Shown: positions 1 to 64,000 of the stretch, in pieces
How positions within the stretch are numbered: position 1 is the first letter of the stretch
Layout of the letters: the number at the start of each line of letters is the position of its first letter
NCBI GenBank assembly: GCA_964390745.1
Contig: CAYMIK010000001.1
Span: 48,670 to 112,669 of the forward strand
DNA length: 64,000 bases
Source: an uncultured Candidatus Saccharibacteria bacterium
GTDB lineage: Bacteria > Patescibacteriota > JAUYIX01 > CAYMIK01
Direction of reading: 5' to 3'
Program-made: the position numbers and the translations under genes
The notes under the pieces: generated by a model
The model's database searches: none
The model's input: only the letters and a program-made list of their open reading frames with translations
Told to the model about the DNA's origin: nothing

Positions 1-1741
1 TTCCATGTTTAGTGTTGTAGGCTTCCTGAATCTTTCTTCGTCGTTCAACTTCAGAGATGGCGCCTTTCATAGAATCGGTCATGCGATCGGCGTACATAAT
101 AACGTGGCCCTCAACGTGACGAGCAGCACGACCCATTATCTGGATCAATGATGGTTTATCGCGCAAGAAACTTTCTTTGTCGGCATCCAAAATGCCAATT
201 AATGAAACTTCCGGAAGGTCCAAACCTTCACGCAAAAGGTTAATTCCAACGAGAACGTCGTACAAACCTAATCGAAGATCGCGCAAAATTTCGAGTCGTT
301 CAAAAGTTTCAATATCCGAGTGCAAATACTGAACCTTGATGCCCGCTTCTTTCATGTAGGTTGTAAGTTCTTCGGCCATCTTTTTGGTCAAGGTGGTTAC
401 TAAAACTCGCTGACCTTTTTGAACGCGGTTTTGAATTTCATTCATCAAATCGTCAACTTGATTCTCTGTCTTTCGAACTTCAACGGTTGGATCCAATAAA
501 CCAGTGGGGCGAATAATTTGTTCTACGACTTGATCGGATTTTTCCAGTTCGTATTGCGATGGTGTTGCGGAAACATAAATGGTTTGGCCAACACGCTTCA
601 AAAATTCTGTAAATTTCAAAGGACGATTGTCATAGGCTGCGCGCAAACGAAAACCATAATCAACGAGGTTGCGTTTACGAGCTAAGTCGCCCTTAAACAT
701 TCCGCCAATCTGGGGAATCGTTTTGTGCGACTCATCAATAAACGTCAGGAAGTCTTTGGGGAAATAATCTAACAAGACATACGAAGGCTGACCAGGCTTT
801 CTGCCATCCATGTAACGTGAGTAGTTTTCGATGCCGGAAACAAAGCCAACTTCGGAGAGCATTTCAACATCGTGGTTGGTGCGTTGCGCTAATCGTTGTG
901 CTTCAACAAGTTTGTTTTGTTTCTCAAATTCACGGACTTCGTATTCCAGATCGATTTTAATCATTTCAACGGCCTTGTCGATAATGCTTCGCTCCGTGGC
1001 ATAGTGGGAAGCAGGGTAGATGGTGAGTTCGTCGAGTTTTTCTATAATTTCTCCGGTGAGACCATGAACCTTTGAAATGGTTTCGATATTGTCGCCAAAC
1101 ATACTGATCTTGTAGACATTGTCTTCGTAGCTCGGGTGTATCTCAATCATGTCGCCACGGACACGAAACGTTCCACGAATAAAATCAATATCGTTGCGGG
1201 AATAATTTACGCCAACCAAAGACTTGAGCAATTCTTTTTGCTTCACGGGAACAGATTTCTTGATCACGATTTTTACTTTTTCGTATTCGTGGGGGTTTCC
1301 TAAACCGTAGATACAAGAAACGGACGCAACAATAATGACATCGCGTCTTGTAAGAAGGGACATGGTTGCCGCGTGTCGCAGACGATCAATCTCTTCGTTT
1401 CTCTGACTTTCTTTGGATATATATGTGTCAGTGCGGGGAATATACGACTCTGGTTGATAGTAGTCGTAGTAGCTGACAAAATATTGCACAGCATTGTGTG
1501 GAAAGAATTCTTGAAATTCGGATGCCAACTGCGCGGCTAATGTTTTGTTGTGCGCAATAACCAGTGTGGGACGCTGCAAGTTTTGAATGACGCCAGCCAT
1601 CGTAAAAGTTTTACCCGATCCGGTCACGCCTAAAAGCGTCTGGTGCATGAGCCCATCCTTGATTCCTTGGGTGAGCTTTTTGATTGCCTGCTCTTGGTCG
1701 CCCTTGGGTTTGAATTTTGAAACGAGTTGAAATTGTGGCAT
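1..1741 (-). CDS. uvrB: Excinuclease ABC subunit B (UvrB), C-terminal part truncated by window start
   Basis: Reverse-strand translation from ATG at 1739-1741 reads [79 protein letters not shown], the canonical UvrB N-terminus with Walker A. The ORF stays open to position 1; the ORF track omits it because it is edge-truncated. Confidence 0.9.
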
Positions 1742-1884
1742 TGGATTACCTAGTATGCCATGCAAAAAAGTTTTTGTCGAGCTTCGAGTAGGAATTTCTG
1801 CAAAGCCACATCACCCAGCGAAGAATCTTCGTCGGGTTGATGGGCAAGACGTAGCTTGCACTGTGCCTCGCAGGTTGCGAGGAC

Positions 1885-2223
1885 TTACGGACGCAACTCG
1901 CGCGGAGCGTCCAGAACGTAAGACAGCCGCGCGAAGCTCTCGATGATCTCGTCGAGTTTCTTGGAGTCAGAAAGAAGGAGCTGTCGCACCTCTTCCGTGT
2001 CCTCCGAGTGCCCGATCGTGTTCGCGGCATGGCCCAGGAATCGATCCTCCAGCCGTTCCGCCGTGATCCTGGACAACTTCAGGGCATCCTGTAGAACGGA
2101 CACGATGCCGTTAGGGTTGTCCGGCGCTTCAGGTTTGCCGGAGTCTGCCGCAGTTTCAGCCCGTGGCAGACGGTCCGACCCCATGAAGAACCGTTTCTTC
2201 GAACTTGGATATTCGAGGCTCAT
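1885..2223 (-). CDS. Hypothetical 112-aa protein, 4th gene of high-GC operon (island A)
   Basis: ORF MSLEYPSSKKRFFMGSDRLPRAETAADSGKPEAPDNP... with strong RBS AAGGAGGAGG 4 nt upstream (revcomp of 2224-2235). High-GC codon usage unlike flanking genes. No recognisable family. Confidence 0.6.
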   Translation of the reverse strand: MSLEYPSSKKRFFMGSDRLPRAETAADSGKPEAPDNPNGIVSVLQDALKLSRITAERLEDRFLGHAANTIGHSEDTEEVRQLLLSDSKKLDEIIESFARLSYVLDAPRELRP

Positions 2224-2235
2224 GCCTCCTCCTTG

Positions 2236-2562
2236 TCAGCGGTTTCTGATCCGCAGAAAGTTCAGCACCATTTGAATGCGCTCATTCCGTTCTGTTCCCT
2301 CGAACGCAGTTGCTGCGAGCTGTGCCTGGAAGCAGGTGTACTCGTGCGTCCCAACCAGGTAGACGATGAAGTCGGGCGCCGTGCTCCACGAAGACACGAG
2401 GTCGATGTGTTGATCGGGTGCCATGCTGAGGATGTTGACGGTCTCCATGATCTCGAGTCCGATTCTCATTCGCGATGCCGCGAAGCTGGACTCGTCGTTG
2501 TCCAACCTCTCGAGCCGTGCCAGGTGCATCTTTGCATCCCGCCTTTTCGAATTGTTGGACAT
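2236..2562 (-). CDS. Hypothetical ~108-aa protein, 3rd gene of island A; start taken at internal Met MSNNSKRR
   Basis: ORF 2236..2625 on the minus strand. The internal ATG at 2560-2562 is preceded by RBS GGAGAGGAA, whereas the upstream Met (2625) has no RBS. High GC. No recognisable family. Confidence 0.55.
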   Translation of the reverse strand: MSNNSKRRDAKMHLARLERLDNDESSFAASRMRIGLEIMETVNILSMAPDQHIDLVSSWSTAPDFIVYLVGTHEYTCFQAQLAATAFEGTERNERIQMVLNFLRIRNR

Positions 2563-2771
2563 GATTCCTCTCCGTTGGTTCGTGGTGAAGGGTTCTATGA
2601 GCATCCTAACGACAACCTTATGCATTGTAAAGCCTTACGACGAAGCCATTTTCCCAATGGCAAAAGTCGCGTGACGGTGTTCAGTCACTGCAACTCCCTC
2701 TTGACCCGGTCGTGGTCGCAAGGTGCCTCCTACGCGTGCGAATAGCGAACGCTTGGGTATTTCGCGTGCCG

Positions 2772-3137
2772 TTATACGGCACGCACTCGTCCTCTCTGCT
2801 GCCTGAGCCATACCCGGAATGGCCCATAGTACTGCTGGTACAGCAGGTGGCCCGTGCTCCCTGCGAGACGTGGTGCGACGAGGAGAAGGTTATCCTGCGT
2901 CGCGAGATTCTGGAACGAAAGGCGGCTCTTGATGGGCGGGTTGAGAAGCCCAAGTTCCACCGCCACGTACACCGCGAAAAGCGGTGCCCAGTTCTTGGCG
3001 ACGGAGTCCTTTACCCCGCAGATCTCCACGAGATTCCGTGCGATGTCATCGCGGACTCGGGCCAGATGGTCACATCGACCCAGTGCCTCGGGAACGATTG
3101 TTCCCCCTCCAGTTTCGGTGATGTACCGCTGGCTCAT
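2772..3137 (-). CDS. Hypothetical 121-aa protein, 2nd gene of island A
   Basis: ORF MSQRYITETGGGTIVPEALGRCDHLARVRDD... with RBS GGGGGAGGAAG 4 nt upstream. High GC. A hairpin GTGCCGTTATACGGCAC overlaps its stop. No recognisable family. Confidence 0.6.
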   Translation of the reverse strand: MSQRYITETGGGTIVPEALGRCDHLARVRDDIARNLVEICGVKDSVAKNWAPLFAVYVAVELGLLNPPIKSRLSFQNLATQDNLLLVAPRLAGSTGHLLYQQYYGPFRVWLRQQRGRVRAV

Positions 3138-3183
3138 GTCTTCCTCCCCCTGTGAAGGTGTGACTGCTCGGTCTACGAGGGTG

Positions 3184-3531
3184 TTACGACTGCACGGCGA
3201 CTTCCGCCGGGTTCTCTCGCATGTACTTCCTCACGAGCTCCTGACTATCAAAGAAGTCGCTGCTCTCGAGTTTCCAGGCGCACTCCTCGAGCTGGGCGAG
3301 TGAGACTTCGGTATTGGGTGGCAGGTCGTGCCTCCAACGGACGAAGCGATCGACGCTCCGCATCGATGTAAGGCGATCCAGACACGAGTGGGTCTCGAGG
3401 TGGAGCCCAATGCTCGTGCGGGCGGCCTGTCGACGTATTTCGCCCGTCTTGAGCGCCATTCGACCCTTCCACTCCCGGACGAGCTGAACTGCATGCTTCA
3501 AGAAGTTCGGGTTCGTCGTTTCCTGAGTCAC
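3184..3531 (-). CDS. Hypothetical ~115-aa protein, 1st gene of island A (GTG start)
   Basis: ORF (M/V)TQETTNPNFLKHAVQLVREWKG... with RBS GAGGAGG 6 nt upstream of GTG at 3529-3531. High GC. No recognisable family. Confidence 0.55.
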   Translation of the reverse strand: MTQETTNPNFLKHAVQLVREWKGRMALKTGEIRRQAARTSIGLHLETHSCLDRLTSMRSVDRFVRWRHDLPPNTEVSLAQLEECAWKLESSDFFDSQELVRKYMRENPAEVAVQS

Positions 3532-3581
3532 GGTGTCCTCCTCGGCTTGGCCGGTGATTGTGAGGTGGGTCTCGCGGCTTC

Positions 3582-3611
3582 ACTATAGAGGTGACTTTGG
3601 CTGTATGTCAA
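3582..3611 (-). promoter_or_regulatory. Sigma70-like promoter for island A operon (TTGACA-18-TATAGT on minus strand)
   Basis: Revcomp of 3582-3611 reads TTGACAtacagccaaagtcacctcTATAGT, about 50 nt upstream of the first island-A gene. Confidence 0.45.
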
Positions 3612-3651
3612 TGTGCTCGCAAACCCGCACAAAACCTGCTATTATACCCGC

Positions 3652-4239
3652 ATGATTCGACAACTTACCGGAACGATTATTTCTAAAGGAGCGGGCGAAC
3701 TGGTTTTGGACGTCCATGGCGTGGGCTACCAGGTCTTTATTACGGTACGCGATGAATCGGCGCTGCCTTTGGTTGGCGAATCTGCCACATTATATACGCT
3801 TCACTATATCCGCGAAGCCGCACAGGATTTGTACGGATTTTCTTCGTTGGAAGAATTATCAACATTTGAAATGCTGCTTGAAGTAAACGGCGTTGGTCCA
3901 AAGGCTGGCATGTCGATTCTTTCCAAAGCAAGTCCAAGCGAAATTCATCGAGCTATAACGAGCCAAGACACTTCTATTCTCACGAAGATATCTGGCATCG
4001 GGAAAAAGACTGCCGAACGAGTTGTCATGGAACTGAAGAATAAAGTAAATGATTTTGCTATTGCTTCCTTGGAAACGGGTATCGACATTTTGACACCCGG
4101 AACAGAAGCCCTCGATGCCCTTGTTGCTTTGGGCTGCACAAAAGATGAAGCAAAGATGGCACTTTCAAAGATTATGAAACCTGAAATGAAGATTGAAGAT
4201 CAGGTGAAAGAAGCATTGAAGTATTTGGGAACGAAATAA
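3652..4239 (+). CDS. ruvA: Holliday junction DNA helicase RuvA
   Basis: MIRQLTGTIISKGAGELVLDVHGVGYQVFITV... is a typical RuvA N-terminus (MIxxLxG), with HhH and C-terminal domain III. The ATG at 3652 lies about 9 nt after a TATTAT -10 box, so the mRNA may be leaderless. The track ORF begins earlier at 3613. Confidence 0.85.
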   Translation: MIRQLTGTIISKGAGELVLDVHGVGYQVFITVRDESALPLVGESATLYTLHYIREAAQDLYGFSSLEELSTFEMLLEVNGVGPKAGMSILSKASPSEIHRAITSQDTSILTKISGIGKKTAERVVMELKNKVNDFAIASLETGIDILTPGTEALDALVALGCTKDEAKMALSKIMKPEMKIEDQVKEALKYLGTK

Positions 4240-4250
4240 TTCAAAGACTC

Positions 4251-5240
4251 ATGAGTATATCTTTTGAAGTAACAAAAGAATCGCTGAATGAATTCGTAAC
4301 AACCCATCCGCACGGTCACCTTTTGCAATCGTATGAGTGGGGAGAGGCGCAAGAAGCTTTCGGTGAACCGATTTTTCGTGTTGTCGTGAAAGAAAATGAA
4401 ACCATTCTTGCCGCCGCTACGGTTATCGTAAAAACTTTTTACAAAAACTTTCACTACCTCTACTGCCCCAAGGGTCCGCTTTTTGCCGAAGGTGCATCGG
4501 AAGAAATTCGCAAACAACTTTTTGAGGCGATACACCACGAAGCTACAAAACGCGGCTCAATTTTTCTGCGTGTTGCCCCCGAACTTCAAGAAAAGCCTGA
4601 ATGGCTTTCGCATTTCAAGAAATCAAATCAAGAACTTGAGCCCCACGAGACACTCATTCTGGATCTGTCAAAATCAGAAGAACAACTTCTTGCCGAAATG
4701 AAGTCAAAAACACGTTACAATATTAAACTCGCAGAAAAGAAGGGCGTGAAGGTTGTTTCGGGAACGGACCAAAAATATCTTGAGGCATTTTTACAGCTCA
4801 ACCAAGAAACTGCAACGCGAGATAAGTTCACCGTCCATAAAAATTCTTACTACCATGCGCAACTTGAAAAGCTTGGACCTGCAGGATTTCTTAAAATCTA
4901 CGTTGCCTTCGTAAACGAGAAGCCTGTTGCGGCAAACCTCGTTTCGTTTTTTGGTAATCGCGTAACCTATGTACATGGCGCGTCTTCCAATGAAGCACGA
5001 AATCTCATGCCCACCTTTGCGCTCCAGTGGCAGGCAATCAAGGATGCAAAAAATGACAACAAAAGCGAGTACGATTTTTGGGGAATCGATGCATCACAAG
5101 ACCCAAACCATCCGTGGGCCGGTATTACTCGTTTCAAAACAGGATTTGGTGGAACTGTGGTAAAATATATTGGAGCATACGACCACGTATATCGAAGGGG
5201 TCTAGCTTCGTTGTATACATTATATAAACGCATCGCGTAA
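4251..5240 (+). CDS. FemAB/FemX-family peptidoglycan interpeptide-bridge aminoacyltransferase (329 aa)
   Basis: Size and sequence features typical of the FemABX family (HPHGHLLQSYEWGE, YCPKGP, KSKTRYNIKLAEKKGV, FWGI). Sits next to murE. Confidence 0.7.
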   Translation: MSISFEVTKESLNEFVTTHPHGHLLQSYEWGEAQEAFGEPIFRVVVKENETILAAATVIVKTFYKNFHYLYCPKGPLFAEGASEEIRKQLFEAIHHEATKRGSIFLRVAPELQEKPEWLSHFKKSNQELEPHETLILDLSKSEEQLLAEMKSKTRYNIKLAEKKGVKVVSGTDQKYLEAFLQLNQETATRDKFTVHKNSYYHAQLEKLGPAGFLKIYVAFVNEKPVAANLVSFFGNRVTYVHGASSNEARNLMPTFALQWQAIKDAKNDNKSEYDFWGIDASQDPNHPWAGITRFKTGFGGTVVKYIGAYDHVYRRGLASLYTLYKRIA

Positions 5241-5250
5241 GAGTAGAAAA

Positions 5251-5583
5251 ATGGAAAAGAAGCTTTTCATTGTCTCGGGTGTCTTTCTGGTAATAGCCAT
5301 TGTCTTTGGTATTTTTTATTTTATGAATCGAACTCCTGTACAAAAAGAACCCGTAAACTTTGCAGACCCAGCAACCCTCGACTCTGATAACGATGGTCTT
5401 ACTGACGCAGAAGAGCAGCAAGCAAAAACAGACGTACATCAAGCTGACAGTGATGGAGATGGACTGACTGACTACCAAGAAGTGAAAACATTTTTCACGA
5501 ATCCCAACTCACAGGATACGGATCACGACGGATATAGCGACAAGGCTGAGATTGATACGAAGCATAATCCCAACGGAGCATAA
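5251..5583 (+). CDS. Small membrane-anchored protein with three thrombospondin-type-3-like Ca-binding repeats (DxDxDGxxDxxE)
   Basis: N-terminal TM helix (LFIVSGVFLVIAIVFGIFYF), then DSDNDGLTDAEE, DSDGDGLTDYQE, DTDHDGYSDKAE. Confidence 0.6.
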   Translation: MEKKLFIVSGVFLVIAIVFGIFYFMNRTPVQKEPVNFADPATLDSDNDGLTDAEEQQAKTDVHQADSDGDGLTDYQEVKTFFTNPNSQDTDHDGYSDKAEIDTKHNPNGA

Positions 5584-5588
5584 GAGCC

Positions 5589-6920
5589 ATGAAAGATTTT
5601 TTGAAGAAAATTCTTCCTAAATCTGCTATCAAGGTGTATCACAAAGTTTTGGTATTTGCTGCAGCTATGTGGTATGGGTTTCCATCGGATAAAATGATCA
5701 TCATTGGTGTCACGGGAACAAAGGGAAAAACCAGCACAACAAACTTCATTGCTGATATGTTGGAGTCCACGGGTGCAAAGGTTGCAGCCCTTTCTACGGC
5801 AGTCTATCGGCTTCCAGGAAAAAGTTGGGTGAACGCCACAAAGATGACGATGCCAGGCCGAACGCAATTGCAACGATTCTTGCAAAAAGCGCACAGAGCC
5901 GGATGCAAGTATGTTGTGGTAGAAACTTCCAGTGAGGGGATTGCTCAGAATCGAACAACCGCCATAAGTTACGACGTTGCCGTTTTTACAAACATCAGCC
6001 CAGAGCATATCGAGTCTCACGGGAGTTTTGAAAATTACAAAAAAGCAAAGCAAAAACTTTTCCAGGGGCTTATGCGTTCCCGGCGAAAAGCGGGTGTAAA
6101 AAAAGTTTCCGTGGTGAATCTTGACGATGAAGCTGCACAAGATTTTTTGAAGTTTCCTGCTGACGCGCACTACGGATTTTCAATGAGCGGAAAAACACAA
6201 GAAGGCGTTGAGGCGATTGAAGCCAGCAACGTTCAAACCTCACGCGCTGGCCTCACGTTTGATATTTCGGTGAACGGATTGAAAGATTCTGTTTTTGCAC
6301 CAATCTCTGGTGCCTTTCATGTACAAAATTTACTCGCTGCTATAGCAGTGCTGCTTTCACAGAATATTTCGTGGAAAAAAATTCGTGAAGCACTTACGGT
6401 GGTCAAGCCGGTTCCCGGCCGAATGCAATTTGTCGCGTACCAAAATCCATTTACTGTTATTGTTGATTATGCGCACGAACCAAAATCACTGGGAGTTATT
6501 TTACGCGAAGCACGCGACCTTGCTGGTGCTGATCATCAGGTTATCGTTCTCACGGGCGCACAAGGCGGTGGGCGAGATCACGCCAAACGTCCACAGATGG
6601 GCCAGGTTGCCAAAGAAAATGCGGACTTTATCGTTGTGACCAATGAAGATCCTTATGATGAAGACCCACAGAAAATTATTGATGATGTTGCTAGGGGTGT
6701 TCAGGATGCTGGTGGGGTAGAAGGCACAGATTTTGTAAAAGTTGCTGACAGAGCCGAAGCAATTCAAAAAGCTATCGACGTCGCCAAGCCCGGTGACGTG
6801 GTGGTACTAGCGGGCAAGGGCTCGGAAACGGTTATGGCAGTTCGAGAAAACAAAAAAGTTCCCTGGAGCGACTCAGAGGTGGTTCAGCGAATCCTTGATT
6901 CGAAGAAATCCGGGGCGTAA
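5589..6920 (+). CDS. murE: UDP-N-acetylmuramoyl-tripeptide synthetase (MurE-type Mur ligase)
   Basis: P-loop GVTGTKGKTSTT, a Mur ligase middle domain, a C-terminal domain and 443 aa are all typical of MurE. Confidence 0.8.
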   Translation: MKDFLKKILPKSAIKVYHKVLVFAAAMWYGFPSDKMIIIGVTGTKGKTSTTNFIADMLESTGAKVAALSTAVYRLPGKSWVNATKMTMPGRTQLQRFLQKAHRAGCKYVVVETSSEGIAQNRTTAISYDVAVFTNISPEHIESHGSFENYKKAKQKLFQGLMRSRRKAGVKKVSVVNLDDEAAQDFLKFPADAHYGFSMSGKTQEGVEAIEASNVQTSRAGLTFDISVNGLKDSVFAPISGAFHVQNLLAAIAVLLSQNISWKKIREALTVVKPVPGRMQFVAYQNPFTVIVDYAHEPKSLGVILREARDLAGADHQVIVLTGAQGGGRDHAKRPQMGQVAKENADFIVVTNEDPYDEDPQKIIDDVARGVQDAGGVEGTDFVKVADRAEAIQKAIDVAKPGDVVVLAGKGSETVMAVRENKKVPWSDSEVVQRILDSKKSGA

Positions 6921-6933
6921 CGAATTTGCAAGC

Positions 6934-7380
6934 CTAGAAAAGCCACGTGAACAAGAAGTAGTAGGCTGTGCCAAAAACGACTCCAGCAATAACGCCGGCG
7001 GCGACTTCAGCACGAGTGTGTCCAACGCGGATATGCAGTTGTTCAAATTTCGTCTGTTCTTCCTTGGGCAAAAAGGTGACAAGGTGATGAATATCTTGTA
7101 AGCTTTTATTGACGTAGTTTCGAAGTCCGAGTGCATCGCGCACAATGACAAGGCCAAAGACAATAGAAAGCGCGAAAACGCCAGAATTTATACCTTCAGC
7201 AAGGCCAATGGCAACAGCAAGGCTCGTAACCAGGGCCGTATGGCTCGATGGCATGCCGCTGTAGCTCCACATACTATGAACGTCTTGGTTGCGTTTCGAG
7301 AACTTCTTGACGATGAACTTGATTACTTGAGCAGTGAATGCGGTAAAACCAGCAGCGAGAACAATTATTGGCACAGCCAT
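6934..7380 (-). CDS. Divergent PAP2 / YuiD-like membrane protein (148 aa)
   Basis: Multi-TM protein with an SGMPSSHTALVTSLAVAIG motif characteristic of the divergent PAP2 (DUF212) family. Confidence 0.6.
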   Translation of the reverse strand: MAVPIIVLAAGFTAFTAQVIKFIVKKFSKRNQDVHSMWSYSGMPSSHTALVTSLAVAIGLAEGINSGVFALSIVFGLVIVRDALGLRNYVNKSLQDIHHLVTFLPKEEQTKFEQLHIRVGHTRAEVAAGVIAGVVFGTAYYFLFTWLF

Positions 7381-7421
7381 TTTTAGATCAAATTATTGCG
7401 AGATGAAGTATAACAAAAATT

Positions 7422-8012
7422 ATGAAAAGCGAAAATATCCTTTTTGTTGATACGATAACGAAAAAAGCCGGTATGACCATTTCACGAGGCGGGAAGCTTT
7501 TTACTGCCCATTTTGGAGAGAGGCACCAATATTCTCGTGATCTTATTAGGGTCTTTGATACTGTTTTGAAGAAAGCGCGTCTGAAACCTGCCAATCTGGC
7601 CGGTGTTGTGGTCTTGGTTGGACCTGGCTCATATACCTCGATTCGTATTGGGGTTTCTTTTGCAAACGCACTGGGTTTTGCGCAGAACGTGCCTGTTGCG
7701 GCCAAAACTCTCTTTGAAGCGCTGCCTCATGGCTCCAAGGAGACAGTTCTTTTGGAAGCAGGCCGAGGGAATATCTTTTACCACAAAGCTTCCAAGGAAG
7801 GTGTATGGACAAATGCTGATTTGGCAAAAAAGACTGGCGAGTTTGTTGGTTTGGAACTTTCCGAAGAAACCCTGGCTCAATTTTCGAAGAAGCCAAAAGA
7901 AGCGACCCTTGATATTGCGGCCGTTTTGTCTGATGTGAAATGGCCCAAAAAATTTGCACCCGTTGCCGCGCACTACATCTTGCCACCGAATATTATGGTG
8001 AAGAAGAAATAA
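7422..8012 (+). CDS. tsaB: tRNA threonylcarbamoyladenosine biosynthesis protein TsaB (YeaZ-like)
   Basis: GPGSYTSIRIGVSFANALGFA matches the YeaZ/TsaB signature. 196 aa. Confidence 0.7.
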   Translation: MKSENILFVDTITKKAGMTISRGGKLFTAHFGERHQYSRDLIRVFDTVLKKARLKPANLAGVVVLVGPGSYTSIRIGVSFANALGFAQNVPVAAKTLFEALPHGSKETVLLEAGRGNIFYHKASKEGVWTNADLAKKTGEFVGLELSEETLAQFSKKPKEATLDIAAVLSDVKWPKKFAPVAAHYILPPNIMVKKK

Positions 8013-8100
8013 TCAAGAAAATAAGAACCAAGCCGGGCCTTGCGACGTCGCGGATGCGTCGTCGAAAGGTCACCGGCTGGCGCCAAGCTCTTGGGCTTGG

Positions 8101-8523
8101 CTATTCGCACAGGTTGAGCTGCTTTCGGCACGTGCTGCCGATCAGGTGTTCGGGGTCTAGGCTCGGGAGCTTACCCGAAACCAGGTAGAGAGGGTTGGGG
8201 TCCTCATACCCCCTGAGAAGGAAGACCTTCTCCTCTTGCATGACCCCTCCGGGATCGTGCGGGGGCTCGACCCTGCGGGTCGCGACCGCCACCACCTTCA
8301 GGTTCTCTGGTGTCTTGGGGTCGTTTTTCAGGTCCCACCAGTCGGTCACGACGGCGGTCTTCTTGGTCTCGAGGATCGCGATCTGCCGCTCGCGCTCCTC
8401 GAGCTTCCCGGCCGCGATGACCAACGTGAGCCCCGTGCCCGCAATGGCCAGGATGCCCACGAGGAAGATCATGCGACCGTAGAACTTGATCGTATCCTCG
8501 CGGTAATCTTTCTGAATCGCCAT
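8101..8523 (-). CDS. Hypothetical 140-aa single-pass membrane protein encoded in a high-GC island (island B)
   Basis: MAIQKDYREDTIKFYGRMIFLVGILAIAGTGLTLVIAAG... has a cytoplasmic N-terminus, one TM helix and about 100 aa outside. RBS GGGAGAG upstream. G+C far above the flanks. Hairpins plus a T-run lie downstream around 8028-8100. Confidence 0.55.
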   Translation of the reverse strand: MAIQKDYREDTIKFYGRMIFLVGILAIAGTGLTLVIAAGKLEERERQIAILETKKTAVVTDWWDLKNDPKTPENLKVVAVATRRVEPPHDPGGVMQEEKVFLLRGYEDPNPLYLVSGKLPSLDPEHLIGSTCRKQLNLCE

Positions 8524-9029
8524 TCGACTCTCCCTGCTCTTGTGCCAAAAGGCCGAAGTCGAGGTGATCCCGACATTCGTAAGAGACTCATCAAGGTATC
8601 ACAAATACCATCTTTTGTCAACCCTCTATTTAACGCATATTTAAGCCATTTTTTAGGGATAATTAATCTTTGGGCCGCACAATGAGTAGTAGCACCAAAG
8701 TCGCAATTATTATGCGAGGAGTCGGGGATTGGGAGGTGAAATAAGGACCTCGAACCCACCCATTAAGCTTTGGCTTAACCAAGCCTAATCCCCAGGGGTG
8801 TGGAAAAAATGGCCAAAAAAGCCCTTCGTGGAGGCCGAAAAATGAGGCTTAAATAAGCCCAAAAACCCCCTTTTTCTTGACATGAGCCGCCACGCATGAT
8901 AACCTTCGACCTAACAATTGCATACAAGGTCAAGGCCTAAAGGTTCATAGTTTATTACCTAATTAACCAACGAACCACGAACCAGAAGGTCTTTCGTACA
9001 ACCCCCGAAAAAGGGATTGTGCACTGTTC

Positions 9030-10238
9030 TTGTTGTGTCAATTAATTTTAGGAATCCCTATTCGTACTATTCTCTCCTCAGCAAAAAACACCGCTTCGAA
9101 GGCTACGTCTGAAATTGCTGCCCGATTCAAACAATTTGAAATCTCATCCCTTATCCGCAAACAAAATATTGTTCCTGCCATTGTCTTCGTAACGGCTGCC
9201 ATCTTGGTAGGGTTCAATATCTCGAATGCGTCATCTGGGTCTTCTACGGTTTCTGACCGTCCAAATAGTCTTTTGTACGACTATCTTGAAAAAGATGTTG
9301 TAACCGAAAAGGCGACTGCGGACTCAGGAACAGCTTCATACCAAACAGTTGCTACGTTGGCTTCGGCCTCTTCGGCAAACATTGGTGTTGCTACTGATGT
9401 CTATGACACCTCTGACGATACTACTCCCGACATGGCTGTTTCTCTTTCGGGACAGGTACTCGACAAGCCATTGCTTGCTTCTGCTGATACTATTACGTAC
9501 CGACGAGACAAAAGTGTTACTCATACCGTTCAACCGGGTGAAACGCTTATCTCTATCGCTCGTAAGTATGACTTGAAGCTCTCAACGGTTTTGTGGGCAA
9601 ACGGATTGAACACCGGAAGTGTTGTAAAGCCTGGCCAGAAACTTTTGATCTTGCCAGTTAACGGTACGCACCATGTGGTGAAAGAATCTGATACGCTTGA
9701 TTCGTTGGCTGCAAAGTTCAAGGTGAAAAAAGAAGTTATTGCTGCCTTCAATGACCTTGCTGGTGAGCAACTTCCAAAGGCTGGTTCTGACATTGTTATC
9801 CCTGGTGGATCAGATCCTGCTTCACTCGAACCTGCTCCTGAGCCTACGCCAGTTCGTACTACAACTCGAACACGCGTTGCTGCAGCTATTGAAAATCTTG
9901 CTCCTGTCGTACGCCTTGGCGGCGGCGGTGGTGGCCATCGATTCGCATACGGTTACTGTACGTGGTATGTTGCGCAAAAGCGTTATGTTCCATGGCCAGG
10001 AAATGCAAGTGCATGGCCTGCGAACGCTCGAGCCTACGGTTACTCTGAAGGTAAGACTCCTGCTGCTGGTGCAATCTATGCTGAACCATGGCTTGCAGGT
10101 GGCGTAGGACACGTATCATACGTTGAACGCGTAAACCCAGATGGAAGCTTCTTGATCTCTGAGATGAACTATGCTGGTTGGAACAAAAAGAGTTACCGAA
10201 CCGTCTCTGCTCATCCTCCAGGAATCTTCATCTACTAA
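9030..10238 (+). CDS. Membrane-anchored peptidoglycan hydrolase with two LysM domains and a C-terminal CHAP domain
   Basis: TM anchor IVPAIVFVTAAILVGF. LysM repeats (VQPGETLISIARKYDLKLSTVLWANGL... and VVKESDTLDSLAAKFKVKKEVIAAFNDL...). CHAP motifs (YGYCTWYVAQKR..., GHVSYVERV). Start uncertain: TTG at 9030 with no in-frame ATG before the TM segment. Confidence 0.75.
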   Translation: MLCQLILGIPIRTILSSAKNTASKATSEIAARFKQFEISSLIRKQNIVPAIVFVTAAILVGFNISNASSGSSTVSDRPNSLLYDYLEKDVVTEKATADSGTASYQTVATLASASSANIGVATDVYDTSDDTTPDMAVSLSGQVLDKPLLASADTITYRRDKSVTHTVQPGETLISIARKYDLKLSTVLWANGLNTGSVVKPGQKLLILPVNGTHHVVKESDTLDSLAAKFKVKKEVIAAFNDLAGEQLPKAGSDIVIPGGSDPASLEPAPEPTPVRTTTRTRVAAAIENLAPVVRLGGGGGGHRFAYGYCTWYVAQKRYVPWPGNASAWPANARAYGYSEGKTPAAGAIYAEPWLAGGVGHVSYVERVNPDGSFLISEMNYAGWNKKSYRTVSAHPPGIFIY

Positions 10239-10286
10239 CGTATCGATACGGCGCCTCACGGCGTCACTCGACATGACAGATAGAAA

Positions 10287-10320
10287 CACTCGGCCCTCTG
10301 TGGCCGAGTGTTTTGTTTTC
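10287..10320 (+). terminator. Rho-independent terminator after LysM/CHAP gene
   Basis: CACTCGGCC-ctctg-TGGCCGAGTG followed by TTTTGTTTTC. Confidence 0.7.
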
Positions 10321-10376
10321 TGGTATAATTTACGCGTGTTTCCAACGCAATTTTTTGCGTAACAGGCAAAGAGGCT

Positions 10377-10805
10377 ATGCCAAAATCAAAAAAGAAAAAA
10401 CAACTCGAAACTGAGAACACCGAAGTGCTTACGCAGGATTCTACGGATACGAAAGAAACGAATCAAAAAGATGACGACCTGCAACTCTCAGATCAAGACA
10501 TTTCGCAGATTATGGATTTGCGCGCCAAAAAACTTGGGGTGCTTTTAGCTACCTCTACTATGCCCGACGAAGTAAAAGAGGCATGGGTGGCGCTTCTCCC
10601 TGAACTCTCATTGAGCCAGTTGGATCGACTTACTAACATCTTGGAAGCCGAGTATTTGAATAACGGAACAGCACCTATCGATGAATTCTATTCCACCAAG
10701 TGGAAAGAGGCGAAGGAAGAGTATTTTGAAGCGATTGAAAAGATCGAAGATGATGCGAGAGAGAAAGTAGCGAAGTTTCAGAATATTCAAAAAGAGTTGC
10801 ACTGA
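10377..10805 (+). CDS. Small acidic hypothetical protein (142 aa), translationally coupled to giant protein
   Basis: RBS AAAGAGG. Product is acidic and K/E/D-rich. Its stop TGA overlaps the ATG of the next gene (TGATG at 10803-10807). Confidence 0.6.
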   Translation: MPKSKKKKQLETENTEVLTQDSTDTKETNQKDDDLQLSDQDISQIMDLRAKKLGVLLATSTMPDEVKEAWVALLPELSLSQLDRLTNILEAEYLNNGTAPIDEFYSTKWKEAKEEYFEAIEKIEDDAREKVAKFQNIQKELH

Positions 10806-13800
10806 TGGGAATGTTTGAAGGCCCAAAACCACCGAAACCCAAGAAACCAGCAAAGAGTTTGTTTGGAAAAGTTTTAGGTTCGAAAAAACGTAAACAACCG
10901 ACAAGGGGTCCTGAGCTTCCTGATTCTGATCGTTTGGGTCCCGTAGAAATTTTTGATGCACAATTCGAAGCACCGGATTCGCATGAGCCGAGTTTTGAAC
11001 TTCAGAGCCGAGGAACCGAGGCTATCGTAGCAGAGTTTCGAGAGATATACGAAGAGCCGGCCGTAACTGATGTCGCAACCGAGGCCCCTGCTGCTCCAAA
11101 AGAAACACGCGAACCCGAACGAAGTGAAGAGGATAAGCGCATTGATGACGCAGTAAACTTCCTTCGTGGGAAAAAGGTGAAGATTTACAATCCCGAAAGC
11201 GGTGTCGAAGAAGAGTATGACGTTCATAGCCTTCGAGTGCGCAATGGCGTTGGCATGGTTGATGGCTCCTCCTTTGATAGCAAAAACGCATTTAGTGAGA
11301 TTCCGCTCGATTTGGTATTGGCGCAACACGGGAAGCAACCGTGGGGGCTTAAGACAATGAACGATGCTGCCAAAGAGGGACTCAAAAGATTTACGGCTGA
11401 CAAGGCGTTGTTCACTCCAGAAAACATTGCAGACATTGAAAGCTTTATGAGCGGCGAGAATACCACTGGTAGTTTGGCGCGCGAGCACATGATGCGGGCT
11501 ATTTATGATTACCTTTATCATTGTTCTGGAGAGAATGGGAGAGAGGAGCCAGAGAGGTATTTTAGTACCTTTGATGCTTCTGTTACAGAAACAGCCACAA
11601 CTCCTGACGGATCATTTGGCCATGAGGCGTTACAACCTGAACGTACTGAGGAGCAAAAAAGAATTGAGGAGACGGTTGCCTTTTTCCGAGACAAGAAGGT
11701 TAAGATTCCAAGACCAGAAAATGGCAAGGAAGATGATTTTGAAGTTGATAGCATCAAGGTGCGCAATGGTATTGGTATGGTTGTTGCTTCCAAAGAAGGG
11801 CCAAATGGCGAAAGAGTGCGTGGCGAATTTCCGCTCGATCTTGCCTTGTTGCAACACGGCGAATCTCCGTGGCGCATTGAGGCAATGAACGATGCTGCGC
11901 GTAGTGCAGTCTTGAGATTCATGGATGCAGCACCGCCAGAAATGCAAAAGGAAATTGATCGCTACTTCTTTGGTCACGAAAACCCTGCACCCGAACGTAC
12001 AGACGCGAGGCTCATTGGATCTGTTTATTTCTACGCGTATGGTGAAAATGGAGCGAATGGGAGCACGGACGTTGAAAGATCATTCGATGTTCATAGCACG
12101 GCTGCTCAAGAGGTGGGCACGGCTGCTCCTAGCCCTACAGGCGCAGAAGTTCCACCGGTCGTAGTGACAGCAACCCCAGAAAGCTCAGGAACAGAGACAC
12201 CACGAACCGAACCTTCTACGGAAACGGCCTCACCTGAATTACATACTCCACTCACTGAAGAAGAGAAAATGGTGCGATCACGAGAGGCGCTTCGGGACGC
12301 GATTTCTGAACTTCAGGGAAAACAAATTTGGGCCTACAATGTTGCCACAGGAGAATTTGAACAAAACTTTATTTTAGAGAACGGCACCGTAAACAATGGT
12401 GTTGCCATGGCGCGTGTGCGAAAGTTGGGTTCTACCGAACCCATGTCGCAACTTTCTTTGCAAAGCATGGATGAAATTTTGAGTATGAATGGTCTTCAGC
12501 CTTGGGGCATGCGATATATGTCACCGGAAGCACAGGCCGTCATAGCAGAGGCAACATGGAGAGATCACGAACACGCAGAACTCATCACTGATGTATTTTC
12601 GGGAAGAAGCGACTTTGGCCAACTCACACCAGAGCAACGCCGTGTTATTGAGCAGCTTCGAATTCAGGCGTACAGCGCTAAGCCCGGTTTTCATAATGAG
12701 AATACCGGCGCTGCTTTGCCCCAGCAACAAACAGAATCGCAACCACAACAAGAGTCGCAGCCACAACCAAAGAGCGCAGGGTCTCTTGGTAAGAGAATGA
12801 TCGAGGCATTCAAGAATCTTCCCAAGAATGTCGCTGAACGTGCAAAAAGTATTCCTCAAAATGTTATAAAGTTCTTAAAGGAAAATCCCGAGAGCATCGG
12901 CTACTCCGTTGCTGGGTTTGTTGCGTTTCGTGCTATGCACTTTGTAGGTATACAGGCCATACGCGATCTCTATCAGTATGGAAAACAAAAAGCGGTTATC
13001 GATGGGTATGCTCGTGTTTTTGAAAAAACCCGTCCGGGCATGGCACATACACTTGAGGATATGGGCCGATACTTAAATCAGCATGGAGAACAAAAGCCAA
13101 AGGGCATAAAGAAGGATGCTAACGTAACTTCGGGCCGAAACCAGCTTATTGCGAAACGGAATGAATTCGATACCAGCCCGAAGGGCGCTGAATATCGGGC
13201 ACTTCGTGAAGCAAAAAGAAACGGTGAGCTATCTCGAAAGGACGCACGGCGCCTGGAAGAACTTCACGAGGAACGTTTTCCTATGCGTGAAAGCCTGGTA
13301 TCGTTCCGTGAACAACTGGGCGTTATTAAAGGTGGCGACAAGGCTGATTCACCAGAACGTCAGCTTTTGCGAAACTATTTCAATGAAGCCACGACTCTGG
13401 AGAAGGGCCAGCTTGGTATTTTGAAGTTGCGCTCAGAAGACATCGTATCGAAGTACATGGAAACAAAGATGAGTGGTGTGCAAGCGCTACGAAGTGCCAC
13501 GACGGCAGCCATAATGACGTATGTGTACTCGCACCCACCAGTAGCAGTTTGGGCAGGAAAAGCCAGAGTTATGACGATGGGATTCTTTGATGTTTGGCAG
13601 AAACGAAACGACGAAGAACGATTCAATAAAATCCAAAACGATCTTCGATCGCAAGAGAAAGGCTACAAAAAACTACCAGAGCAATTGAATATTCAATCGG
13701 CTGTAAGCCAAGCTGCGACAAGAATATATCATGAGCTTCGCGGAAAACCAGACGCGTCAGCAGCGGAACAACAAGAGACAAAACGGGCACGTATCAAAGC

Positions 13801-16540
13801 CTTGGCAGTTGTTACAAACTACGCACTGGCTGGCGGCGCATTGCGACCATTCATACGAATGGGCTCAGAGAGCGCAAGTTGGATTTCAGAAAAGGCTTCG
13901 AATGGTATTGATCTTGTTTCTGAAAAGATTCCTGGACACCTCGATCTTCACCCTGGTCACTGGGCAGCGAAAGTAGAAGATGCTCTGCGCCTTCATGAGC
14001 ACAAAACGGCCATTGATGCTGGTACGACCGGGGATGTTTCCAAATCTGTAGAGTCAGCGAAAAAAGCTCTTGATGCGGCTGCGGCTGTAGGCGCACAAAA
14101 ACCTGATGCAGAAATTTTGAAACATCTCGCGGAACAAGCACCGCAAGACACAAATGTACGACTCGAAGCGCCCCTAGTAGGTCTCGACGCAAAGAGCGGT
14201 GTAACCCCAGAAGACATTTCGCAAACACTTGAAAAACTCAAGGTTTCTCAAGATGATCTTTCTCGTCTAGTAAAGATTGAACTAGCCGGGAACCCATCGT
14301 TGCATAATGCCCATGAGGCACTTCAAGTTTTGCGTGAAGCGAAGCCTGCCGAGATTGAACAGTTCAAAGAAATCATGGGAAATCGTGACATCGCTCATGA
14401 TGTCGTAATTGAAACACAGGCGCGATTCAGAGATCAGGCTGCAGCGCTCGAAAAAGTATTAGGCAAAGATTCTCCAGCTGTTCAGGCAATTATGGCACAA
14501 AACAATGATCGACTCTCTGACGTTCTCACGGCACAGGCTGGTGGAGGCAAACACACCGAAGCAGATGTTGAGCGAGCCTTCCGCGTTGCCTTCGGAGAAA
14601 ATCCAACGCTTCATATCACTGATACTCACGTCCTTGGAACGATGATTCAGAACAGTCCAGAAGTGCAAACATTCTATTCCGCGCATGAAAACGTTCCGAT
14701 TAATGCACGAAATATTGTCGCTGTTGTAGAAGGAAAGGGGAATCAAGTCTTGCAAGCTATGAACAAACATGTAGATGCGGAATTGTTTGATAATCTTGCA
14801 GCCAACGCTCGCCCTAATGCCCTCATGAATGTGCCTGTTGCTTCTGGTGCCGCTGAGGATGCCATTCGTCAGGCAGCAGAGATTAAAACTCAGATGGCAG
14901 AAATCACGGGTGGAACTGTTGCGGACGTTGATAACTTGATGCATCGCGTTGGCGCACAAACAAACGAAGGACTCTTTGCAGTGATTCGTCGCGTGCAGCT
15001 TGATCGTCATTTGGAAGATCCGCAGCAAGCTCTTCGAATGTTGGCGCACATGAACGATCAACAACTTGGCCCCTATGCGGAAGTTGGAAGAGAGCAAGGC
15101 ACGCTCCGTCCACTCTCTGCAGCTGAACTGAACACCGTTGGTCAGCCGGTGCCACAGAGCGTTGCTGAAACGGTTGGCTCCGAGGCAGCACCAGAATCAA
15201 CACCAGAACCTGATGGCGAACCAGGCTCAGCAGGAGTTACGTACCCAGACCAGCCAGGAAGATTGGGCTCCTATTCTCAGAGTGAAGAAAATTTCCTTCG
15301 CAACTCCGGTGCCTTGAAACCAGAAGATGGCCCGGCACCATTTGATCAAACACAACGCCAAATGGATTATCTGCGCAATGCACCACGCCCTGATCAGCAG
15401 AATTATTTGCGAAATGCGCCACAAGGTTCATCCCGCCCACTCGTTCGTGAACCAATCATGAAACAAAGCGAGGGTGCACGGATGACCCACCCAGCCTGGG
15501 AGCCTGGCCAGCATGGAATCCGAAATCCTGAACGCGTCCCTTCGGCTCTTCAGGTTCATGAAGTTCCGGGTCAACCATCGCATATCGACGTTGCGCCTCC
15601 ACCTGGCCTGCACGTTGAACAAGTTCCTGATAGCGAAATTTGGATCAGCAAGGGAGAACTTGCGCCTATTACCGATGAAAAACTGAATGAGCTGCGTGAA
15701 AACTATTTGAAATTGCCACTCGAAGATCGCCAGAAGGCTGAAAATTGGGCGAATGTTGCTGCGCGATACCATCTCCGTCCTGGTGTTTTACGCGACATAA
15801 CAAACCCGATTGATGGACGCCTTCGTGTAACGATGGATACAAATGGTGATATAGAAATTCAGGATAGATTTGGCAGCCATCCGTACCGAGCTCCGAGAAA
15901 CGTAGCAGCTGACCCGTATTTCCAACAAGCTTTTGAAAAACCAGTCGAAGAAACCTATCGATCGGCCTATATCTCAACAAGGGGCAAACTGACTGAAGGT
16001 GAAACCACGACAACGGATTACGGTGGCGACAAGCAAACCGTTCATCTTGATGAAGACGGCACCTACACGAGAATAAGTCCTCGAGGCACAGAGATCTGGC
16101 CTGATCCGGACAATGAAAACCCAATGCAGCCAAGTACGATTCCATTTTCACAAACGGCACCGCAGGAACAACCGCAAAATCAAATGGGGTCACAAGACCA
16201 AATGCCACCTCGCGCACGATCTGGTGAACGCCAGCCAATCTTCAAGGAAGGTTCGCGAGGTTCATACGGAAACCAGGGTTATGGCGGTGGCGGAAATGGC
16301 GGTGAACGCCAACCCATCATGAAAAACGGCTCACAAGGTTATGGGGGTTATAGTGGTGAACGCCAACCCATTATCAAGAACGGCTCGCAGGGCTATGGCG
16401 GAAATAGTGGTGGACGTGGCTACAATAGTGGAGAGCGCGAGCCTGTTCCTCCTGTCTGGCAGCAGCATCCACGAGGCATTGTTCCTCGCGGGGGATCTGG
16501 GAGACGAGGGGATGCCCCAAGTATCAACATAAATCTGTAA
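10805..16540 (+). CDS. Giant hypothetical protein (1911 aa) with three tandem ~150-aa internal repeats and a G/Q/Y-rich C-terminal repeat tail
   Basis: Single uninterrupted ORF. Three divergent copies of one domain, approximately nt 11100-11570, 11600-12065 and 12245-12665 (shared pattern KRI(D/E)..V.F.R.KKVKI..PE.G.E...V.S..VRNG.GMV, then ...PLDL.L.QHG..PW....MNDAA). C-terminus has GERQPI(M/F/I)K(N/E)GS.GYGG repeats at about 16210-16440. Confidence 0.75.
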   Translation: MGMFEGPKPPKPKKPAKSLFGKVLGSKKRKQPTRGPELPDSDRLGPVEIFDAQFEAPDSHEPSFELQSRGTEAIVAEFREIYEEPAVTDVATEAPAAPKETREPERSEEDKRIDDAVNFLRGKKVKIYNPESGVEEEYDVHSLRVRNGVGMVDGSSFDSKNAFSEIPLDLVLAQHGKQPWGLKTMNDAAKEGLKRFTADKALFTPENIADIESFMSGENTTGSLAREHMMRAIYDYLYHCSGENGREEPERYFSTFDASVTETATTPDGSFGHEALQPERTEEQKRIEETVAFFRDKKVKIPRPENGKEDDFEVDSIKVRNGIGMVVASKEGPNGERVRGEFPLDLALLQHGESPWRIEAMNDAARSAVLRFMDAAPPEMQKEIDRYFFGHENPAPERTDARLIGSVYFYAYGENGANGSTDVERSFDVHSTAAQEVGTAAPSPTGAEVPPVVVTATPESSGTETPRTEPSTETASPELHTPLTEEEKMVRSREALRDAISELQGKQIWAYNVATGEFEQNFILENGTVNNGVAMARVRKLGSTEPMSQLSLQSMDEILSMNGLQPWGMRYMSPEAQAVIAEATWRDHEHAELITDVFSGRSDFGQLTPEQRRVIEQLRIQAYSAKPGFHNENTGAALPQQQTESQPQQESQPQPKSAGSLGKRMIEAFKNLPKNVAERAKSIPQNVIKFLKENPESIGYSVAGFVAFRAMHFVGIQAIRDLYQYGKQKAVIDGYARVFEKTRPGMAHTLEDMGRYLNQHGEQKPKGIKKDANVTSGRNQLIAKRNEFDTSPKGAEYRALREAKRNGELSRKDARRLEELHEERFPMRESLVSFREQLGVIKGGDKADSPERQLLRNYFNEATTLEKGQLGILKLRSEDIVSKYMETKMSGVQALRSATTAAIMTYVYSHPPVAVWAGKARVMTMGFFDVWQKRNDEERFNKIQNDLRSQEKGYKKLPEQLNIQSAVSQAATRIYHELRGKPDASAAEQQETKRARIKALAVVTNYALAGGALRPFIRMGSESASWISEKASNGIDLVSEKIPGHLDLHPGHWAAKVEDALRLHEHKTAIDAGTTGDVSKSVESAKKALDAAAAVGAQKPDAEILKHLAEQAPQDTNVRLEAPLVGLDAKSGVTPEDISQTLEKLKVSQDDLSRLVKIELAGNPSLHNAHEALQVLREAKPAEIEQFKEIMGNRDIAHDVVIETQARFRDQAAALEKVLGKDSPAVQAIMAQNNDRLSDVLTAQAGGGKHTEADVERAFRVAFGENPTLHITDTHVLGTMIQNSPEVQTFYSAHENVPINARNIVAVVEGKGNQVLQAMNKHVDAELFDNLAANARPNALMNVPVASGAAEDAIRQAAEIKTQMAEITGGTVADVDNLMHRVGAQTNEGLFAVIRRVQLDRHLEDPQQALRMLAHMNDQQLGPYAEVGREQGTLRPLSAAELNTVGQPVPQSVAETVGSEAAPESTPEPDGEPGSAGVTYPDQPGRLGSYSQSEENFLRNSGALKPEDGPAPFDQTQRQMDYLRNAPRPDQQNYLRNAPQGSSRPLVREPIMKQSEGARMTHPAWEPGQHGIRNPERVPSALQVHEVPGQPSHIDVAPPPGLHVEQVPDSEIWISKGELAPITDEKLNELRENYLKLPLEDRQKAENWANVAARYHLRPGVLRDITNPIDGRLRVTMDTNGDIEIQDRFGSHPYRAPRNVAADPYFQQAFEKPVEETYRSAYISTRGKLTEGETTTTDYGGDKQTVHLDEDGTYTRISPRGTEIWPDPDNENPMQPSTIPFSQTAPQEQPQNQMGSQDQMPPRARSGERQPIFKEGSRGSYGNQGYGGGGNGGERQPIMKNGSQGYGGYSGERQPIIKNGSQGYGGNSGGRGYNSGEREPVPPVWQQHPRGIVPRGGSGRRGDAPSININL

Positions 16541-16596
16541 TTTCCCTTAATAAAGCGGAAAAGTCGCCACACCGCGAGAATTGTGGAAAACTGCCC

Positions 16597-16636
16597 TTGA
16601 CAAATCCTTGACAATATATCAGAGACTGGTATACTA
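16597..16636 (+). promoter_or_regulatory. Sigma70-like promoter upstream of rpoB (tandem TTGACA boxes, then TATACT)
   Basis: cccTTGACAaatccTTGACAatatatcagagactggTATACT. About 75-nt leader to rpoB; RBS AAAAAAGGAG before the ATG at 16714. Confidence 0.5.
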
Positions 16637-16713
16637 ACTCCATGCAAGTTTTTTGTGTTATCTAGGCCTCAAAAGCCATTTTTTAGCTCATTTCAAAAAA
16701 GGAGCCTCTTTTT

Positions 16714-19700
16714 ATGTCCAAAAACGTGACCGTTAGCGCAGAGCATCTGCGTAAGTTTTTCACCAAAAATCATGCGGCTGCACCCCTTCCAGCGCTGATC
16801 GAAAACCAAATCACATCATATAACTGGTTCATTAAAGAAGGTTTGCGAGAACTTTTCGACGAAATTACCCCAATTGTGGGTTATACCGGAAAGGACTACG
16901 AACTCCACTTCTTGGATTACTACCTCGACGAACCTAAGTTCGAAGAAACCGTAGCCAAAGAGCGAAACACTACCTACGAGGCTCCGCTTCGCGTACAGGT
17001 TCGCTTGATTAACAAGAAAACCGGCGAAATCAAAGACCAAGAAATTTTCTTGGGCGATTTTCCACTTATGACCGAACGCGGAACGTTCATCGTGAACGGT
17101 GTTGAACGCGTTATTGTATCGCAGCTTATCCGATCTGCTGGTGTGTTCTTTACGGCTGAACATGTTCGCGGTGAAAAGATGTTTGGTGCCAAGGTTATTC
17201 CAAACCGTGGTGCGTGGCTTGAATTTGAAATGGACCAAAACGGCGTTATCTATGTAAAGATCGACCGAAAACGAAAAGTTGCCGCTACTTCATTGTTGCG
17301 CGCCTTTGGTTATGGAAGCGACGAAGAAATTCTTGAACTCTTCAAAGATGTAGACACCAACCCACAACGCCAATTTATTACCAAAACCCTGAAGAAAGAC
17401 TCCGCAAAGACCGAAGAAGAAGGCTTGAAGGAAGTCTACAAGCGTATTCGACCAGGCGATTTGGCAACAGCTGATAACGCACGTTCGATGATTGAATCGA
17501 TGTTCTTTGAGTTCGACCGCTACGACTTCGGTCGTGTTGGTCGATTTATGATCAACCGCAGATTGGGAATCGATGTTGCCAACACCAAAGAAAACCGAGT
17601 GTTGCGACGCGAAGATATTGTATTGATCTTGAAACAAATCATTAAGCTCACTAACGAACAAGGTGAAGCAGACGACATTGACCACTTAGGAAACCGACGA
17701 ATCCGTTCCGTAGGTGAATTGATTCAGAACAAGTTCCGAATTGGTTTGGCACGTATGCAACGAATCGTTGTTGACCGAATGTCTACATTGGATATGGACG
17801 CCGTTGCGCCATCTCAGTTGGTAAACGCACGACCAGTGATTGCTGCTGTAAAGGAATTCTTCACCAACTCACAGTTGTCACAGTTCATGGATCAAACCAA
17901 CCCACTCGCTGAGTTGGAACACAAGCGACGCCTTTCGGCCATGGGACCTGGTGGATTAAGCCGTGAACGCGCAGGATTTGATGTTCGTGACGTGCACCGA
18001 TCTCACTACGGACGCATTTGTCCTATTGCTACCCCAGAAGGTCCAAACATTGGTTTGGTGGGACACTTGTCTTCATTTGCAAAGATTAATGACTACGGAT
18101 TTATCGAAACACCTTTTTCAAAGGTTGTGAAAGCTTTGCCGAACAAGGCCGACAAGACCGAAGGCCGCATTGCATCGGAAGATATTAAGGGCATTGTAAA
18201 AGCTGGTGAAAAGATCACTGAAGCTGCTGCCAAGAAACTCGAAAAAGAAAAAGATTTGGAAGTAATTCCTGTGAAGCCTTTTGTTTCGAGCGAAGTTGTT
18301 CACTTGAACGCCTTTGAAGAAGGGGAATCTATTACCACTCCTGCAACAACACCTATTGATTCTGAAGGATACTTTGTTGATGCGATGATCCCAGCACGTG
18401 TAAAAGGTGAACCGGGACTCGTTGAAGCAGAGCGCGTTGACTATGTTGACGTTGCTGCAAACCAGATCGTTTCTATCTCAACCTCACTTATTCCTTTCTT
18501 GGAACACGACGACGCAAACCGAGCCTTGATGGGTTCGAACATGCAACGCCAGGCTGTTTCTACGCTTGTTCCTCACTCTCCAGTGGTTGGAACCGGTGTT
18601 GAAGGACGAGCTGCTCGAGACTCAGGACAAGTAGTTGTTTCGAAGCATGCTGGTAAGGTTGTAAAAGTTGATTCTGCTCAGATCGTTATTCAGGATGAAA
18701 AGAAAAACCTCCACGAATATCACTTGCGCGTGTTTGATCGATCCAACACTTCAACTTGTATCAATCAGCGACCAATCGTCAATATTGATCAAGAAGTTGA
18801 AGTTGGCGACGTACTTGCTGACGGTGCTTCTACCCAAGACGGAGAATTGGCACTCGGACAGAACATCTTGGTTGCCTACATGGGCTTTGGTGGTGGAAAC
18901 TACGAAGACGCTATCTTGATTTCTGAACGATTGGTTCAGCGAGATGTCTTTAGCTCGATCCACATCGAAGATTATTCTATTGATGTTCGTGATACCAAAC
19001 TTGGACCTGAAGTTGTTACCCGAGATATTCCAAACGTTGGTGAAGAAAAATTGAAAGATCTTACCGAAGAAGGAATTATCCGAATCGGTGCTGAAGTAAA
19101 ATCTGGTGATATCCTTGTTGGAAAGATTACTCCAAAGGGTGAAACAGACTTAACGGCTGAAGAGCGACTCTTGAAGGCAATCTTCGGCGAACAAGCTCGC
19201 GACGTAAAGGATACTTCACTCTATTTGCCTCACGGTGAATATGGAAAAGTTGTTGATGTAAAAATCTTCTCACGAGAAACCGGAGACAAGTTGCCAACCG
19301 GAGTTACAAAGACCATTCAGGTTTCTATTGCTCGTATCCGAAGAATCCAAGTAGGCGACAAGCTTGCTGGACGCCACGGTAACAAGGGTGTTATCTCTCG
19401 AGTTATGGCCGTTGAAGATATGCCACACATGGCTGACGGAACCCCAATCGACTTAATCTTGAACCCACTCGGTGTTGCAAGCCGTATGAACGTAGGACAG
19501 ATTTTAGAATGTGTTCTTGGTTTCGCCGCACACAAACTTGGATACAAAGTTGCTACCCCAGTTTTGGACGGTGTTCCTGAAGATGTTATCAAGGGCGAAC
19601 TTACCAAGGCTGGCTTGCCAACTGATGGAAAGATTCAGCTCTACGATGGCCGAACTGGTGAAGCATTCGACAACAAGACAACCGTTGGAATTTCGTACAT

Positions 19701-20148
19701 CTTGAAACTTCACCACTTGGTTGATGAAAAGATGCACCAACGATCCATTGGACCCTACTCACTTGTTACCCAGCAACCTCTTGGTGGTAAGGCACAATTT
19801 GGTGGTCAGCGATTTGGTGAAATGGAAGTTTGGGCACTCGAAGCGTACGGATCAGTTCACACCTTGCAAGAAATTTTGACGATCAAGTCTGACGACGTGG
19901 TTGGTCGCTCAAAGACCTATGAATCGATTGTGAAGGGTGAGCCTATTAAGAAGCCAAACATCCCAGAATCATTCAACGTATTAGTACGTGAATTGAAGGG
20001 CTTGGGATTGAACGTTGAATTGCTTGGTTATGAAGAAGAACAGCCAGATGAAGATGCTCCGAAAGCAGTAGCAGAAGCGAAGCCAGAAGCAAGTGAAGTC
20101 AAAGAAGAGACATCTTCCGAAGTTGTAACCAAAGAGGAGACAAAATAA
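16714..20148 (+). CDS. rpoB: DNA-directed RNA polymerase subunit beta
   Basis: 1144 aa with conserved RpoB blocks ([17 protein letters not shown]..., [25 protein letters not shown]). Confidence 0.95.
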
Positions 20149-23100
20149 TGACACCCCAAACTGTAACAACTCCAAAAAGAATCCGCGCTGCGCACGACTT
20201 TGAAGCCGTTCGCTTGCGACTTGCTTCTCCTGACACCATTTTAGAGTGGTCACACGGTGAAGTTCTTAAACCTGAAACGATTAACTACCGAACCCAAAAG
20301 CCAGAACGAGATGGCTTGTTCTGTGAACGAATCTTTGGACCAACCAAAGACTGGGAATGTTACTGTGGTAAGTATAAGCGCATTCGTTACAAAGGAATTA
20401 TTTGTGACAAGTGTGGCGTTGAAGTTACCCGATCTATCGTTCGACGTGAACGAATGGGCCACATTGGTCTTGCTGTTCCTGTTTCGCACATTTGGTTCTT
20501 GCGCGGTGTTCCAAGCAAGATTGGTGCCGTTCTGGACCTCAGCGTTCAACAGCTCGAAAAAGTTATTTACTTTGCAAGCTACATCATCACACAAGTAGAT
20601 GAAGCCGCAAAAGAACAAGCAACCAAACAAATTGCTCAAGAATTCAAGCAGAAGAAAGGGGAGATCGACAAATTCTTTGACGATCAATTCTCTCAATTGA
20701 AACAAGACAAGCTTGAAGCCTTGAAGAAAGCTGGGAGCGACAAAGACAAGAAAGATGTTGAAGGCCGATTCGGCGAAGAAACAGCTCGAAAGAACTCTGA
20801 AAAGCAGTTGCAAAATGAACGACTTGAAGAAGCCGTTGAAGTTGCACGCAAAGAATTGAAAGACCTCAAGGCGCTTCGAATTATCTCTGAACTTGAATAC
20901 CGTGACCTTTCTATGAAGTATGGCCACGTCTTCAAGGCAAGCATCGGTGCTGAAGCTTTGCGCGGCATTGTAGAAAAGATTGATCTTGATGCTTTGGCAA
21001 AAGAACTTGAAGAAGAAATCAAACATGCTGTTGCTTCCAAGAAAAAGAAGATTACACGCCGATTGAAGGTTATCAAGGGAATGAAGAATGCCGGTGTTCG
21101 TCCTGAATGGATGTTCATTACCGTGCTTCCCGTTATTCCACCAGACCTTCGACCAATGGTTCAGTTAGACGGTGGCCGATTTGCCGCATCTGACTTGAAC
21201 GATTTGTACCGACGCGTGATTAACCGAAACAACCGCTTGAAGCGATTGATTGAATTGAATTCACCAGAAGTTATCTGCCGAAACGAAAAGCGTATGTTGC
21301 AAGAAGCGGTTGACGCTTTGATCGACAACAACGCACGACGTGGTAAGGCTGTTGCTTCCTCAACTGGTCAGAAGCGAACATTGAAGTCGCTCGCAGACCT
21401 CTTGAAGGGTAAGCAAGGACGATTCCGTCAGAACTTGCTTGGTAAGCGCGTTGACTACTCGGGACGATCGGTAATTGTTGTTGGTCCTACGTTGCGATTG
21501 AATCAGTGTGGTATTCCAAAGAAAATGGCACTCGAACTTTACAAGCCATTCGTTATTCATTTGTTGATTGCGAATGAATTTGCCTACAACGTTCGATCCG
21601 CTGGAAAATTGATTGAACAAGAACGCCCAGAAGTTTGGGATATGTTGGAACAGGCAATTGAAGGAACACACGTCTTACTGAACCGAGCTCCTACACTTCA
21701 CCGACTTGGTATTCAGGCCTTCTCGCCAGTTTTGGTGGAAGGAAAAGCTATCCAGTTGCACCCAATGGTATGTACCGCATTCAACGCTGACTTCGACGGT
21801 GACCAGATGGCTGTTCACTTGCCACTCACTGTTCAGGCTCGTGAAGAAGCAAAGAACATCATGCTTGCAACACAGAACCTTTTGAAGCCTGCAACAGGTG
21901 AACCAATCGTTTCTGCTACCCAGGACATGGTTTTGGGTTCGTACTATATGACAGGAATTGTTCCAAAACGAAAAGGTGAAGGAAAGACGTTCGCATACTC
22001 TCGTGAAGCTATTCTTGCTTACGAATCAGGCGCGATTGATATCAATGCAGAAATCAACGTACGACTTCGCGAAGGTGAAATTGTAAAGACATCTGCTGGA
22101 CGAATTTTGTTCAACCTCATTTTGCCAAAAGAAATGTGGTTCATCAATGAACAAATGAACAAGAAATCATTGAAGAAAATCATCAGCCGCGTATTTGAAG
22201 AATATGGTCGCGATCGATGTGTAGAAGTTATCGACGAAATCAAGAAGACCGGTTTCGAATATCTTACTCGATCTGGTTTGTCATGGGGAATTGATGACTT
22301 GCAGATCCCTGAAGCGAAAAAAGGTTTGGTTGATGCTGCCGACAAAGAAATTGACGAAGTAAATGAACACTTCCGCATGGGTCTCTTGTCTGACGAAGAG
22401 CGATATGCCAAGACCATTGAAATTTGGTCTCGAGTGAAAGGCCAAGTGGAAATCGAAGTAAAGAAGAAGTTGAACTCAGTAACCAACCCAGTTCACGCCA
22501 TGATTGAATCTGGTGCTCGTGGTTCTTGGGGACAGACAGCTCAGATGACTGGTATGCGTGGATTGATGGCTTCTCCATCAGGACGCACCATCGAGCTTCC
22601 TATTAAGAACTCCTTCAAAGAAGGCTTGGACGTTCTTGAATACTTCGTATCTACTCACGGTGCCCGAAAAGGTATGTCCGATACGGCTCTTCGAACGGCA
22701 AACGCTGGTTACCTCACGCGACGACTTGTAGACGTTTCTCAAGATGTTGTTGTAACGGAAGAAGATTGTGGTGACAAAGAAGGCTTCACGGTTTCTCGAA
22801 AAGAAGATGAAGATATGGGCCTTGGCTACCCAACCAAATACTTTGGTCGCGTAGCTATTGATACCGTTGTTGATCCAAAGACTGGCGAAGTGCTCGTTCA
22901 AGCAGGGGAATACATTGATGGCGAAAAGATTGCCAGAATTGAAAAAGCCGCTGTTGAATCGATTCACATTCGATCAGTATTGCACTGTAAGACCGCTCGT
23001 GGAATCTGCCAGAAGTGTTACGGATTCGACCTTGGAAACAACCGACCAGTAAACATGGGTTCCGCAGTTGGAATCGTTGCTGCTCAGTCCATTGGTGAAC

Positions 23101-24125
23101 CAGGAACACAGCTTACGATGCGTACCTTCCAAATGGGTGGTATCGCTGGTGGAGACATTACACAAGGTTTGCCACGTGTTGAAGAATTGCTCGAAGCTCG
23201 CGCTATTAAGAAGCCTGCAGCCATTGCAGAATTCGATGGAAAGATTGAAATCGAAGATCGCGACAACCAAAAGATCGTGAAGCTCGTTTCAGCTGATGTT
23301 TTGACAGACGAATTCCCAAATGACGATACAATCAAGAAGCTCCGAGTCAAGCACGATCAGAAGGTTCAGAAAGATGATCTCTTGTTTGAAACCAGCGCTG
23401 GTGACAAGGTTCGAGCACGAAACAACGGAATCGTTCGTGTATTGAAGAATAAGGTTATGCTGGTTCATGAAACGAACATGGTAAAGGAATACATTGCTCC
23501 ACGAGGAATTGGTCTCTGGGTTGCAAAGGGTGACTTAGTAACTGCAGGAACGCAGCTTACCGATGGACACCTCGACTTGCGTGAACTCTTTGCCATCTCT
23601 GGGCTCACCGAAGTTCAAAAGTACATCATCCGTGAAGTACAAAACATCTACTCGAGCCAAGGTCAGGATTTGAACGACAAGCACATCGAAATTATTATTC
23701 GACAAATGTTCTCACGAGTTCGCATTATCGATTCTGGTGATACAGCATTCTTGCCAGATGAAGTTGTGAGCCGACCACGTGTTGAACAAGAGAATAAGCG
23801 TATCAAGAAAGAAGGCGGAAAGCTTGCGACCTACGAAGATATCTTGCTTGGTATCACGAAGGCCTCGCTCTCAACCGACTCCTTCTTGGCAGCTGCATCG
23901 TTCATTGAAACAGCCAAGGTCTTGATTGACGCTGCTGTGAGCGGAAAAGTTGACTACTTGAACGGTCTCAAAGAAAACGTGATCATTGGTAAGTTGATCC
24001 CTGCTGGATCTGGCTACCTCGAGCGACAAAACCGCTTGAAGCGAATGAAGGGTCACGAACTTGTGAAACTCTCCGAAGATTCTCTCATGACAAGCGAGCG
24101 AATTGGACAGAGAAATAGAGACTAG
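20148..24125 (+). CDS. rpoC: DNA-directed RNA polymerase subunit beta-prime
   Basis: 1325 aa. Zn-finger CxxC...Cxx[13 protein letters not shown] catalytic motif, trigger loop. 1-nt stop/start overlap with rpoB. Confidence 0.95.
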
Positions 24126-24144
24126 TCTTTTTCGCAGAACACTT

Positions 24145-24172
24145 AAAACCGGCTGAAAGCCGGTTTTAAGTT
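24145..24172 (+). terminator. Rho-independent terminator after rpoC
   Basis: AAAACCGGCT-gaaa-GCCGGTTTT followed by AAGTTTG. Confidence 0.7.
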
Positions 24173-24242
24173 TGCGTTGAAGTTGTGCTGGAAATGTGTT
24201 AGAATAATTTTGGAGTGAAAAGTTAAATTCAAACAAATACAT

Positions 24243-27200
24243 ATGAATACGCACCTCAATAAACTTGTACGAGTTACGCTTACGGCGTTGCTGGTAGTTT
24301 TTTCAGTACCCGCAGGATTTTTTCTATCGATGAATACAGCATTTGCTTCAACGTATACCGTTGCCAGCAATGGAAGTAGTGCAAATGACAGCGACTGCTC
24401 TACGAGTCCGAGTTCAATAACACTCCTCGAAGCGGTGGCATGTGCAAACTCGCATCCAGGCCCAGATACTATTTCGATTCCAGCTAATGGTGCCATGGGT
24501 GGCGCAATAACGCTTGGTGGAGGAATTAGTGTGAGCAGCGGAGAGGATCTGACGATTATTGGCGCAGGATCCGGATCCACAACTATTACTTCTGGTGGGA
24601 TTACTATTGTAGGTGCTGGATTCAGTCTTTCGGGCGTAACGCTCGCTATTAGCGGTACACCTCAAGCTGGTATCGCAGAGACTGACCCTTACACCGGCAA
24701 CTTTAGCTTAAACGATGTTGTCATGACGGGAACGCCTTCGATTGGCGTATACTTAGGTGCTGACGAAGGATTCACTATCACGGGCAATGTTTCCGTTACG
24801 AATAGCAACATAGCTGGTGACCGTGCCGGAGTGGCTATCGGTCTTGGTGGTGGCGGATCGCCGACAACGAAATTGCACATAACTGGTACCGTGGATGTAT
24901 CAGATAGTACGTTTACTATCGCTCCAACCGATGGAAATGGTTTCAATGCGGGTGTCGCTATGTTCTCTGCGGATGCTGGTGGAGCCGTAAGCATTGATAA
25001 CAACGTAACTGTACAAGAGGGAACGGCTGAAGGATCTGGTTTTGTGGCTATGGATATGGCCGATTTGGGAACAAGCTTTGGCAGTACGGTTGACATTGTT
25101 GGTAACTCAATAACAACTGGCGGAACGGATCTTCTTGGCGCTGGTGTTGCCGATCTTATTCGCTCAGTTGGCCTTACGACGATTTCTGGAAATACGGTTT
25201 CGGGTGGCATTGGAGAAAATGCCAACTTCGCGGGTGGAGTACTCATGGCTGATGGTGGATGTATTTTTGGTGGAACATGTACCGGTCAAGAGGATCTGGT
25301 AATTTCAAACAATGATATCGACGTGAGTTTTGAGGGAGCGCCCAGCATGCCAGTTATTATGGCCCAAGCAGAAACGGCTACTGTAAATGGAAATACTGTT
25401 GATTTGAATGGTGAAGATGCTAATGGTATTGTTTGTTCTTCGTTTACTAGCACGCCAGACTGCACCGTGAACGACAATGTTATCTCGCACGTTGGTGGTC
25501 AGTCGGGAATAGTTCTTACCCCAAGTTTTGATGCGCAGATTGTAAATGGGGATATTTATAACAATGTTGTATGGGGCGGTACGAATGATGCGGGTTTTGG
25601 GATTCTTGCCGCTTCTGTTCCTATGGGTGGGCCTCAACCAGCAGGGGCAACTATTAATGCCAATATCTTCAACAACTCTGTTGATGGCAATGGACACACG
25701 GTAGGTATTGCTGCTGGTGACATGACGGGTGACACGGTTTTAGATGCCGTGGTCTTCAATAACGCTGTCGCTAACTACAATACGGCGAGTTCGGCTGGGA
25801 TTATGCAGATTGGAACATCGGAAGATGTTTCGTTTGCGCATGATCACAATATGGTTGGCCCATCATCAACGAATTCATTTGTCTCGACTCCGGACGGGAT
25901 GAGCTTTTCGGACTTATCGCTCGGCACGGGTGATGTGGTGGATGACCCTGAATTTACCAATGCAGCAACGGGTGATCTTTCGATCGATGTAACCTCGCCT
26001 GCTGTTGATACTGGTACCTCGGTTTCTAATACCGTGAGTGCCCCATCAACCGACTTTAACGGCGACCCACGACCAGCACGTGATGCATTTGATATTGGAG
26101 CTTTTGAGTATCAGAATCAGTCACCGGTTACAGCCGCGGGCGTTGACCAGAATAAATACAAGGGCGCTTCGCTGACAGACTCCGTTACGCTCCACTGTGA
26201 CGCAACGGACCCAGAAGGCGACACGCCCATTACATATGCCTGGACACGAACAAGCGGCCCTTCATCTGTTTCGTTTACTGGGGCTTCAACTGCTGACGCA
26301 AGTTTCACCCCAGGTGCCGTTGGAACCTATGTTATTCGATGTACCGCAACAGACAGTTTATCTGCGCCAGGGTACGACGAGATGAACGTTGTGGTAACGG
26401 CAAATACGGCTCCTTCTGCGAACGCTGGCGTTGACCAGGCGGTACATACTGGAGATAGTGTGACGCTCCACTGTGCGTCTACTGATACAGAAGAAGACAC
26501 GATTACCTATGCCTGGACAAACGTCTCTGGGCCAACAACCCCTTCACTCGCAACGGCATCAACCGCCGATAGCGGCTTTACGGCAGCAGCAGTTGGCACC
26601 TATGTTGTGCGATGCACTACAGGGGATTCGTATAACACGTCGGCCACAAATGACACTGTTTCTATAGTTGTCACAGATGCCAATACCTCCCCAACAGCAA
26701 ACGCTGGTCCTGATCAGTACACAACCATTGGTGATCAGGTAAACCTCACGTGTGCTGCTTCAACCGATCCTGATGTTGGCGACTCATTGACATATCACTG
26801 GACGCAAACTTCTGGCTCGACTGTTTCTCTCTCGAGTACATCGAGTGCTACTCCACACTTTACGCCCACAACATTGGGAAATCGAACATTCCAATGTCAG
26901 GTAACAGATGCGCACGCAGCAACCAACACCGACTCTGTTGTTATTCATGCGACTGCCCAACGCATTGCTGGCGCAGATCGATACAACACTGCCATCGCGC
27001 TTTCCCAGAGCATGTATAGCAGCTCACATACGGTTTCTGCAATGGTGATCGCTTCTGGGGAAAACTATCCAGATGCTTTGGCCTCAGGCCCATTGGCTGC
27101 TCTTATCCACGGGCCAGTACTCCTTGTTCAAAAAACATGGGCCCCGGGAGAAGTACGAACGGAAATTGCCCGACTCTGGAATAACAGTGACGATTCCGCA

Positions 27201-27920
27201 ACGGACATCTATATTATTGGTGGTACGAGCGCCATACAGGACTCGGTAGTTGCACAAATTCAAGCTGTGAACTCCAAGCTCGACATAAAACGACTCGCGG
27301 GTTCTGATCGAATTGATACGGCCATCAAAGTAGCTCAGGAAATGGACTCTGTTCGTGGGTTAAATCCAAGCAACGTAGCCGTTGCTTCTGGCTATAACTT
27401 CAATGATGCCGCAGCTATGGCTGCTGTTGGCTCCGACTCAACGGTAAACTCTCGATACATTCCGGTGCTATTGAATGGCACGGGCTCACTCGATTCTCGC
27501 GTTTCAAGCTATATTAACGGCAAAAAATCTTCGCTTTCGAAGGTCTGGGCAATAGGTTCGACAAGTGCCATATCAAACTCGGCACAGACTTCCTTGAACT
27601 CGATCGTCGGCTCTTCAAAAGTCACACGACTTTCCGGATCTGATAAGTATGGAAATACAACCGCTATAGCATCACAGTTTTACCCATCTGCTGCAGCGGT
27701 TACGATCACGGTTGGTGGAAATTTCCCAGACGTATTGGCTGGTGGTCCATACGCAGCTTCGAAGCATGCGCCAGTGTTGTATGTTTCTTCTTCCTCCGTT
27801 CCCTCTGCAAATACAACCTTCCTTGACGCCAAAGCAAGTACCCTTAACTATGTATATGTTTTGGGTGGAACAACTGCCATACCAAACACGGTAAAACAGA
27901 CCGTTCAACAGCACCTCTAG
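24243..27920 (+). CDS. Large secreted/cell-surface protein (1225 aa): signal peptide, right-handed beta-helix region, PKD-like repeats, three C-terminal CWB2-type cell-wall-binding repeats
   Basis: N-terminal signal/TM. CSTSPSSITLLEAVACANSHPGPDTISIPA motif typical of beta-helix adhesin-like proteins, with G/T/S/N-rich beta-helix repeats. Repeated ANAGxDQ...TLxC...DP(D/E)xDTxTYxWT PKD-like modules. C-terminal AGADRYNTA.../LAGSDRIDTA... repeats (CWB2-like). Confidence 0.75.
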   Translation: MNTHLNKLVRVTLTALLVVFSVPAGFFLSMNTAFASTYTVASNGSSANDSDCSTSPSSITLLEAVACANSHPGPDTISIPANGAMGGAITLGGGISVSSGEDLTIIGAGSGSTTITSGGITIVGAGFSLSGVTLAISGTPQAGIAETDPYTGNFSLNDVVMTGTPSIGVYLGADEGFTITGNVSVTNSNIAGDRAGVAIGLGGGGSPTTKLHITGTVDVSDSTFTIAPTDGNGFNAGVAMFSADAGGAVSIDNNVTVQEGTAEGSGFVAMDMADLGTSFGSTVDIVGNSITTGGTDLLGAGVADLIRSVGLTTISGNTVSGGIGENANFAGGVLMADGGCIFGGTCTGQEDLVISNNDIDVSFEGAPSMPVIMAQAETATVNGNTVDLNGEDANGIVCSSFTSTPDCTVNDNVISHVGGQSGIVLTPSFDAQIVNGDIYNNVVWGGTNDAGFGILAASVPMGGPQPAGATINANIFNNSVDGNGHTVGIAAGDMTGDTVLDAVVFNNAVANYNTASSAGIMQIGTSEDVSFAHDHNMVGPSSTNSFVSTPDGMSFSDLSLGTGDVVDDPEFTNAATGDLSIDVTSPAVDTGTSVSNTVSAPSTDFNGDPRPARDAFDIGAFEYQNQSPVTAAGVDQNKYKGASLTDSVTLHCDATDPEGDTPITYAWTRTSGPSSVSFTGASTADASFTPGAVGTYVIRCTATDSLSAPGYDEMNVVVTANTAPSANAGVDQAVHTGDSVTLHCASTDTEEDTITYAWTNVSGPTTPSLATASTADSGFTAAAVGTYVVRCTTGDSYNTSATNDTVSIVVTDANTSPTANAGPDQYTTIGDQVNLTCAASTDPDVGDSLTYHWTQTSGSTVSLSSTSSATPHFTPTTLGNRTFQCQVTDAHAATNTDSVVIHATAQRIAGADRYNTAIALSQSMYSSSHTVSAMVIASGENYPDALASGPLAALIHGPVLLVQKTWAPGEVRTEIARLWNNSDDSATDIYIIGGTSAIQDSVVAQIQAVNSKLDIKRLAGSDRIDTAIKVAQEMDSVRGLNPSNVAVASGYNFNDAAAMAAVGSDSTVNSRYIPVLLNGTGSLDSRVSSYINGKKSSLSKVWAIGSTSAISNSAQTSLNSIVGSSKVTRLSGSDKYGNTTAIASQFYPSAAAVTITVGGNFPDVLAGGPYAASKHAPVLYVSSSSVPSANTTFLDAKASTLNYVYVLGGTTAIPNTVKQTVQQHL

Positions 27921-27934
27921 TCTCATGAGACTAT

Positions 27935-27966
27935 AAAAAAGAGCGCTTCGTGCGCTCTTTTTTGTT
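27935..27966 (+). terminator. Rho-independent terminator after first surface-protein gene
   Basis: AAAAAAGAGCGC-ttcgt-GCGCTCTTTTTTG. A perfect 14-nt palindrome AGTCTCATGAGACT also sits at the stop codon (27919-27932). Confidence 0.7.
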
Positions 27967-28021
27967 CGTTGAAAAACTGCCCTAAAAATGGTATGATCCT
28001 GATACGAAAAAACAAAAATAC

Positions 28022-31000
28022 ATGAGAAACGGGATTTCCTTTTTTGAGAAATTAGCACGTCTTGCCGTTGTGGCAGGGGTTGTTTTTATGTCTTCAGGAG
28101 CTTCGTATATTGTGAAGTTGCCAGTGGCAAAAGCTGTAACGGTCATGACGGTGGAGGATCTTGCGGATGGAACAGGTGACAGTGACTGCACCAATGGTGC
28201 GACGCTTCGAGAAGCTTTTGGAACAGGCAATGGCTGCGTAAACGACAGCGAAAGCCCCGATACCGCATACACGCTCAACCTTACGGAAACCGGCACATAC
28301 CTTACTTCGGCTAGTGTTACCATTCCAGCTAACATTAGCGTTACTATCATCGGCCAAGGTTCTGGCGCAACCACTATTTCAAGCACCTCAACGGATCCAT
28401 TTCTTACTACCACTGCCGGCACTGGTTCACTCAGTATTTCTGCCCTTACTATCACCGCTTCAACGGAATTTCAATATGTAGTAGGTGTTGCAACGCCGAT
28501 GGATGGCAACGTTACTATTGATCACGTGACTATTCACGCCGAAGATGCTATCCCGCTGTTCATAGGGGCCGGCTCAGCCGATGGAGTTGAGTCACTTGGC
28601 GGAGCTTCGATTACCAATTCAACATTCAATGCAAATAATAACGGCATCTATGTTGGACTCAGGCCCGGAATGTTCGAAGTTTCGCGAGCGCATGTTTTTG
28701 ACACCGAATTCGACATTACCAATAACGTATTTAATATTGACGATGGTACGGGTGGCATTGGCGCCTCAAACGCCATAACGTTTTTGGCTACAACGGCATC
28801 AGCGGATATTGAAAACAATGACATCAATATGACTGGTACGGGCAACTTGGCTGGGGGAGTATATATTGGTAACTTTTACGATGAGGCGGGTACCCTTTTG
28901 GGCGACCCAATGATCATCGCGGCTAATAACATCTCGGGCGCTCCAGATCTTGGTGGAGGTATTAACATCCAAATGCCATCCTATGGCGGAGCTACGGTTG
29001 GCAGCAATACTATTACGGGCAACATTACCGGCATTAATACGGCTCCTATTGAAATCTTCAACGAAGATTGCTTTTCGGCGGAGTGTGGCAATGTGGGCTC
29101 AACAAGTATTACGAGCAATACTATAGATGTCACTGCTGCGAGTGCGTTTAATGTGTTGAGCTCAGGAATTCTTGCCTACGGCAATACCAACACGATTGCA
29201 TTTAATTACGTTGCGCTTTCTGATGGCTCTGGCGGTGTCATTCCTGATACCAATGGAATCACCTGTGTCGCTTTTTACAATCAAGCCTGCGATGTTTCAG
29301 GAAATGACGTGAGTGGTTTTGGGCAGTTTGGAATAGCCGGACTTGTGCCTGTAGATGGCGTAACCTTGAACATGACGGCAACAAATAACCTTGTGCACGA
29401 TGCGCAAACAAGTACTGCGCGTGGAATCACTATACAGGCCGCAGACTATGGGATGGGGGATCCGGAATCTACAACGCTGAACTTTGACGTCATGAATAAT
29501 ACGATTGCGAATGTCTCAACGAGTGGTGGTGGCGCCATTGTCGCTGATACCGATACGACGTCTGTGACCGGCGACGTTGTAAATGCATCAATCTTCAATA
29601 ATATCGTTGAGAATAATGCGTATGGCATTGGCACCATAACCGCCGGTGGTTCTGATGAAACGATTGTCATGCACAATGATTACAATTTAGTACATACAAC
29701 TCTCATTGCACCAGCGGCAGATAACTATTTTGGAACTATGAGTACGGGCGATGTTGCGGCAGGTGATCATGATGTTTCTTCGGCGGCGAGCTTTGTGGGC
29801 TCAGGCGACTATTCACTTGCTCCGTCATCACCAGCTCTCAATGCTGGCGCGGGCTCTTTCTACTCGCTTGATGCACCAACCACTGATATTGCTGGAACCA
29901 CTCGTCCGCAAGGAGCGGGCTATGATATTGGTGCTTTTGAGCTTGCAGTAAATGCTTCACCAATCGCAAACGCTGGATCCGATCAGTACACCAGCATCAA
30001 CGAAACAAACACACTGAACTGCTCGGGTTCAACCGACCCCGATGATGACACGCTCACGTACTCCTGGTCACAAACTGCTGGAAGTTCGGTGACGCTTTCT
30101 TCTGCATCAGCGGCAGCGCCAACATTTACGCCAACAAGTCTTGGCGACAGAACTTTCCGTTGCACCGTGAACGATGGTACTAATCCGAGCGTTTATGACG
30201 ATGTTGTTGTTCATGCTACCGCAAAGCGCATTGCAGGCGCGGATCGATACAGCACCTCTGTTGCCATTTCTCAGGCCCAGTACACAAGCTCGCATACAGT
30301 ATCAGCCATGGTAATAGCTTCGGGCGAAAACTATCCCGATGCCTTGGCGGCTGGCCCACTTGCAGCACTCGTTCATGGCCCCGTACTTCTGGTTCAAAAA
30401 ACATGGGCGCCATCACAAATCCGCACAGAAATTGCACGGCTCTGGAATAATGTTGATGATAGTGCCAACGATATTTATATTGTTGGTGGTACAAGCGCTA
30501 TTTCTGATTCGGTGAAAAACCAAATTCAGGCAGTGAACTCAAAACTTGATATCAAGCGTCTCGCAGGATCCGATCGAATTGATACGGCGCTCATGATTGC
30601 CAAAGAGATGGACAGTATACGTGGTCAGAGCCCAACCAATGTTTCGGTTGCTTCCGGATACAACTATCTCGATGCTGCCGCTATTGCTGTGCCAGGTTCG
30701 GATTCGAGCATTAACTCACGATATATTCCAGTTTTGCTCACTGGTACCACAAGTCTCGATTCTCGAGTGAATTCGTACATAAAGAGCAAAAAAAGTAGCA
30801 TCTCTAAGGTTTGGATTGCTGGTTCTACCAGCAACGTGTCGTCTTCTGCGCAGACATCCTTGAATGCTATTGTTGGATCGTCAAAGGTTACGCGACTTTC
30901 TGCCTCGACCCACGAAGACGTAGCTGTAGTCATTGCCACACAGTTTTATGCGGCTCCAGCATCTGTTGGTCTCACCACTACTGAGAGTTTCCCAGACGTT

Positions 31001-31186
31001 CTCGCGGCTGGCCCGTTTGCTGGTGCTCGACGCATGCCCATATTGTATTCAGACAATGTTTTAGTGAATGATACTCTGGCATCTTACGAAGATGCGCGTG
31101 CAGCTTCACTCGCGTCGGTGTACGTCTTTGGCGGCACATCAGCGATATCGAACGGAACGAAGCAAATCCTGCAGCAACACCTCTAA
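28022..31186 (+). CDS. Paralogous large secreted/cell-surface protein (1054 aa): beta-helix, PKD-like repeats, CWB2 repeats
   Basis: Same architecture as 24243..27920, and a near-identical C-terminal third (RIAGADRYSTSVAISQAQYTSSHTVSAMVIASGENYPDALAAGPLAALVHGPVLLVQKTWAP...). Own promoter TTGAAA-17-TATGAT at about 27975-28005. Confidence 0.75.
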   Translation: MRNGISFFEKLARLAVVAGVVFMSSGASYIVKLPVAKAVTVMTVEDLADGTGDSDCTNGATLREAFGTGNGCVNDSESPDTAYTLNLTETGTYLTSASVTIPANISVTIIGQGSGATTISSTSTDPFLTTTAGTGSLSISALTITASTEFQYVVGVATPMDGNVTIDHVTIHAEDAIPLFIGAGSADGVESLGGASITNSTFNANNNGIYVGLRPGMFEVSRAHVFDTEFDITNNVFNIDDGTGGIGASNAITFLATTASADIENNDINMTGTGNLAGGVYIGNFYDEAGTLLGDPMIIAANNISGAPDLGGGINIQMPSYGGATVGSNTITGNITGINTAPIEIFNEDCFSAECGNVGSTSITSNTIDVTAASAFNVLSSGILAYGNTNTIAFNYVALSDGSGGVIPDTNGITCVAFYNQACDVSGNDVSGFGQFGIAGLVPVDGVTLNMTATNNLVHDAQTSTARGITIQAADYGMGDPESTTLNFDVMNNTIANVSTSGGGAIVADTDTTSVTGDVVNASIFNNIVENNAYGIGTITAGGSDETIVMHNDYNLVHTTLIAPAADNYFGTMSTGDVAAGDHDVSSAASFVGSGDYSLAPSSPALNAGAGSFYSLDAPTTDIAGTTRPQGAGYDIGAFELAVNASPIANAGSDQYTSINETNTLNCSGSTDPDDDTLTYSWSQTAGSSVTLSSASAAAPTFTPTSLGDRTFRCTVNDGTNPSVYDDVVVHATAKRIAGADRYSTSVAISQAQYTSSHTVSAMVIASGENYPDALAAGPLAALVHGPVLLVQKTWAPSQIRTEIARLWNNVDDSANDIYIVGGTSAISDSVKNQIQAVNSKLDIKRLAGSDRIDTALMIAKEMDSIRGQSPTNVSVASGYNYLDAAAIAVPGSDSSINSRYIPVLLTGTTSLDSRVNSYIKSKKSSISKVWIAGSTSNVSSSAQTSLNAIVGSSKVTRLSASTHEDVAVVIATQFYAAPASVGLTTTESFPDVLAAGPFAGARRMPILYSDNVLVNDTLASYEDARAASLASVYVFGGTSAISNGTKQILQQHL

Positions 31187-31277
31187 GTCTCGTGGCCCAC
31201 AGAGTCGGGCCTGTACAAAATCGTTGAAATGTGTTACAATAACGAGTGACTTTTTGGCTTGAATAAAAGAAAAATAC

Positions 31278-33668
31278 ATGCCACGCAAAAGAAAAAACAG
31301 TTCCAAGATGCGAACAAGGCTTTCTGAAACGAATTCACGAAAGAAAAGCGAACCTGTGAGCCGATTTGATCTCAAACCCGAAACCAGCCGAGCTATTCTT
31401 GCGGTGGTGGTTTTCGTTTTGGCACTGATCTCGCTGCTCAGCATTTTCCACGCTGCAGGAACCTTTGGCAGACTGTGGATTCACTATGTTTCATTGCTTT
31501 TTGGAATTGGCGTGTATGTAATGCCGCTTTTGCTTGTCGCACTCGCATTTGCTATTTTGAATCTTAAAAAGTTTCCGACCAAGAAGACGACCTATCTGGG
31601 ATTTGTGTTGTTTGTTGTGGGCTTTGTTGGTTTAGCGCACCTTGCTGCAAACCAAGATCAGGCTCTGGATATTGCCGCACGGGGAACGGGCGGTGGATTT
31701 ATCGGGTATGGCATTTCTCGTCCCTTGTACCTGCTCTTTGGCGGTTGGGGAGCTTTGGTTATCCTTGTTGCGGATGTTGTTATTTCGCTCCTGTTGTTCT
31801 TCAATGAATCGATAAAGCTTATTATGGAAAAGATTCGTCTTGCAGACCGCGAGGTAGACGAAGACGAAGAAGCCGATGAAGAGAAAAAGCCTGCACTTGC
31901 ATCCGAAAAAGGACAGCCCAAGATGCGAATTTTGGATTTCAAAGATAAGATGGCCAAGAAAAAGGAAGACAACGTGAAGGTTTTGGAGATGCGCGAGAAG
32001 GGAAAAGAAGAAAGCTTTGGTCCTGCTATTGAAACGAAGAAAAATCGTGATATTAACTGGGAGTTTCCACCACTCAAGCTATTGGATGATGCATTGGATC
32101 GCCCTTCTTCGGGAGATATTAAGAGCAACGCGAAAATTATTCAGGATACTTTGGCCAACTTCGGTATAAATGTTGAGATGGGCGATGTTTCTGTTGGGCC
32201 AACCGTAACGCAGTATACCTTGCGTCCTGAAGCGGGAACCAAACTTTCAAAAATTGTAGCCTTGCAAAACGATTTGGCTTTGGCTTTGGCCGCTCACCCT
32301 ATTCGAATTGAAGCTCCTATTCCTGGAAAGTCTGTTGTGGGTATCGAAATTCCGAATGTTACTATTGCCACGGTCCGTATTCGTGAACTTTTGGAAAGCA
32401 AAGAATTTCACCAGGCCAAAGGTGACCTCTTGTTCCCACTTGGTCGCGATGTTTCTGGTGTGCCCATTGTCTCTACCGTTGAAAAGATGCCACACTTGTT
32501 GATCGCTGGTGCTACGGGTTCTGGTAAGTCTGTTGCCATTAACGCGCTGCTCATTAGCTTGCTCTACCACAACACTCCAGAAGATTTGAAACTTATTCTG
32601 GTTGACCCAAAACGCGTGGAACTTTCACACTACAACGATATACCGCACCTGCTTACACCCGTTATAACCGAAGCAAAGAAAACGGTGAACTCATTGAAGT
32701 GGATCGTGGGCGAAATGGATCGACGATACAAACTCTTGCAGGCACACGGTGCTCGAAACATCCAAAGCTACAACGAGAAAAATACCGAAAGTCATTTGCC
32801 AAAAATTGTTTTGGTCATTGATGAGTTGGCGGATCTCATGGCGGTTGCAGCACGCGAAGTAGAAGCTTCCATTGTTCGTTTGGCGCAAATGGCTCGTGCG
32901 GTGGGTATTCACTTGGTAGTAGCAACCCAGCGTCCTTCCGTTGATGTTATTACGGGTCTTATCAAGGCAAACATCCCAACACGTATTGCCTTTAGCGTGG
33001 CTTCTTCGGTAGATTCGCGAACTATTTTGGATACCGTAGGTGCTGATAAGTTGCTTGGAAATGGTGACATGCTGTATCTCCCGCAGGAACTTTCGAAACC
33101 AAAACGTATTCAGGGCGCATTCGTCAGTGAAGGTGAAGTCGAAAAAGTTACGGACTTTTTGAAGAACAAGCGCGAACCAGAATATGTTGAAGAGGTTACG
33201 GCAAAACAAGGCGCTGTTCCTGGAATCCCAGGAAGCGGTGACGAAGCTGACGATGACTTGTACGGCGAAGCAAAGCAGGTTGTTATTGAAATGGGTAAGG
33301 CTTCGGCTTCATTGTTACAACGACGTTTGCGCGTTGGATATGCTCGTGCTGCTCGCTTGATCGACCTTCTTGAGCAAAATGGTGTTGTTGGCCCAGGCGA
33401 AGGTGCAAAACCACGTGAGATTTTGATTGGCCAAGAAGGTGAAAATCTTGCAACCGTTTCTGATGGCGAAGGATTTGATGCGCACGATGGAGAGAAGCCT
33501 CGAATTGCTGAGGATGATGCAATGGAGAACGAAGAGTCACGTGATAGCTCGAACCATACAGAAGAACGGGAACCTACCCAAGAAACGCAAGAGTCACCCG
33601 AAGAAGACAACGATACGCCACCCGATGAAGATGACGATAACAACAACTCATCACGAAGAGACTGGTAA
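31278..33668 (+). CDS. ftsK: DNA translocase FtsK/SpoIIIE
   Basis: N-terminal TM helices, Walker A GATGSGKS, LVVATQRPSVDVITG, C-terminal gamma-like domain. 796 aa. Confidence 0.9.
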   Translation: MPRKRKNSSKMRTRLSETNSRKKSEPVSRFDLKPETSRAILAVVVFVLALISLLSIFHAAGTFGRLWIHYVSLLFGIGVYVMPLLLVALAFAILNLKKFPTKKTTYLGFVLFVVGFVGLAHLAANQDQALDIAARGTGGGFIGYGISRPLYLLFGGWGALVILVADVVISLLLFFNESIKLIMEKIRLADREVDEDEEADEEKKPALASEKGQPKMRILDFKDKMAKKKEDNVKVLEMREKGKEESFGPAIETKKNRDINWEFPPLKLLDDALDRPSSGDIKSNAKIIQDTLANFGINVEMGDVSVGPTVTQYTLRPEAGTKLSKIVALQNDLALALAAHPIRIEAPIPGKSVVGIEIPNVTIATVRIRELLESKEFHQAKGDLLFPLGRDVSGVPIVSTVEKMPHLLIAGATGSGKSVAINALLISLLYHNTPEDLKLILVDPKRVELSHYNDIPHLLTPVITEAKKTVNSLKWIVGEMDRRYKLLQAHGARNIQSYNEKNTESHLPKIVLVIDELADLMAVAAREVEASIVRLAQMARAVGIHLVVATQRPSVDVITGLIKANIPTRIAFSVASSVDSRTILDTVGADKLLGNGDMLYLPQELSKPKRIQGAFVSEGEVEKVTDFLKNKREPEYVEEVTAKQGAVPGIPGSGDEADDDLYGEAKQVVIEMGKASASLLQRRLRVGYARAARLIDLLEQNGVVGPGEGAKPREILIGQEGENLATVSDGEGFDAHDGEKPRIAEDDAMENEESRDSSNHTEEREPTQETQESPEEDNDTPPDEDDDNNNSSRRDW

Positions 33669-35143
33669 TGTCGATTGAAGACTATCTCACAAGGCCGCCC
33701 GTACCCGAAGACGATGCAAATCTTCCGGAGGTTCATGAACCTGTAGATACTCGCTGGTATTCTCGAATGGAGCAGTATGGCACATTCGAAGATTTTGCGT
33801 ACCTTGATGGGGCTGGATGGCGTCGTGAAGAAGAAAAACAAAAGTTCCTTGCCGGCGAAACAGAAAATCCTATGCTGGACTATCCAAAGATTCGTCCAGA
33901 GTTTTTGCATAATCGTTTGGTGAATCTTGTAATGCTGCGGGAAGAGATTGAAGCAGAAGAGCAAGATCCCTACGTGAAAAGTGAGTATCTTGCAAAGATC
34001 AATCATCGCCTTGCCGAAGCTACTATGCTCCAGGCAACACTTCGTGGAGACATGGAACAATTTGATGAGTGCAGCAAGTTTATCTACGGTGACCCATCGC
34101 CAGAAATCTTTTCATACTTTGTTCACCGCAGAAGGGAACAGGCAAAGAAGCTTCTCGAGAGTCCCGATGAATTCAAAAGAGCGGCTGCGCAAGATTTTCT
34201 TGATTCGTTTCCCGATGTTGAGAAACCAGACCTCGAACCGGTTCCGGCAGAGTTTGTGAAGAAGGTTGGAGAACAAGTACATACGGAGCTACGAGAAGTC
34301 TGGGGAGTTGATGCAAAAGAAGGCGAAAGAGAGTATGCCTCCGAAGAAGTTCTAGAACTCGTCGAAGAGTTGCTTCAAAAACTTGAAGCAGAAGGATGGA
34401 GAGCTCGGCTCGCTGATCGGGGAGGATTCTCTATCAGCCAAGAAGAGCGGGCAGTAAATATTCCAAGGAACAAAAGGTACAAAGAAGCTGCTCTCTATGA
34501 GCTTTTGACCCATGAAATTTTGACGCATGTAGCCAAGCGTGTCATTGGTGCGCGCACGAATATTCAGCTTTATCAAATCGGCTCTGATGATTACGATATC
34601 GGCGAGGAGGGCCTTACGACGCTGAGGCAGTCAGCGCTGTTTGGTAAGTACAAAGAATATGCGGGTGGCGAAAACTATGTAGGAATATCGGTGGCACGTG
34701 GATTTGAAAGACAGGAAGATGGTTCTATTCAGGCAACCCACCCACGAGATTTTCGTGAGACATTCGATATGATGAAAAAGTATTCAAAGGTTGGTTTGCT
34801 GATAGACAATCCAAAGATATCCGAGCAAGATCTCGAAAAACAATCCAAGGACGCTGCTTGGACGAGATGCGTGCGAACATTCCGTGGAACAGATTGCAAA
34901 ACCAAGGGTGTATGTCTGAATCGTGACTTATTTTACGCCGATGGAAATATAAAGATGTGGCGACTCTTTCAAGAGAACGGCGAAAACAGCATTCCATACA
35001 CCATGGCGATCTCTATGATTGGAAAAACAAATCCTACAAACCCGCAAACCCTCAAAGCAGGCTCGCATTTTAACCTCATGATGGTTCGTTTTCAGCGAGA
35101 CGCCACCAATGCAGAGGTGCAGGCGCTCCGACATCCCCAATAG
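33668..35143 (+). CDS. Putative HExxH zinc metallopeptidase-like protein (DUF1704/QEGLA-like), translationally coupled to ftsK
   Basis: 491 aa. ELLTHEILTHVAKR carries HExxH. DIGEEGLTT resembles the QEGLA motif of the DUF1704 family. Start overlaps the ftsK stop (TAATG). Confidence 0.5.
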   Translation: MSIEDYLTRPPVPEDDANLPEVHEPVDTRWYSRMEQYGTFEDFAYLDGAGWRREEEKQKFLAGETENPMLDYPKIRPEFLHNRLVNLVMLREEIEAEEQDPYVKSEYLAKINHRLAEATMLQATLRGDMEQFDECSKFIYGDPSPEIFSYFVHRRREQAKKLLESPDEFKRAAAQDFLDSFPDVEKPDLEPVPAEFVKKVGEQVHTELREVWGVDAKEGEREYASEEVLELVEELLQKLEAEGWRARLADRGGFSISQEERAVNIPRNKRYKEAALYELLTHEILTHVAKRVIGARTNIQLYQIGSDDYDIGEEGLTTLRQSALFGKYKEYAGGENYVGISVARGFERQEDGSIQATHPRDFRETFDMMKKYSKVGLLIDNPKISEQDLEKQSKDAAWTRCVRTFRGTDCKTKGVCLNRDLFYADGNIKMWRLFQENGENSIPYTMAISMIGKTNPTNPQTLKAGSHFNLMMVRFQRDATNAEVQALRHPQ

Positions 35144-35224
35144 GTTTTCGCAGCTTTTTACCCCGATTTTAGGCTAAAAAGAGGCTCATTTGATTGTGGA
35201 AACCTTTTTATGCTATAATAGATA

Positions 35225-35335
35225 GGTCAAATTCAGAAAACGAGTGGCCCCAAAGGCCATTTTTGTTTTTCTGCCTCTTTTGAACAACTAGGCAGATGTG
35301 AAAAAAAGCCAAGAAACATTTCTTGGCATCTTTGC
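35225..35335. terminator. Convergent terminators between HExxH gene (+) and gpmI (-)
   Basis: TGGCCCCAAAGGCCA followed by TTTTTGTTTTT for the plus strand. GCCAAGAAATGTTTCTTGGC followed by TTTTTTT, read on the minus strand, for gpmI. Confidence 0.6.
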
Positions 35336-35354
35336 TTTGAGGTGTCTACGTGTG

Positions 35355-36968
35355 TTAGGCGAATATTAAATTCGCTGAATTCTGTGGTACCAGATTTGGA
35401 AGCAGTGAGGTCCCCGACATCTGTGCTGGTTTTGGGACACCCATGATATCTAAAATAGTTGGTGCAACATCGGCCAAAATGCCTGCAGGCGTGAGCCAGC
35501 CTTCATAGACATCATCGAGGTTTTGTGGCTCTTGTAAACCATTGTATGACGAGATCATAATCAGCGGCACAGGGTTCGATGTGTGTTCTTTGTCGATTTG
35601 CCCGGTCTGTGGATCAATCTTTTGTTCGGCGTTTCCATGGTCGCCGGTTATGAGCACAACGCCACCAAGCCCAGTTACAAGTTCGGTAAGTCGTCCGATT
35701 TGTCCATCAAGGGTTTCGAGAGCTTCAATGGTTGCTGGCAAATTTCCCGTGTGGCCAACCATGTCAGGGTTGGCGTAGTTGATGACAACGAAATCGTAGT
35801 ACCCGCGCTTTATCGCATCAAAAGTCTTATCCGTTATCTCGTAGGCGCTCATACCGGGAACGGTGGAGTAGTCAGCAACGGGCTTGGATGGAACCAAGAT
35901 TCTATCTTCGTTCAAGAAGGGTTTTTCTTCGCCACCGTTAAAAAAGTAGGTAACGTGCGCGTACTTTTCTGTTTCGGCAACGTGCAATTGACGGAATCCA
36001 CGTTCTGATAATGTTTTTGCTAAAGGACTTTCTACCTTCGGGTTTGGAAAGGCAACTTGTACTGGCATGGCTTCTTCGTATTCTGTCATCGTGACAAAAT
36101 AGAGAGAGCGCACGTATCGAGCACGATTAAATTTTTCGAAACCCGGAAGCGCAATGGCCTTGGTTAGTTCGCGTGCGCGGTCTGCGCGGAAGTTGAAAAA
36201 CACGGCAGCATCACCATCTTGGATTCTGGTAAGTGGTGCTCCGTTGCTTTGCATGATAACGGTTGGTTCGAGTTGTTCATCAAAAATATTTTGTGCATAA
36301 CTTGAACGAATCGCATCAAGTGGGTCAGTGGCTTGAACACCAACGCCTTCTGCTATGGCATTGTAAGCTTTCTCAACGCGATCCCAGTTGTTGTTTCGGT
36401 CCATCGCAAAGTAGCGTCCGGAAAGTGACGCGATCTGACCCACGCCGATTCGTTTTATTTCCTCCAGAAGTTTTTCGATGTACTGCGAAGCTGAATTGTA
36501 TGGAGTGTCACGGCCGTCAAGAATGGCATGAACAAAAACATTCTTTAAGTCCTGTTGCTTGGCAAATTCCAAAAGGGCGACACAGTGGTCAAAGCTTGCG
36601 TGAACGCCGCCGGGGGAGACGAGACCAATAATATGAAAAGCAGAATTATTTTTTTTGACCTGTTGCGCAGCTTTTTTGAATTCTTTGTTTTCGAAGAATG
36701 ATCCATCGTCAATGGCCATATTGATACGAGGCTCATTTTGATAGAGTATAGTTCCCGCACCAATGGTTTGATGGCCCACTTCGGAGTTTCCCGGGTCGCC
36801 CCAAGGAAGTCCTACGGAAATTCCGGCAGCTTGCAATGAGACACTTGGGAAAAACGAAAAATAGCTCTCCAGATTGGGCATTTTGGCGAGTCGAATAGCG
36901 TTTCCTTCATTTTTTGGTCCACAGCCGAAACCATCCAGGACCATGAGAACGACCGGCTTGGGTCGCAT
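35355..36968 (-). CDS. gpmI: 2,3-bisphosphoglycerate-independent phosphoglycerate mutase
   Basis: MRPKPVVLMVLDGFGCGPK...SEVGHQTIGAG and 537 aa are typical of iPGM. Confidence 0.9.
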   Translation of the reverse strand: MRPKPVVLMVLDGFGCGPKNEGNAIRLAKMPNLESYFSFFPSVSLQAAGISVGLPWGDPGNSEVGHQTIGAGTILYQNEPRINMAIDDGSFFENKEFKKAAQQVKKNNSAFHIIGLVSPGGVHASFDHCVALLEFAKQQDLKNVFVHAILDGRDTPYNSASQYIEKLLEEIKRIGVGQIASLSGRYFAMDRNNNWDRVEKAYNAIAEGVGVQATDPLDAIRSSYAQNIFDEQLEPTVIMQSNGAPLTRIQDGDAAVFFNFRADRARELTKAIALPGFEKFNRARYVRSLYFVTMTEYEEAMPVQVAFPNPKVESPLAKTLSERGFRQLHVAETEKYAHVTYFFNGGEEKPFLNEDRILVPSKPVADYSTVPGMSAYEITDKTFDAIKRGYYDFVVINYANPDMVGHTGNLPATIEALETLDGQIGRLTELVTGLGGVVLITGDHGNAEQKIDPQTGQIDKEHTSNPVPLIMISSYNGLQEPQNLDDVYEGWLTPAGILADVAPTILDIMGVPKPAQMSGTSLLPNLVPQNSANLIFA

Positions 36969-37068
36969 TGTTTTTCCGCTCCTTTCGTGCAGGAATTATA
37001 CCATAAAATAAGCCACTACTTCTGGTGGTCCAAGAAGGGAGAGCCCCACTTGGGTCAGCTCAAAAGCG

Positions 37069-38151
37069 CTATTTCTGCTTCTTCGATAGCAACTTCCTTA
37101 AATCCTTTTTCTTTGTGAGAATGTCAGCCCAAGCATCACCTGATTTTTCGAGTATGTTTGGCACATTTGCCATGGTGAAATCTTTTGGTGAAACGGTTTC
37201 CAGCTGCTTCCAGGAAACCGGCATTGAAACAGTAGCATCTTTGTAGGCGCGGACACTGTAGATAGAAGCGAGCGTCTTTCCTAGAGAGTTTTGGTTGAAG
37301 TCAAAAAAGATTTTTCCACGACGCTTCGGTACAGACCACTCCATTGTAATCTTTTTGGGGTCAGACTGAAGTATAAAGTTTCCAATTTCTCGTGCCATCT
37401 CTCGCGTTTCTTCGTAGGTTACGTCTCGTTTTATTGGAGTGTAGATATGGATGCCAGTTTTTCCAGAAAGCTTCACGAACGGTGTGAGTTGTAGCTGTTT
37501 CATAACATCGTACACTTTGAATGCTACCTCACGAGTTGCTTCAAAAGACTTTTTATTGCGCTCGGGTTCAGCATGGGCCTTCTCTTTGCCCGAATATATA
37601 TAGGGATCCAGGTCAAAGACCATAAAATCTGGATAGTTCAAAATACTTTTCCGAACATTCTCTTTTGAACTGGTAAATTTTGTTGGTTTCTTTGCAGCGT
37701 CGGGCGCACTCGTATTCATTCGCGAGTACCATGGGTGAAAATCAACTATACCAAGCTGAACGAACCACAGAATGGTTTGAAGGTTTTCAACAAGAAAGAA
37801 CGGGAAGTCCGATTCTTTGTCTCCCGAGAACATGTCGAATGTTTTTACGAACTTTGGCACCTCGCTTTGCGGGTGTTTTTGAAAGAACGATAAACCCGTA
37901 ACACCATGCGGATATCGAACTACTGTCACGGGCCGATCTTTGAGGTGGGGTAACAAGTATGGCGAAACATTTGTGTAGTACGCAAGAAGCTCGCGTTTCG
38001 TATACCCCCTGCTTTCTCTGGTCTTGGGCCAAAATGGTTTATCGAGATGTGTCACCTCAATATGATCAGAACCAATCTTTAGCGAGCCGCCCTCATTGGG
38101 CAGCTCTTTGAGTTGTTGTAAGGTCGCTTTTGCAACTTTCTTAGAAGTCAT
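37069..38151 (-). CDS. NHEJ DNA polymerase/primase (LigD polymerase domain, stand-alone)
   Basis: 360 aa. LigD PolDom-like conserved blocks (VTHLDKPFWP, YYTNVSPYLLPHLKDRP, VDFHPW, FDLDP). 4-nt overlap with the upstream ligase gene. Confidence 0.75.
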   Translation of the reverse strand: MTSKKVAKATLQQLKELPNEGGSLKIGSDHIEVTHLDKPFWPKTRESRGYTKRELLAYYTNVSPYLLPHLKDRPVTVVRYPHGVTGLSFFQKHPQSEVPKFVKTFDMFSGDKESDFPFFLVENLQTILWFVQLGIVDFHPWYSRMNTSAPDAAKKPTKFTSSKENVRKSILNYPDFMVFDLDPYIYSGKEKAHAEPERNKKSFEATREVAFKVYDVMKQLQLTPFVKLSGKTGIHIYTPIKRDVTYEETREMAREIGNFILQSDPKKITMEWSVPKRRGKIFFDFNQNSLGKTLASIYSVRAYKDATVSMPVSWKQLETVSPKDFTMANVPNILEKSGDAWADILTKKKDLRKLLSKKQK

Positions 38152-39158
38152 TTTGGCCTTTCGAGGATTACGTCTTTTGGCTTTTTATCAACACGAAGCC
38201 CCACAAAAACGGGCTTGCGAAGTTTCACGTCACGTGTAACTTCGGCATATTTTACCTCGCACACAAACTGCGGGCGCATCCAGTGTGGGCGCGCGGCCAT
38301 GAGTCCGTAAGTTTCAAAGGGGGAGGTTTGACGTTCCAGTTTTCGAAATTTTTTCATGAGGTCCAGAAGCATCTGGTCATTAAAACCCGTACCAACATTT
38401 CCCATGTGGATGAGTTTCTTGGTTTTTGGATCATGTGTTCCAAGAATCAGCGCGCCAAAGACATCGTTTCGAGCACCTTTGCCTTCTGTCCAGCCACAAA
38501 TAATAAATTCTTGTTGGTTATTACCTTTTATCTTTTGCCAGATTCGTGTTCCTGCAACGTATTCGCTCTCGGCATGTTTTGCAACCATTCCTTCGAAACC
38601 TTTTTGCATCATGAGCCTGAAAAACTTCTTTCCTGTTTTTGGAACCGCCGGAACAAATTGCACCAAACCTTTTTTGGGTACGACTCTCTCAAGAAAGTTT
38701 TTTCGCTCAATAAACGGGACACGAACAAAGCTTCGTCCTTCGAAGTAGGGAAGATCAAAGACGAAAAAAGCGACAGGATGCTTGGTGACCAGTGTGGAAA
38801 TATCTTCATCGGTTCCAATGCCAAGCCGTGGTTGAATGTCTTGAAAGCCCAAGATATTCGTATTCGAGATTGCGGTAATCTCGCCGTCCAAAACAAAGTT
38901 TTTGTAAGGAAGTCTGGCGACCGCTGCGGCAATTTCCGGAAACTGATAGGAAATATCATTTCCACGACGCGTAACGAGTGAAACCTTGGGCCCTTTCTTG
39001 AATGCAAGCGCACGAACACCATCAAACTTTACTTCAAAGAAAGTTTCAGCGTCATCAAATGGTTCGGCAATGAGCTGACACAGTGCTGGCACAAAAAACT
39101 TGGGATAAGCGGCCCGTTTTGCAAGAGATGGAGAAAGTTTTTTGTGAGCCACAGCCAT
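38148..39158 (-). CDS. ligD: ATP-dependent DNA ligase (LigD ligase domain, stand-alone)
   Basis: 336 aa. Adenylation motif I EVKFDGVR, an OB-fold domain, and EG(M/I)VAK motif. Confidence 0.8.
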   Translation of the reverse strand: MAVAHKKLSPSLAKRAAYPKFFVPALCQLIAEPFDDAETFFEVKFDGVRALAFKKGPKVSLVTRRGNDISYQFPEIAAAVARLPYKNFVLDGEITAISNTNILGFQDIQPRLGIGTDEDISTLVTKHPVAFFVFDLPYFEGRSFVRVPFIERKNFLERVVPKKGLVQFVPAVPKTGKKFFRLMMQKGFEGMVAKHAESEYVAGTRIWQKIKGNNQQEFIICGWTEGKGARNDVFGALILGTHDPKTKKLIHMGNVGTGFNDQMLLDLMKKFRKLERQTSPFETYGLMAARPHWMRPQFVCEVKYAEVTRDVKLRKPVFVGLRVDKKPKDVILERPK

Positions 39159-39161
39159 ATA

Positions 39162-39941
39162 TTACTTCGCTACCTTTAAGCTTTCTTGCAAGATGCTCAT
39201 TAGGTCACCAACTTCTACCTTCTTTACGCTCTTGGTTTCTTTTGGAACCTTCAATTTGCCATGACGCTTCTTCTCGATGAGTGCCAACAGTCGTTTCTTG
39301 TAGGTGTCAGTATATTTCGTGGCATCAAACTTGTCAGTCATTTGAGAAATCAGCGAGTGCGCCATTTGAATTTCTTTTTTGGAAAATTCTTGTTTCGGTA
39401 TGGAAACAATTTCTTCTACCGGGCGAAGTGTTTGTGCAAAGTGCATCAGTTCCAACATGAGCGCACCCTTGCGTTCCGTGATGGCTGCTAAATGTTGTTT
39501 ATTTCGAATGACTACTTTGGCAATGCCAAGCTTATCAGAATCATGAAGTGCCTTGGCGAGCAATGAATACGCGCGTTTGCCACCAGTGTCTGGCGCAAGA
39601 GCGTAGGGTTTATCAAATAATAGTGGGTCAACCTCTGATCGATCAACGAACTCCAGGATGCTTACACTTTTTGTGAGTTCTAAGTCTGCGCGCTTAAAAT
39701 CTTTATCGTCTAAAATGACGTACTTTCCTTTTTTGTATTCATATCCTCGGACAATTTCGTCCCAAGGAATGGCACGATTGGAGTTTTGTTCCACGCGAGC
39801 AAAGTGGATGGGTTTCAAATCGGTTTTATGCAAAAAATGAAAACGCAAATTTTCTGTTTTTTGAACAGAGTGCAAAGAAACGGGTATGGAGACGAGTCCA
39901 AAACCGATGGTGCCTTTCCAGAGCGGGCGTCCAGACTTCAT
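39162..39941 (-). CDS. ku: Ku-family DNA end-binding protein
   Basis: MKSGRPLWKGTIGFGLVSIPVSLHSV... is a canonical bacterial Ku N-terminus. 259 aa with a lysine-rich tail. 3 nt upstream of the ligD start. Confidence 0.85.
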   Translation of the reverse strand: MKSGRPLWKGTIGFGLVSIPVSLHSVQKTENLRFHFLHKTDLKPIHFARVEQNSNRAIPWDEIVRGYEYKKGKYVILDDKDFKRADLELTKSVSILEFVDRSEVDPLLFDKPYALAPDTGGKRAYSLLAKALHDSDKLGIAKVVIRNKQHLAAITERKGALMLELMHFAQTLRPVEEIVSIPKQEFSKKEIQMAHSLISQMTDKFDATKYTDTYKKRLLALIEKKRHGKLKVPKETKSVKKVEVGDLMSILQESLKVAK

Positions 39942-40024
39942 ACAACCTCAAATTATTACCCTTGTATTCTAGCGCGAATCGAGAAAAATGTCTTGAGGTT
40001 GGCGATTCTCTGAGCGTAGTTATT

Positions 40025-40064
40025 TTGCAAAAAGAATCACACCGGCTCGGGGCAGCGAGCCGGT
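40025..40064 (-). terminator. Rho-independent terminator of island C gene
   Basis: Minus strand reads CACCGGCTCG-ctgccc-CGAGCCGGTG followed by TGATTCTTTTTGC. Confidence 0.7.
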
Positions 40065-40137
40065 GAAGAAGGGATGCGCGGAATTTCGCGCGATAGTACT
40101 GATTGTCATCTGGCCTGCCCGCCAGAGAGCCCAGCTC

Positions 40138-40485
40138 TCAGCCTGTACGCTGCCGCTGCTCGTTCGCCGAGCAGAGCACGGCAACGGTGCCACGCACATC
40201 GCGGAGGTGGGCCTCCGCGTTCGGCATCCTGTCCCTGATCATGAAGATCAGTTCGGGGTAGGCGGGCGTAAGCAGCGTGTCCACCTCGACGATCACGGTC
40301 GTTGCGCCCAGCATGAGCGCAGCGTTGGGACCCTGTGCGAACCGGGTCAGTACTGCCGCCAGGTTCCGTACGAGCTCCGGGCGCGCGTGGCCATCCAAAG
40401 GATCGGATGGGTCCCGGGCGATGCCCCGCAGTGAGAACCGCGGGCATCCATTTTCGAGACTTCCTTCGGGAATCGTGATTTCCAT
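40138..40485 (-). CDS. Hypothetical 115-aa cytoplasmic protein encoded in a high-GC cassette (island C)
   Basis: MEITIPEGSLENGCPRFSLRGIARDPSDPLDGHARPELVRNLAAVLTRFAQGPNAALMLGATTVIVEV... with RBS GGAGGAAA 4 nt before the ATG at 40483-40485. GC3 very high versus neighbours. Possible roadblock/LC7-like fold, a weak guess. Confidence 0.55.
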   Translation of the reverse strand: MEITIPEGSLENGCPRFSLRGIARDPSDPLDGHARPELVRNLAAVLTRFAQGPNAALMLGATTVIVEVDTLLTPAYPELIFMIRDRMPNAEAHLRDVRGTVAVLCSANEQRQRTG

Positions 40486-40513
40486 CGTTTCCTCCAAACA
40501 CGGGGTTTAACTC

Positions 40514-40542
40514 AGTATATGAAGGCATTAGCATCCTGTCAA
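40514..40542 (-). promoter_or_regulatory. Near-consensus sigma70 promoter for island C gene (TTGACA-17-TATACT)
   Basis: Minus strand reads tgttcaTTGACAggatgctaatgccttcaTATACTgagtt, about 25 nt upstream of the RBS. Confidence 0.55.
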
Positions 40543-40611
40543 TGAACACAAAAAGAGTTCAGCGATCATGGTTGCCCAAAAGAAAGATCCAGGGTATAAT
40601 TTACAAACATC

Positions 40612-41709
40612 TTGGGGCTAACTCTTTTCATGATGCAAGCAAAATTTGAACGAAGAAAAATAGTCCGAACCCAAACACTTGGGGAAGTTTTTCGTCGTAC
40701 GCGGTTAGAGCGTGGTTATCAACTCGATGAAGTTGCCAAGCGTACCATGATCCCAGTGGCCTTCGTTGAATATCTGGAAAAAGGGAAGCATGAAGCACTC
40801 CCGGCACGAGTGTACGTGGAAGGCTATGTCAGAAAGGTTGCGGATGCCCTGAACCTCAACGAAAACGCCATGGTGAAAATTTATAAACGAGAAGTGGGAA
40901 TTCAGGAAAACCTCGCCAAAGAACACAAAAAACACGAAAAGACCTCGCGATTTAAAAACCCGCGGTTTGTTGTTCATCCAACGCTCCTTCGAAATGTTGT
41001 GGTTGTCCTCCTTATCTTTGCTGCCGTTGGATACCTCTGGTTTCAGGTCAGTTCGCTTTCAAAGGCTCCACAGATCTCACTCATTCAGCCCAACAGCGAT
41101 ACCCATATTAACACCGACGAACTTCTGGTGCTTGGCAATGTGAGCAAAGGCGCATCGGTAACAATTAACGGGCAGTCAGTTTTTGTGAGTGAATCGGGTG
41201 ATTTCAAGGAAAATCTTACCCTTGAAGAAGGTGCCAATAGCATTCAAGTGCAGGCGCAAAGCCGTCTAGGGAAGGTAACCACTATTACCCGACAGGTGTA
41301 TGCCGATGTTCTCACGAACACAAAAGTAGCAACGACGAAGACTTCTGGCTCATCCGGGTCAACTTCCACCACGAATGGCGTCTCGAATACGCCGGCCGGA
41401 ACACCGATGGTTTTGGGTTCTGAAACAACATCCTCGGCAACGGTTCCTGTGTCTCAAGACGTCAAGGTGGGCGTAGCCATTGCTGATACGGCTACGTGGG
41501 TACAGGTTTCAGTAGATGGGAAACAGGCTTTTTCTGGCACGATGTTGCCTGGTTCTTCAAAGTCTTTCACGGGCAAAGACAACGTCACGATTACGAGCGG
41601 TAAAGCAAACAAGACGCTTATTACGTTCAATGGAAAAAATATCGGCGCGCTCGACTCTTCTGGTGGCGTAGTGCGTGATGTAAAGTTTGATAAGAATACG
41701 AGTTTGTAA
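40612..41709 (+). CDS. RodZ-like cytoskeleton protein (XRE-type HTH, TM, C-terminal DUF4115-like domain)
   Basis: N-terminal HTH (TLGEVFRRTRLERGYQLDEVAKRT), a TM helix (VVVLLIFAAVGYLWF), and a Ser/Thr-rich linker. Likely real start is the ATG at 40630 (MMQAKF); the track starts at the TTG at 40612. Promoter TTGCCC-17-TATAAT at 40578-40601. Confidence 0.65.
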   Translation: MGLTLFMMQAKFERRKIVRTQTLGEVFRRTRLERGYQLDEVAKRTMIPVAFVEYLEKGKHEALPARVYVEGYVRKVADALNLNENAMVKIYKREVGIQENLAKEHKKHEKTSRFKNPRFVVHPTLLRNVVVVLLIFAAVGYLWFQVSSLSKAPQISLIQPNSDTHINTDELLVLGNVSKGASVTINGQSVFVSESGDFKENLTLEEGANSIQVQAQSRLGKVTTITRQVYADVLTNTKVATTKTSGSSGSTSTTNGVSNTPAGTPMVLGSETTSSATVPVSQDVKVGVAIADTATWVQVSVDGKQAFSGTMLPGSSKSFTGKDNVTITSGKANKTLITFNGKNIGALDSSGGVVRDVKFDKNTSL

Positions 41710-42010
41710 ATTGCAAAAACGGACAACTCACCACTGGCGAGATTGCCGGCGGGGAGGTATCTTGTATTTTCCCCGCGATCGCTCTGGCTGTGGCCAATGT
41801 GGCGTGGGCTAGAGCTTGGTCACGGCGGGGCCGAGCAGAGACCCGGGTGGATCACCGGAAGATTCGGGGTGTCTGTCGGCGAGCGTAAGGCGTAGCGGCC
41901 TCTGCGCGACGGGGACTTCGCGAGGTGCGGAGGTGGGCTGCGTTGGGAGCGGAGCCTCGCCGATCCCACTCCCTTGTCGGTTCCGCCGCGTGCGCAAGCC
42001 GGATTCGAAT

Positions 42011-42226
42011 TCAGGGGTTCCCACTGCTTTTCCCTCCGCGAAGGTCATCCATGCTCAGGATGAGTTTGGGGTTTGTTAGGTCCACGGCGGGACCGGCGAA
42101 GCCGAGTCCACCTCGCCCCTCGACCATCTCCCACGGATCTCGCAGGTGGTAGGGGCGAATTCGTACTTCATTCTCGGCTGTGCGTCCAGAGGATTGAGAC
42201 TTTTCTCCAGCGGGCTCGTTCTTCAT
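42011..42226 (-). CDS. Hypothetical 71-aa protein in high-GC island D (possibly the 5' part of a frameshifted longer gene)
   Basis: MKNEPAGEKSQSSGRTAENEVRIRPYHLRDPWEMVEGRGGLGFAGPAVDLTNPKLILSMDDLRGGKSSGNP with strong RBS AAGGAAGAGG 3 nt before ATG. A second ORF in the +1 frame (41809..42048) continues for 79 aa. Confidence 0.4.
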   Translation of the reverse strand: MKNEPAGEKSQSSGRTAENEVRIRPYHLRDPWEMVEGRGGLGFAGPAVDLTNPKLILSMDDLRGGKSSGNP

Positions 42227-42393
42227 GGCCTCTTCCTTCTGACAGCGATGTGAATGATGCCATGGTACACACAAAACCCCTCTTTCGTAAAGGGTACTTT
42301 TCGGCTATAATGAACGTACTTTAATGTCTGCTTTAGACATTTTTAAGGAGGAGCTGGTAGTTTCAAGGAGCGAAGTAATTAAAGAAAGGTTTT

Positions 42394-43455
42394 ATGCCAA
42401 AAGCAAGTACAAAAGACGCTTCGATAAAAGTGAGCGAAGCTGAAAACAAAGAGCGAGCAAAGGCAGCACTCAAGGCTGTTGAACAAATTCAGGAGCGTTT
42501 TGGAGCTGGTTCGATTATGAAAATGGGAGAAGCAACCACCATGGATGTGGATGTTGTCCCAACGGGTTCGATTTCTCTTGATATCGCGCTTGGCGCAGGC
42601 GGTGTTCCTAAAGGACGCATCATCGAAATTTATGGACCTGAGTCTTCCGGAAAGACAACCTTGGCGCAACATATTGTGGCCGAAGTTCAAAAGCGTGGTG
42701 GAACAGCAGCATATATTGATGCTGAGCACGCCCTGGATCCAAAGTATGCCAAAAATGTTGGAGTGAACGTTGATGAGCTTCTCATCTCTCAGCCTGACAA
42801 CGGTGAGCAGGCCTTGGAAATTCTCGAAACCTTGGTGCAATCAAATGCGGTTGACGTTGTTGTAGTAGACTCCGTTGCTGCTCTTACGCCTCAAGCTGAA
42901 ATTGAAGGCGACATGGGTGAAGCACACATGGGCTTGCAGGCTCGACTCATGAGCCAAGCTCTGCGAAAGCTCACGGCAGCAATCAAGAAGTCTAACTGTA
43001 TCGTTGTCTTCATCAACCAAATTCGAATGAAAATTGGTGTGATGTTTGGTAACCCAGAAACGACTACGGGTGGAAATGCTTTGAAGTTTTATGCTTCTGT
43101 CCGATTGGAAATTCGACGACGAGCAACCATTAAGCGTGGTGAAGAAATGTTGGGTAACCGCGTCAAAGTAAAGGTTGCGAAGAACAAAATTGCTGCACCA
43201 TTTCAAACTGCAGAGTTTGACATCATTTTCTCAGAAGGAATTTCTCGTGAAGGTGATCTCGTTGACACTGGCGTTATGTATGGCGTTGTGAAGAAAGCTG
43301 GTGCTTGGTTCCAGTTTGGCGAAGAAAAGTTGGCGAACGGTCGCGAAGCTACCAAGGAATACTTGAAAGCGAACAAGAAGACCGCAGATGCCATCGAAAA
43401 AGCTATCTGGAAAGCCGTGAAAGATGGACAGGTGAAGGCAAAGGCAGAAGAGTAA
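42394..43455 (+). CDS. recA: Recombinase RecA
   Basis: [13 protein letters not shown] Walker A, L1/L2 loops and 353 aa. Upstream TATAAT at 42305-42310, then a palindrome ATGTCTGCTTTAGACAT that could be an operator. Confidence 0.95.
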
Positions 43456-43459
43456 AATA

Positions 43460-43490
43460 AAAAAGGCCCTTGCAAAAGGGCCTTTTTCTT
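43460..43490 (+). terminator. Rho-independent terminator after recA
   Basis: AAAAAGGCCCTT-gcaa-AAGGGCCTTTTTCTT. Confidence 0.75.
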
Positions 43491-43504
43491 GGTAGAGAAA
43501 CTTT

Positions 43505-43846
43505 ATGAAAATCGTTCGACGAGACCAAACAAAAAAAGTTCAAAATGGAAAATCCTGTTACGCCTTTGAATATCCTATGGGAGACAAAGAAATCAACGGC
43601 GCAATCATTGGTATTACGGGGAAATACCCTGAGAATGGGCGTCTTGTGAACGAAAAGGTGCGAGAGATGGTGTATGTTATGCAAGGAAAGGGGTCAATAA
43701 CCATTGAGGGAGATTTTATACAACTCCAAGAGGGCGACCTTCTCATGATTGAGCCGGGTGAACGCTATGTTTGGGAAGGAAGTATGCGAATGTTCGTGCC
43801 GTGTGTCCCTGCTTGGTATCCTGAGCAGCATAAGCAGGTGGAATAA
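43505..43846 (+). CDS. Cupin-domain protein (113 aa)
   Basis: The two conserved beta-barrel motifs G(X)5... and ...EPGERYVWEG are typical of a small cupin. Confidence 0.55.
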   Translation: MKIVRRDQTKKVQNGKSCYAFEYPMGDKEINGAIIGITGKYPENGRLVNEKVREMVYVMQGKGSITIEGDFIQLQEGDLLMIEPGERYVWEGSMRMFVPCVPAWYPEQHKQVE

Positions 43847-44325
43847 TGTACAACCATGAACCAAAAGGGTATCACTGCCCGTTTTGTTTGCTTGCCTCCG
43901 GGGTAGAAAACAAAAATGTCCTTACGAAACAAGACGATATTGTGTATCAAGACCGACTCGTAACGGCGTTTATTGCATCACACTGGTGGCCAAAGAATGC
44001 AGGCCACGTAATAATCATTCCCAACAAGCACTTCGAAAATATTTATGATCTCCCCGATAATCTTTCTGCACGAATTCACAAAATAGAACGAATGGTGGCC
44101 ATTGCGTTCAAGGCGGTATACCACTGTGATGGGGTAAGTTCACGACAGCACAATGAGTCGGCTGGAAATCAGGATGTCTGGCATTATCATTTGCATGTGT
44201 TTCCTCGTTATAAAAATGATCAGTTGTACGAACATCATGCACAGAAACAAGTGGCGAACCCGGAAGAAAGAAAGAGATATAGCAAAAAAATTCGGACTTA
44301 CTTTCAAAAGCATCCCGTAAAGTAG
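43846..44325 (+). CDS. HIT-family (histidine triad) protein
   Basis: HVIIIPNKH... then HYHLHVFPR (HxHxHxx triad). 1-nt overlap with the cupin gene. Confidence 0.7.
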   Translation: MYNHEPKGYHCPFCLLASGVENKNVLTKQDDIVYQDRLVTAFIASHWWPKNAGHVIIIPNKHFENIYDLPDNLSARIHKIERMVAIAFKAVYHCDGVSSRQHNESAGNQDVWHYHLHVFPRYKNDQLYEHHAQKQVANPEERKRYSKKIRTYFQKHPVK

Positions 44326-44328
44326 TGA

Positions 44329-44655
44329 CTATTCGCCGTACAGTTCTTTGGTGTTCACTGAGAGTTTGATAATTTCATCCATCGAGTCATCGCTGGCGGC
44401 TTTGTTGCGAAGGAGTGCGCCGCATCGTTCACACTCGTACAGAATTTTCCAGGCGCCTTTTTTGTTTTTCTGAACGCCGGTTGGTTTCAATAGACCCTCA
44501 CACGTATTCGCTCGATCCCCAGGATGAATGTCTATATGCTTGCTGTATAAACAAAAAGGGCAGTGGTTACGGTAACCAACTGCTGCCTTTTCAACTTGTT
44601 TCCCGCAGTGGGAGCAGGTGAAAGATTCGTTTTTCGGAATGAATGTTTGGGACAT
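44329..44655 (-). CDS. RNHCP-domain zinc-ribbon protein
   Basis: CSHCGK...YRNHCPFCLYSKH...CERCG matches the RNHCP domain signature. 108 aa. Confidence 0.65.
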   Translation of the reverse strand: MSQTFIPKNESFTCSHCGKQVEKAAVGYRNHCPFCLYSKHIDIHPGDRANTCEGLLKPTGVQKNKKGAWKILYECERCGALLRNKAASDDSMDEIIKLSVNTKELYGE

Positions 44656-44707
44656 TGTTTTGTAATTTCTGGGCTCGCATCTTGCGGCGCCACACTCGAA
44701 ATAACAA

Positions 44708-45265
44708 CTATGCTCGTTCTACGTACGAACCGTCTCTGGTATCAACAATAATCTCTTCGCCTTCTTTGATGAACAAAGGAGCGTTAACTTGAAGACCAGT
44801 TTCGATCTTGATCTGCTTTGATCCGCCTTGCGCAGTATCACCTTTGATTCCAGGAGGGGACTCGATAACACGGAACTTCATTTTAATTGGAAGCTCGATA
44901 GCAACGGGCGCACCGTTGTAATACATAGCTTCAAGTTCAAGACCTTCTTTCAAGTAGTCTTTCTTGTCGCCAATTTGTGATGCATCTAAGGTGATGGTTT
45001 CATAGGTGTCTTGTTCCATGAACGAAAAGCTCTTGTCGTCACCATACAGGTACTGAACTTTTCGAAGATCCAAGTCGGCGGGTTCCATGGTTTCGTTTCC
45101 TTGAACCGTCTTCTCGAGAATTGAGCCGTTGATCATGTTTCGCAGCTTCAACTTCAAGACAGCGCCGCCGCGACCCATTTTGTGGTGCTCGGCTTTGATA
45201 ATTTCATATGGTTGGCCATTGATGGATACCTCAACGCCCATTTTCAATTCGTTCATTGAAAGCAC
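44708..45265 (-). CDS. efp: Elongation factor P
   Basis: KMGVEVSINGQPYEIIKAEHHKMGRGGAVLKLKLRNMINGS... is typical of EF-P. 185 aa. Confidence 0.9.
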   Translation of the reverse strand: MLSMNELKMGVEVSINGQPYEIIKAEHHKMGRGGAVLKLKLRNMINGSILEKTVQGNETMEPADLDLRKVQYLYGDDKSFSFMEQDTYETITLDASQIGDKKDYLKEGLELEAMYYNGAPVAIELPIKMKFRVIESPPGIKGDTAQGGSKQIKIETGLQVNAPLFIKEGEEIIVDTRDGSYVERA

Positions 45266-45300
45266 AAGAACCTCTCACTTTTAAATCTCTATTTATAGAT

Positions 45301-45365
45301 CCTTCGGCTTTTCAAAAAAACAAAAGGCACAAAGGAAGGCTTTTGCTTTTTTGAAAAGCCGAAGG
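45301..45365 (-). terminator. Long inverted repeat (19-bp perfect arms) with flanking T/A tracts between rpsR and efp; probable terminator of the rpsF-ssb-rpsR operon
   Basis: CCTTCGGCTTTTCAAAAAA (45301-45319) ... TTTTTTGAAAAGCCGAAGG (45347-45365). Confidence 0.6.
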
Positions 45366-45371
45366 TGATGA

Positions 45372-45596
45372 TTAACGCATCTCGTACGGCAACAATGCCA
45401 TATATCGAGCACGCTTGATTGCTTGCGTCAACTTTCGTTGATGCTTGGCGCAAACGCCCGTTCGGGTTGCAGCCATAATCTTTCCGTAAGGGGAAAGAAA
45501 TCGCTTCAAGTTGCGAGAATCTTTGTAGTCGATATCTTTTGCCTGGTCGATACAGAATCGGCAGGCTCGAGCTCGCTGGTAGAATTCAGTGTTCAT
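45372..45596 (-). CDS. rpsR: 30S ribosomal protein S18
   Basis: FYQRARACRFCIDQAKDIDYKDSRNLKRFLSPYGKI... 74 aa. Confidence 0.9.
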   Translation of the reverse strand: MNTEFYQRARACRFCIDQAKDIDYKDSRNLKRFLSPYGKIMAATRTGVCAKHQRKLTQAIKRARYMALLPYEMR

Positions 45597-45678
45597 TTAA
45601 TTATTTCTTAATACTTATGAAGTTAACGCGTGGCGTGAAAGCAGTTGCCTGCCCCCACGCGACGTTTGTTGATAAAAG

Positions 45679-46140
45679 TTAGAACGGAATGTCTTCGATG
45701 CTAATCTCTTCATCCTTTGGCGCTGCAGCTGCCGTAGAAGCAGCAGGTGCCTTGGATGTTTCGTCAATTGTCATGTTGGTAACAGGAGAGTTGGCAGCAG
45801 ATCCACCAGATGAGCGTCCGCCCAACATGATCATGTTATCAGCAATGATCTCTGTTCGGTAACGCTTCTTTCCATCGTCGCCGTCCCAGTTGCGGGTTTC
45901 AAGGCGACCTTCGATGTACACTTGAGAACCTTTCTTCAAGTACTGACCAATGATGTCAGCAAGCTTTCGCCAGGCAACCACATTGTGGAATTCGGTCTTT
46001 TCTTTGTCTCCGCCTGACTGATCTTTCCACTTCATGGATGTTGCTACTGAGAAGTTGGCAACATTTTGACCCGAAGGGGTAGTCTTTACTTCTGGATCTC
46101 GGGTAAGGCGCCCGATAATCATGACTTTGTTGAGGTCCAT
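45679..46140 (-). CDS. ssb: Single-stranded DNA-binding protein
   Basis: MDLNKVMIIGRLTRDPEV...NVANFSVAT...TEFHNVVAWRKLADI... OB fold, Gly/Ser-rich linker, acidic C-terminal tip DIPF. Confidence 0.9.
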   Translation of the reverse strand: MDLNKVMIIGRLTRDPEVKTTPSGQNVANFSVATSMKWKDQSGGDKEKTEFHNVVAWRKLADIIGQYLKKGSQVYIEGRLETRNWDGDDGKKRYRTEIIADNMIMLGGRSSGGSAANSPVTNMTIDETSKAPAASTAAAAPKDEEISIEDIPF

Positions 46141-46213
46141 ATTGTTCCTCTAAGATTAATTTGCTCTCACTCTAGAATAGCACAGGTTAAAAGAATCTAA
46201 ACTATTCGTTAAA

Positions 46214-46873
46214 CTACTTATCGATGTCTGGATTCTTGTCCAAGTCGTCTTCTAAGATTTCATCAAGCTTCTTATCGATAGCTTCCAAATCTTTTTCAGA
46301 GGTAACCTTCTTTTCGGCCAAATCTTTCTTCATTTCTTCCTTGATCTTTTCAGCTGTTTCTTTCGTCAAAACTTCCAATTCAGGATCAGCGGCAGCAGCT
46401 TTTGCTTCTTTCTTCTTGGCTCGTTTTGCATCGCGTTCAGCTTGCAATCGTTTTACCTTCTCGGAGTCTTTCTTGATGAGCAAGAAACGCATGATTGGTT
46501 CAATGAGCTTCAGCTGCTTTTCGAGGTCAATAACCGTCCGAGGTTGCAAGTTGAGTTTCAAAACAACATACACGCCCATGTTGTGACCGTTGATTTCGTA
46601 TGAAAGTTTTTGCTTTCCCCAAATGCTCTCGTCGGCAATTTTTCCTTCGATTTTCTCAACAATCTTTCGAATGTGTTCAGAAACGGAAGCCTGCTCTACA
46701 TCGTTCACTGTTGGGGTGAGCAAGTAGGTGAGTTCGTACTGAACAGGTTCTTTATTTTCTTCTGCAGCAAAAAGTTCTACATCGGTAGCTTCGGTTTGAA
46801 GTTCCGCGTTGATATCCTTTTTTGCTTCTTCTGCTTCAACTTCTTTCGAAGCCTTGGTCTTTGCATCGGCCAT
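46214..46873 (-). CDS. rpsF: 30S ribosomal protein S6 with long K/E-rich C-terminal extension
   Basis: YELTYLLTPTV...HIRKIVEKIEGKIADESIWGKQKLSYEINGHNMGVYVVLKL... Start chosen at MADAKT (ATG 46871-46873, RBS AAAGGAAAA). The track ORF extends in-frame to 47098 through GC-rich non-coding sequence. Confidence 0.8.
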   Translation of the reverse strand: MADAKTKASKEVEAEEAKKDINAELQTEATDVELFAAEENKEPVQYELTYLLTPTVNDVEQASVSEHIRKIVEKIEGKIADESIWGKQKLSYEINGHNMGVYVVLKLNLQPRTVIDLEKQLKLIEPIMRFLLIKKDSEKVKRLQAERDAKRAKKKEAKAAAADPELEVLTKETAEKIKEEMKKDLAEKKVTSEKDLEAIDKKLDEILEDDLDKNPDIDK

Positions 46874-47116
46874 TGATTTTCCTTTATGTATAGCTAAAAA
46901 ATAGGGTCCAGACATGGGTGCCCCGCGTATAAAGGCGGGATCTGGAAGCCCCCGCAGCTTATCATTTGGGGTGTTTTTTGTCAAGAACATGGGGCAAATT
47001 CGAAGCCCCCTCGACCACGCAGTGGCGTGAGCGAAGGAGGCCCCGAAGGACAGCCGTTGGCGGTACAACTTCGGGCGCCGTCTTCTGTCTAGGGCCAAGA
47101 AGGCGGCGTTGTGCGG

Positions 47117-47272
47117 CTACTCGAGCCGCTCTGAGAGAGCATGGAAACCGAGCGCGATGACGAGTAGTGTGAATCCGGTGTAGGGCAGGTCGTGGTCGAT
47201 GAACCAGCAACCCACGCCTCCTACTTTCTCGCATGCTCGGTTGAGTGAGCTGCTAAGTGTCAGACGGTCCAT
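47117..47272 (-). CDS. Hypothetical 51-aa small membrane protein, 2nd gene of high-GC island E
   Basis: MDRLTLSSSLNRACEKVGGVGCWFIDHDLPYTGFTLLVIALGFHALSERLE. RBS GAGAGGAG 5 nt before the ATG. One TM segment. Begins 32 nt after the stop of the 185-aa gene. Confidence 0.4.
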   Translation of the reverse strand: MDRLTLSSSLNRACEKVGGVGCWFIDHDLPYTGFTLLVIALGFHALSERLE

Positions 47273-47304
47273 CGAGCTCCTCTCGTATGAGTCAGGATGT
47301 GTAG

Positions 47305-47862
47305 CTAACCTCGTGTCAGAAACAGACCCAGAACGATTGCGAAGGGGACCAGGATCATCGCGATGAGGTTCACGAAGATCCAAAACAGGTCCCTGGCGGT
47401 CAGATAGTTCAGAACAGGCCACCGGCCTCCGAAAAACAACTGATGGAGGCGACAGGCAAAACGATCGTGATGCTTCTCGAGCGGAGTCGCCGTGACGTTG
47501 TCGTCCGGCCAGCCTCGGGGAGCAAGCTTTCTGAAGACTCGCATCTTCACTGCGTTGGTCTGGTTCCTTGCACACCTCGAGAGCTTGAACGGGATTGTGG
47601 AGGCCACGAGCAGCAGAATCCCGATCATGTTGAACGGTCCCATCTTGGGGTAAGGCCGTGGTAGCCGTGTCCCAGGTGGGTCCAGGTGCATCCACCGCGC
47701 GTTGCTCGGATCGTGGGCGTCTTCAAGCAGTGGGATGGGGTTTCCGAATCCCCACGCCATGAAAGCTTCGCAGCCCCATTGAAGGAGGCCGCCTGCGAAC
47801 ATCACGATTCCAGCGAGAGAGTCCAGGAAGGGGGTGCGCTCGTCATGCAGCTTCGCCATCAT
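47305..47862 (-). CDS. Hypothetical 185-aa membrane protein (3 predicted TM helices) in high-GC island E
   Basis: MMAKLHDERTPFLDSLAGIVMFAGGLLQWGCEAFMAWGF...FNMIGILLLVASTIPF...LFWIFVNLIAMILVPFAIVLGLFLTRG. RBS AAAGGAAG upstream. High GC. No recognisable family. Confidence 0.55.
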   Translation of the reverse strand: MMAKLHDERTPFLDSLAGIVMFAGGLLQWGCEAFMAWGFGNPIPLLEDAHDPSNARWMHLDPPGTRLPRPYPKMGPFNMIGILLLVASTIPFKLSRCARNQTNAVKMRVFRKLAPRGWPDDNVTATPLEKHHDRFACRLHQLFFGGRWPVLNYLTARDLFWIFVNLIAMILVPFAIVLGLFLTRG

Positions 47863-47953
47863 GAGGCTTCCTTTCGATCGGCTCGAAGCCGAGGAATGAG
47901 CAAAACTGCCTGCAGTCTAGCAGGAAGGTGTTTTTAAAATCAAGTTTCTTATG

Positions 47954-49057
47954 TTAATTCGCAAAGAAGAAGTGCATGACATCGCCGTCTTGGACGACGT
48001 AGTCTTTGCCTTCGAGTTTCAATTTTCCGTGTTCACGGCAACCGGCTTCTCCGTTGAATTGAACAAAGTCTTGCCAGTTGATGACTTCTGCTTTGATAAA
48101 TCCGTTTTCGAAGTCGGTGTGAATAACACCAGCAGCTTGCGGTGCCTTGGTGCCGCGCGTTATCGTCCATGCGCGAGTTTCGGTGGGGCCACTCGTTAAA
48201 TAGGTGATGAGGTTTAAAGCTTCGTATGATTTTTGAACGAGGTCATCAAGGCCAGACTGTTTGAGTCCGTAGGTTTCGAGCAATTCTTTTTTCTCTGTCT
48301 CATCGAGCTCGGAAAGTTCTTGTTCAATTTTGACCGAAATAGCCACGGCTTCTTTAATCTCTGGTTTTTTTGCCATAACGTCTTGAAGAATTTTTTCTCG
48401 ATCTTGAATCTGTGATTCAGAAATATTCAAAACATATACAAATGGTTTGCTGGTGATAAGCTGCAAGTCGTGAATGATTTTTGCTTCGTCAGCATCTGCA
48501 GGCGAAACCGTGTTGGCCAGCTTTCCTTCGCTCAATGCTTTTTGGAGTTTTTCGTAGGCGACAGCTTCTTTGATGGATTGTTTATCGCCCGACTTCGCTT
48601 TTTTTGAGACAGCTGAAAGTCGTTTTTCGGTGGTTTCGAGATCTGCCAAAACAAGTTCTGCGTTAATTACTTCGATGTCATCCATTGGGTCAACGCGTCC
48701 TGAGACATGAATAATATCGCCGTCTTCAAACGCTCGCACGATGTGTGCAATGGCATCAACTTCACGAATGTTGGCGAGAAATTTATTTCCTAAACCTTCG
48801 CCTTTGTGCGCGTCTTTTACGAGCCCAGCAATATCGACAAATTCAATGGTGGTTGGAAGTTTTTTTACTGATTGCGAAACAACCGCAAGTTTTTCAATGC
48901 GTTCGTCGGGAACGGTAACGGTTCCAACATTTGGTTCAATGGTTGCAAACGGATAGTTTGCAGCTTCAACCTGATTTTTTGTAATGGCATTAAAGAGGGT
49001 AGACTTTCCAACGTTTGGAAGGCCAACAATGCCGACAGCAAATGACATATTATTCAA
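47954..49057 (-). CDS. ychF: Ribosome-binding ATPase YchF
   Basis: (MNN)MSFAVGIVGLPNVGKSTLFNAIT..., an Obg-like G domain, and a C-terminal TGS domain (VQDGDVMHFFFA). Confidence 0.9.
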   Translation of the reverse strand: MNNMSFAVGIVGLPNVGKSTLFNAITKNQVEAANYPFATIEPNVGTVTVPDERIEKLAVVSQSVKKLPTTIEFVDIAGLVKDAHKGEGLGNKFLANIREVDAIAHIVRAFEDGDIIHVSGRVDPMDDIEVINAELVLADLETTEKRLSAVSKKAKSGDKQSIKEAVAYEKLQKALSEGKLANTVSPADADEAKIIHDLQLITSKPFVYVLNISESQIQDREKILQDVMAKKPEIKEAVAISVKIEQELSELDETEKKELLETYGLKQSGLDDLVQKSYEALNLITYLTSGPTETRAWTITRGTKAPQAAGVIHTDFENGFIKAEVINWQDFVQFNGEAGCREHGKLKLEGKDYVVQDGDVMHFFFAN

Positions 49058-49664
49058 AAAGATTAAGGAGTTCAGATGGCGAATCTACAATAGCAGCTGG
49101 ATTGCCTTCTTGCAACAGCTTTCGGTCATGGAAGCCCCAGGTAACAGCAATAGCGGGCACTCCTACTTTTGTTGCTTCCAAGATGTCTCCGAGCGTATCT
49201 GTGATAATCACCGAGCTCTCTGGGGATGCTTTATGTTTCTGCAGGAGGTACTGAATTTTTTCGTGCTTGCTTTCATGAAATTCAAAACCGAGAATTTCTT
49301 CAAATGATCCTTCGAGTCTGTGCTCTGCAAGAAATTTTTCTACGGAACTCTTTGCACTTGAGGTGACAATGTTCATACGAAAATTTTTTGAGAGACGGGA
49401 AACTACGTTCTCCATTCCGGGTACGGGGTACATACCTCGGACCCTTTTGTCATAGTTCTTTGCCCACTGCGGCTTGATGTCTTCTATGGGTACAGATGGC
49501 TTCGTGCGTATGCTATCGTAGACATTTCCTGCAAAGTACATTCTATAGTCTTCTTCTCGCGCTTCTGGTATGAATGACTGCCAAATTTCAAAGGATAATT
49601 TAAAACTATCGATGATAACACCATCAAAATCAAAGTGAAGAAGTTTTGTGTGCTTAAAAGTCAT
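49050..49664 (-). CDS. HAD-superfamily hydrolase (phosphatase-like)
   Basis: Motif I FDFDGVIIDS and 204 aa. 8-nt overlap with the ychF start. Confidence 0.6.
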   Translation of the reverse strand: MTFKHTKLLHFDFDGVIIDSFKLSFEIWQSFIPEAREEDYRMYFAGNVYDSIRTKPSVPIEDIKPQWAKNYDKRVRGMYPVPGMENVVSRLSKNFRMNIVTSSAKSSVEKFLAEHRLEGSFEEILGFEFHESKHEKIQYLLQKHKASPESSVIITDTLGDILEATKVGVPAIAVTWGFHDRKLLQEGNPAAIVDSPSELLNLFE

Positions 49665-49923
49665 GAAGATAGGCCCGTTGAATGCGAAGAGTCTATCGTG
49701 GTTTGCGGCTTTTGTAAAGCATTATAGCTTTTTCTTCGACTTCTTTGGAACCTTCGCACCAGCTTTCCTCGCCTTCGACAAACCTACCGCAATAGCTTGT
49801 TTGCGGCTCTTGAAGCGACGTGTGCGCTTTTGCTCATGCAGTTCTTTGTGCACGTGTAAACCCTTGACACGCTGCTCAATAGGGTATATTGTCTATTACA
49901 CAATAAATATTGTCTGTATAACA

Positions 49924-51807
49924 ATGAAGAACCTCTTTCGCTCGGAGACGGCCTATGAACTCCTTTCGCTTTTTACTCAAGAACCGGTACAAAAGCGGTA
50001 TCTTGCGGAGATCGCTAAGGCACTCCAAAAAGATATGGCGAATACCACTCGTGAGCTCGAGAAACTCGTGAAGGAAGAAATTCTTGTCATGACTGAAGAA
50101 AATGGAAAGAAGTACTATCGACTCAATAGTTCCAATCCATTCACAAAAGAACTCTCGGCACTTTTTAAAAAGCTCGATGATGTGTACGTGCAGCGATCGT
50201 TCCAAAACAAGTGGCTTCTTGCCGAGGATATCCCAAACATGGATCCGTTTTTTAGTATGTTGTGGATGCGCTCGTTTGTTGATGAGTTTAAAAATCCAAG
50301 CGGAGTGGCATACAAAGAAGTTGTTGGAATATTTAAGGACTACCACCTATGGTTTTTCTTTGATGAAAAAGATGCCTACAACGTGGGCGAACACATTGTG
50401 AATAAAATGGAAAAGTCGCCGGAGTTCATGGAAGAGGTGAATAAAGAGATTGTGAAGCACTCCGATAAGCTTCGAGATTTTGCTCTTACGTTGCCAGAAG
50501 AAAACCTCAAGAAACTTTCGAATAAAAAACTTTGGGAGCTGTACAAAAAACACGACGACATTCACACGGCCTACTATCAGTGGGGATGGATTCCGGTAGC
50601 TGCTGATATGTTTGGTGGCAACCTCACGACTCGAGGTAAGGAAATTCTGAAGCAAAAAGGAGTCTCCGAAGAAAAGGTGAATGAGTACTTAAATATTCTT
50701 ACACAACCTACAGCCAAGTCGGCAATCGCGGAGGAGCAAGAAAGTTTAGAGCGCATTGGTGCGTTGGTGCAGGAAGATTCAAAGCAAGTGAAAATATTTG
50801 CTGAAATATTCCGAAAGTTTAAGGAAGAAGATGTAAAAAAGTACGGCTTGTATACCCACAGCGAAGAGTATGAGAAATTGTTTGAAGAAACGGTTCGCGT
50901 TTTGGAGTCACAGATTGCTCCAAAGATCCTGAAGAAGTTACAAGAACACTTCGCCAAATACTTTTACACAAAGTTTTTGTTTACAGAAGAGCAGGGCGTG
51001 TATTCGTTTGAGCACTATCTAAAATCTTTGGTTCGGCTCGTAAACTACGAACCAAATCTGGCTGTAAAGCTGCAAGACGAATCAAAAGAATTGGCAAGAA
51101 ATGCTAAGATTCGAAGTGAACTTATAAAGAAACTCAAGCTGAATACTTCGGAGATCCGATTCTTTGATGCCTGGGGTGAATTTATGGTGACAAAGATTTA
51201 CCGAAGATTCGCTCAGCTTTTTGCTCTGTACAAGATGGTTCCCATCCTCACGGAAATAGGTGCGCGTTTTGGTCTTACGCTCAAGCAAACGAAGTTCTTG
51301 ATGTACGAAGAGATTCGCGACGGGCTCTTGGAGGATCGCGTGAACAAAGAAATGACACGACAACGCGTTGCATTCTCAGTTTTTGTGACGCGTCCTGATT
51401 CGAGCGAGTTTATTACTGGGCTTTCGGCGAAGAAGATTGCCGAAGTTGTACAAAAGGAACACATTGAACAGGTGAGTGAGTTTTCAGGCCAATGTGGCTG
51501 CCCGGGCATTGCAGAGGGTCGTGTTCGTATCATCAATGAGGCACATGAAATGTCAAAGATGCATGATGGTGACATCCTTGTAGCAATTTCTACGCAGCCC
51601 GATCTTGTTCCAGCTATGAAAAAAGCCGCGGCAATTATTACAGACCAGGGAGGCGTGACAAGCCATGCGGCCATTGTTGCGCGCGAGATGCGAACACCCT
51701 GCGTGATTGGAACCAAGATTGGATCTAAGTTGCTTCATGATGGTGACTATGTGAAGGTGGACGCAACAAAGGGGAAGGTCCTCATTATAGAGAGCGCGAA
51801 AAAGTAA
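49924..51807 (+). CDS. PEP-utilising-enzyme mobile-domain protein (628 aa) with unassigned N-terminal region
   Basis: C-terminal GGVTSHAAIVAREMRTPCVIGT is the PEP-utilising phosphohistidine mobile domain. No ATP-grasp/nucleotide-binding region is recognisable upstream. Start taken at MKNLFRSETAYELL (ATG 49924), with promoter TTGACA-17-TATATT at 49874-49902. Confidence 0.6.
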   Translation: MKNLFRSETAYELLSLFTQEPVQKRYLAEIAKALQKDMANTTRELEKLVKEEILVMTEENGKKYYRLNSSNPFTKELSALFKKLDDVYVQRSFQNKWLLAEDIPNMDPFFSMLWMRSFVDEFKNPSGVAYKEVVGIFKDYHLWFFFDEKDAYNVGEHIVNKMEKSPEFMEEVNKEIVKHSDKLRDFALTLPEENLKKLSNKKLWELYKKHDDIHTAYYQWGWIPVAADMFGGNLTTRGKEILKQKGVSEEKVNEYLNILTQPTAKSAIAEEQESLERIGALVQEDSKQVKIFAEIFRKFKEEDVKKYGLYTHSEEYEKLFEETVRVLESQIAPKILKKLQEHFAKYFYTKFLFTEEQGVYSFEHYLKSLVRLVNYEPNLAVKLQDESKELARNAKIRSELIKKLKLNTSEIRFFDAWGEFMVTKIYRRFAQLFALYKMVPILTEIGARFGLTLKQTKFLMYEEIRDGLLEDRVNKEMTRQRVAFSVFVTRPDSSEFITGLSAKKIAEVVQKEHIEQVSEFSGQCGCPGIAEGRVRIINEAHEMSKMHDGDILVAISTQPDLVPAMKKAAAIITDQGGVTSHAAIVAREMRTPCVIGTKIGSKLLHDGDYVKVDATKGKVLIIESAKK

Positions 51808-51871
51808 CAATGACTCGAAACAAAAATCCTGCCGCACGGCAGGATTTTTTTTGATCGACGTGATTTCGCCT

Positions 51872-53629
51872 TTAGGTTTCGATAATCACCGGCAACACCA
51901 TTGGGCGTCGTGCGGTCTTTTGCCAGAGGTACTGGCCGATATCGTTTCGAACCTTATTCTTGACCATGTCAAAGTTTGGTTCACTGTTGGCATCCTTTTT
52001 CTCGAAAGCCTTCTTCACAATAACTTTCGCGCCTTCAATGATGTCGGAGTTTTCTTTCATGTAGGTGAAACCGCGAGAAATAATTTCTGGGTCAGAAACC
52101 AACGCACCGTTTCGTCCTTCAACCGTCATCATGATCACGAACATGCCGTCTTCGGCAAGTTGCTCACGGTCACGCAAGACAACGTTTGAAACGTCGCCAA
52201 CGCCAAGCCCGTCAACCATAACGTGATCGGCATTCACTCGTTGCTGAGTCAAAACACCTTTGCCACCATGGAATTCCATAATCTGTCCGTTATCGGGCAA
52301 GAAAATATTGGAAGCGGGGAATCCAATGGACTCAGCGATGTCAGCATTAATAGCTCGCATGTACACTTGGCCGTGATTTGGCAAGAAGTACTTTGGGTTT
52401 ACCAAACGAATCATGAGCTTGTTGTCTTCGCTCCAACCGTGACCACCAGAGTGAACGTCCATCATGCGGTAGTTAATAACTTTCGCTTGTTGTCGGTGAA
52501 GGTTGTCACGCAAGTGCTGAACGGTTCGTTCGTTTCCGGCGATAACCGAAGACGAGAACAAAACAGTGTCACCCTTTTTCAAGTGAATGAAGCGGTGATC
52601 GCCTGAAGCAATTCGTGAAAGTGCGGCATTCTCTTCGCCCTGTGCACCTGTCGCCAAAACAACCACGCGGTTATCTGGGAGGCGATTCACTTCTTGCGAA
52701 TCAACGAGAATCTTTGGATTGATGTTAATTTTCTTCAGGGTGTGTGCAATGTCGATGTAATTCTTCATTGAGCGGCCTTCAATAGCAACCTTTCGGCCGT
52801 ACTTTTCTGCCAAGTTCAAGATCTGTTGAATTCGTCCTAAGTGGGATGAAAACACACCAACAATCAATCGTCCTTTGAGGGTGCTAAAGATGTTGTCGAT
52901 GTTTGCCATAATTTCTTTTTCAGAAACGGCATACCCTTTGTTTTCACAGCTCGTTGAGTCACACCACAAAGCTATAACATTCATGTCATGAAACTTTGCG
53001 ATGGCGGCAATATTTGCTGGCTTGTCTCCAACGGGTGAGTGGTCAAACTTAAAGTCACCTGTGAAAATCACGATTCCTTCTGGCGTGTGAACGGCGATTC
53101 CCATCGAATCAGGAATGTTGTGGTTCACGTGGAAGAACTCTAATTGCATACGACCAAGTTTTACAATATCACCAGGTTGTACCGCGTGAATGTTGAGTTT
53201 GGTGTTAACACTAAACTCCTCATGACGCTTGTCCATGATGCCCTTTGCAAGTGCTGGGGCATACACGGGTGGGTTGCCAATTCGTGGCAAGACATAGGAA
53301 GCCGCACCAACATGGTCTAAGTGACCGTGTGTAATGGCAACAGCTTTAATGTTTCGTTCTTTACCTTTGAGATAATCAACATTCGGGATAACGAAATCGA
53401 CTCCAGGCATATTTTCTTCCGGAAATTGCACGCCAACGTCGATAATAATGATGTCGCCATCATATTCAACGAGTGTGCAGTTTCGACCAACTTCTTCTAA
53501 GCCACCTAAGGCCATCATGCGAAGCTTTTTGTCGTTCGGACTTTGCTGGATAAATTTCTTTACTTCCTCTTTTTTACGTCGGGGGAAGAATGGACGTTTT
53601 GGCATTTTCTGCCGTGATTGAATCATCAT
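51872..53629 (-). CDS. rnj: Ribonuclease J (metallo-beta-lactamase / beta-CASP RNase)
   Basis: ALGGLEEVGRNCTLVEYDGDIIIIDVGVQFP...AITHGHLDHVGAASYVLP (HxHxDH motif). 585 aa. Confidence 0.85.
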   Translation of the reverse strand: MMIQSRQKMPKRPFFPRRKKEEVKKFIQQSPNDKKLRMMALGGLEEVGRNCTLVEYDGDIIIIDVGVQFPEENMPGVDFVIPNVDYLKGKERNIKAVAITHGHLDHVGAASYVLPRIGNPPVYAPALAKGIMDKRHEEFSVNTKLNIHAVQPGDIVKLGRMQLEFFHVNHNIPDSMGIAVHTPEGIVIFTGDFKFDHSPVGDKPANIAAIAKFHDMNVIALWCDSTSCENKGYAVSEKEIMANIDNIFSTLKGRLIVGVFSSHLGRIQQILNLAEKYGRKVAIEGRSMKNYIDIAHTLKKININPKILVDSQEVNRLPDNRVVVLATGAQGEENAALSRIASGDHRFIHLKKGDTVLFSSSVIAGNERTVQHLRDNLHRQQAKVINYRMMDVHSGGHGWSEDNKLMIRLVNPKYFLPNHGQVYMRAINADIAESIGFPASNIFLPDNGQIMEFHGGKGVLTQQRVNADHVMVDGLGVGDVSNVVLRDREQLAEDGMFVIMMTVEGRNGALVSDPEIISRGFTYMKENSDIIEGAKVIVKKAFEKKDANSEPNFDMVKNKVRNDIGQYLWQKTARRPMVLPVIIET

Positions 53630-53867
53630 GTGATTCTTTTCTTAAATTAAACTGAATAAATTTTGAGTTTTGAATTCGTGCGGTCTCTTTGGCATTCCCT
53701 TTTGCGCCGTGTCAGCTCGCTCCTGCGAGCTCGCCCTCGCTCTTTTTGCCCTTCGGGCAAAAACCGTGCCCGCTCAGGCTCCGGGCGCCGCAAAAAGAAA
53801 CGCCAAATCGACCGCACTATTCAAATATTTTTTATGATCTGCAGCCTCAACTGCAGAATAACCAACC

Positions 53868-55610
53868 TTACTTAAAGACTCGCTTTGTCTTCACGTAAAG
53901 ATCTTTCACATCAATAAACCGGTCGGACGGCGTACTGATATTTGTGATCGAAGTCCCAGAGAGATTTCGATATGTTGGATACAAATAATTAGGGGAGTAG
54001 AGGAAGATCGTTGAAGCCCCGTTCGTAATGGTTTTCTGGATAGCTTCATATTTTGCAGCTCGATCTTTTGGATCGGTAGAAGTTCGTGCGGCAACAAGCT
54101 GCTTGTCTAAGCCTTCATCCTTCACGAATCCCAAGTTCAAACCCGGATCAAATGCTTGGCTCGAGTGCCAGAACGGATACAGATCAGCGTCTAAGCCAAG
54201 ATTTTGCGAAAACAATAATGCTTCATACTTTCGTGGGCGAATAAATGTCTGCTGAATTTCGGCGACGCTAAAGGTTTGGACTTCCAAATTTATTCCGGCT
54301 TGATTCCACGACTCTTTCAAATAATTTGCCGTCGCAACATTTTGTGGCCAGTCAGTAGTTTGTAAGTGGATGGTAAGCTCTTTGCCGTTTTTGTCGTAGA
54401 AGAAGCCGTCATCACGCTGTTTGTAGTCAGCGGAAGTGAGCTGTTTTTTTGCAGCTTCAATATTAAAGTCATACTTTGTAACGTTGTCGGTGTATCCCAA
54501 AAATCCTGGCAAGAGTGGGCCGTTCACGGGAATGCCGTGACCCTTCAAAACATTTTGAATCAGGCCGTTCTTGTCTGTCGCGTAGGAGATTGCACGGCGA
54601 ACTTCAATTTTTGAGAGTGCCGAATTTTCGGAGGGATTCAAAAATACAGAAGTTGCTACCGGTAATCGATATTCGTGAATATTCACTCCTTTGCGAGTAA
54701 TAGAACCGAGACTTGTTGCATCGATGTAGTTCATACCGTCTATCTTTTTTCGATTGAACGCATTGATCATATCATCGGGCGTTTGGTAGAAGTCGAATTC
54801 GATCGAATTGATCATGGGTTGACCACCGTAGTAGTCTGTATTTTTATCCAACGTGAACGACAAGATATCGCCCGCGCTCTTATCTTTTTTCAATTCAGAA
54901 AACTTAAATGGACCAGTTCCGATTGGTTTGTGGTTTTCTTCCACCACGGTTGCATTGGTTGCTGGAACGCTCTGCCAAATGTGTGCTGGCAAAATTCCAA
55001 AGGTGAGTGTGGTCAAGAACGGAGCAAACGCAGAAGGCAAAACAAACTTTACGGTGTTGTCATCAACCTTGGAAACAGTAATTCCTTTCAAGCTTGGACG
55101 AAGTGGGCTCGCGTAGTTCTGATCTTGAATGGCGCCAACAGTAAAGATAACGTCATCAGCGCTGAATGTTTCGCCATCATGCCACTTCACGCCTTTGCGT
55201 AAGTGAAACGTATAGGTTTTTTTGTCAGAGGAAATATCGTAGCTTTCTGCGAGGTCAGTCACAACTTGGTAATTTGCGTCTACGCGCATCAAGCCAGAGA
55301 AAACAAGCGCCGAAATGTCTCGGTCTGCATCAGTGGTTTGGTTATACAAAGGGTTAATGAACTTTGGTTCACCAACAATGCCTTCTTTGTAGACTCCGCC
55401 TGCGATTCCAATCGCGTTTGTTTGCGAGATGTACCAGCGGTAGACCGACAAAAGAGCACCAGCAACGACAACGATAAGTGCGATCGTGACGATCAACTTG
55501 TCGCCCGTTTTGAAAAGTTTTGGTGTGTGAACAATCTTTTTCCAAAACGAAGGTTTGCTTCCATTTACAGGAAGCGGTGCAGGATTTTGGGTTGGGGAAG
55601 AATTCAACAT
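53868..55610 (-). CDS. ABC transporter substrate-binding protein, family 5 (OppA/DppA-like), membrane-anchored
   Basis: 580 aa. N-terminal TM anchor. Mature domain starts with the SBP_bac_5-like GGVYKEGIVGEPKFINPLY... Confidence 0.75.
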   Translation of the reverse strand: MLNSSPTQNPAPLPVNGSKPSFWKKIVHTPKLFKTGDKLIVTIALIVVVAGALLSVYRWYISQTNAIGIAGGVYKEGIVGEPKFINPLYNQTTDADRDISALVFSGLMRVDANYQVVTDLAESYDISSDKKTYTFHLRKGVKWHDGETFSADDVIFTVGAIQDQNYASPLRPSLKGITVSKVDDNTVKFVLPSAFAPFLTTLTFGILPAHIWQSVPATNATVVEENHKPIGTGPFKFSELKKDKSAGDILSFTLDKNTDYYGGQPMINSIEFDFYQTPDDMINAFNRKKIDGMNYIDATSLGSITRKGVNIHEYRLPVATSVFLNPSENSALSKIEVRRAISYATDKNGLIQNVLKGHGIPVNGPLLPGFLGYTDNVTKYDFNIEAAKKQLTSADYKQRDDGFFYDKNGKELTIHLQTTDWPQNVATANYLKESWNQAGINLEVQTFSVAEIQQTFIRPRKYEALLFSQNLGLDADLYPFWHSSQAFDPGLNLGFVKDEGLDKQLVAARTSTDPKDRAAKYEAIQKTITNGASTIFLYSPNYLYPTYRNLSGTSITNISTPSDRFIDVKDLYVKTKRVFK

Positions 55611-55828
55611 TAGATAAAGAGAGCTGCTACAGACGCTCCGAAAAAGAGGATAGCGAGTACGATCGTAATAATAAACAGTGCCTTTTCGGGACCTCTTTTT
55701 TGGAAAATGATTGTCTCGCCACCAAAGGTGTTGCCAATGCCCGTGCTCTTGTTCTGTAGCAAAACAGCTACAGTCATGAGGACTGCGAGTACAATTTGAG
55801 CAATAGTAATGATCTGAGTAATAGGCAT
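55610..55828 (-). CDS. secG: Preprotein translocase subunit SecG
   Basis: MPITQIITIAQIVLAVLMTVAVLLQNKSTGIGNTFGG... 72 aa. 1-nt overlap with the downstream SBP gene start. Confidence 0.75.
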   Translation of the reverse strand: MPITQIITIAQIVLAVLMTVAVLLQNKSTGIGNTFGGETIIFQKRGPEKALFIITIVLAILFFGASVAALFI

Positions 55829-56108
55829 AGATTCAGTCGGGGGCGGGTTTCGGACCCGCTTGGGACATTTCAGGTAACACGAAGACAATAGCACGAAGGG
55901 TGTGATTTGTCAAGGTTGGAGAGTTTTTTGAGGTACGTTTGAGGGTGAGTTCAAGGGGCGGAAAATGGACGAAAAACAAACACCGAGAAGCTTGCTGTTG
56001 CAGGGCTTCTCGGCGGAAGCCGCCTAGACTCAAAGTTATTATAGTTATGGGCTTTTTGCTATAATTCTGGTGAGACGTGAGGGGAAGGATACACGAAAAC
56101 GTGGGGAC

Positions 56109-56137
56109 TTGACAAAGTCCTTACAATCGTGTATAAT
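56109..56137 (+). promoter_or_regulatory. Perfect-consensus sigma70 promoter (TTGACA-17-TATAAT) driving island F gene
   Basis: ggggacTTGACAaagtccttacaatcgtgTATAATagcc. RBS GGAGGAA at 56204-56210 precedes the GTG at 56215. Confidence 0.6.
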
Positions 56138-56214
56138 AGCCCGTTCACAATCTCTGTTCTGTTCCTTAACATCAATTCGACACTCGAGGTGAACATCGAG
56201 TGTGGAGGAACATC

Positions 56215-57963
56215 GTGGAAAAGCCCAAGCTTACGTGGAGCCAGGCTATGACGATTGGCGCCCTGGCCTGGGCGCAAGAAGTTCAACACGAAGTTCGAAC
56301 TATGACTCAGGAGGTTCTCGAGCGCATCCAGCAGTTTTCGTGGATCGCGCTTCGGGCTAACCTCGGGGTGTTCGCAAAGGCGTTTCTGAAGTACATCGCG
56401 CCTGCGCTCATCCCGCTCGTGCTCATGCTCGTGGTTCCTTCGGCAGTCGGAGGAATCGTGAAGCTGCTCTGTGTGCCCGTCTTCATCGCTGTCGCCCGTT
56501 GGGGCTACAAGCGGTTCAAGGCGGCGTGTTGGGACAAGCCGTGGATTTTTCTTGCGGCTTCGATCGCCATCCCTGTGGTGGCGAGCTTCGGGTTCCGATA
56601 CGCCATCCAGGCGTTCGGGTTCAAGCTCTTGCTCGTCGCGATCCCACTAACCCTGATTCGGTTCATGTGGAGTTTCGGACGTCTCACGCTCGTGCTGTTT
56701 GCGGAGACGTTCGTACTGGTTGCTGTTGTCTTCAACTTCGGCTTCCCGCGCGTCTTCAAGTGCGATGCCCAGAGGGGCGTCGAGCCTCTCGTGACTGGGT
56801 GCACCATCACCCAGAACCACATCCCGTGGAACACGATGACGATGTCGAGTATCCTCGGGGACTGGTTGAAGACGTTGCCCGGGTTTCCGGGTAACTCCAA
56901 CGTCTCCGCTACCTTCCGAGACATTTCGGTGTCTTCGGATGGCAAGGCGTTCTGGGGAGTGGCCGGATGGTCGGACACTCAGGTGGAGAAGTCCGTGGCG
57001 GTCAAGATCGATATCGCGACCCACAAGGTCATCAAGGCGATCTGGATCTATACGCCATTTACGGTTCGCTGCAGCAAAGAGTTCGGTCTCTGTTCTATCG
57101 TTTCGCAGATGGGTAATCGAGTCTATCTGATCGATGACGTCACCAACGAGGTCGTGCGAGAGTACGATCTCAGTGGGGCGATGCCAAGCTACCAGATGGA
57201 AACAGGGAGAGGAGAGATCCTTTTCCTGTGCATGCCCTCCAGCGGTATCGACCGAGAGCGCATTGCGCCGCTCGGACCAGTGGAGCAGGTTCGCTGGGAA
57301 GACACCGGCGCCTCGCTACTTCTGGGTAAGCTGGAACTGGCGACGGGAGTCTTTACGATCCAGCCGGTGAAGGGCAAGTACGACAGCGCCCTCATGGGTA
57401 AGGAGACCATGTTCGCTTCGTATGACCCGGTACATGAGAAGATCATGCTGGGTGCAACAAAGTTGGGCGTTATCGACCTCGGGTCGATGACGTACAGCAA
57501 GGTGCCTGGCAGCGGTCTCACGCAGTTTCTTCCGGGAAACACGACGGCCGGTGCCGTGGTGGATACCCGGACCGGGACCATCTACGCAAACAGACCAGCA
57601 TTCGGCATCTATAGTTACCGCTACGAGAACGGCGTGCTGCGGGTGACGGGGAAGATCTCCGTGGACCTTGGTGGGCGTCTTCTTCTGACCGATCCGCGAC
57701 GCGGATTGGTCTACAGCGCGAACTATGGGCGTGGATTTGTGGAGGTCATCGACCCTACAGTACCTAGCCCAAAGCCGATGCGATGGACGGTGGGTAACAA
57801 CATCCGTAGCCTCAAGCTTGATCTCGGCGAGAGCCCGGATGAAGACTGGCTGTATGTTGCCAGCGCGTTCGGATATACGAGAATCAATCTGAGCGAGGCC
57901 CTCGGGGAGCGTTACCTCCCGAATGTACAGACCGCGTCGAATTCGGATGCGGTCATACGGTGA
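56215..57963 (+). CDS. Hypothetical membrane protein (4-5 N-terminal TM helices) with C-terminal YVTN-like beta-propeller domain, encoded in high-GC island F
   Basis: 583 aa from the GTG at 56215; the track starts at 56200. TM helices IAPALIPLVLMLVVPSAVGGIV, FLAASIAIPVVASFGF, LLLVAIPLTLIRFMW, LTLVLFAETFVLVAVVF. C-terminal repeats resemble YVTN propeller blades (VYLIDDVTNEVVREYDL, LGATKLGVIDLGSMTYSKV, GLVYSANYGRGFVEVIDPTV). High GC. Confidence 0.6.
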   Translation: MEKPKLTWSQAMTIGALAWAQEVQHEVRTMTQEVLERIQQFSWIALRANLGVFAKAFLKYIAPALIPLVLMLVVPSAVGGIVKLLCVPVFIAVARWGYKRFKAACWDKPWIFLAASIAIPVVASFGFRYAIQAFGFKLLLVAIPLTLIRFMWSFGRLTLVLFAETFVLVAVVFNFGFPRVFKCDAQRGVEPLVTGCTITQNHIPWNTMTMSSILGDWLKTLPGFPGNSNVSATFRDISVSSDGKAFWGVAGWSDTQVEKSVAVKIDIATHKVIKAIWIYTPFTVRCSKEFGLCSIVSQMGNRVYLIDDVTNEVVREYDLSGAMPSYQMETGRGEILFLCMPSSGIDRERIAPLGPVEQVRWEDTGASLLLGKLELATGVFTIQPVKGKYDSALMGKETMFASYDPVHEKIMLGATKLGVIDLGSMTYSKVPGSGLTQFLPGNTTAGAVVDTRTGTIYANRPAFGIYSYRYENGVLRVTGKISVDLGGRLLLTDPRRGLVYSANYGRGFVEVIDPTVPSPKPMRWTVGNNIRSLKLDLGESPDEDWLYVASAFGYTRINLSEALGERYLPNVQTASNSDAVIR

Positions 57964-57976
57964 TGGAGGTTCTGTT

Positions 57977-58050
57977 CAGGACGCTGTGTCGTCCTGAATT
58001 CGCCCGGTGCGCACTCTTTTTCGAAGAGAGCGCCCGGGTTTTTCTTTTGC
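57977..58050 (+). terminator. Tandem hairpins plus T-run terminator after island F gene
   Basis: TTCAGGACG-ctgtgt-CGTCCTGAA, then GCGCACTCTT-tttcg-AAGAGAGCGC followed by CCGGGTTTTTCTTTTG. Confidence 0.55.
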
Positions 58051-58137
58051 AAAAAACGCCCTCCCAAAATTTCATCAAACGTGTTATAATATTTTCAAAG
58101 GTTCGCCAACTTCCAGGCGAGCTTTGAAACCTTTTTC

Positions 58138-61100
58138 ATGACAAAAACACAAATCAAAATTCGCGATTTTCACATTCGCGCTGCCCAGCTTCACGGAGCA
58201 TCTCGCGTCTTTTTATTATTGTATGTTTTGGTGCTCGAAATGTTCGTGGCAATTCATAAGATATTTGCACACTTTGTTTTTGGCAAGCACAAAGCCTTTG
58301 AAAAGTTTGCGTGCCGCGATGTACAAGGAGCAATTACTGATTCGTATAGTGATCACGAACGGTTCCATAAAATTTCACTGAGCAGTGTCACGATGGTGGC
58401 TCTTGTTTCGGTAATGTATGTTTTAGCTGGCGTTCTCGCACCTGGCCCACACATGCTTCGGGCTGCAAGTTTGATCGTGAATGACAACGGTGATGCTGGT
58501 GACGGTACATGTGATTCTTCGTGTACCTTGCGAGATGCGATAGAAAATGCCAACTCGAGCCCAGGCGCTGATGTTATTACATTTGACTCGGCAACAGTTA
58601 TTACGCCTACTTCGCCATTACCAGATATTACAGAAACAGTTTCCATTGATGGCGATGTTGATTCTAATGGCACTCCAGATGTTGTGATAAGTGGTGGCGC
58701 TGCCGGTGCAACGAGCGGCATAACGATTGCCTCAAATGACGTTACGATTTCTGGTCTCGTGATACAAGGATTTTCCGGTGATGGTATTTCTATCATTGGT
58801 AGCAACAATGTTATTACGCGTAACTACATTGGAACGAACTCAACAGCAACTTCGGCGGCTACGAATACAGGTAGTGGTATTACTATTGCCGATGATACGA
58901 TTGATCCAAGCTCGAACAACGTCATTGGCGGAACGAGTTCCTCTGATCGAAATATTATTTCGGGGAATACGCAAAACGGCGTAAAGCTGTCCGGAAGCTT
59001 TGTGACGGATAACGATGTTCAGGGTAACTACATTGGCACCAATGCTGCTGGAACCTCGGCCATTCCAAACGGACAATCAGGTATCCGAATTGAATCAAGC
59101 GCTTCGTCAAATATTATCGGTGGTAGCGTTGGGGCCTCAGATCCTGGAACTGCACCAGGAAACCTCATCAGCGGAAACACCTCAAGCGGAGTCATTCTTT
59201 TGAGTGACAACAACCAGGTGGCCGGAAATATTATTGGACTCAATGCGTCGGGCACGGCAGCTCTTGCCAACTCGGACGGATTTACCATTGCCGGATCTGG
59301 CAATACGGTTGGCGGTGCAAGCACATCGTTTAGAAACATCATCAGCGGCAATGCGAACGGTGTAACAATTACAGCCGGCGATAACACGGTCCAGTATAAC
59401 TATATTGGAACCAATATTGCGGGAGACACGGCAAGAGCTAATAGTTCCCGTGGCGTTCGTGTGAGTGGCGGACTCACGAATATTTACAACAACCTCGTTG
59501 CCGGAAATCCAACACAGCTGTATCTGCAATCAGATGCAGACATTAAGGGTAATATTGTGGGGTTGAACGCAGTAGGATCCGCAGCATTTGGAAGTCAGCA
59601 AAACGGCGTATATATCTTGGCAGGAACAGTAACGGTTGGGAGTACTTCGAGCTCTGATCGAAATGTTATCGCCGGAAACTCAAGCATTGGTATTGCGGTT
59701 ATTGGCAGCGGTCCCCGCGCAACCATTCAAGGAAACTATATCGGAACCGATGCAACCGGGGCAACGGCCATAGCAAACGGTATGGGGATTGGCATGGTTG
59801 GTGGCGCAACGGGCAACAGCATCGGCGATACAAACTCAGGAACTTCGTGTACGGGTGCATGCAACGTTATCTCTGGCAACACCACCGACGAAATTTTTAT
59901 TGATAGTGGTGCGCATGGAAATACTGTCCAAGGAAATTATATTGGCGTGAATGCTCTTGGCACAAAGCCAATCAGCTGGACAGCTTCGGGAGCTAAGCAT
60001 TCAATTCACATTCAGGACAACTCCTACAACAACCAAATTGGTGGTTCGCGGGATGAGAATGTTGCTGAGCTGGGCGATGGAAATCTTATTTCGGGAAATC
60101 AGCAAAGTGGCGGTGCCGGCATATATATCACACTGCACTCTTTCAACGGCACAACAGGAAATCCGATTCTTGGAAATCTTATAGGTACCAGCCCAACAGG
60201 TGCATTTCAGGATTCTTACAACAATACAACCGGTGCCGCCGGCGCTGATGGCATCAATGACTTCCGGAATGCCGTAGGATTTTACTGCATCGATTCTTCG
60301 TACTGTTCTCTTGGTGACGGAACAACGGCGCATGCAAACCTCATATCTGGAAACGGCGTGGGTGTTCAGATTTCGAACAATCCATTGTCAACGTATAATC
60401 TGAACTACATTGGTACCAATAAAACGGCCACACTTCCGTTTTCGAATTCAGCATATCAGGGCCAGAATGGTCTTCACTTTGGGATCTACTTTAATGGTGG
60501 TCACGACGAATCTGGATCTGTTGTTGAAAATAATATTATCTCTGGATTTTACAAGGCCGATCCTGATCTTTCGGGTGGTGTTTCTGCTGCCAGTATGGGC
60601 ATTGCTGTTGGTCTTGGAAGTTCTGATGGTTCAGGTGAACTCCGCAATATTACGTTCCTTCGAAACAAAATAGGAACTGATATTGACGGCACATCGGTCA
60701 TAAAAAACAATGTTGGTTTTTATTGCTTCAATGGTGGCAACGTTGAAATTGGGAGCAGTGATATTAATGATCGCAATATTATTTCTGGCAACGGCGAGGG
60801 TGGCGTAGGTGGGCCATTTGAAACACTCGCAGCTGATGGCTATTGCCGGGATATTACAATAGAAAAAAATTACTTCGGTACGGATATCAACGGAAACACA
60901 TCGCTTGGAAACGGTAATTCGTTGAACTTTTTGGCGGGCTCTGGTGCAATAACTGTCCAAGATAACGTTATTGGTAGCTCGGAAGAGGATGGCGTTCGAA
61001 CGGTTTCTTCAACGAACAACTACATTGGAAACAAAATTGGCGTTGGCGCCGATGGTACGACAAACCTTGCAAATGCCGCAGATGGCATCTCTGTTGATAC

Positions 61101-64000
61101 TTCGGGTGCCATGGTGCTCCAAAATAATGTCATTCGGAACAATGGACAGCGTGGTGTTCATCTTACGGAAGCCTCGGCGACCATTGACGGCAATACTGTA
61201 AGTAACAATACGGGTGATGGAATCACTCTGGATGATTCGAACTCTTGTACCATTACCGACAACACTATCACTGATAACGGTAATGTTGGTATTAATATGT
61301 CCGGAGTATCCGAATCGGCAATCGGTACAACGGGCCATGGCAATACGGTGACGGGTCATGCGGTAAGTGGCTTGGTACTTTCGAATGTATCACACACCAA
61401 TACCGTTATCGATAACACCATTTCTTCCAATGACGGCGATGCAAATGGCGCCGGGATATCGATCAATGAAAGTTTTAATAATACCGTTTCGAATAATACC
61501 CTCGATCAAAATGCTCGTGGCGTACTGCTCAGGGCAAGCGACTCGTTTTCTACCTACGAAAACACAGTGACGCAAAACGAAATCACCAATAGTACTGGTT
61601 CTGGTGTTGTGGTGCAAAATCCACAAACACAAGGAAACACCATTTCCAATAACACCATTTCGGCCAACCATGCCTATGGTATTGATAATGAAACCACCCA
61701 CTCGTCAGACGATCCAACCCCCACCGGCGGAGACAACGTTATCGACTCCAATACGCTGTCCCTCAACCTCCTTTCGGGAATTCGAAACTATGGCGCATCG
61801 CCAGCCATTACCAATAATACATTTACACAAAACGTTAAGAGTGGTGTTTCGAACGTTGTAAATTATGGTGCGAACACCAATCCAAGTACTGCTTCTGATG
61901 ACACAACGTCGCTGCCAGAAATTACCGGGAATACATTCAACGGAAATCAAGAATACGGAATATACAGTCTTGATACGGCGCCCTCAAACAAAGATACTTT
62001 GAAGGATGACAATACCTTTGATGACAACAATACGCTTGGGCGCATTCGCCAAGAGTGGTATGGACTTGTGAAAGTTACAGTAGAAGGCGTGATACAAGAT
62101 GCTGCTTCTGTTGATATTTTTGATAACACCGAAAGCGATAACCTTGCTTCGTTGGTTACTGCTGCTACGGGATATGCACCTGACACGGCAAGCCTTACCG
62201 ATGTGCAAACCTGGGAAGTGGTTCCCGAATTTCAAGTATCACCCACAGGAACGCTCCAAGCATTCTCGCCGCACAAAGTTATTGCTGCTGTTGATGGTGA
62301 CGCTGAAACGGTAACTTTTAAATACAATGGAGTAAATGACTCGGGCGAAGTAGGTCCAACGGGTTTTGGAAATACAAACGGACGCTACCAAGTAGCGTTA
62401 GTGAATATCACGAAGGTGCCCAACACCGTTCATGGCACGGTGTTTACTGACGTGAATGAAAATGGCACCAACGATAGCGAGGCTGGCAAGTCTGGTGTTG
62501 CAGTAACGTTGTATAAGAGCACGGACACAACCTTTGGAAGCGATACAGCAGCTGCTACAACTACTACGGCAAGTGACGGTACCTACACGTTCAGTGGGGT
62601 AGTGCAAGGAAATTATTTTGTAAAGATTTCCACTCCAACGAATTATGCCGATACCACTTCGAATCCAGGAAGTTTGATTACTTTTGCGAGCGAAAATGAA
62701 ACGAAGACACAAGATTTCGGAGTTGTTGCTGTGCCGCCTCCGCCGCCAACACCAAGCGGAACTATTCGGGGAACGGTATTCCAGGATACAAATAAAAATA
62801 AAGTTTTCGAAGGCGGAGAATTGGGCCTTTCGGGAATAGAAGTTTCGTTGTATAACGACTCGAATGCCAACGGTGCGTTTGACTCGGGCACCGATCAACT
62901 TTTAGCAACGCGAACAACGAACACGAGTGGTGTGTATCGTTTCATAGGCATAGGACTTCGAAATTACTTCCTTACCGTCCAAACTCCAACGAATCGTTCG
63001 CTTACCACAGCAAATAGCCCAACCGATCTTTTGAAACTCGATGTTGACGGCGAAACCCTGACGCAAGACTTTGGTTTTACTGCTTTGCCAGAAACTCCTA
63101 CTCCGGAACCCAAACCAACCCCCAAGCCTGGCTCTGGTGGTGGAACAAAACCCATCATTAATCCTATTACGGGTGGTTCTAATGTTGGCATTGTGGCACC
63201 ACGAACAGGTGCCAGTGCAACGAATTCTTTTGTTGCTATTGCAGCTGTTGTCTTGGCCGCCATTAACGTACTCACGGCTGCCGGTTCAGGCTTTCCGCTT
63301 TTGTTGCGTCTCCTCTTTGACCTTTTCACTGAGCCTTTGATGGCATTGTTCGGTGCAAAGAAAGAACCATGGGGCAAACTCTTTGACTCCATCACTAATG
63401 AGCCTATCGATTTGGGTATTGTTCGTTTGTACGATGCAAATACCATGAAGCTTACTGCAACTGCCGTAACGGATCGAACAGGACGTTTCAAATTTTTCCC
63501 AAAGAGAGGCTCGTATGTAGCGAAGGCAGACAAGAAGGGATATATTTTCCCTTCAAGCCTTTTGAAATCCGCTCCAGGATATCAGAAGCCAAACCTGTAT
63601 TTTGGTGATCGATTTAATATCTCTGACCAAAATCAAACCTTCAATCGTGATGTTCCTCTTGATCGTGAAAGCAAAGAGGGAAGTGAGAAACTTCTTTTGA
63701 AGCTCCATGCAAAACGAGTATTGCGAAACGTCTTTGCCTACTCGGGTATTGTTATTGGAATCGTGAATATGGTTGTCTTGCTTTCGTGGCTGACGTTTGG
63801 CATCTTCGTTGTGCACGTTATTCTCTTTGCATTCTTCTGGCGAATAACCCGGCCACGTAAACCAAAAACGTGGGGCATTGTCTATGACGAAGAAACAAAG
63901 AAGCCTATTGCGGGCGCAGTGGTTCGAATCTTTGACCAACGGTTTGGACGATTACTTGATGCCACGCTCTCGAATCGCAACGGAAAATTTGGATTCCTCA
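58138..64000 (+). CDS. Giant secreted/surface protein (>1950 aa, 3' end beyond window): right-handed parallel beta-helix repeats, tandem Cna-B/SdrD-B-like domains, Pro/Thr linker, C-terminal TM segments
   Basis: Frame-1 ORF from the ATG at 58138, open to the window end; absent from the ORF track because it is edge-truncated. DGTCDSSCTLRDAIENANSSPGADVITFDS motif. Repeated NYIGTN...GN.I.GN beta-helix rungs over about 3 kb. GTVFTDVNENGTNDSEAGKSGVAVTLYKS and GTVFQDTNKNKVFEGGELGLSGIEVSLYND are Cna-B-type domains. Hydrophobic C-terminal segments. Confidence 0.8.
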   Translation, partial: MTKTQIKIRDFHIRAAQLHGASRVFLLLYVLVLEMFVAIHKIFAHFVFGKHKAFEKFACRDVQGAITDSYSDHERFHKISLSSVTMVALVSVMYVLAGVLAPGPHMLRAASLIVNDNGDAGDGTCDSSCTLRDAIENANSSPGADVITFDSATVITPTSPLPDITETVSIDGDVDSNGTPDVVISGGAAGATSGITIASNDVTISGLVIQGFSGDGISIIGSNNVITRNYIGTNSTATSAATNTGSGITIADDTIDPSSNNVIGGTSSSDRNIISGNTQNGVKLSGSFVTDNDVQGNYIGTNAAGTSAIPNGQSGIRIESSASSNIIGGSVGASDPGTAPGNLISGNTSSGVILLSDNNQVAGNIIGLNASGTAALANSDGFTIAGSGNTVGGASTSFRNIISGNANGVTITAGDNTVQYNYIGTNIAGDTARANSSRGVRVSGGLTNIYNNLVAGNPTQLYLQSDADIKGNIVGLNAVGSAAFGSQQNGVYILAGTVTVGSTSSSDRNVIAGNSSIGIAVIGSGPRATIQGNYIGTDATGATAIANGMGIGMVGGATGNSIGDTNSGTSCTGACNVISGNTTDEIFIDSGAHGNTVQGNYIGVNALGTKPISWTASGAKHSIHIQDNSYNNQIGGSRDENVAELGDGNLISGNQQSGGAGIYITLHSFNGTTGNPILGNLIGTSPTGAFQDSYNNTTGAAGADGINDFRNAVGFYCIDSSYCSLGDGTTAHANLISGNGVGVQISNNPLSTYNLNYIGTNKTATLPFSNSAYQGQNGLHFGIYFNGGHDESGSVVENNIISGFYKADPDLSGGVSAASMGIAVGLGSSDGSGELRNITFLRNKIGTDIDGTSVIKNNVGFYCFNGGNVEIGSSDINDRNIISGNGEGGVGGPFETLAADGYCRDITIEKNYFGTDINGNTSLGNGNSLNFLAGSGAITVQDNVIGSSEEDGVRTVSSTNNYIGNKIGVGADGTTNLANAADGISVDTSGAMVLQNNVIRNNGQRGVHLTEASATIDGNTVSNNTGDGITLDDSNSCTITDNTITDNGNVGINMSGVSESAIGTTGHGNTVTGHAVSGLVLSNVSHTNTVIDNTISSNDGDANGAGISINESFNNTVSNNTLDQNARGVLLRASDSFSTYENTVTQNEITNSTGSGVVVQNPQTQGNTISNNTISANHAYGIDNETTHSSDDPTPTGGDNVIDSNTLSLNLLSGIRNYGASPAITNNTFTQNVKSGVSNVVNYGANTNPSTASDDTTSLPEITGNTFNGNQEYGIYSLDTAPSNKDTLKDDNTFDDNNTLGRIRQEWYGLVKVTVEGVIQDAASVDIFDNTESDNLASLVTAATGYAPDTASLTDVQTWEVVPEFQVSPTGTLQAFSPHKVIAAVDGDAETVTFKYNGVNDSGEVGPTGFGNTNGRYQVALVNITKVPNTVHGTVFTDVNENGTNDSEAGKSGVAVTLYKSTDTTFGSDTAAATTTTASDGTYTFSGVVQGNYFVKISTPTNYADTTSNPGSLITFASENETKTQDFGVVAVPPPPPTPSGTIRGTVFQDTNKNKVFEGGELGLSGIEVSLYNDSNANGAFDSGTDQLLATRTTNTSGVYRFIGIGLRNYFLTVQTPTNRSLTTANSPTDLLKLDVDGETLTQDFGFTALPETPTPEPKPTPKPGSGGGTKPIINPITGGSNVGIVAPRTGASATNSFVAIAAVVLAAINVLTAAGSGFPLLLRLLFDLFTEPLMALFGAKKEPWGKLFDSITNEPIDLGIVRLYDANTMKLTATAVTDRTGRFKFFPKRGSYVAKADKKGYIFPSSLLKSAPGYQKPNLYFGDRFNISDQNQTFNRDVPLDRESKEGSEKLLLKLHAKRVLRNVFAYSGIVIGIVNMVVLLSWLTFGIFVVHVILFAFFWRITRPRKPKTWGIVYDEETKKPIAGAVVRIFDQRFGRLLDATLSNRNGKFGFL

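Follow-up and report, generated by a model that had tools for sequence, protein, structure and literature searches.

A high-GC gene in the 64,000-nucleotide stretch of DNA analysed here (the window) occupies a chromosomal position that related assemblies fill with deeply divergent members of the same, hitherto unannotated, protein family. From one relative to the next the whole coding sequence is exchanged, whereas a regulatory RNA, an undescribed leader motif that we define together with the family, is conserved. We favour, giving it an even chance of being right, the reading that this is a slot for swappable genes encoding a membrane-anchored propeller outside the membrane, a non-enzymatic surface binding or scaffold module probably working with an adjacent giant protein, and that its coding sequences most likely derive from high-GC lineages. 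The bacterium carrying it is a member of the Patescibacteria with Magasanikbacteria and Uhrbacteria among its relatives. Ultra-small Patescibacteria probably live in attachment to other cells, through contacts of which few molecules have been described. The features of the locus are collected in Table 1.

Table 1. Coordinates of the slot gene, its regulatory elements and its neighbours in the window
Feature	Position	Strand	Basis and remarks
secG, conserved flank	55610..55828	-	Pfam SecG; likely start ATG 55828, promoter-like site 55913-55885
Upstream extended -10-like box TGCTATAAT (putative second promoter P1)	56057..56065	+	Conservation
Sigma-70-type promoter TTGACA-17-TATAAT	56109..56137	+	12/12 positions match
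GTTCAC box	56143..56148	+	5 nt past -10, where the mRNA is predicted to begin; complementary to leader-hairpin loop
Leader hairpin ACACTCGA-GGTGAACA-TCGAGTGT	56180..56203	+	Immediately 5' of ribosome-binding site
Shine-Dalgarno GGAGGA	56204..56209	+	5 nt 5' of GTG; read from sequence
CDS, 582 aa	56215..57963	+	Polytopic membrane anchor and predicted extracytoplasmic 7-bladed propeller
Predicted membrane domain, residues ~61-177, 4-5 TM helices	56395..56745	+	Hydropathy, K/R counts
Predicted extracytoplasmic domain, residues ~183-565	56761..57909	+	Cys-bracketed hairpin (C183, C196), then 7 blades
Tandem-hairpin intrinsic terminator and T-run	57974..58049	+	Hairpins 57974-57999 and 58002-58039
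Giant surface-protein gene, >1954 aa, runs off the window	58138..64000	+	Open frame; Pfam Beta_helix, NosD, SdrD_B

Transcription unit and leader RNA

The longest reading frame spans 56200-57963 (587 aa), and initiation at the GTG at 56215 yields a protein of 582 aa. An earlier note on this DNA had proposed a GTG-started gene of 583 aa; the start codon holds and the length is corrected. The GTG start is supported by the resemblance of the N-terminus, MEKPK, to the MDKRT/MDKRK of relatives, and a record with the identical 582-aa protein exists on an NCBI contig. The possibility that the frame is an antisense artefact of a minus-strand gene is ruled out by homologues reaching E = 7.5e-83 and by a codon-position GC periodicity that agrees with the CDS frame. 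As the same note had observed, the gene is GC-rich, at 58% GC against 47% for the remainder of the window, and its GC3 of 73%, compared with 41-50% in six host genes, changes sharply at the gene borders.

The gene had also been described as a self-contained cassette carrying a promoter, a ribosome-binding site and a double-hairpin terminator, and all three can be read in the sequence, with consensus hexamers at 17-nt spacing upstream and GC-rich hairpins followed by a U-run downstream. The promoter at 56109-56137 is the sole perfect consensus match in the 64 kb; when one mismatch is tolerated, the window contains two matches against 0.22 expected. Its -35 hexamer lies inside a small palindrome, GGACTTGACAAAGTCC, and relatives carry TTGACA-17-TATGAT at an equal distance from the start codon. 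The upstream -10-like box is kept as GCTATAAT, ~50 nt 5' of the -35 hexamer, in the window and in the related loci L092, L088 and L090. At the other end of the gene, TTTTTCTTTT lies directly 3' of the terminator hairpins, whose predicted fold has an energy of -42.3 kcal/mol (z = -3.4). The two-hairpin layout also occurs in L092, L088, L094 and L090, and the hairpins are in tandem in 5/6 slot genes. With these elements, the gene would be expressed autonomously and probably strongly, giving a cell-surface product.

In L092, L088, L006 and L090 the GTTCAC box recurs as GTTCGC at identical spacing, and the combined pattern TATNATN5GTTCRC occurs once in the window against 0.05 expected. A single JGI metagenome match to the promoter-box-loop pattern was judged to be due to chance, as the contig has 37% GC and does not resemble the slot loci. 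The stem of the leader hairpin differs in sequence in each of five alleles, the sample from which covariation was assessed, and the two arms of any one allele match each other (8, 8, 8, 8 and 7 of 8 pairs, compared with ~4.4 when arms of different alleles are combined). The loop sequence GYGAACA, by contrast, is conserved and complements the GTTCRC box, a pairing that includes one compensatory change among the alleles. The minimum free energy structure of the window's own leader occludes the ribosome-binding site, but its z-score of -1.8 is insignificant.

The mRNA 5' end may pair with the hairpin loop beside the ribosome-binding site, probably stabilizing the mRNA or tuning its translation. 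Stabilizing stem-loops at the 5' terminus are known from bacterial mRNAs such as those with the ompA and ermC leaders. The slot leader resembles these in being structured, near the mRNA 5' end and just before the ribosome-binding site, with the further likeness that the genome encodes RNase J. Unlike them, it is predicted to pair its 5' end with the downstream hairpin loop in a pseudoknot-like manner, and it has no match in Rfam, either at E <= 1 within 55600-58300 or at the gathering score in the whole window.

A shared chromosomal slot and its alleles

A search of 1.84 billion representative sequences for homologues, which the earlier note had suggested together with an analysis of their neighbourhoods, recovered a family of 11 clusters at E <= 1e-3. 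Pfam holds no model for it, a word-indexed homologue search with either the single protein or the family profile returned only the protein itself, and no relative is encoded in the GTDB representative genomes when these are searched with the single protein. Six of the 11 clusters come from related Patescibacteria assemblies and share one slot, between secG-SBP-RNase J and a gene for a ~2000-aa beta-helix/SdrD_B surface protein; P0003, P0004, P0006, P0007 and P0009 adjoin such a giant gene and/or secG-SBP-RNase J. Both neighbours named in the earlier note, secG and the giant surface-protein gene, were identified through Pfam. SecG shares 83% amino acid identity with its counterparts in L088 and L092; at the DNA level, the similarity to L092 stops at 55917. 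The giant gene, which had been regarded as unrelated to the cassette, has homologues with Beta_helix/NosD/SdrD_B domains adjoining the family gene in L006, L088, L090 and L092. Family members outside the Patescibacteria have different neighbours (multihaem cytochromes, a MopE/CARDB protein, GH38 and radical SAM enzymes), and the linkage to the giant protein is therefore limited to the Patescibacteria lineage.

Slot proteins are 20-30% identical to one another, except for one pair at 49%, and every slot copy is GC-rich, with a GC3 of 66-75% against 34-46% in adjoining genes. The promoter and leader architecture is common to all slot genes whose upstream DNA is present on the contig. These regulatory regions are low in GC, like the host, and the architecture is absent upstream of P0002, the closest homologue (36% identity), which is encoded on a contig of 64-72% GC. 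The earlier note had treated the gene as an island, which could be taken to mean a one-off horizontal insertion that combined a foreign gene with a foreign promoter and terminator by chance and has no integrated role in the host. The atypical composition with sharp borders and the high-GC setting of the closest homologue would agree with such an event, as would a survey of 80 GTDB Patescibacteria loci in which no homologue was found within 10 kb of RNase J. Against it stand the filling of the same slot by six family clusters and the conservation of the promoter, leader and terminator layout among them; L092, L088, L094, L006 and L090 are all occupied by a family member, leaving no empty site in this set. 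Nor are the hallmarks of mobility in evidence: there is no tRNA in the window, no ORF for an integrase or other mobility function in the interval from secG to the giant gene, and no significant direct or inverted flanking repeat that would indicate a mobile or invertible element. The shared slot largely refutes a one-off insertion, which we regard as highly improbable.

Evidence for exchange comes from L092 and L088, which share 96.7% DNA identity over 720 bp starting 14 nt past the stop codon, and 72% identity across the giant gene's 5' end and across the promoter. Their coding sequences have no DNA similarity and their proteins are 21% identical. A near-identical 3' flank next to an unalignable coding sequence indicates a gene-sized allele replacement. 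Between the window and L092, RNase J and YchF are 98% and 95% identical, respectively, and the slot proteins ~24-26%; the two genes lie in opposite orientation, the cassette being inverted in the window. For this pair, rapid divergence in place may account for the difference, as the dS of flanking housekeeping genes is already ~1 and the dN of the propeller ~1.05.

A general form of that explanation is a resident gene whose orthologous alleles diverged rapidly in place under diversifying selection, with high GC content maintained by a local process, for instance GC-biased gene conversion at a hot spot of recombination. It would account for the conserved slot and regulatory region, and the adjoining surface genes have diverged as well, with 77% identity for the SBP and ~38% for the giant protein. 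We nevertheless consider it rather unlikely, given the breakpoint between L092 and L088 and given that the equally divergent giant gene keeps the host GC content (GC3 34-38%). In addition, two slot proteins pair with proteins native to high-GC genomes outside the slot, and not with other slot alleles: in a neighbour-joining tree that is deep, star-like and weak at most nodes, the window protein groups with P0002 (bootstrap 100) and P0004 with P0010 (86). High-GC homologues also include three tandem paralogues in L095 (68-71% GC), and L097 and L001 are likewise high in GC. With their nearest relatives native to high-GC lineages, partly as tandem paralogues, the slot coding sequences most likely derive from such lineages, although the repeated arrival of foreign genes beneath a single conserved leader is difficult to envisage. 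How a GC3 near 70% is sustained in 45%-GC genomes is a compositional puzzle that bears on gene flow into reduced genomes.

Under the preferred reading of a swappable slot, the coding part would be an allele exchanged by recombination within a retained frame of promoter, 5'-end box, leader hairpin and terminator layout. O-antigen and capsule loci are hypervariable, atypical in GC and exchanged through homologous recombination in their flanks. The slot shares with such surface-antigen loci conserved flanks around deeply divergent alleles at one position, an atypical composition common to all alleles and sharp similarity breakpoints. It differs in that a single gene is exchanged instead of a biosynthetic cluster, the GC content is high and not low, all alleles keep a common promoter and leader RNA, and the cassette is inverted in one genome. 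The hypervariability described for a Gracilibacteria gene, a repeat region inside a surface protein (PMC6851277), is a different phenomenon from slot replacement.

A bolder extension, which we think unlikely, is that the slot is pre-wired for expression, with its consensus promoter, 5'-end/loop-pairing leader and terminator, beside an adhesin-like giant gene and has repeatedly captured and exchanged different propeller paralogues from one high-GC bacterial lineage, possibly the host on which the bacterium lives, and that the window's other GC-rich islands (A-E) are further slots of this kind. If so, an episymbiont would be equipped with a modular means of exchanging the surface proteins that face its host. 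No sequence is shared among the GC-rich islands of the window. Searched against Rfam across the whole window, the other islands do not correspond to known RNAs.

Membrane anchor, propeller and likely role

The earlier note's four to five N-terminal TM helices are borne out by hydropathy peaks at residues ~61-94, 109-129, 133-152 and 157-177. The loop at 95-108 holds five K/R residues, and most family members have a K/R-rich loop before the last TM segment and a K/R-poor segment after it. Cysteines C286 and C293 are invariant and C183 is present in 90% or more of the family; these conserved cysteine pairs fit an oxidizing location outside the membrane. Hydropathy, the positive-inside rule and the cysteines together suggest that the propeller faces outward. 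AlphaFold run on the single sequence gave an unusable model (pLDDT 43). The AF2 model has 28 strands in seven blades at a pLDDT of ~90 and a helical membrane region of low confidence, and the structure prediction that the earlier note had recommended thus returned a seven-bladed propeller, with fold matches to YncE and Lp49. We propose that a bundle of four to five TM helices anchors a disulfide-stabilized, YVTN/YncE-like propeller of seven blades outside the membrane.

The YVTN-type repeats that had been reported for this domain correspond to a distant kinship, detected with the family profile against PDB sequences (1l0q, E = 1.3e-5; Lp49, 1.9e-4; YncE, 8.6e-3). The TIGR02276 YVTN repeat model matches residues 498-515 at 16.8 bits (E = 0.0048), short of its cut-off of 27.85 bits, and gives E <= 0.1 in 2/11 family members. 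Structurally, the domain has seven blades of ~40-residue repeats and resembles solved YVTN propellers, among them the Methanosarcina mazei surface-layer protein (1l0q) and Leptospira Lp49 (3bws). Blades 5-7 carry the repeat signature common to these proteins, 'G-x-R/P ... D-x-x-x-x-L-Y-x-x-N-Y-x-x-G-x-V-x-V-I-D'. A cell-surface location would be a further likeness to 1l0q and Lp49, and the anchoring differs, with polytopic TM helices here, an S-layer protein with PKD domains in one YVTN relative and, in Lp49, what we take to be a lipoprotein anchor. Escherichia coli YncE (PDB 3vgz, 3vh0, 7seu) is a soluble protein of ~350 aa, whereas the window protein, at 16% identity, is 582 aa long, with an extra Cys-bracketed hairpin and, in place of the cleavable signal peptide of secreted YncE-type proteins, predicted TM segments at residues 61-177. 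The YncE (NF052280) and TIGR03866 HMMs do not match the window protein; TIGR03866 matches 3/11 relatives (best 2.7e-8), as does 7_blade_YncE (best 2.6e-4).

That the protein has no obvious assigned function agrees with our searches of Pfam, PADLOC and PHROGs, all of which came back blank, with 0/11 family members matching a PADLOC defence or PHROGs phage family. Among the roles floated for it was that of a lactonase, and lactonases do occur among seven-bladed propellers. Yet the Lactonase model (PF10282) leaves the window protein unmatched and reaches only E = 0.37 in one relative, and a phytase-like match (E = 0.007) scores 15 bits where the cut-off is 440. The invariant columns of the family alignment are G/R/Y/C/P at repeat or disulfide positions, with no conserved His/Glu/Asn/Asp set of metal ligands among them. 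The top fold matches, to YncE, Lp49 and WD40 scaffolds, are non-enzymatic, and such extreme sequence turnover would be atypical of an active site. A membrane-tethered envelope enzyme, be it a lactonase, a phytase-like phosphatase or a PQQ-type enzyme, is accordingly a very unlikely identity for the protein.

A receptor or sensor had also been suggested, and a polytopic membrane part joined to an outside propeller could be an accessory in transport. Candidate partners would be the SBP_bac_5 binding protein, whose gene in the Patescibacteria slots is two genes distant, and an MmpL-like transporter, in the manner of the propeller that stabilizes MmpL3/TtfA. TIGR03866, named for PQQ-dependent catabolism clusters, and a weak match to an MmpL3/TtfA stabilizer (E = 0.23) point in the same direction; these HMM matches are, however, far under the curated cut-offs. 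The cytoplasmic part would comprise only the ~60 N-terminal residues, predicted to be helical, with no output domain, which speaks against a sensor. None of the adjoining genes encodes a kinase, regulator, ABC permease or ATPase, and the SBP neighbour is missing in the non-Patescibacteria members. We rate this sensor or accessory role as distinctly unlikely.

The most likely function, as judged from fold and conservation, is non-enzymatic, with the propeller offering a platform for binding or scaffolding at the cell surface. There it would probably partner the neighbouring giant surface protein at an interface with host cells or phages, a role that would explain the diversification of the alleles. 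The two proteins are therefore concrete candidates for the recognition of hosts or phages.

The cassette gene and its membrane-anchored propeller

The cassette at 56109-58050 of the window is a real, intact and self-contained gene with its own promoter, ribosome-binding site and terminator (see the table). The consensus promoter claimed in the earlier note is the sole perfect match within the window, and the predicted GTG start and double-hairpin terminator (fold of -42.3 kcal/mol, z = -3.4) were likewise confirmed. GC content climbs from ~45% to 58-60% with borders coinciding exactly with the ORF, and GC3 reaches 73% vs 41-50% in six host genes, in line with the high GC first reported; the product, first given as 583 aa, is 582 aa long. 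A protein record of 582 aa, encoded on a 118,010-bp NCBI contig, is identical to it, and the N-terminus (MEKPK) resembles the MDKRT/MDKRK starts of relatives. The ORFs that overlap the gene on the minus strand are artefacts: the best homologue of the plus frame reaches E = 7.5e-83, and GC varies periodically by codon position in that frame. This disposes of the concern that the cassette was itself antisense to a minus-strand gene.

Features of the cassette, its slot and related loci (window positions unless a contig is named)
Feature	Location	Strand	Detail
Cassette promoter TTGACA-17-TATAAT	56109-56137	+	12/12 positions match
Cassette ORF	56200-57963	+	Open frame
Ribosome-binding site GGAGGA	56204-56209	+	Read from sequence
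Cassette CDS start GTG	56215	+	5 nt after GGAGGA; gives 582 aa
Terminator hairpins	57974-57999 and 58002-58039	+	3' of stop codon, then TTTTTCTTTT
secG	55610-55913 incl. upstream site	-	Listed 94-aa ORF; likely ATG 55828, 73 aa
secG promoter-like site TTGACA-17-TGnTATTGT	55913-55885	-	Conserved in L092 and L088
Five more high-GC islands	1751-3650, 7951-8600, 40001-40550, ~41750-42300, 46851-47950		53-60% GC vs ~45-47% background
GCTATAAT box	~50 nt upstream of -35		Common to slot genes
Slot-gene promoter TTGACA-17-TATRAT	-35 within small palindrome		Common to slot genes
GTTCRC box	Exactly 5 nt after -10		Expected transcription start; common to slot genes
8-bp hairpin	32-40 nt after GTTCRC box, abutting ribosome-binding site		Common to slot genes
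L095 tandem paralogues	652-5387		502, 555 and 496 aa
L097 P0010 + partial paralogue	5418-8116		

The protein combines a polytopic anchor with a seven-bladed YVTN/YncE-like propeller. Hydropathy places transmembrane (TM) segments at residues ~61-94 (either a single long segment or a pair of short ones), 109-129, 133-152 and 157-177. The loop at 95-108 should be cytoplasmic because it carries five K/R, the chain exiting outside three TM passes later; family-wide, most members have a K/R-rich loop preceding the last TM segment, and the next 25 residues are K/R-poor. Two conserved ectodomain cysteine pairs, C183 + C196 (absent only in P0007 and P0009, two cluster representatives of the family) and the invariant C286 + C293, fit an oxidising outside location, and the propeller probably faces outward. 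AlphaFold2 run with an 11-sequence alignment (the single-sequence model was unusable) modelled residues 185-565 at pLDDT ~90 as seven blades of four strands each, 28 strands in all, with low confidence for the TM part. The TM helices and propeller proposed from the sequence stand, the propeller being a distant relation of YVTN repeats: the cassette protein scores 16.8 bits against the TIGR02276 YVTN repeat, under the 27.85-bit cut-off, and has no Pfam match. The family profile matches the YVTN S-layer propeller 1l0q (1.3e-5), Lp49 (1.9e-4) and YncE (8.6e-3), and TIGR03866 and the 7-blade YncE model each match 3 of 11 relatives; kinship to these propellers is faint but real at the level of sequence.

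Searched exhaustively with phmmer, a set of 1.84 billion cluster representatives yielded only ten relatives at E <= 1e-3, all of 504-603 aa and of the same architecture, several sharing the chromosomal position of the cassette; additional paralogues adjoin some members. None of the family records carries an informative name, and PADLOC and PHROGs gave no match for the family. Its invariant columns (glycines, R488, R531, Y504, P75, P384 and cysteines) are positions that structure the repeats or form disulfides, and no catalytic set is obvious among them, which argues against a tethered enzyme, including the lactonase suggested earlier. A sensor or transport accessory is disfavoured in turn, the protein being without an output domain or a transporter neighbour. 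We propose that the propeller has no enzymatic role and instead offers a platform for binding or scaffolding.

The chromosomal slot and its GC-rich alleles

The host of the window is a Patescibacteria bacterium. Neighbouring genes encode SecG, a TM-anchored SBP_bac_5 binding protein (SBP), RNase J, YchF, S6, RecA and a RodZ-like protein, and further genes include rpoB, rpoC, CWB2-type wall-binding proteins and FtsK; the closest RNase J in GTDB representative genomes, from Magasanikbacteria and Uhrbacteria MAGs, is only 53% identical. Within 10 kb of RNase J, an SBP homologue occurs at 62 and a SecG homologue at 47 of 80 GTDB loci, and a cassette-protein relative at none. The family members P0009 (contig L092), P0004 (L088, L089), P0007 (L094), P0003 (L006) and P0006 (L090) lie beside a giant gene, secG-SBP-RNase J, or both. 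This conserved slot adjoins a giant beta-helix surface-protein gene (~2000 aa, NosD/Beta_helix/SdrD_B domains); the window copy (58138 to past 64000) shows these domains too and aligns with the L088 giant protein over 793 residues at 38% identity, so that the neighbour once described as unrelated is of a type that family genes adjoin in relatives too. That the slot is common to relatives largely refutes a one-off foreign island, and no integrase, tRNA or flanking repeats were found at the cassette in the window. The slot gene runs in the direction of secG in L092, L088 and L094; in the window it shares the direction of the giant gene, so that the cassette is inverted there.

The secG start is probably the internal ATG, as the Pfam match covers the listed ORF only from residue 28 on, and the secG promoter-like site and the cassette promoter therefore form divergent promoters in a 386-bp spacer. 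In L094, a 68-aa called gene (2544-2750, minus strand) appears to be a false call antisense to secG; its product resembles the antisense ORF of the window secG. Between a HAD-like gene and RNase J, the window has a gene (49648-51807, plus strand) for a 719-aa protein with a PEP-utilising mobile domain; L092 lacks this gene and retains only a remnant that matches over 26 aa.

GC is anomalous in every slot copy, the slot gene forming a GC island in each low-GC one: GC3 is 74% in L092, 75% in L088, 66% in L094 and 66.5% in L090 vs 34-46% in neighbours, and milder in L006 (57% vs 46%). L092 and L088 share 96.7% DNA identity over 720 bp starting 14 nt past the stop codon, and 72% across the giant gene 5' end and promoter, stopping at the GTTCGC box; between these flanks, DNA similarity of the coding sequences is undetectable and the proteins are 21% identical. 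This contrast shows that a gene-sized allele was replaced between the two, as opposed to uniform divergence. L092 derives from a fairly close relative of the window organism (RNase J 98%, YchF 95%, HAD 87%, SecG 83% and SBP 77% identical), and the slot proteins of the two are only ~24-26% identical. With a housekeeping dS of ~1 and a propeller dN of ~1.05, fast in-place divergence may still account for that pair. As a general explanation, in-place hyper-evolution with a local GC-raising process is at odds with the sharp similarity breakpoints, with the ectodomain tree described below and with the equally divergent giant gene, which keeps normal GC.

A covarying leader upstream of slot genes

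The slot genes share a low-GC conserved leader, while their coding GC is high. The stems of its hairpin differ in all five alleles compared (ACACTCGA, CATTCTGG, AATCTCGA, CCTTCCGC and GCGCCCGC), each 5' arm pairing with its own 3' arm (8, 8, 8, 8 and 7 of 8 pairs vs ~4.4 in cross-combinations), with two-sided changes at 7/8 positions; across these five alleles the leader covaries. The loop sequence, GYGAACA, is kept among the alleles and can base-pair with the GTTCRC box, with a compensatory pair (GTTCAC/GTGAAC in the window vs GTTCGC/GCGAAC in others); in L090, GTTCATT, just after the GTTCGC box, pairs with the start-codon region instead. The mRNA 5' end may therefore tuck into the hairpin loop beside the ribosome-binding site, a pairing that would stabilise the transcript or tune translation. 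The pattern TATNATN5GTTCRC occurs once in the window, and across 1.56 Mb of loci, mostly Patescibacteria, a loop-motif hairpin in leader position is found only upstream of family genes. Rfam gave no match for the leader/cassette region or across the window, and the sole match in a JGI metagenome scan for the promoter-box-loop pattern was judged chance. Tandem terminator hairpins follow 5 of 6 slot alleles.

The -35 lies in a short-palindrome loop (window 56103-56118, L092 7896-7916, L088 7896-7914) with arms varying by allele (GGACTT/AAGTCC in the window, GGGCTT/AAGCCC in L092); the palindrome might serve as an operator or form a small hairpin.

Origin of the coding sequences and other islands

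The family composition is native in contigs of 59-71% GC, and high-GC contigs carry tandem paralogues: L095 has three consecutive copies, and L097 has P0010 with a partial paralogue. Genes close to these arrays, in ~67-71% GC bacteria, encode radical-SAM/B12 enzymes, multihaem cytochromes or a MopE/CARDB copper protein. The closest relative of the window protein (P0002, 36% identity) is on a contig of 64-72% GC, with neighbours and upstream region not of Patescibacteria type; run SRR1027651 contains both P0002 and P0010. A bootstrapped NJ tree of the ectodomain groups the window protein with P0002 (100%), P0004 with P0010 (86%) and P0007 with P0009 (100%), deeper nodes being without support. 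Overall, the comparisons favour transfer of the coding sequences from high-GC bacteria, perhaps repeatedly or in the form of an old paralogue array with differential loss.

The platform proposed for the propeller probably acts jointly with the giant protein where the bacterium meets host cells or phages, a role that would drive the diversification of slot alleles. The propeller fold is already known, as are the related YVTN/YncE propellers and hypervariable surface loci; new are a TM-propeller family without annotation, the way its genes occupy one fixed and regulated slot in a Patescibacteria lineage as GC-rich alleles that can be swapped, and a leader motif without earlier description.

The other window islands (A-E) have no Pfam or Rfam match and no mutual resemblance. 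In island A, four ORFs of 112-129 aa lie in tandem on the minus strand and show GC periodicity by codon position; island B has a 140-aa ORF with apparently one TM segment, and island E a hydrophobic 185-aa ORF. In L092, a high-GC island (16051-17700, 55-57%) abuts ychF at the same position as island E, with a faint protein match (33% over 60 aa), and L094 carries a GC-rich EamA gene (6625-7461, GC3 69%); from these two cases, the lineage may more generally carry GC-rich inserts that stay in fixed positions and change fast.

Large ORFs surround rpoB/rpoC (window 24243-31186 and 10805-16540, plus strand). After rpoB and rpoC come two proteins, of 1225 and 1054 aa, in which K319L-like PKD domains occur along with triple CWB2 cell-wall-binding domains, and a 1911-aa ORF without a Pfam match lies upstream of rpoB; together they point to a Gram-positive-like, S-layer-type envelope.
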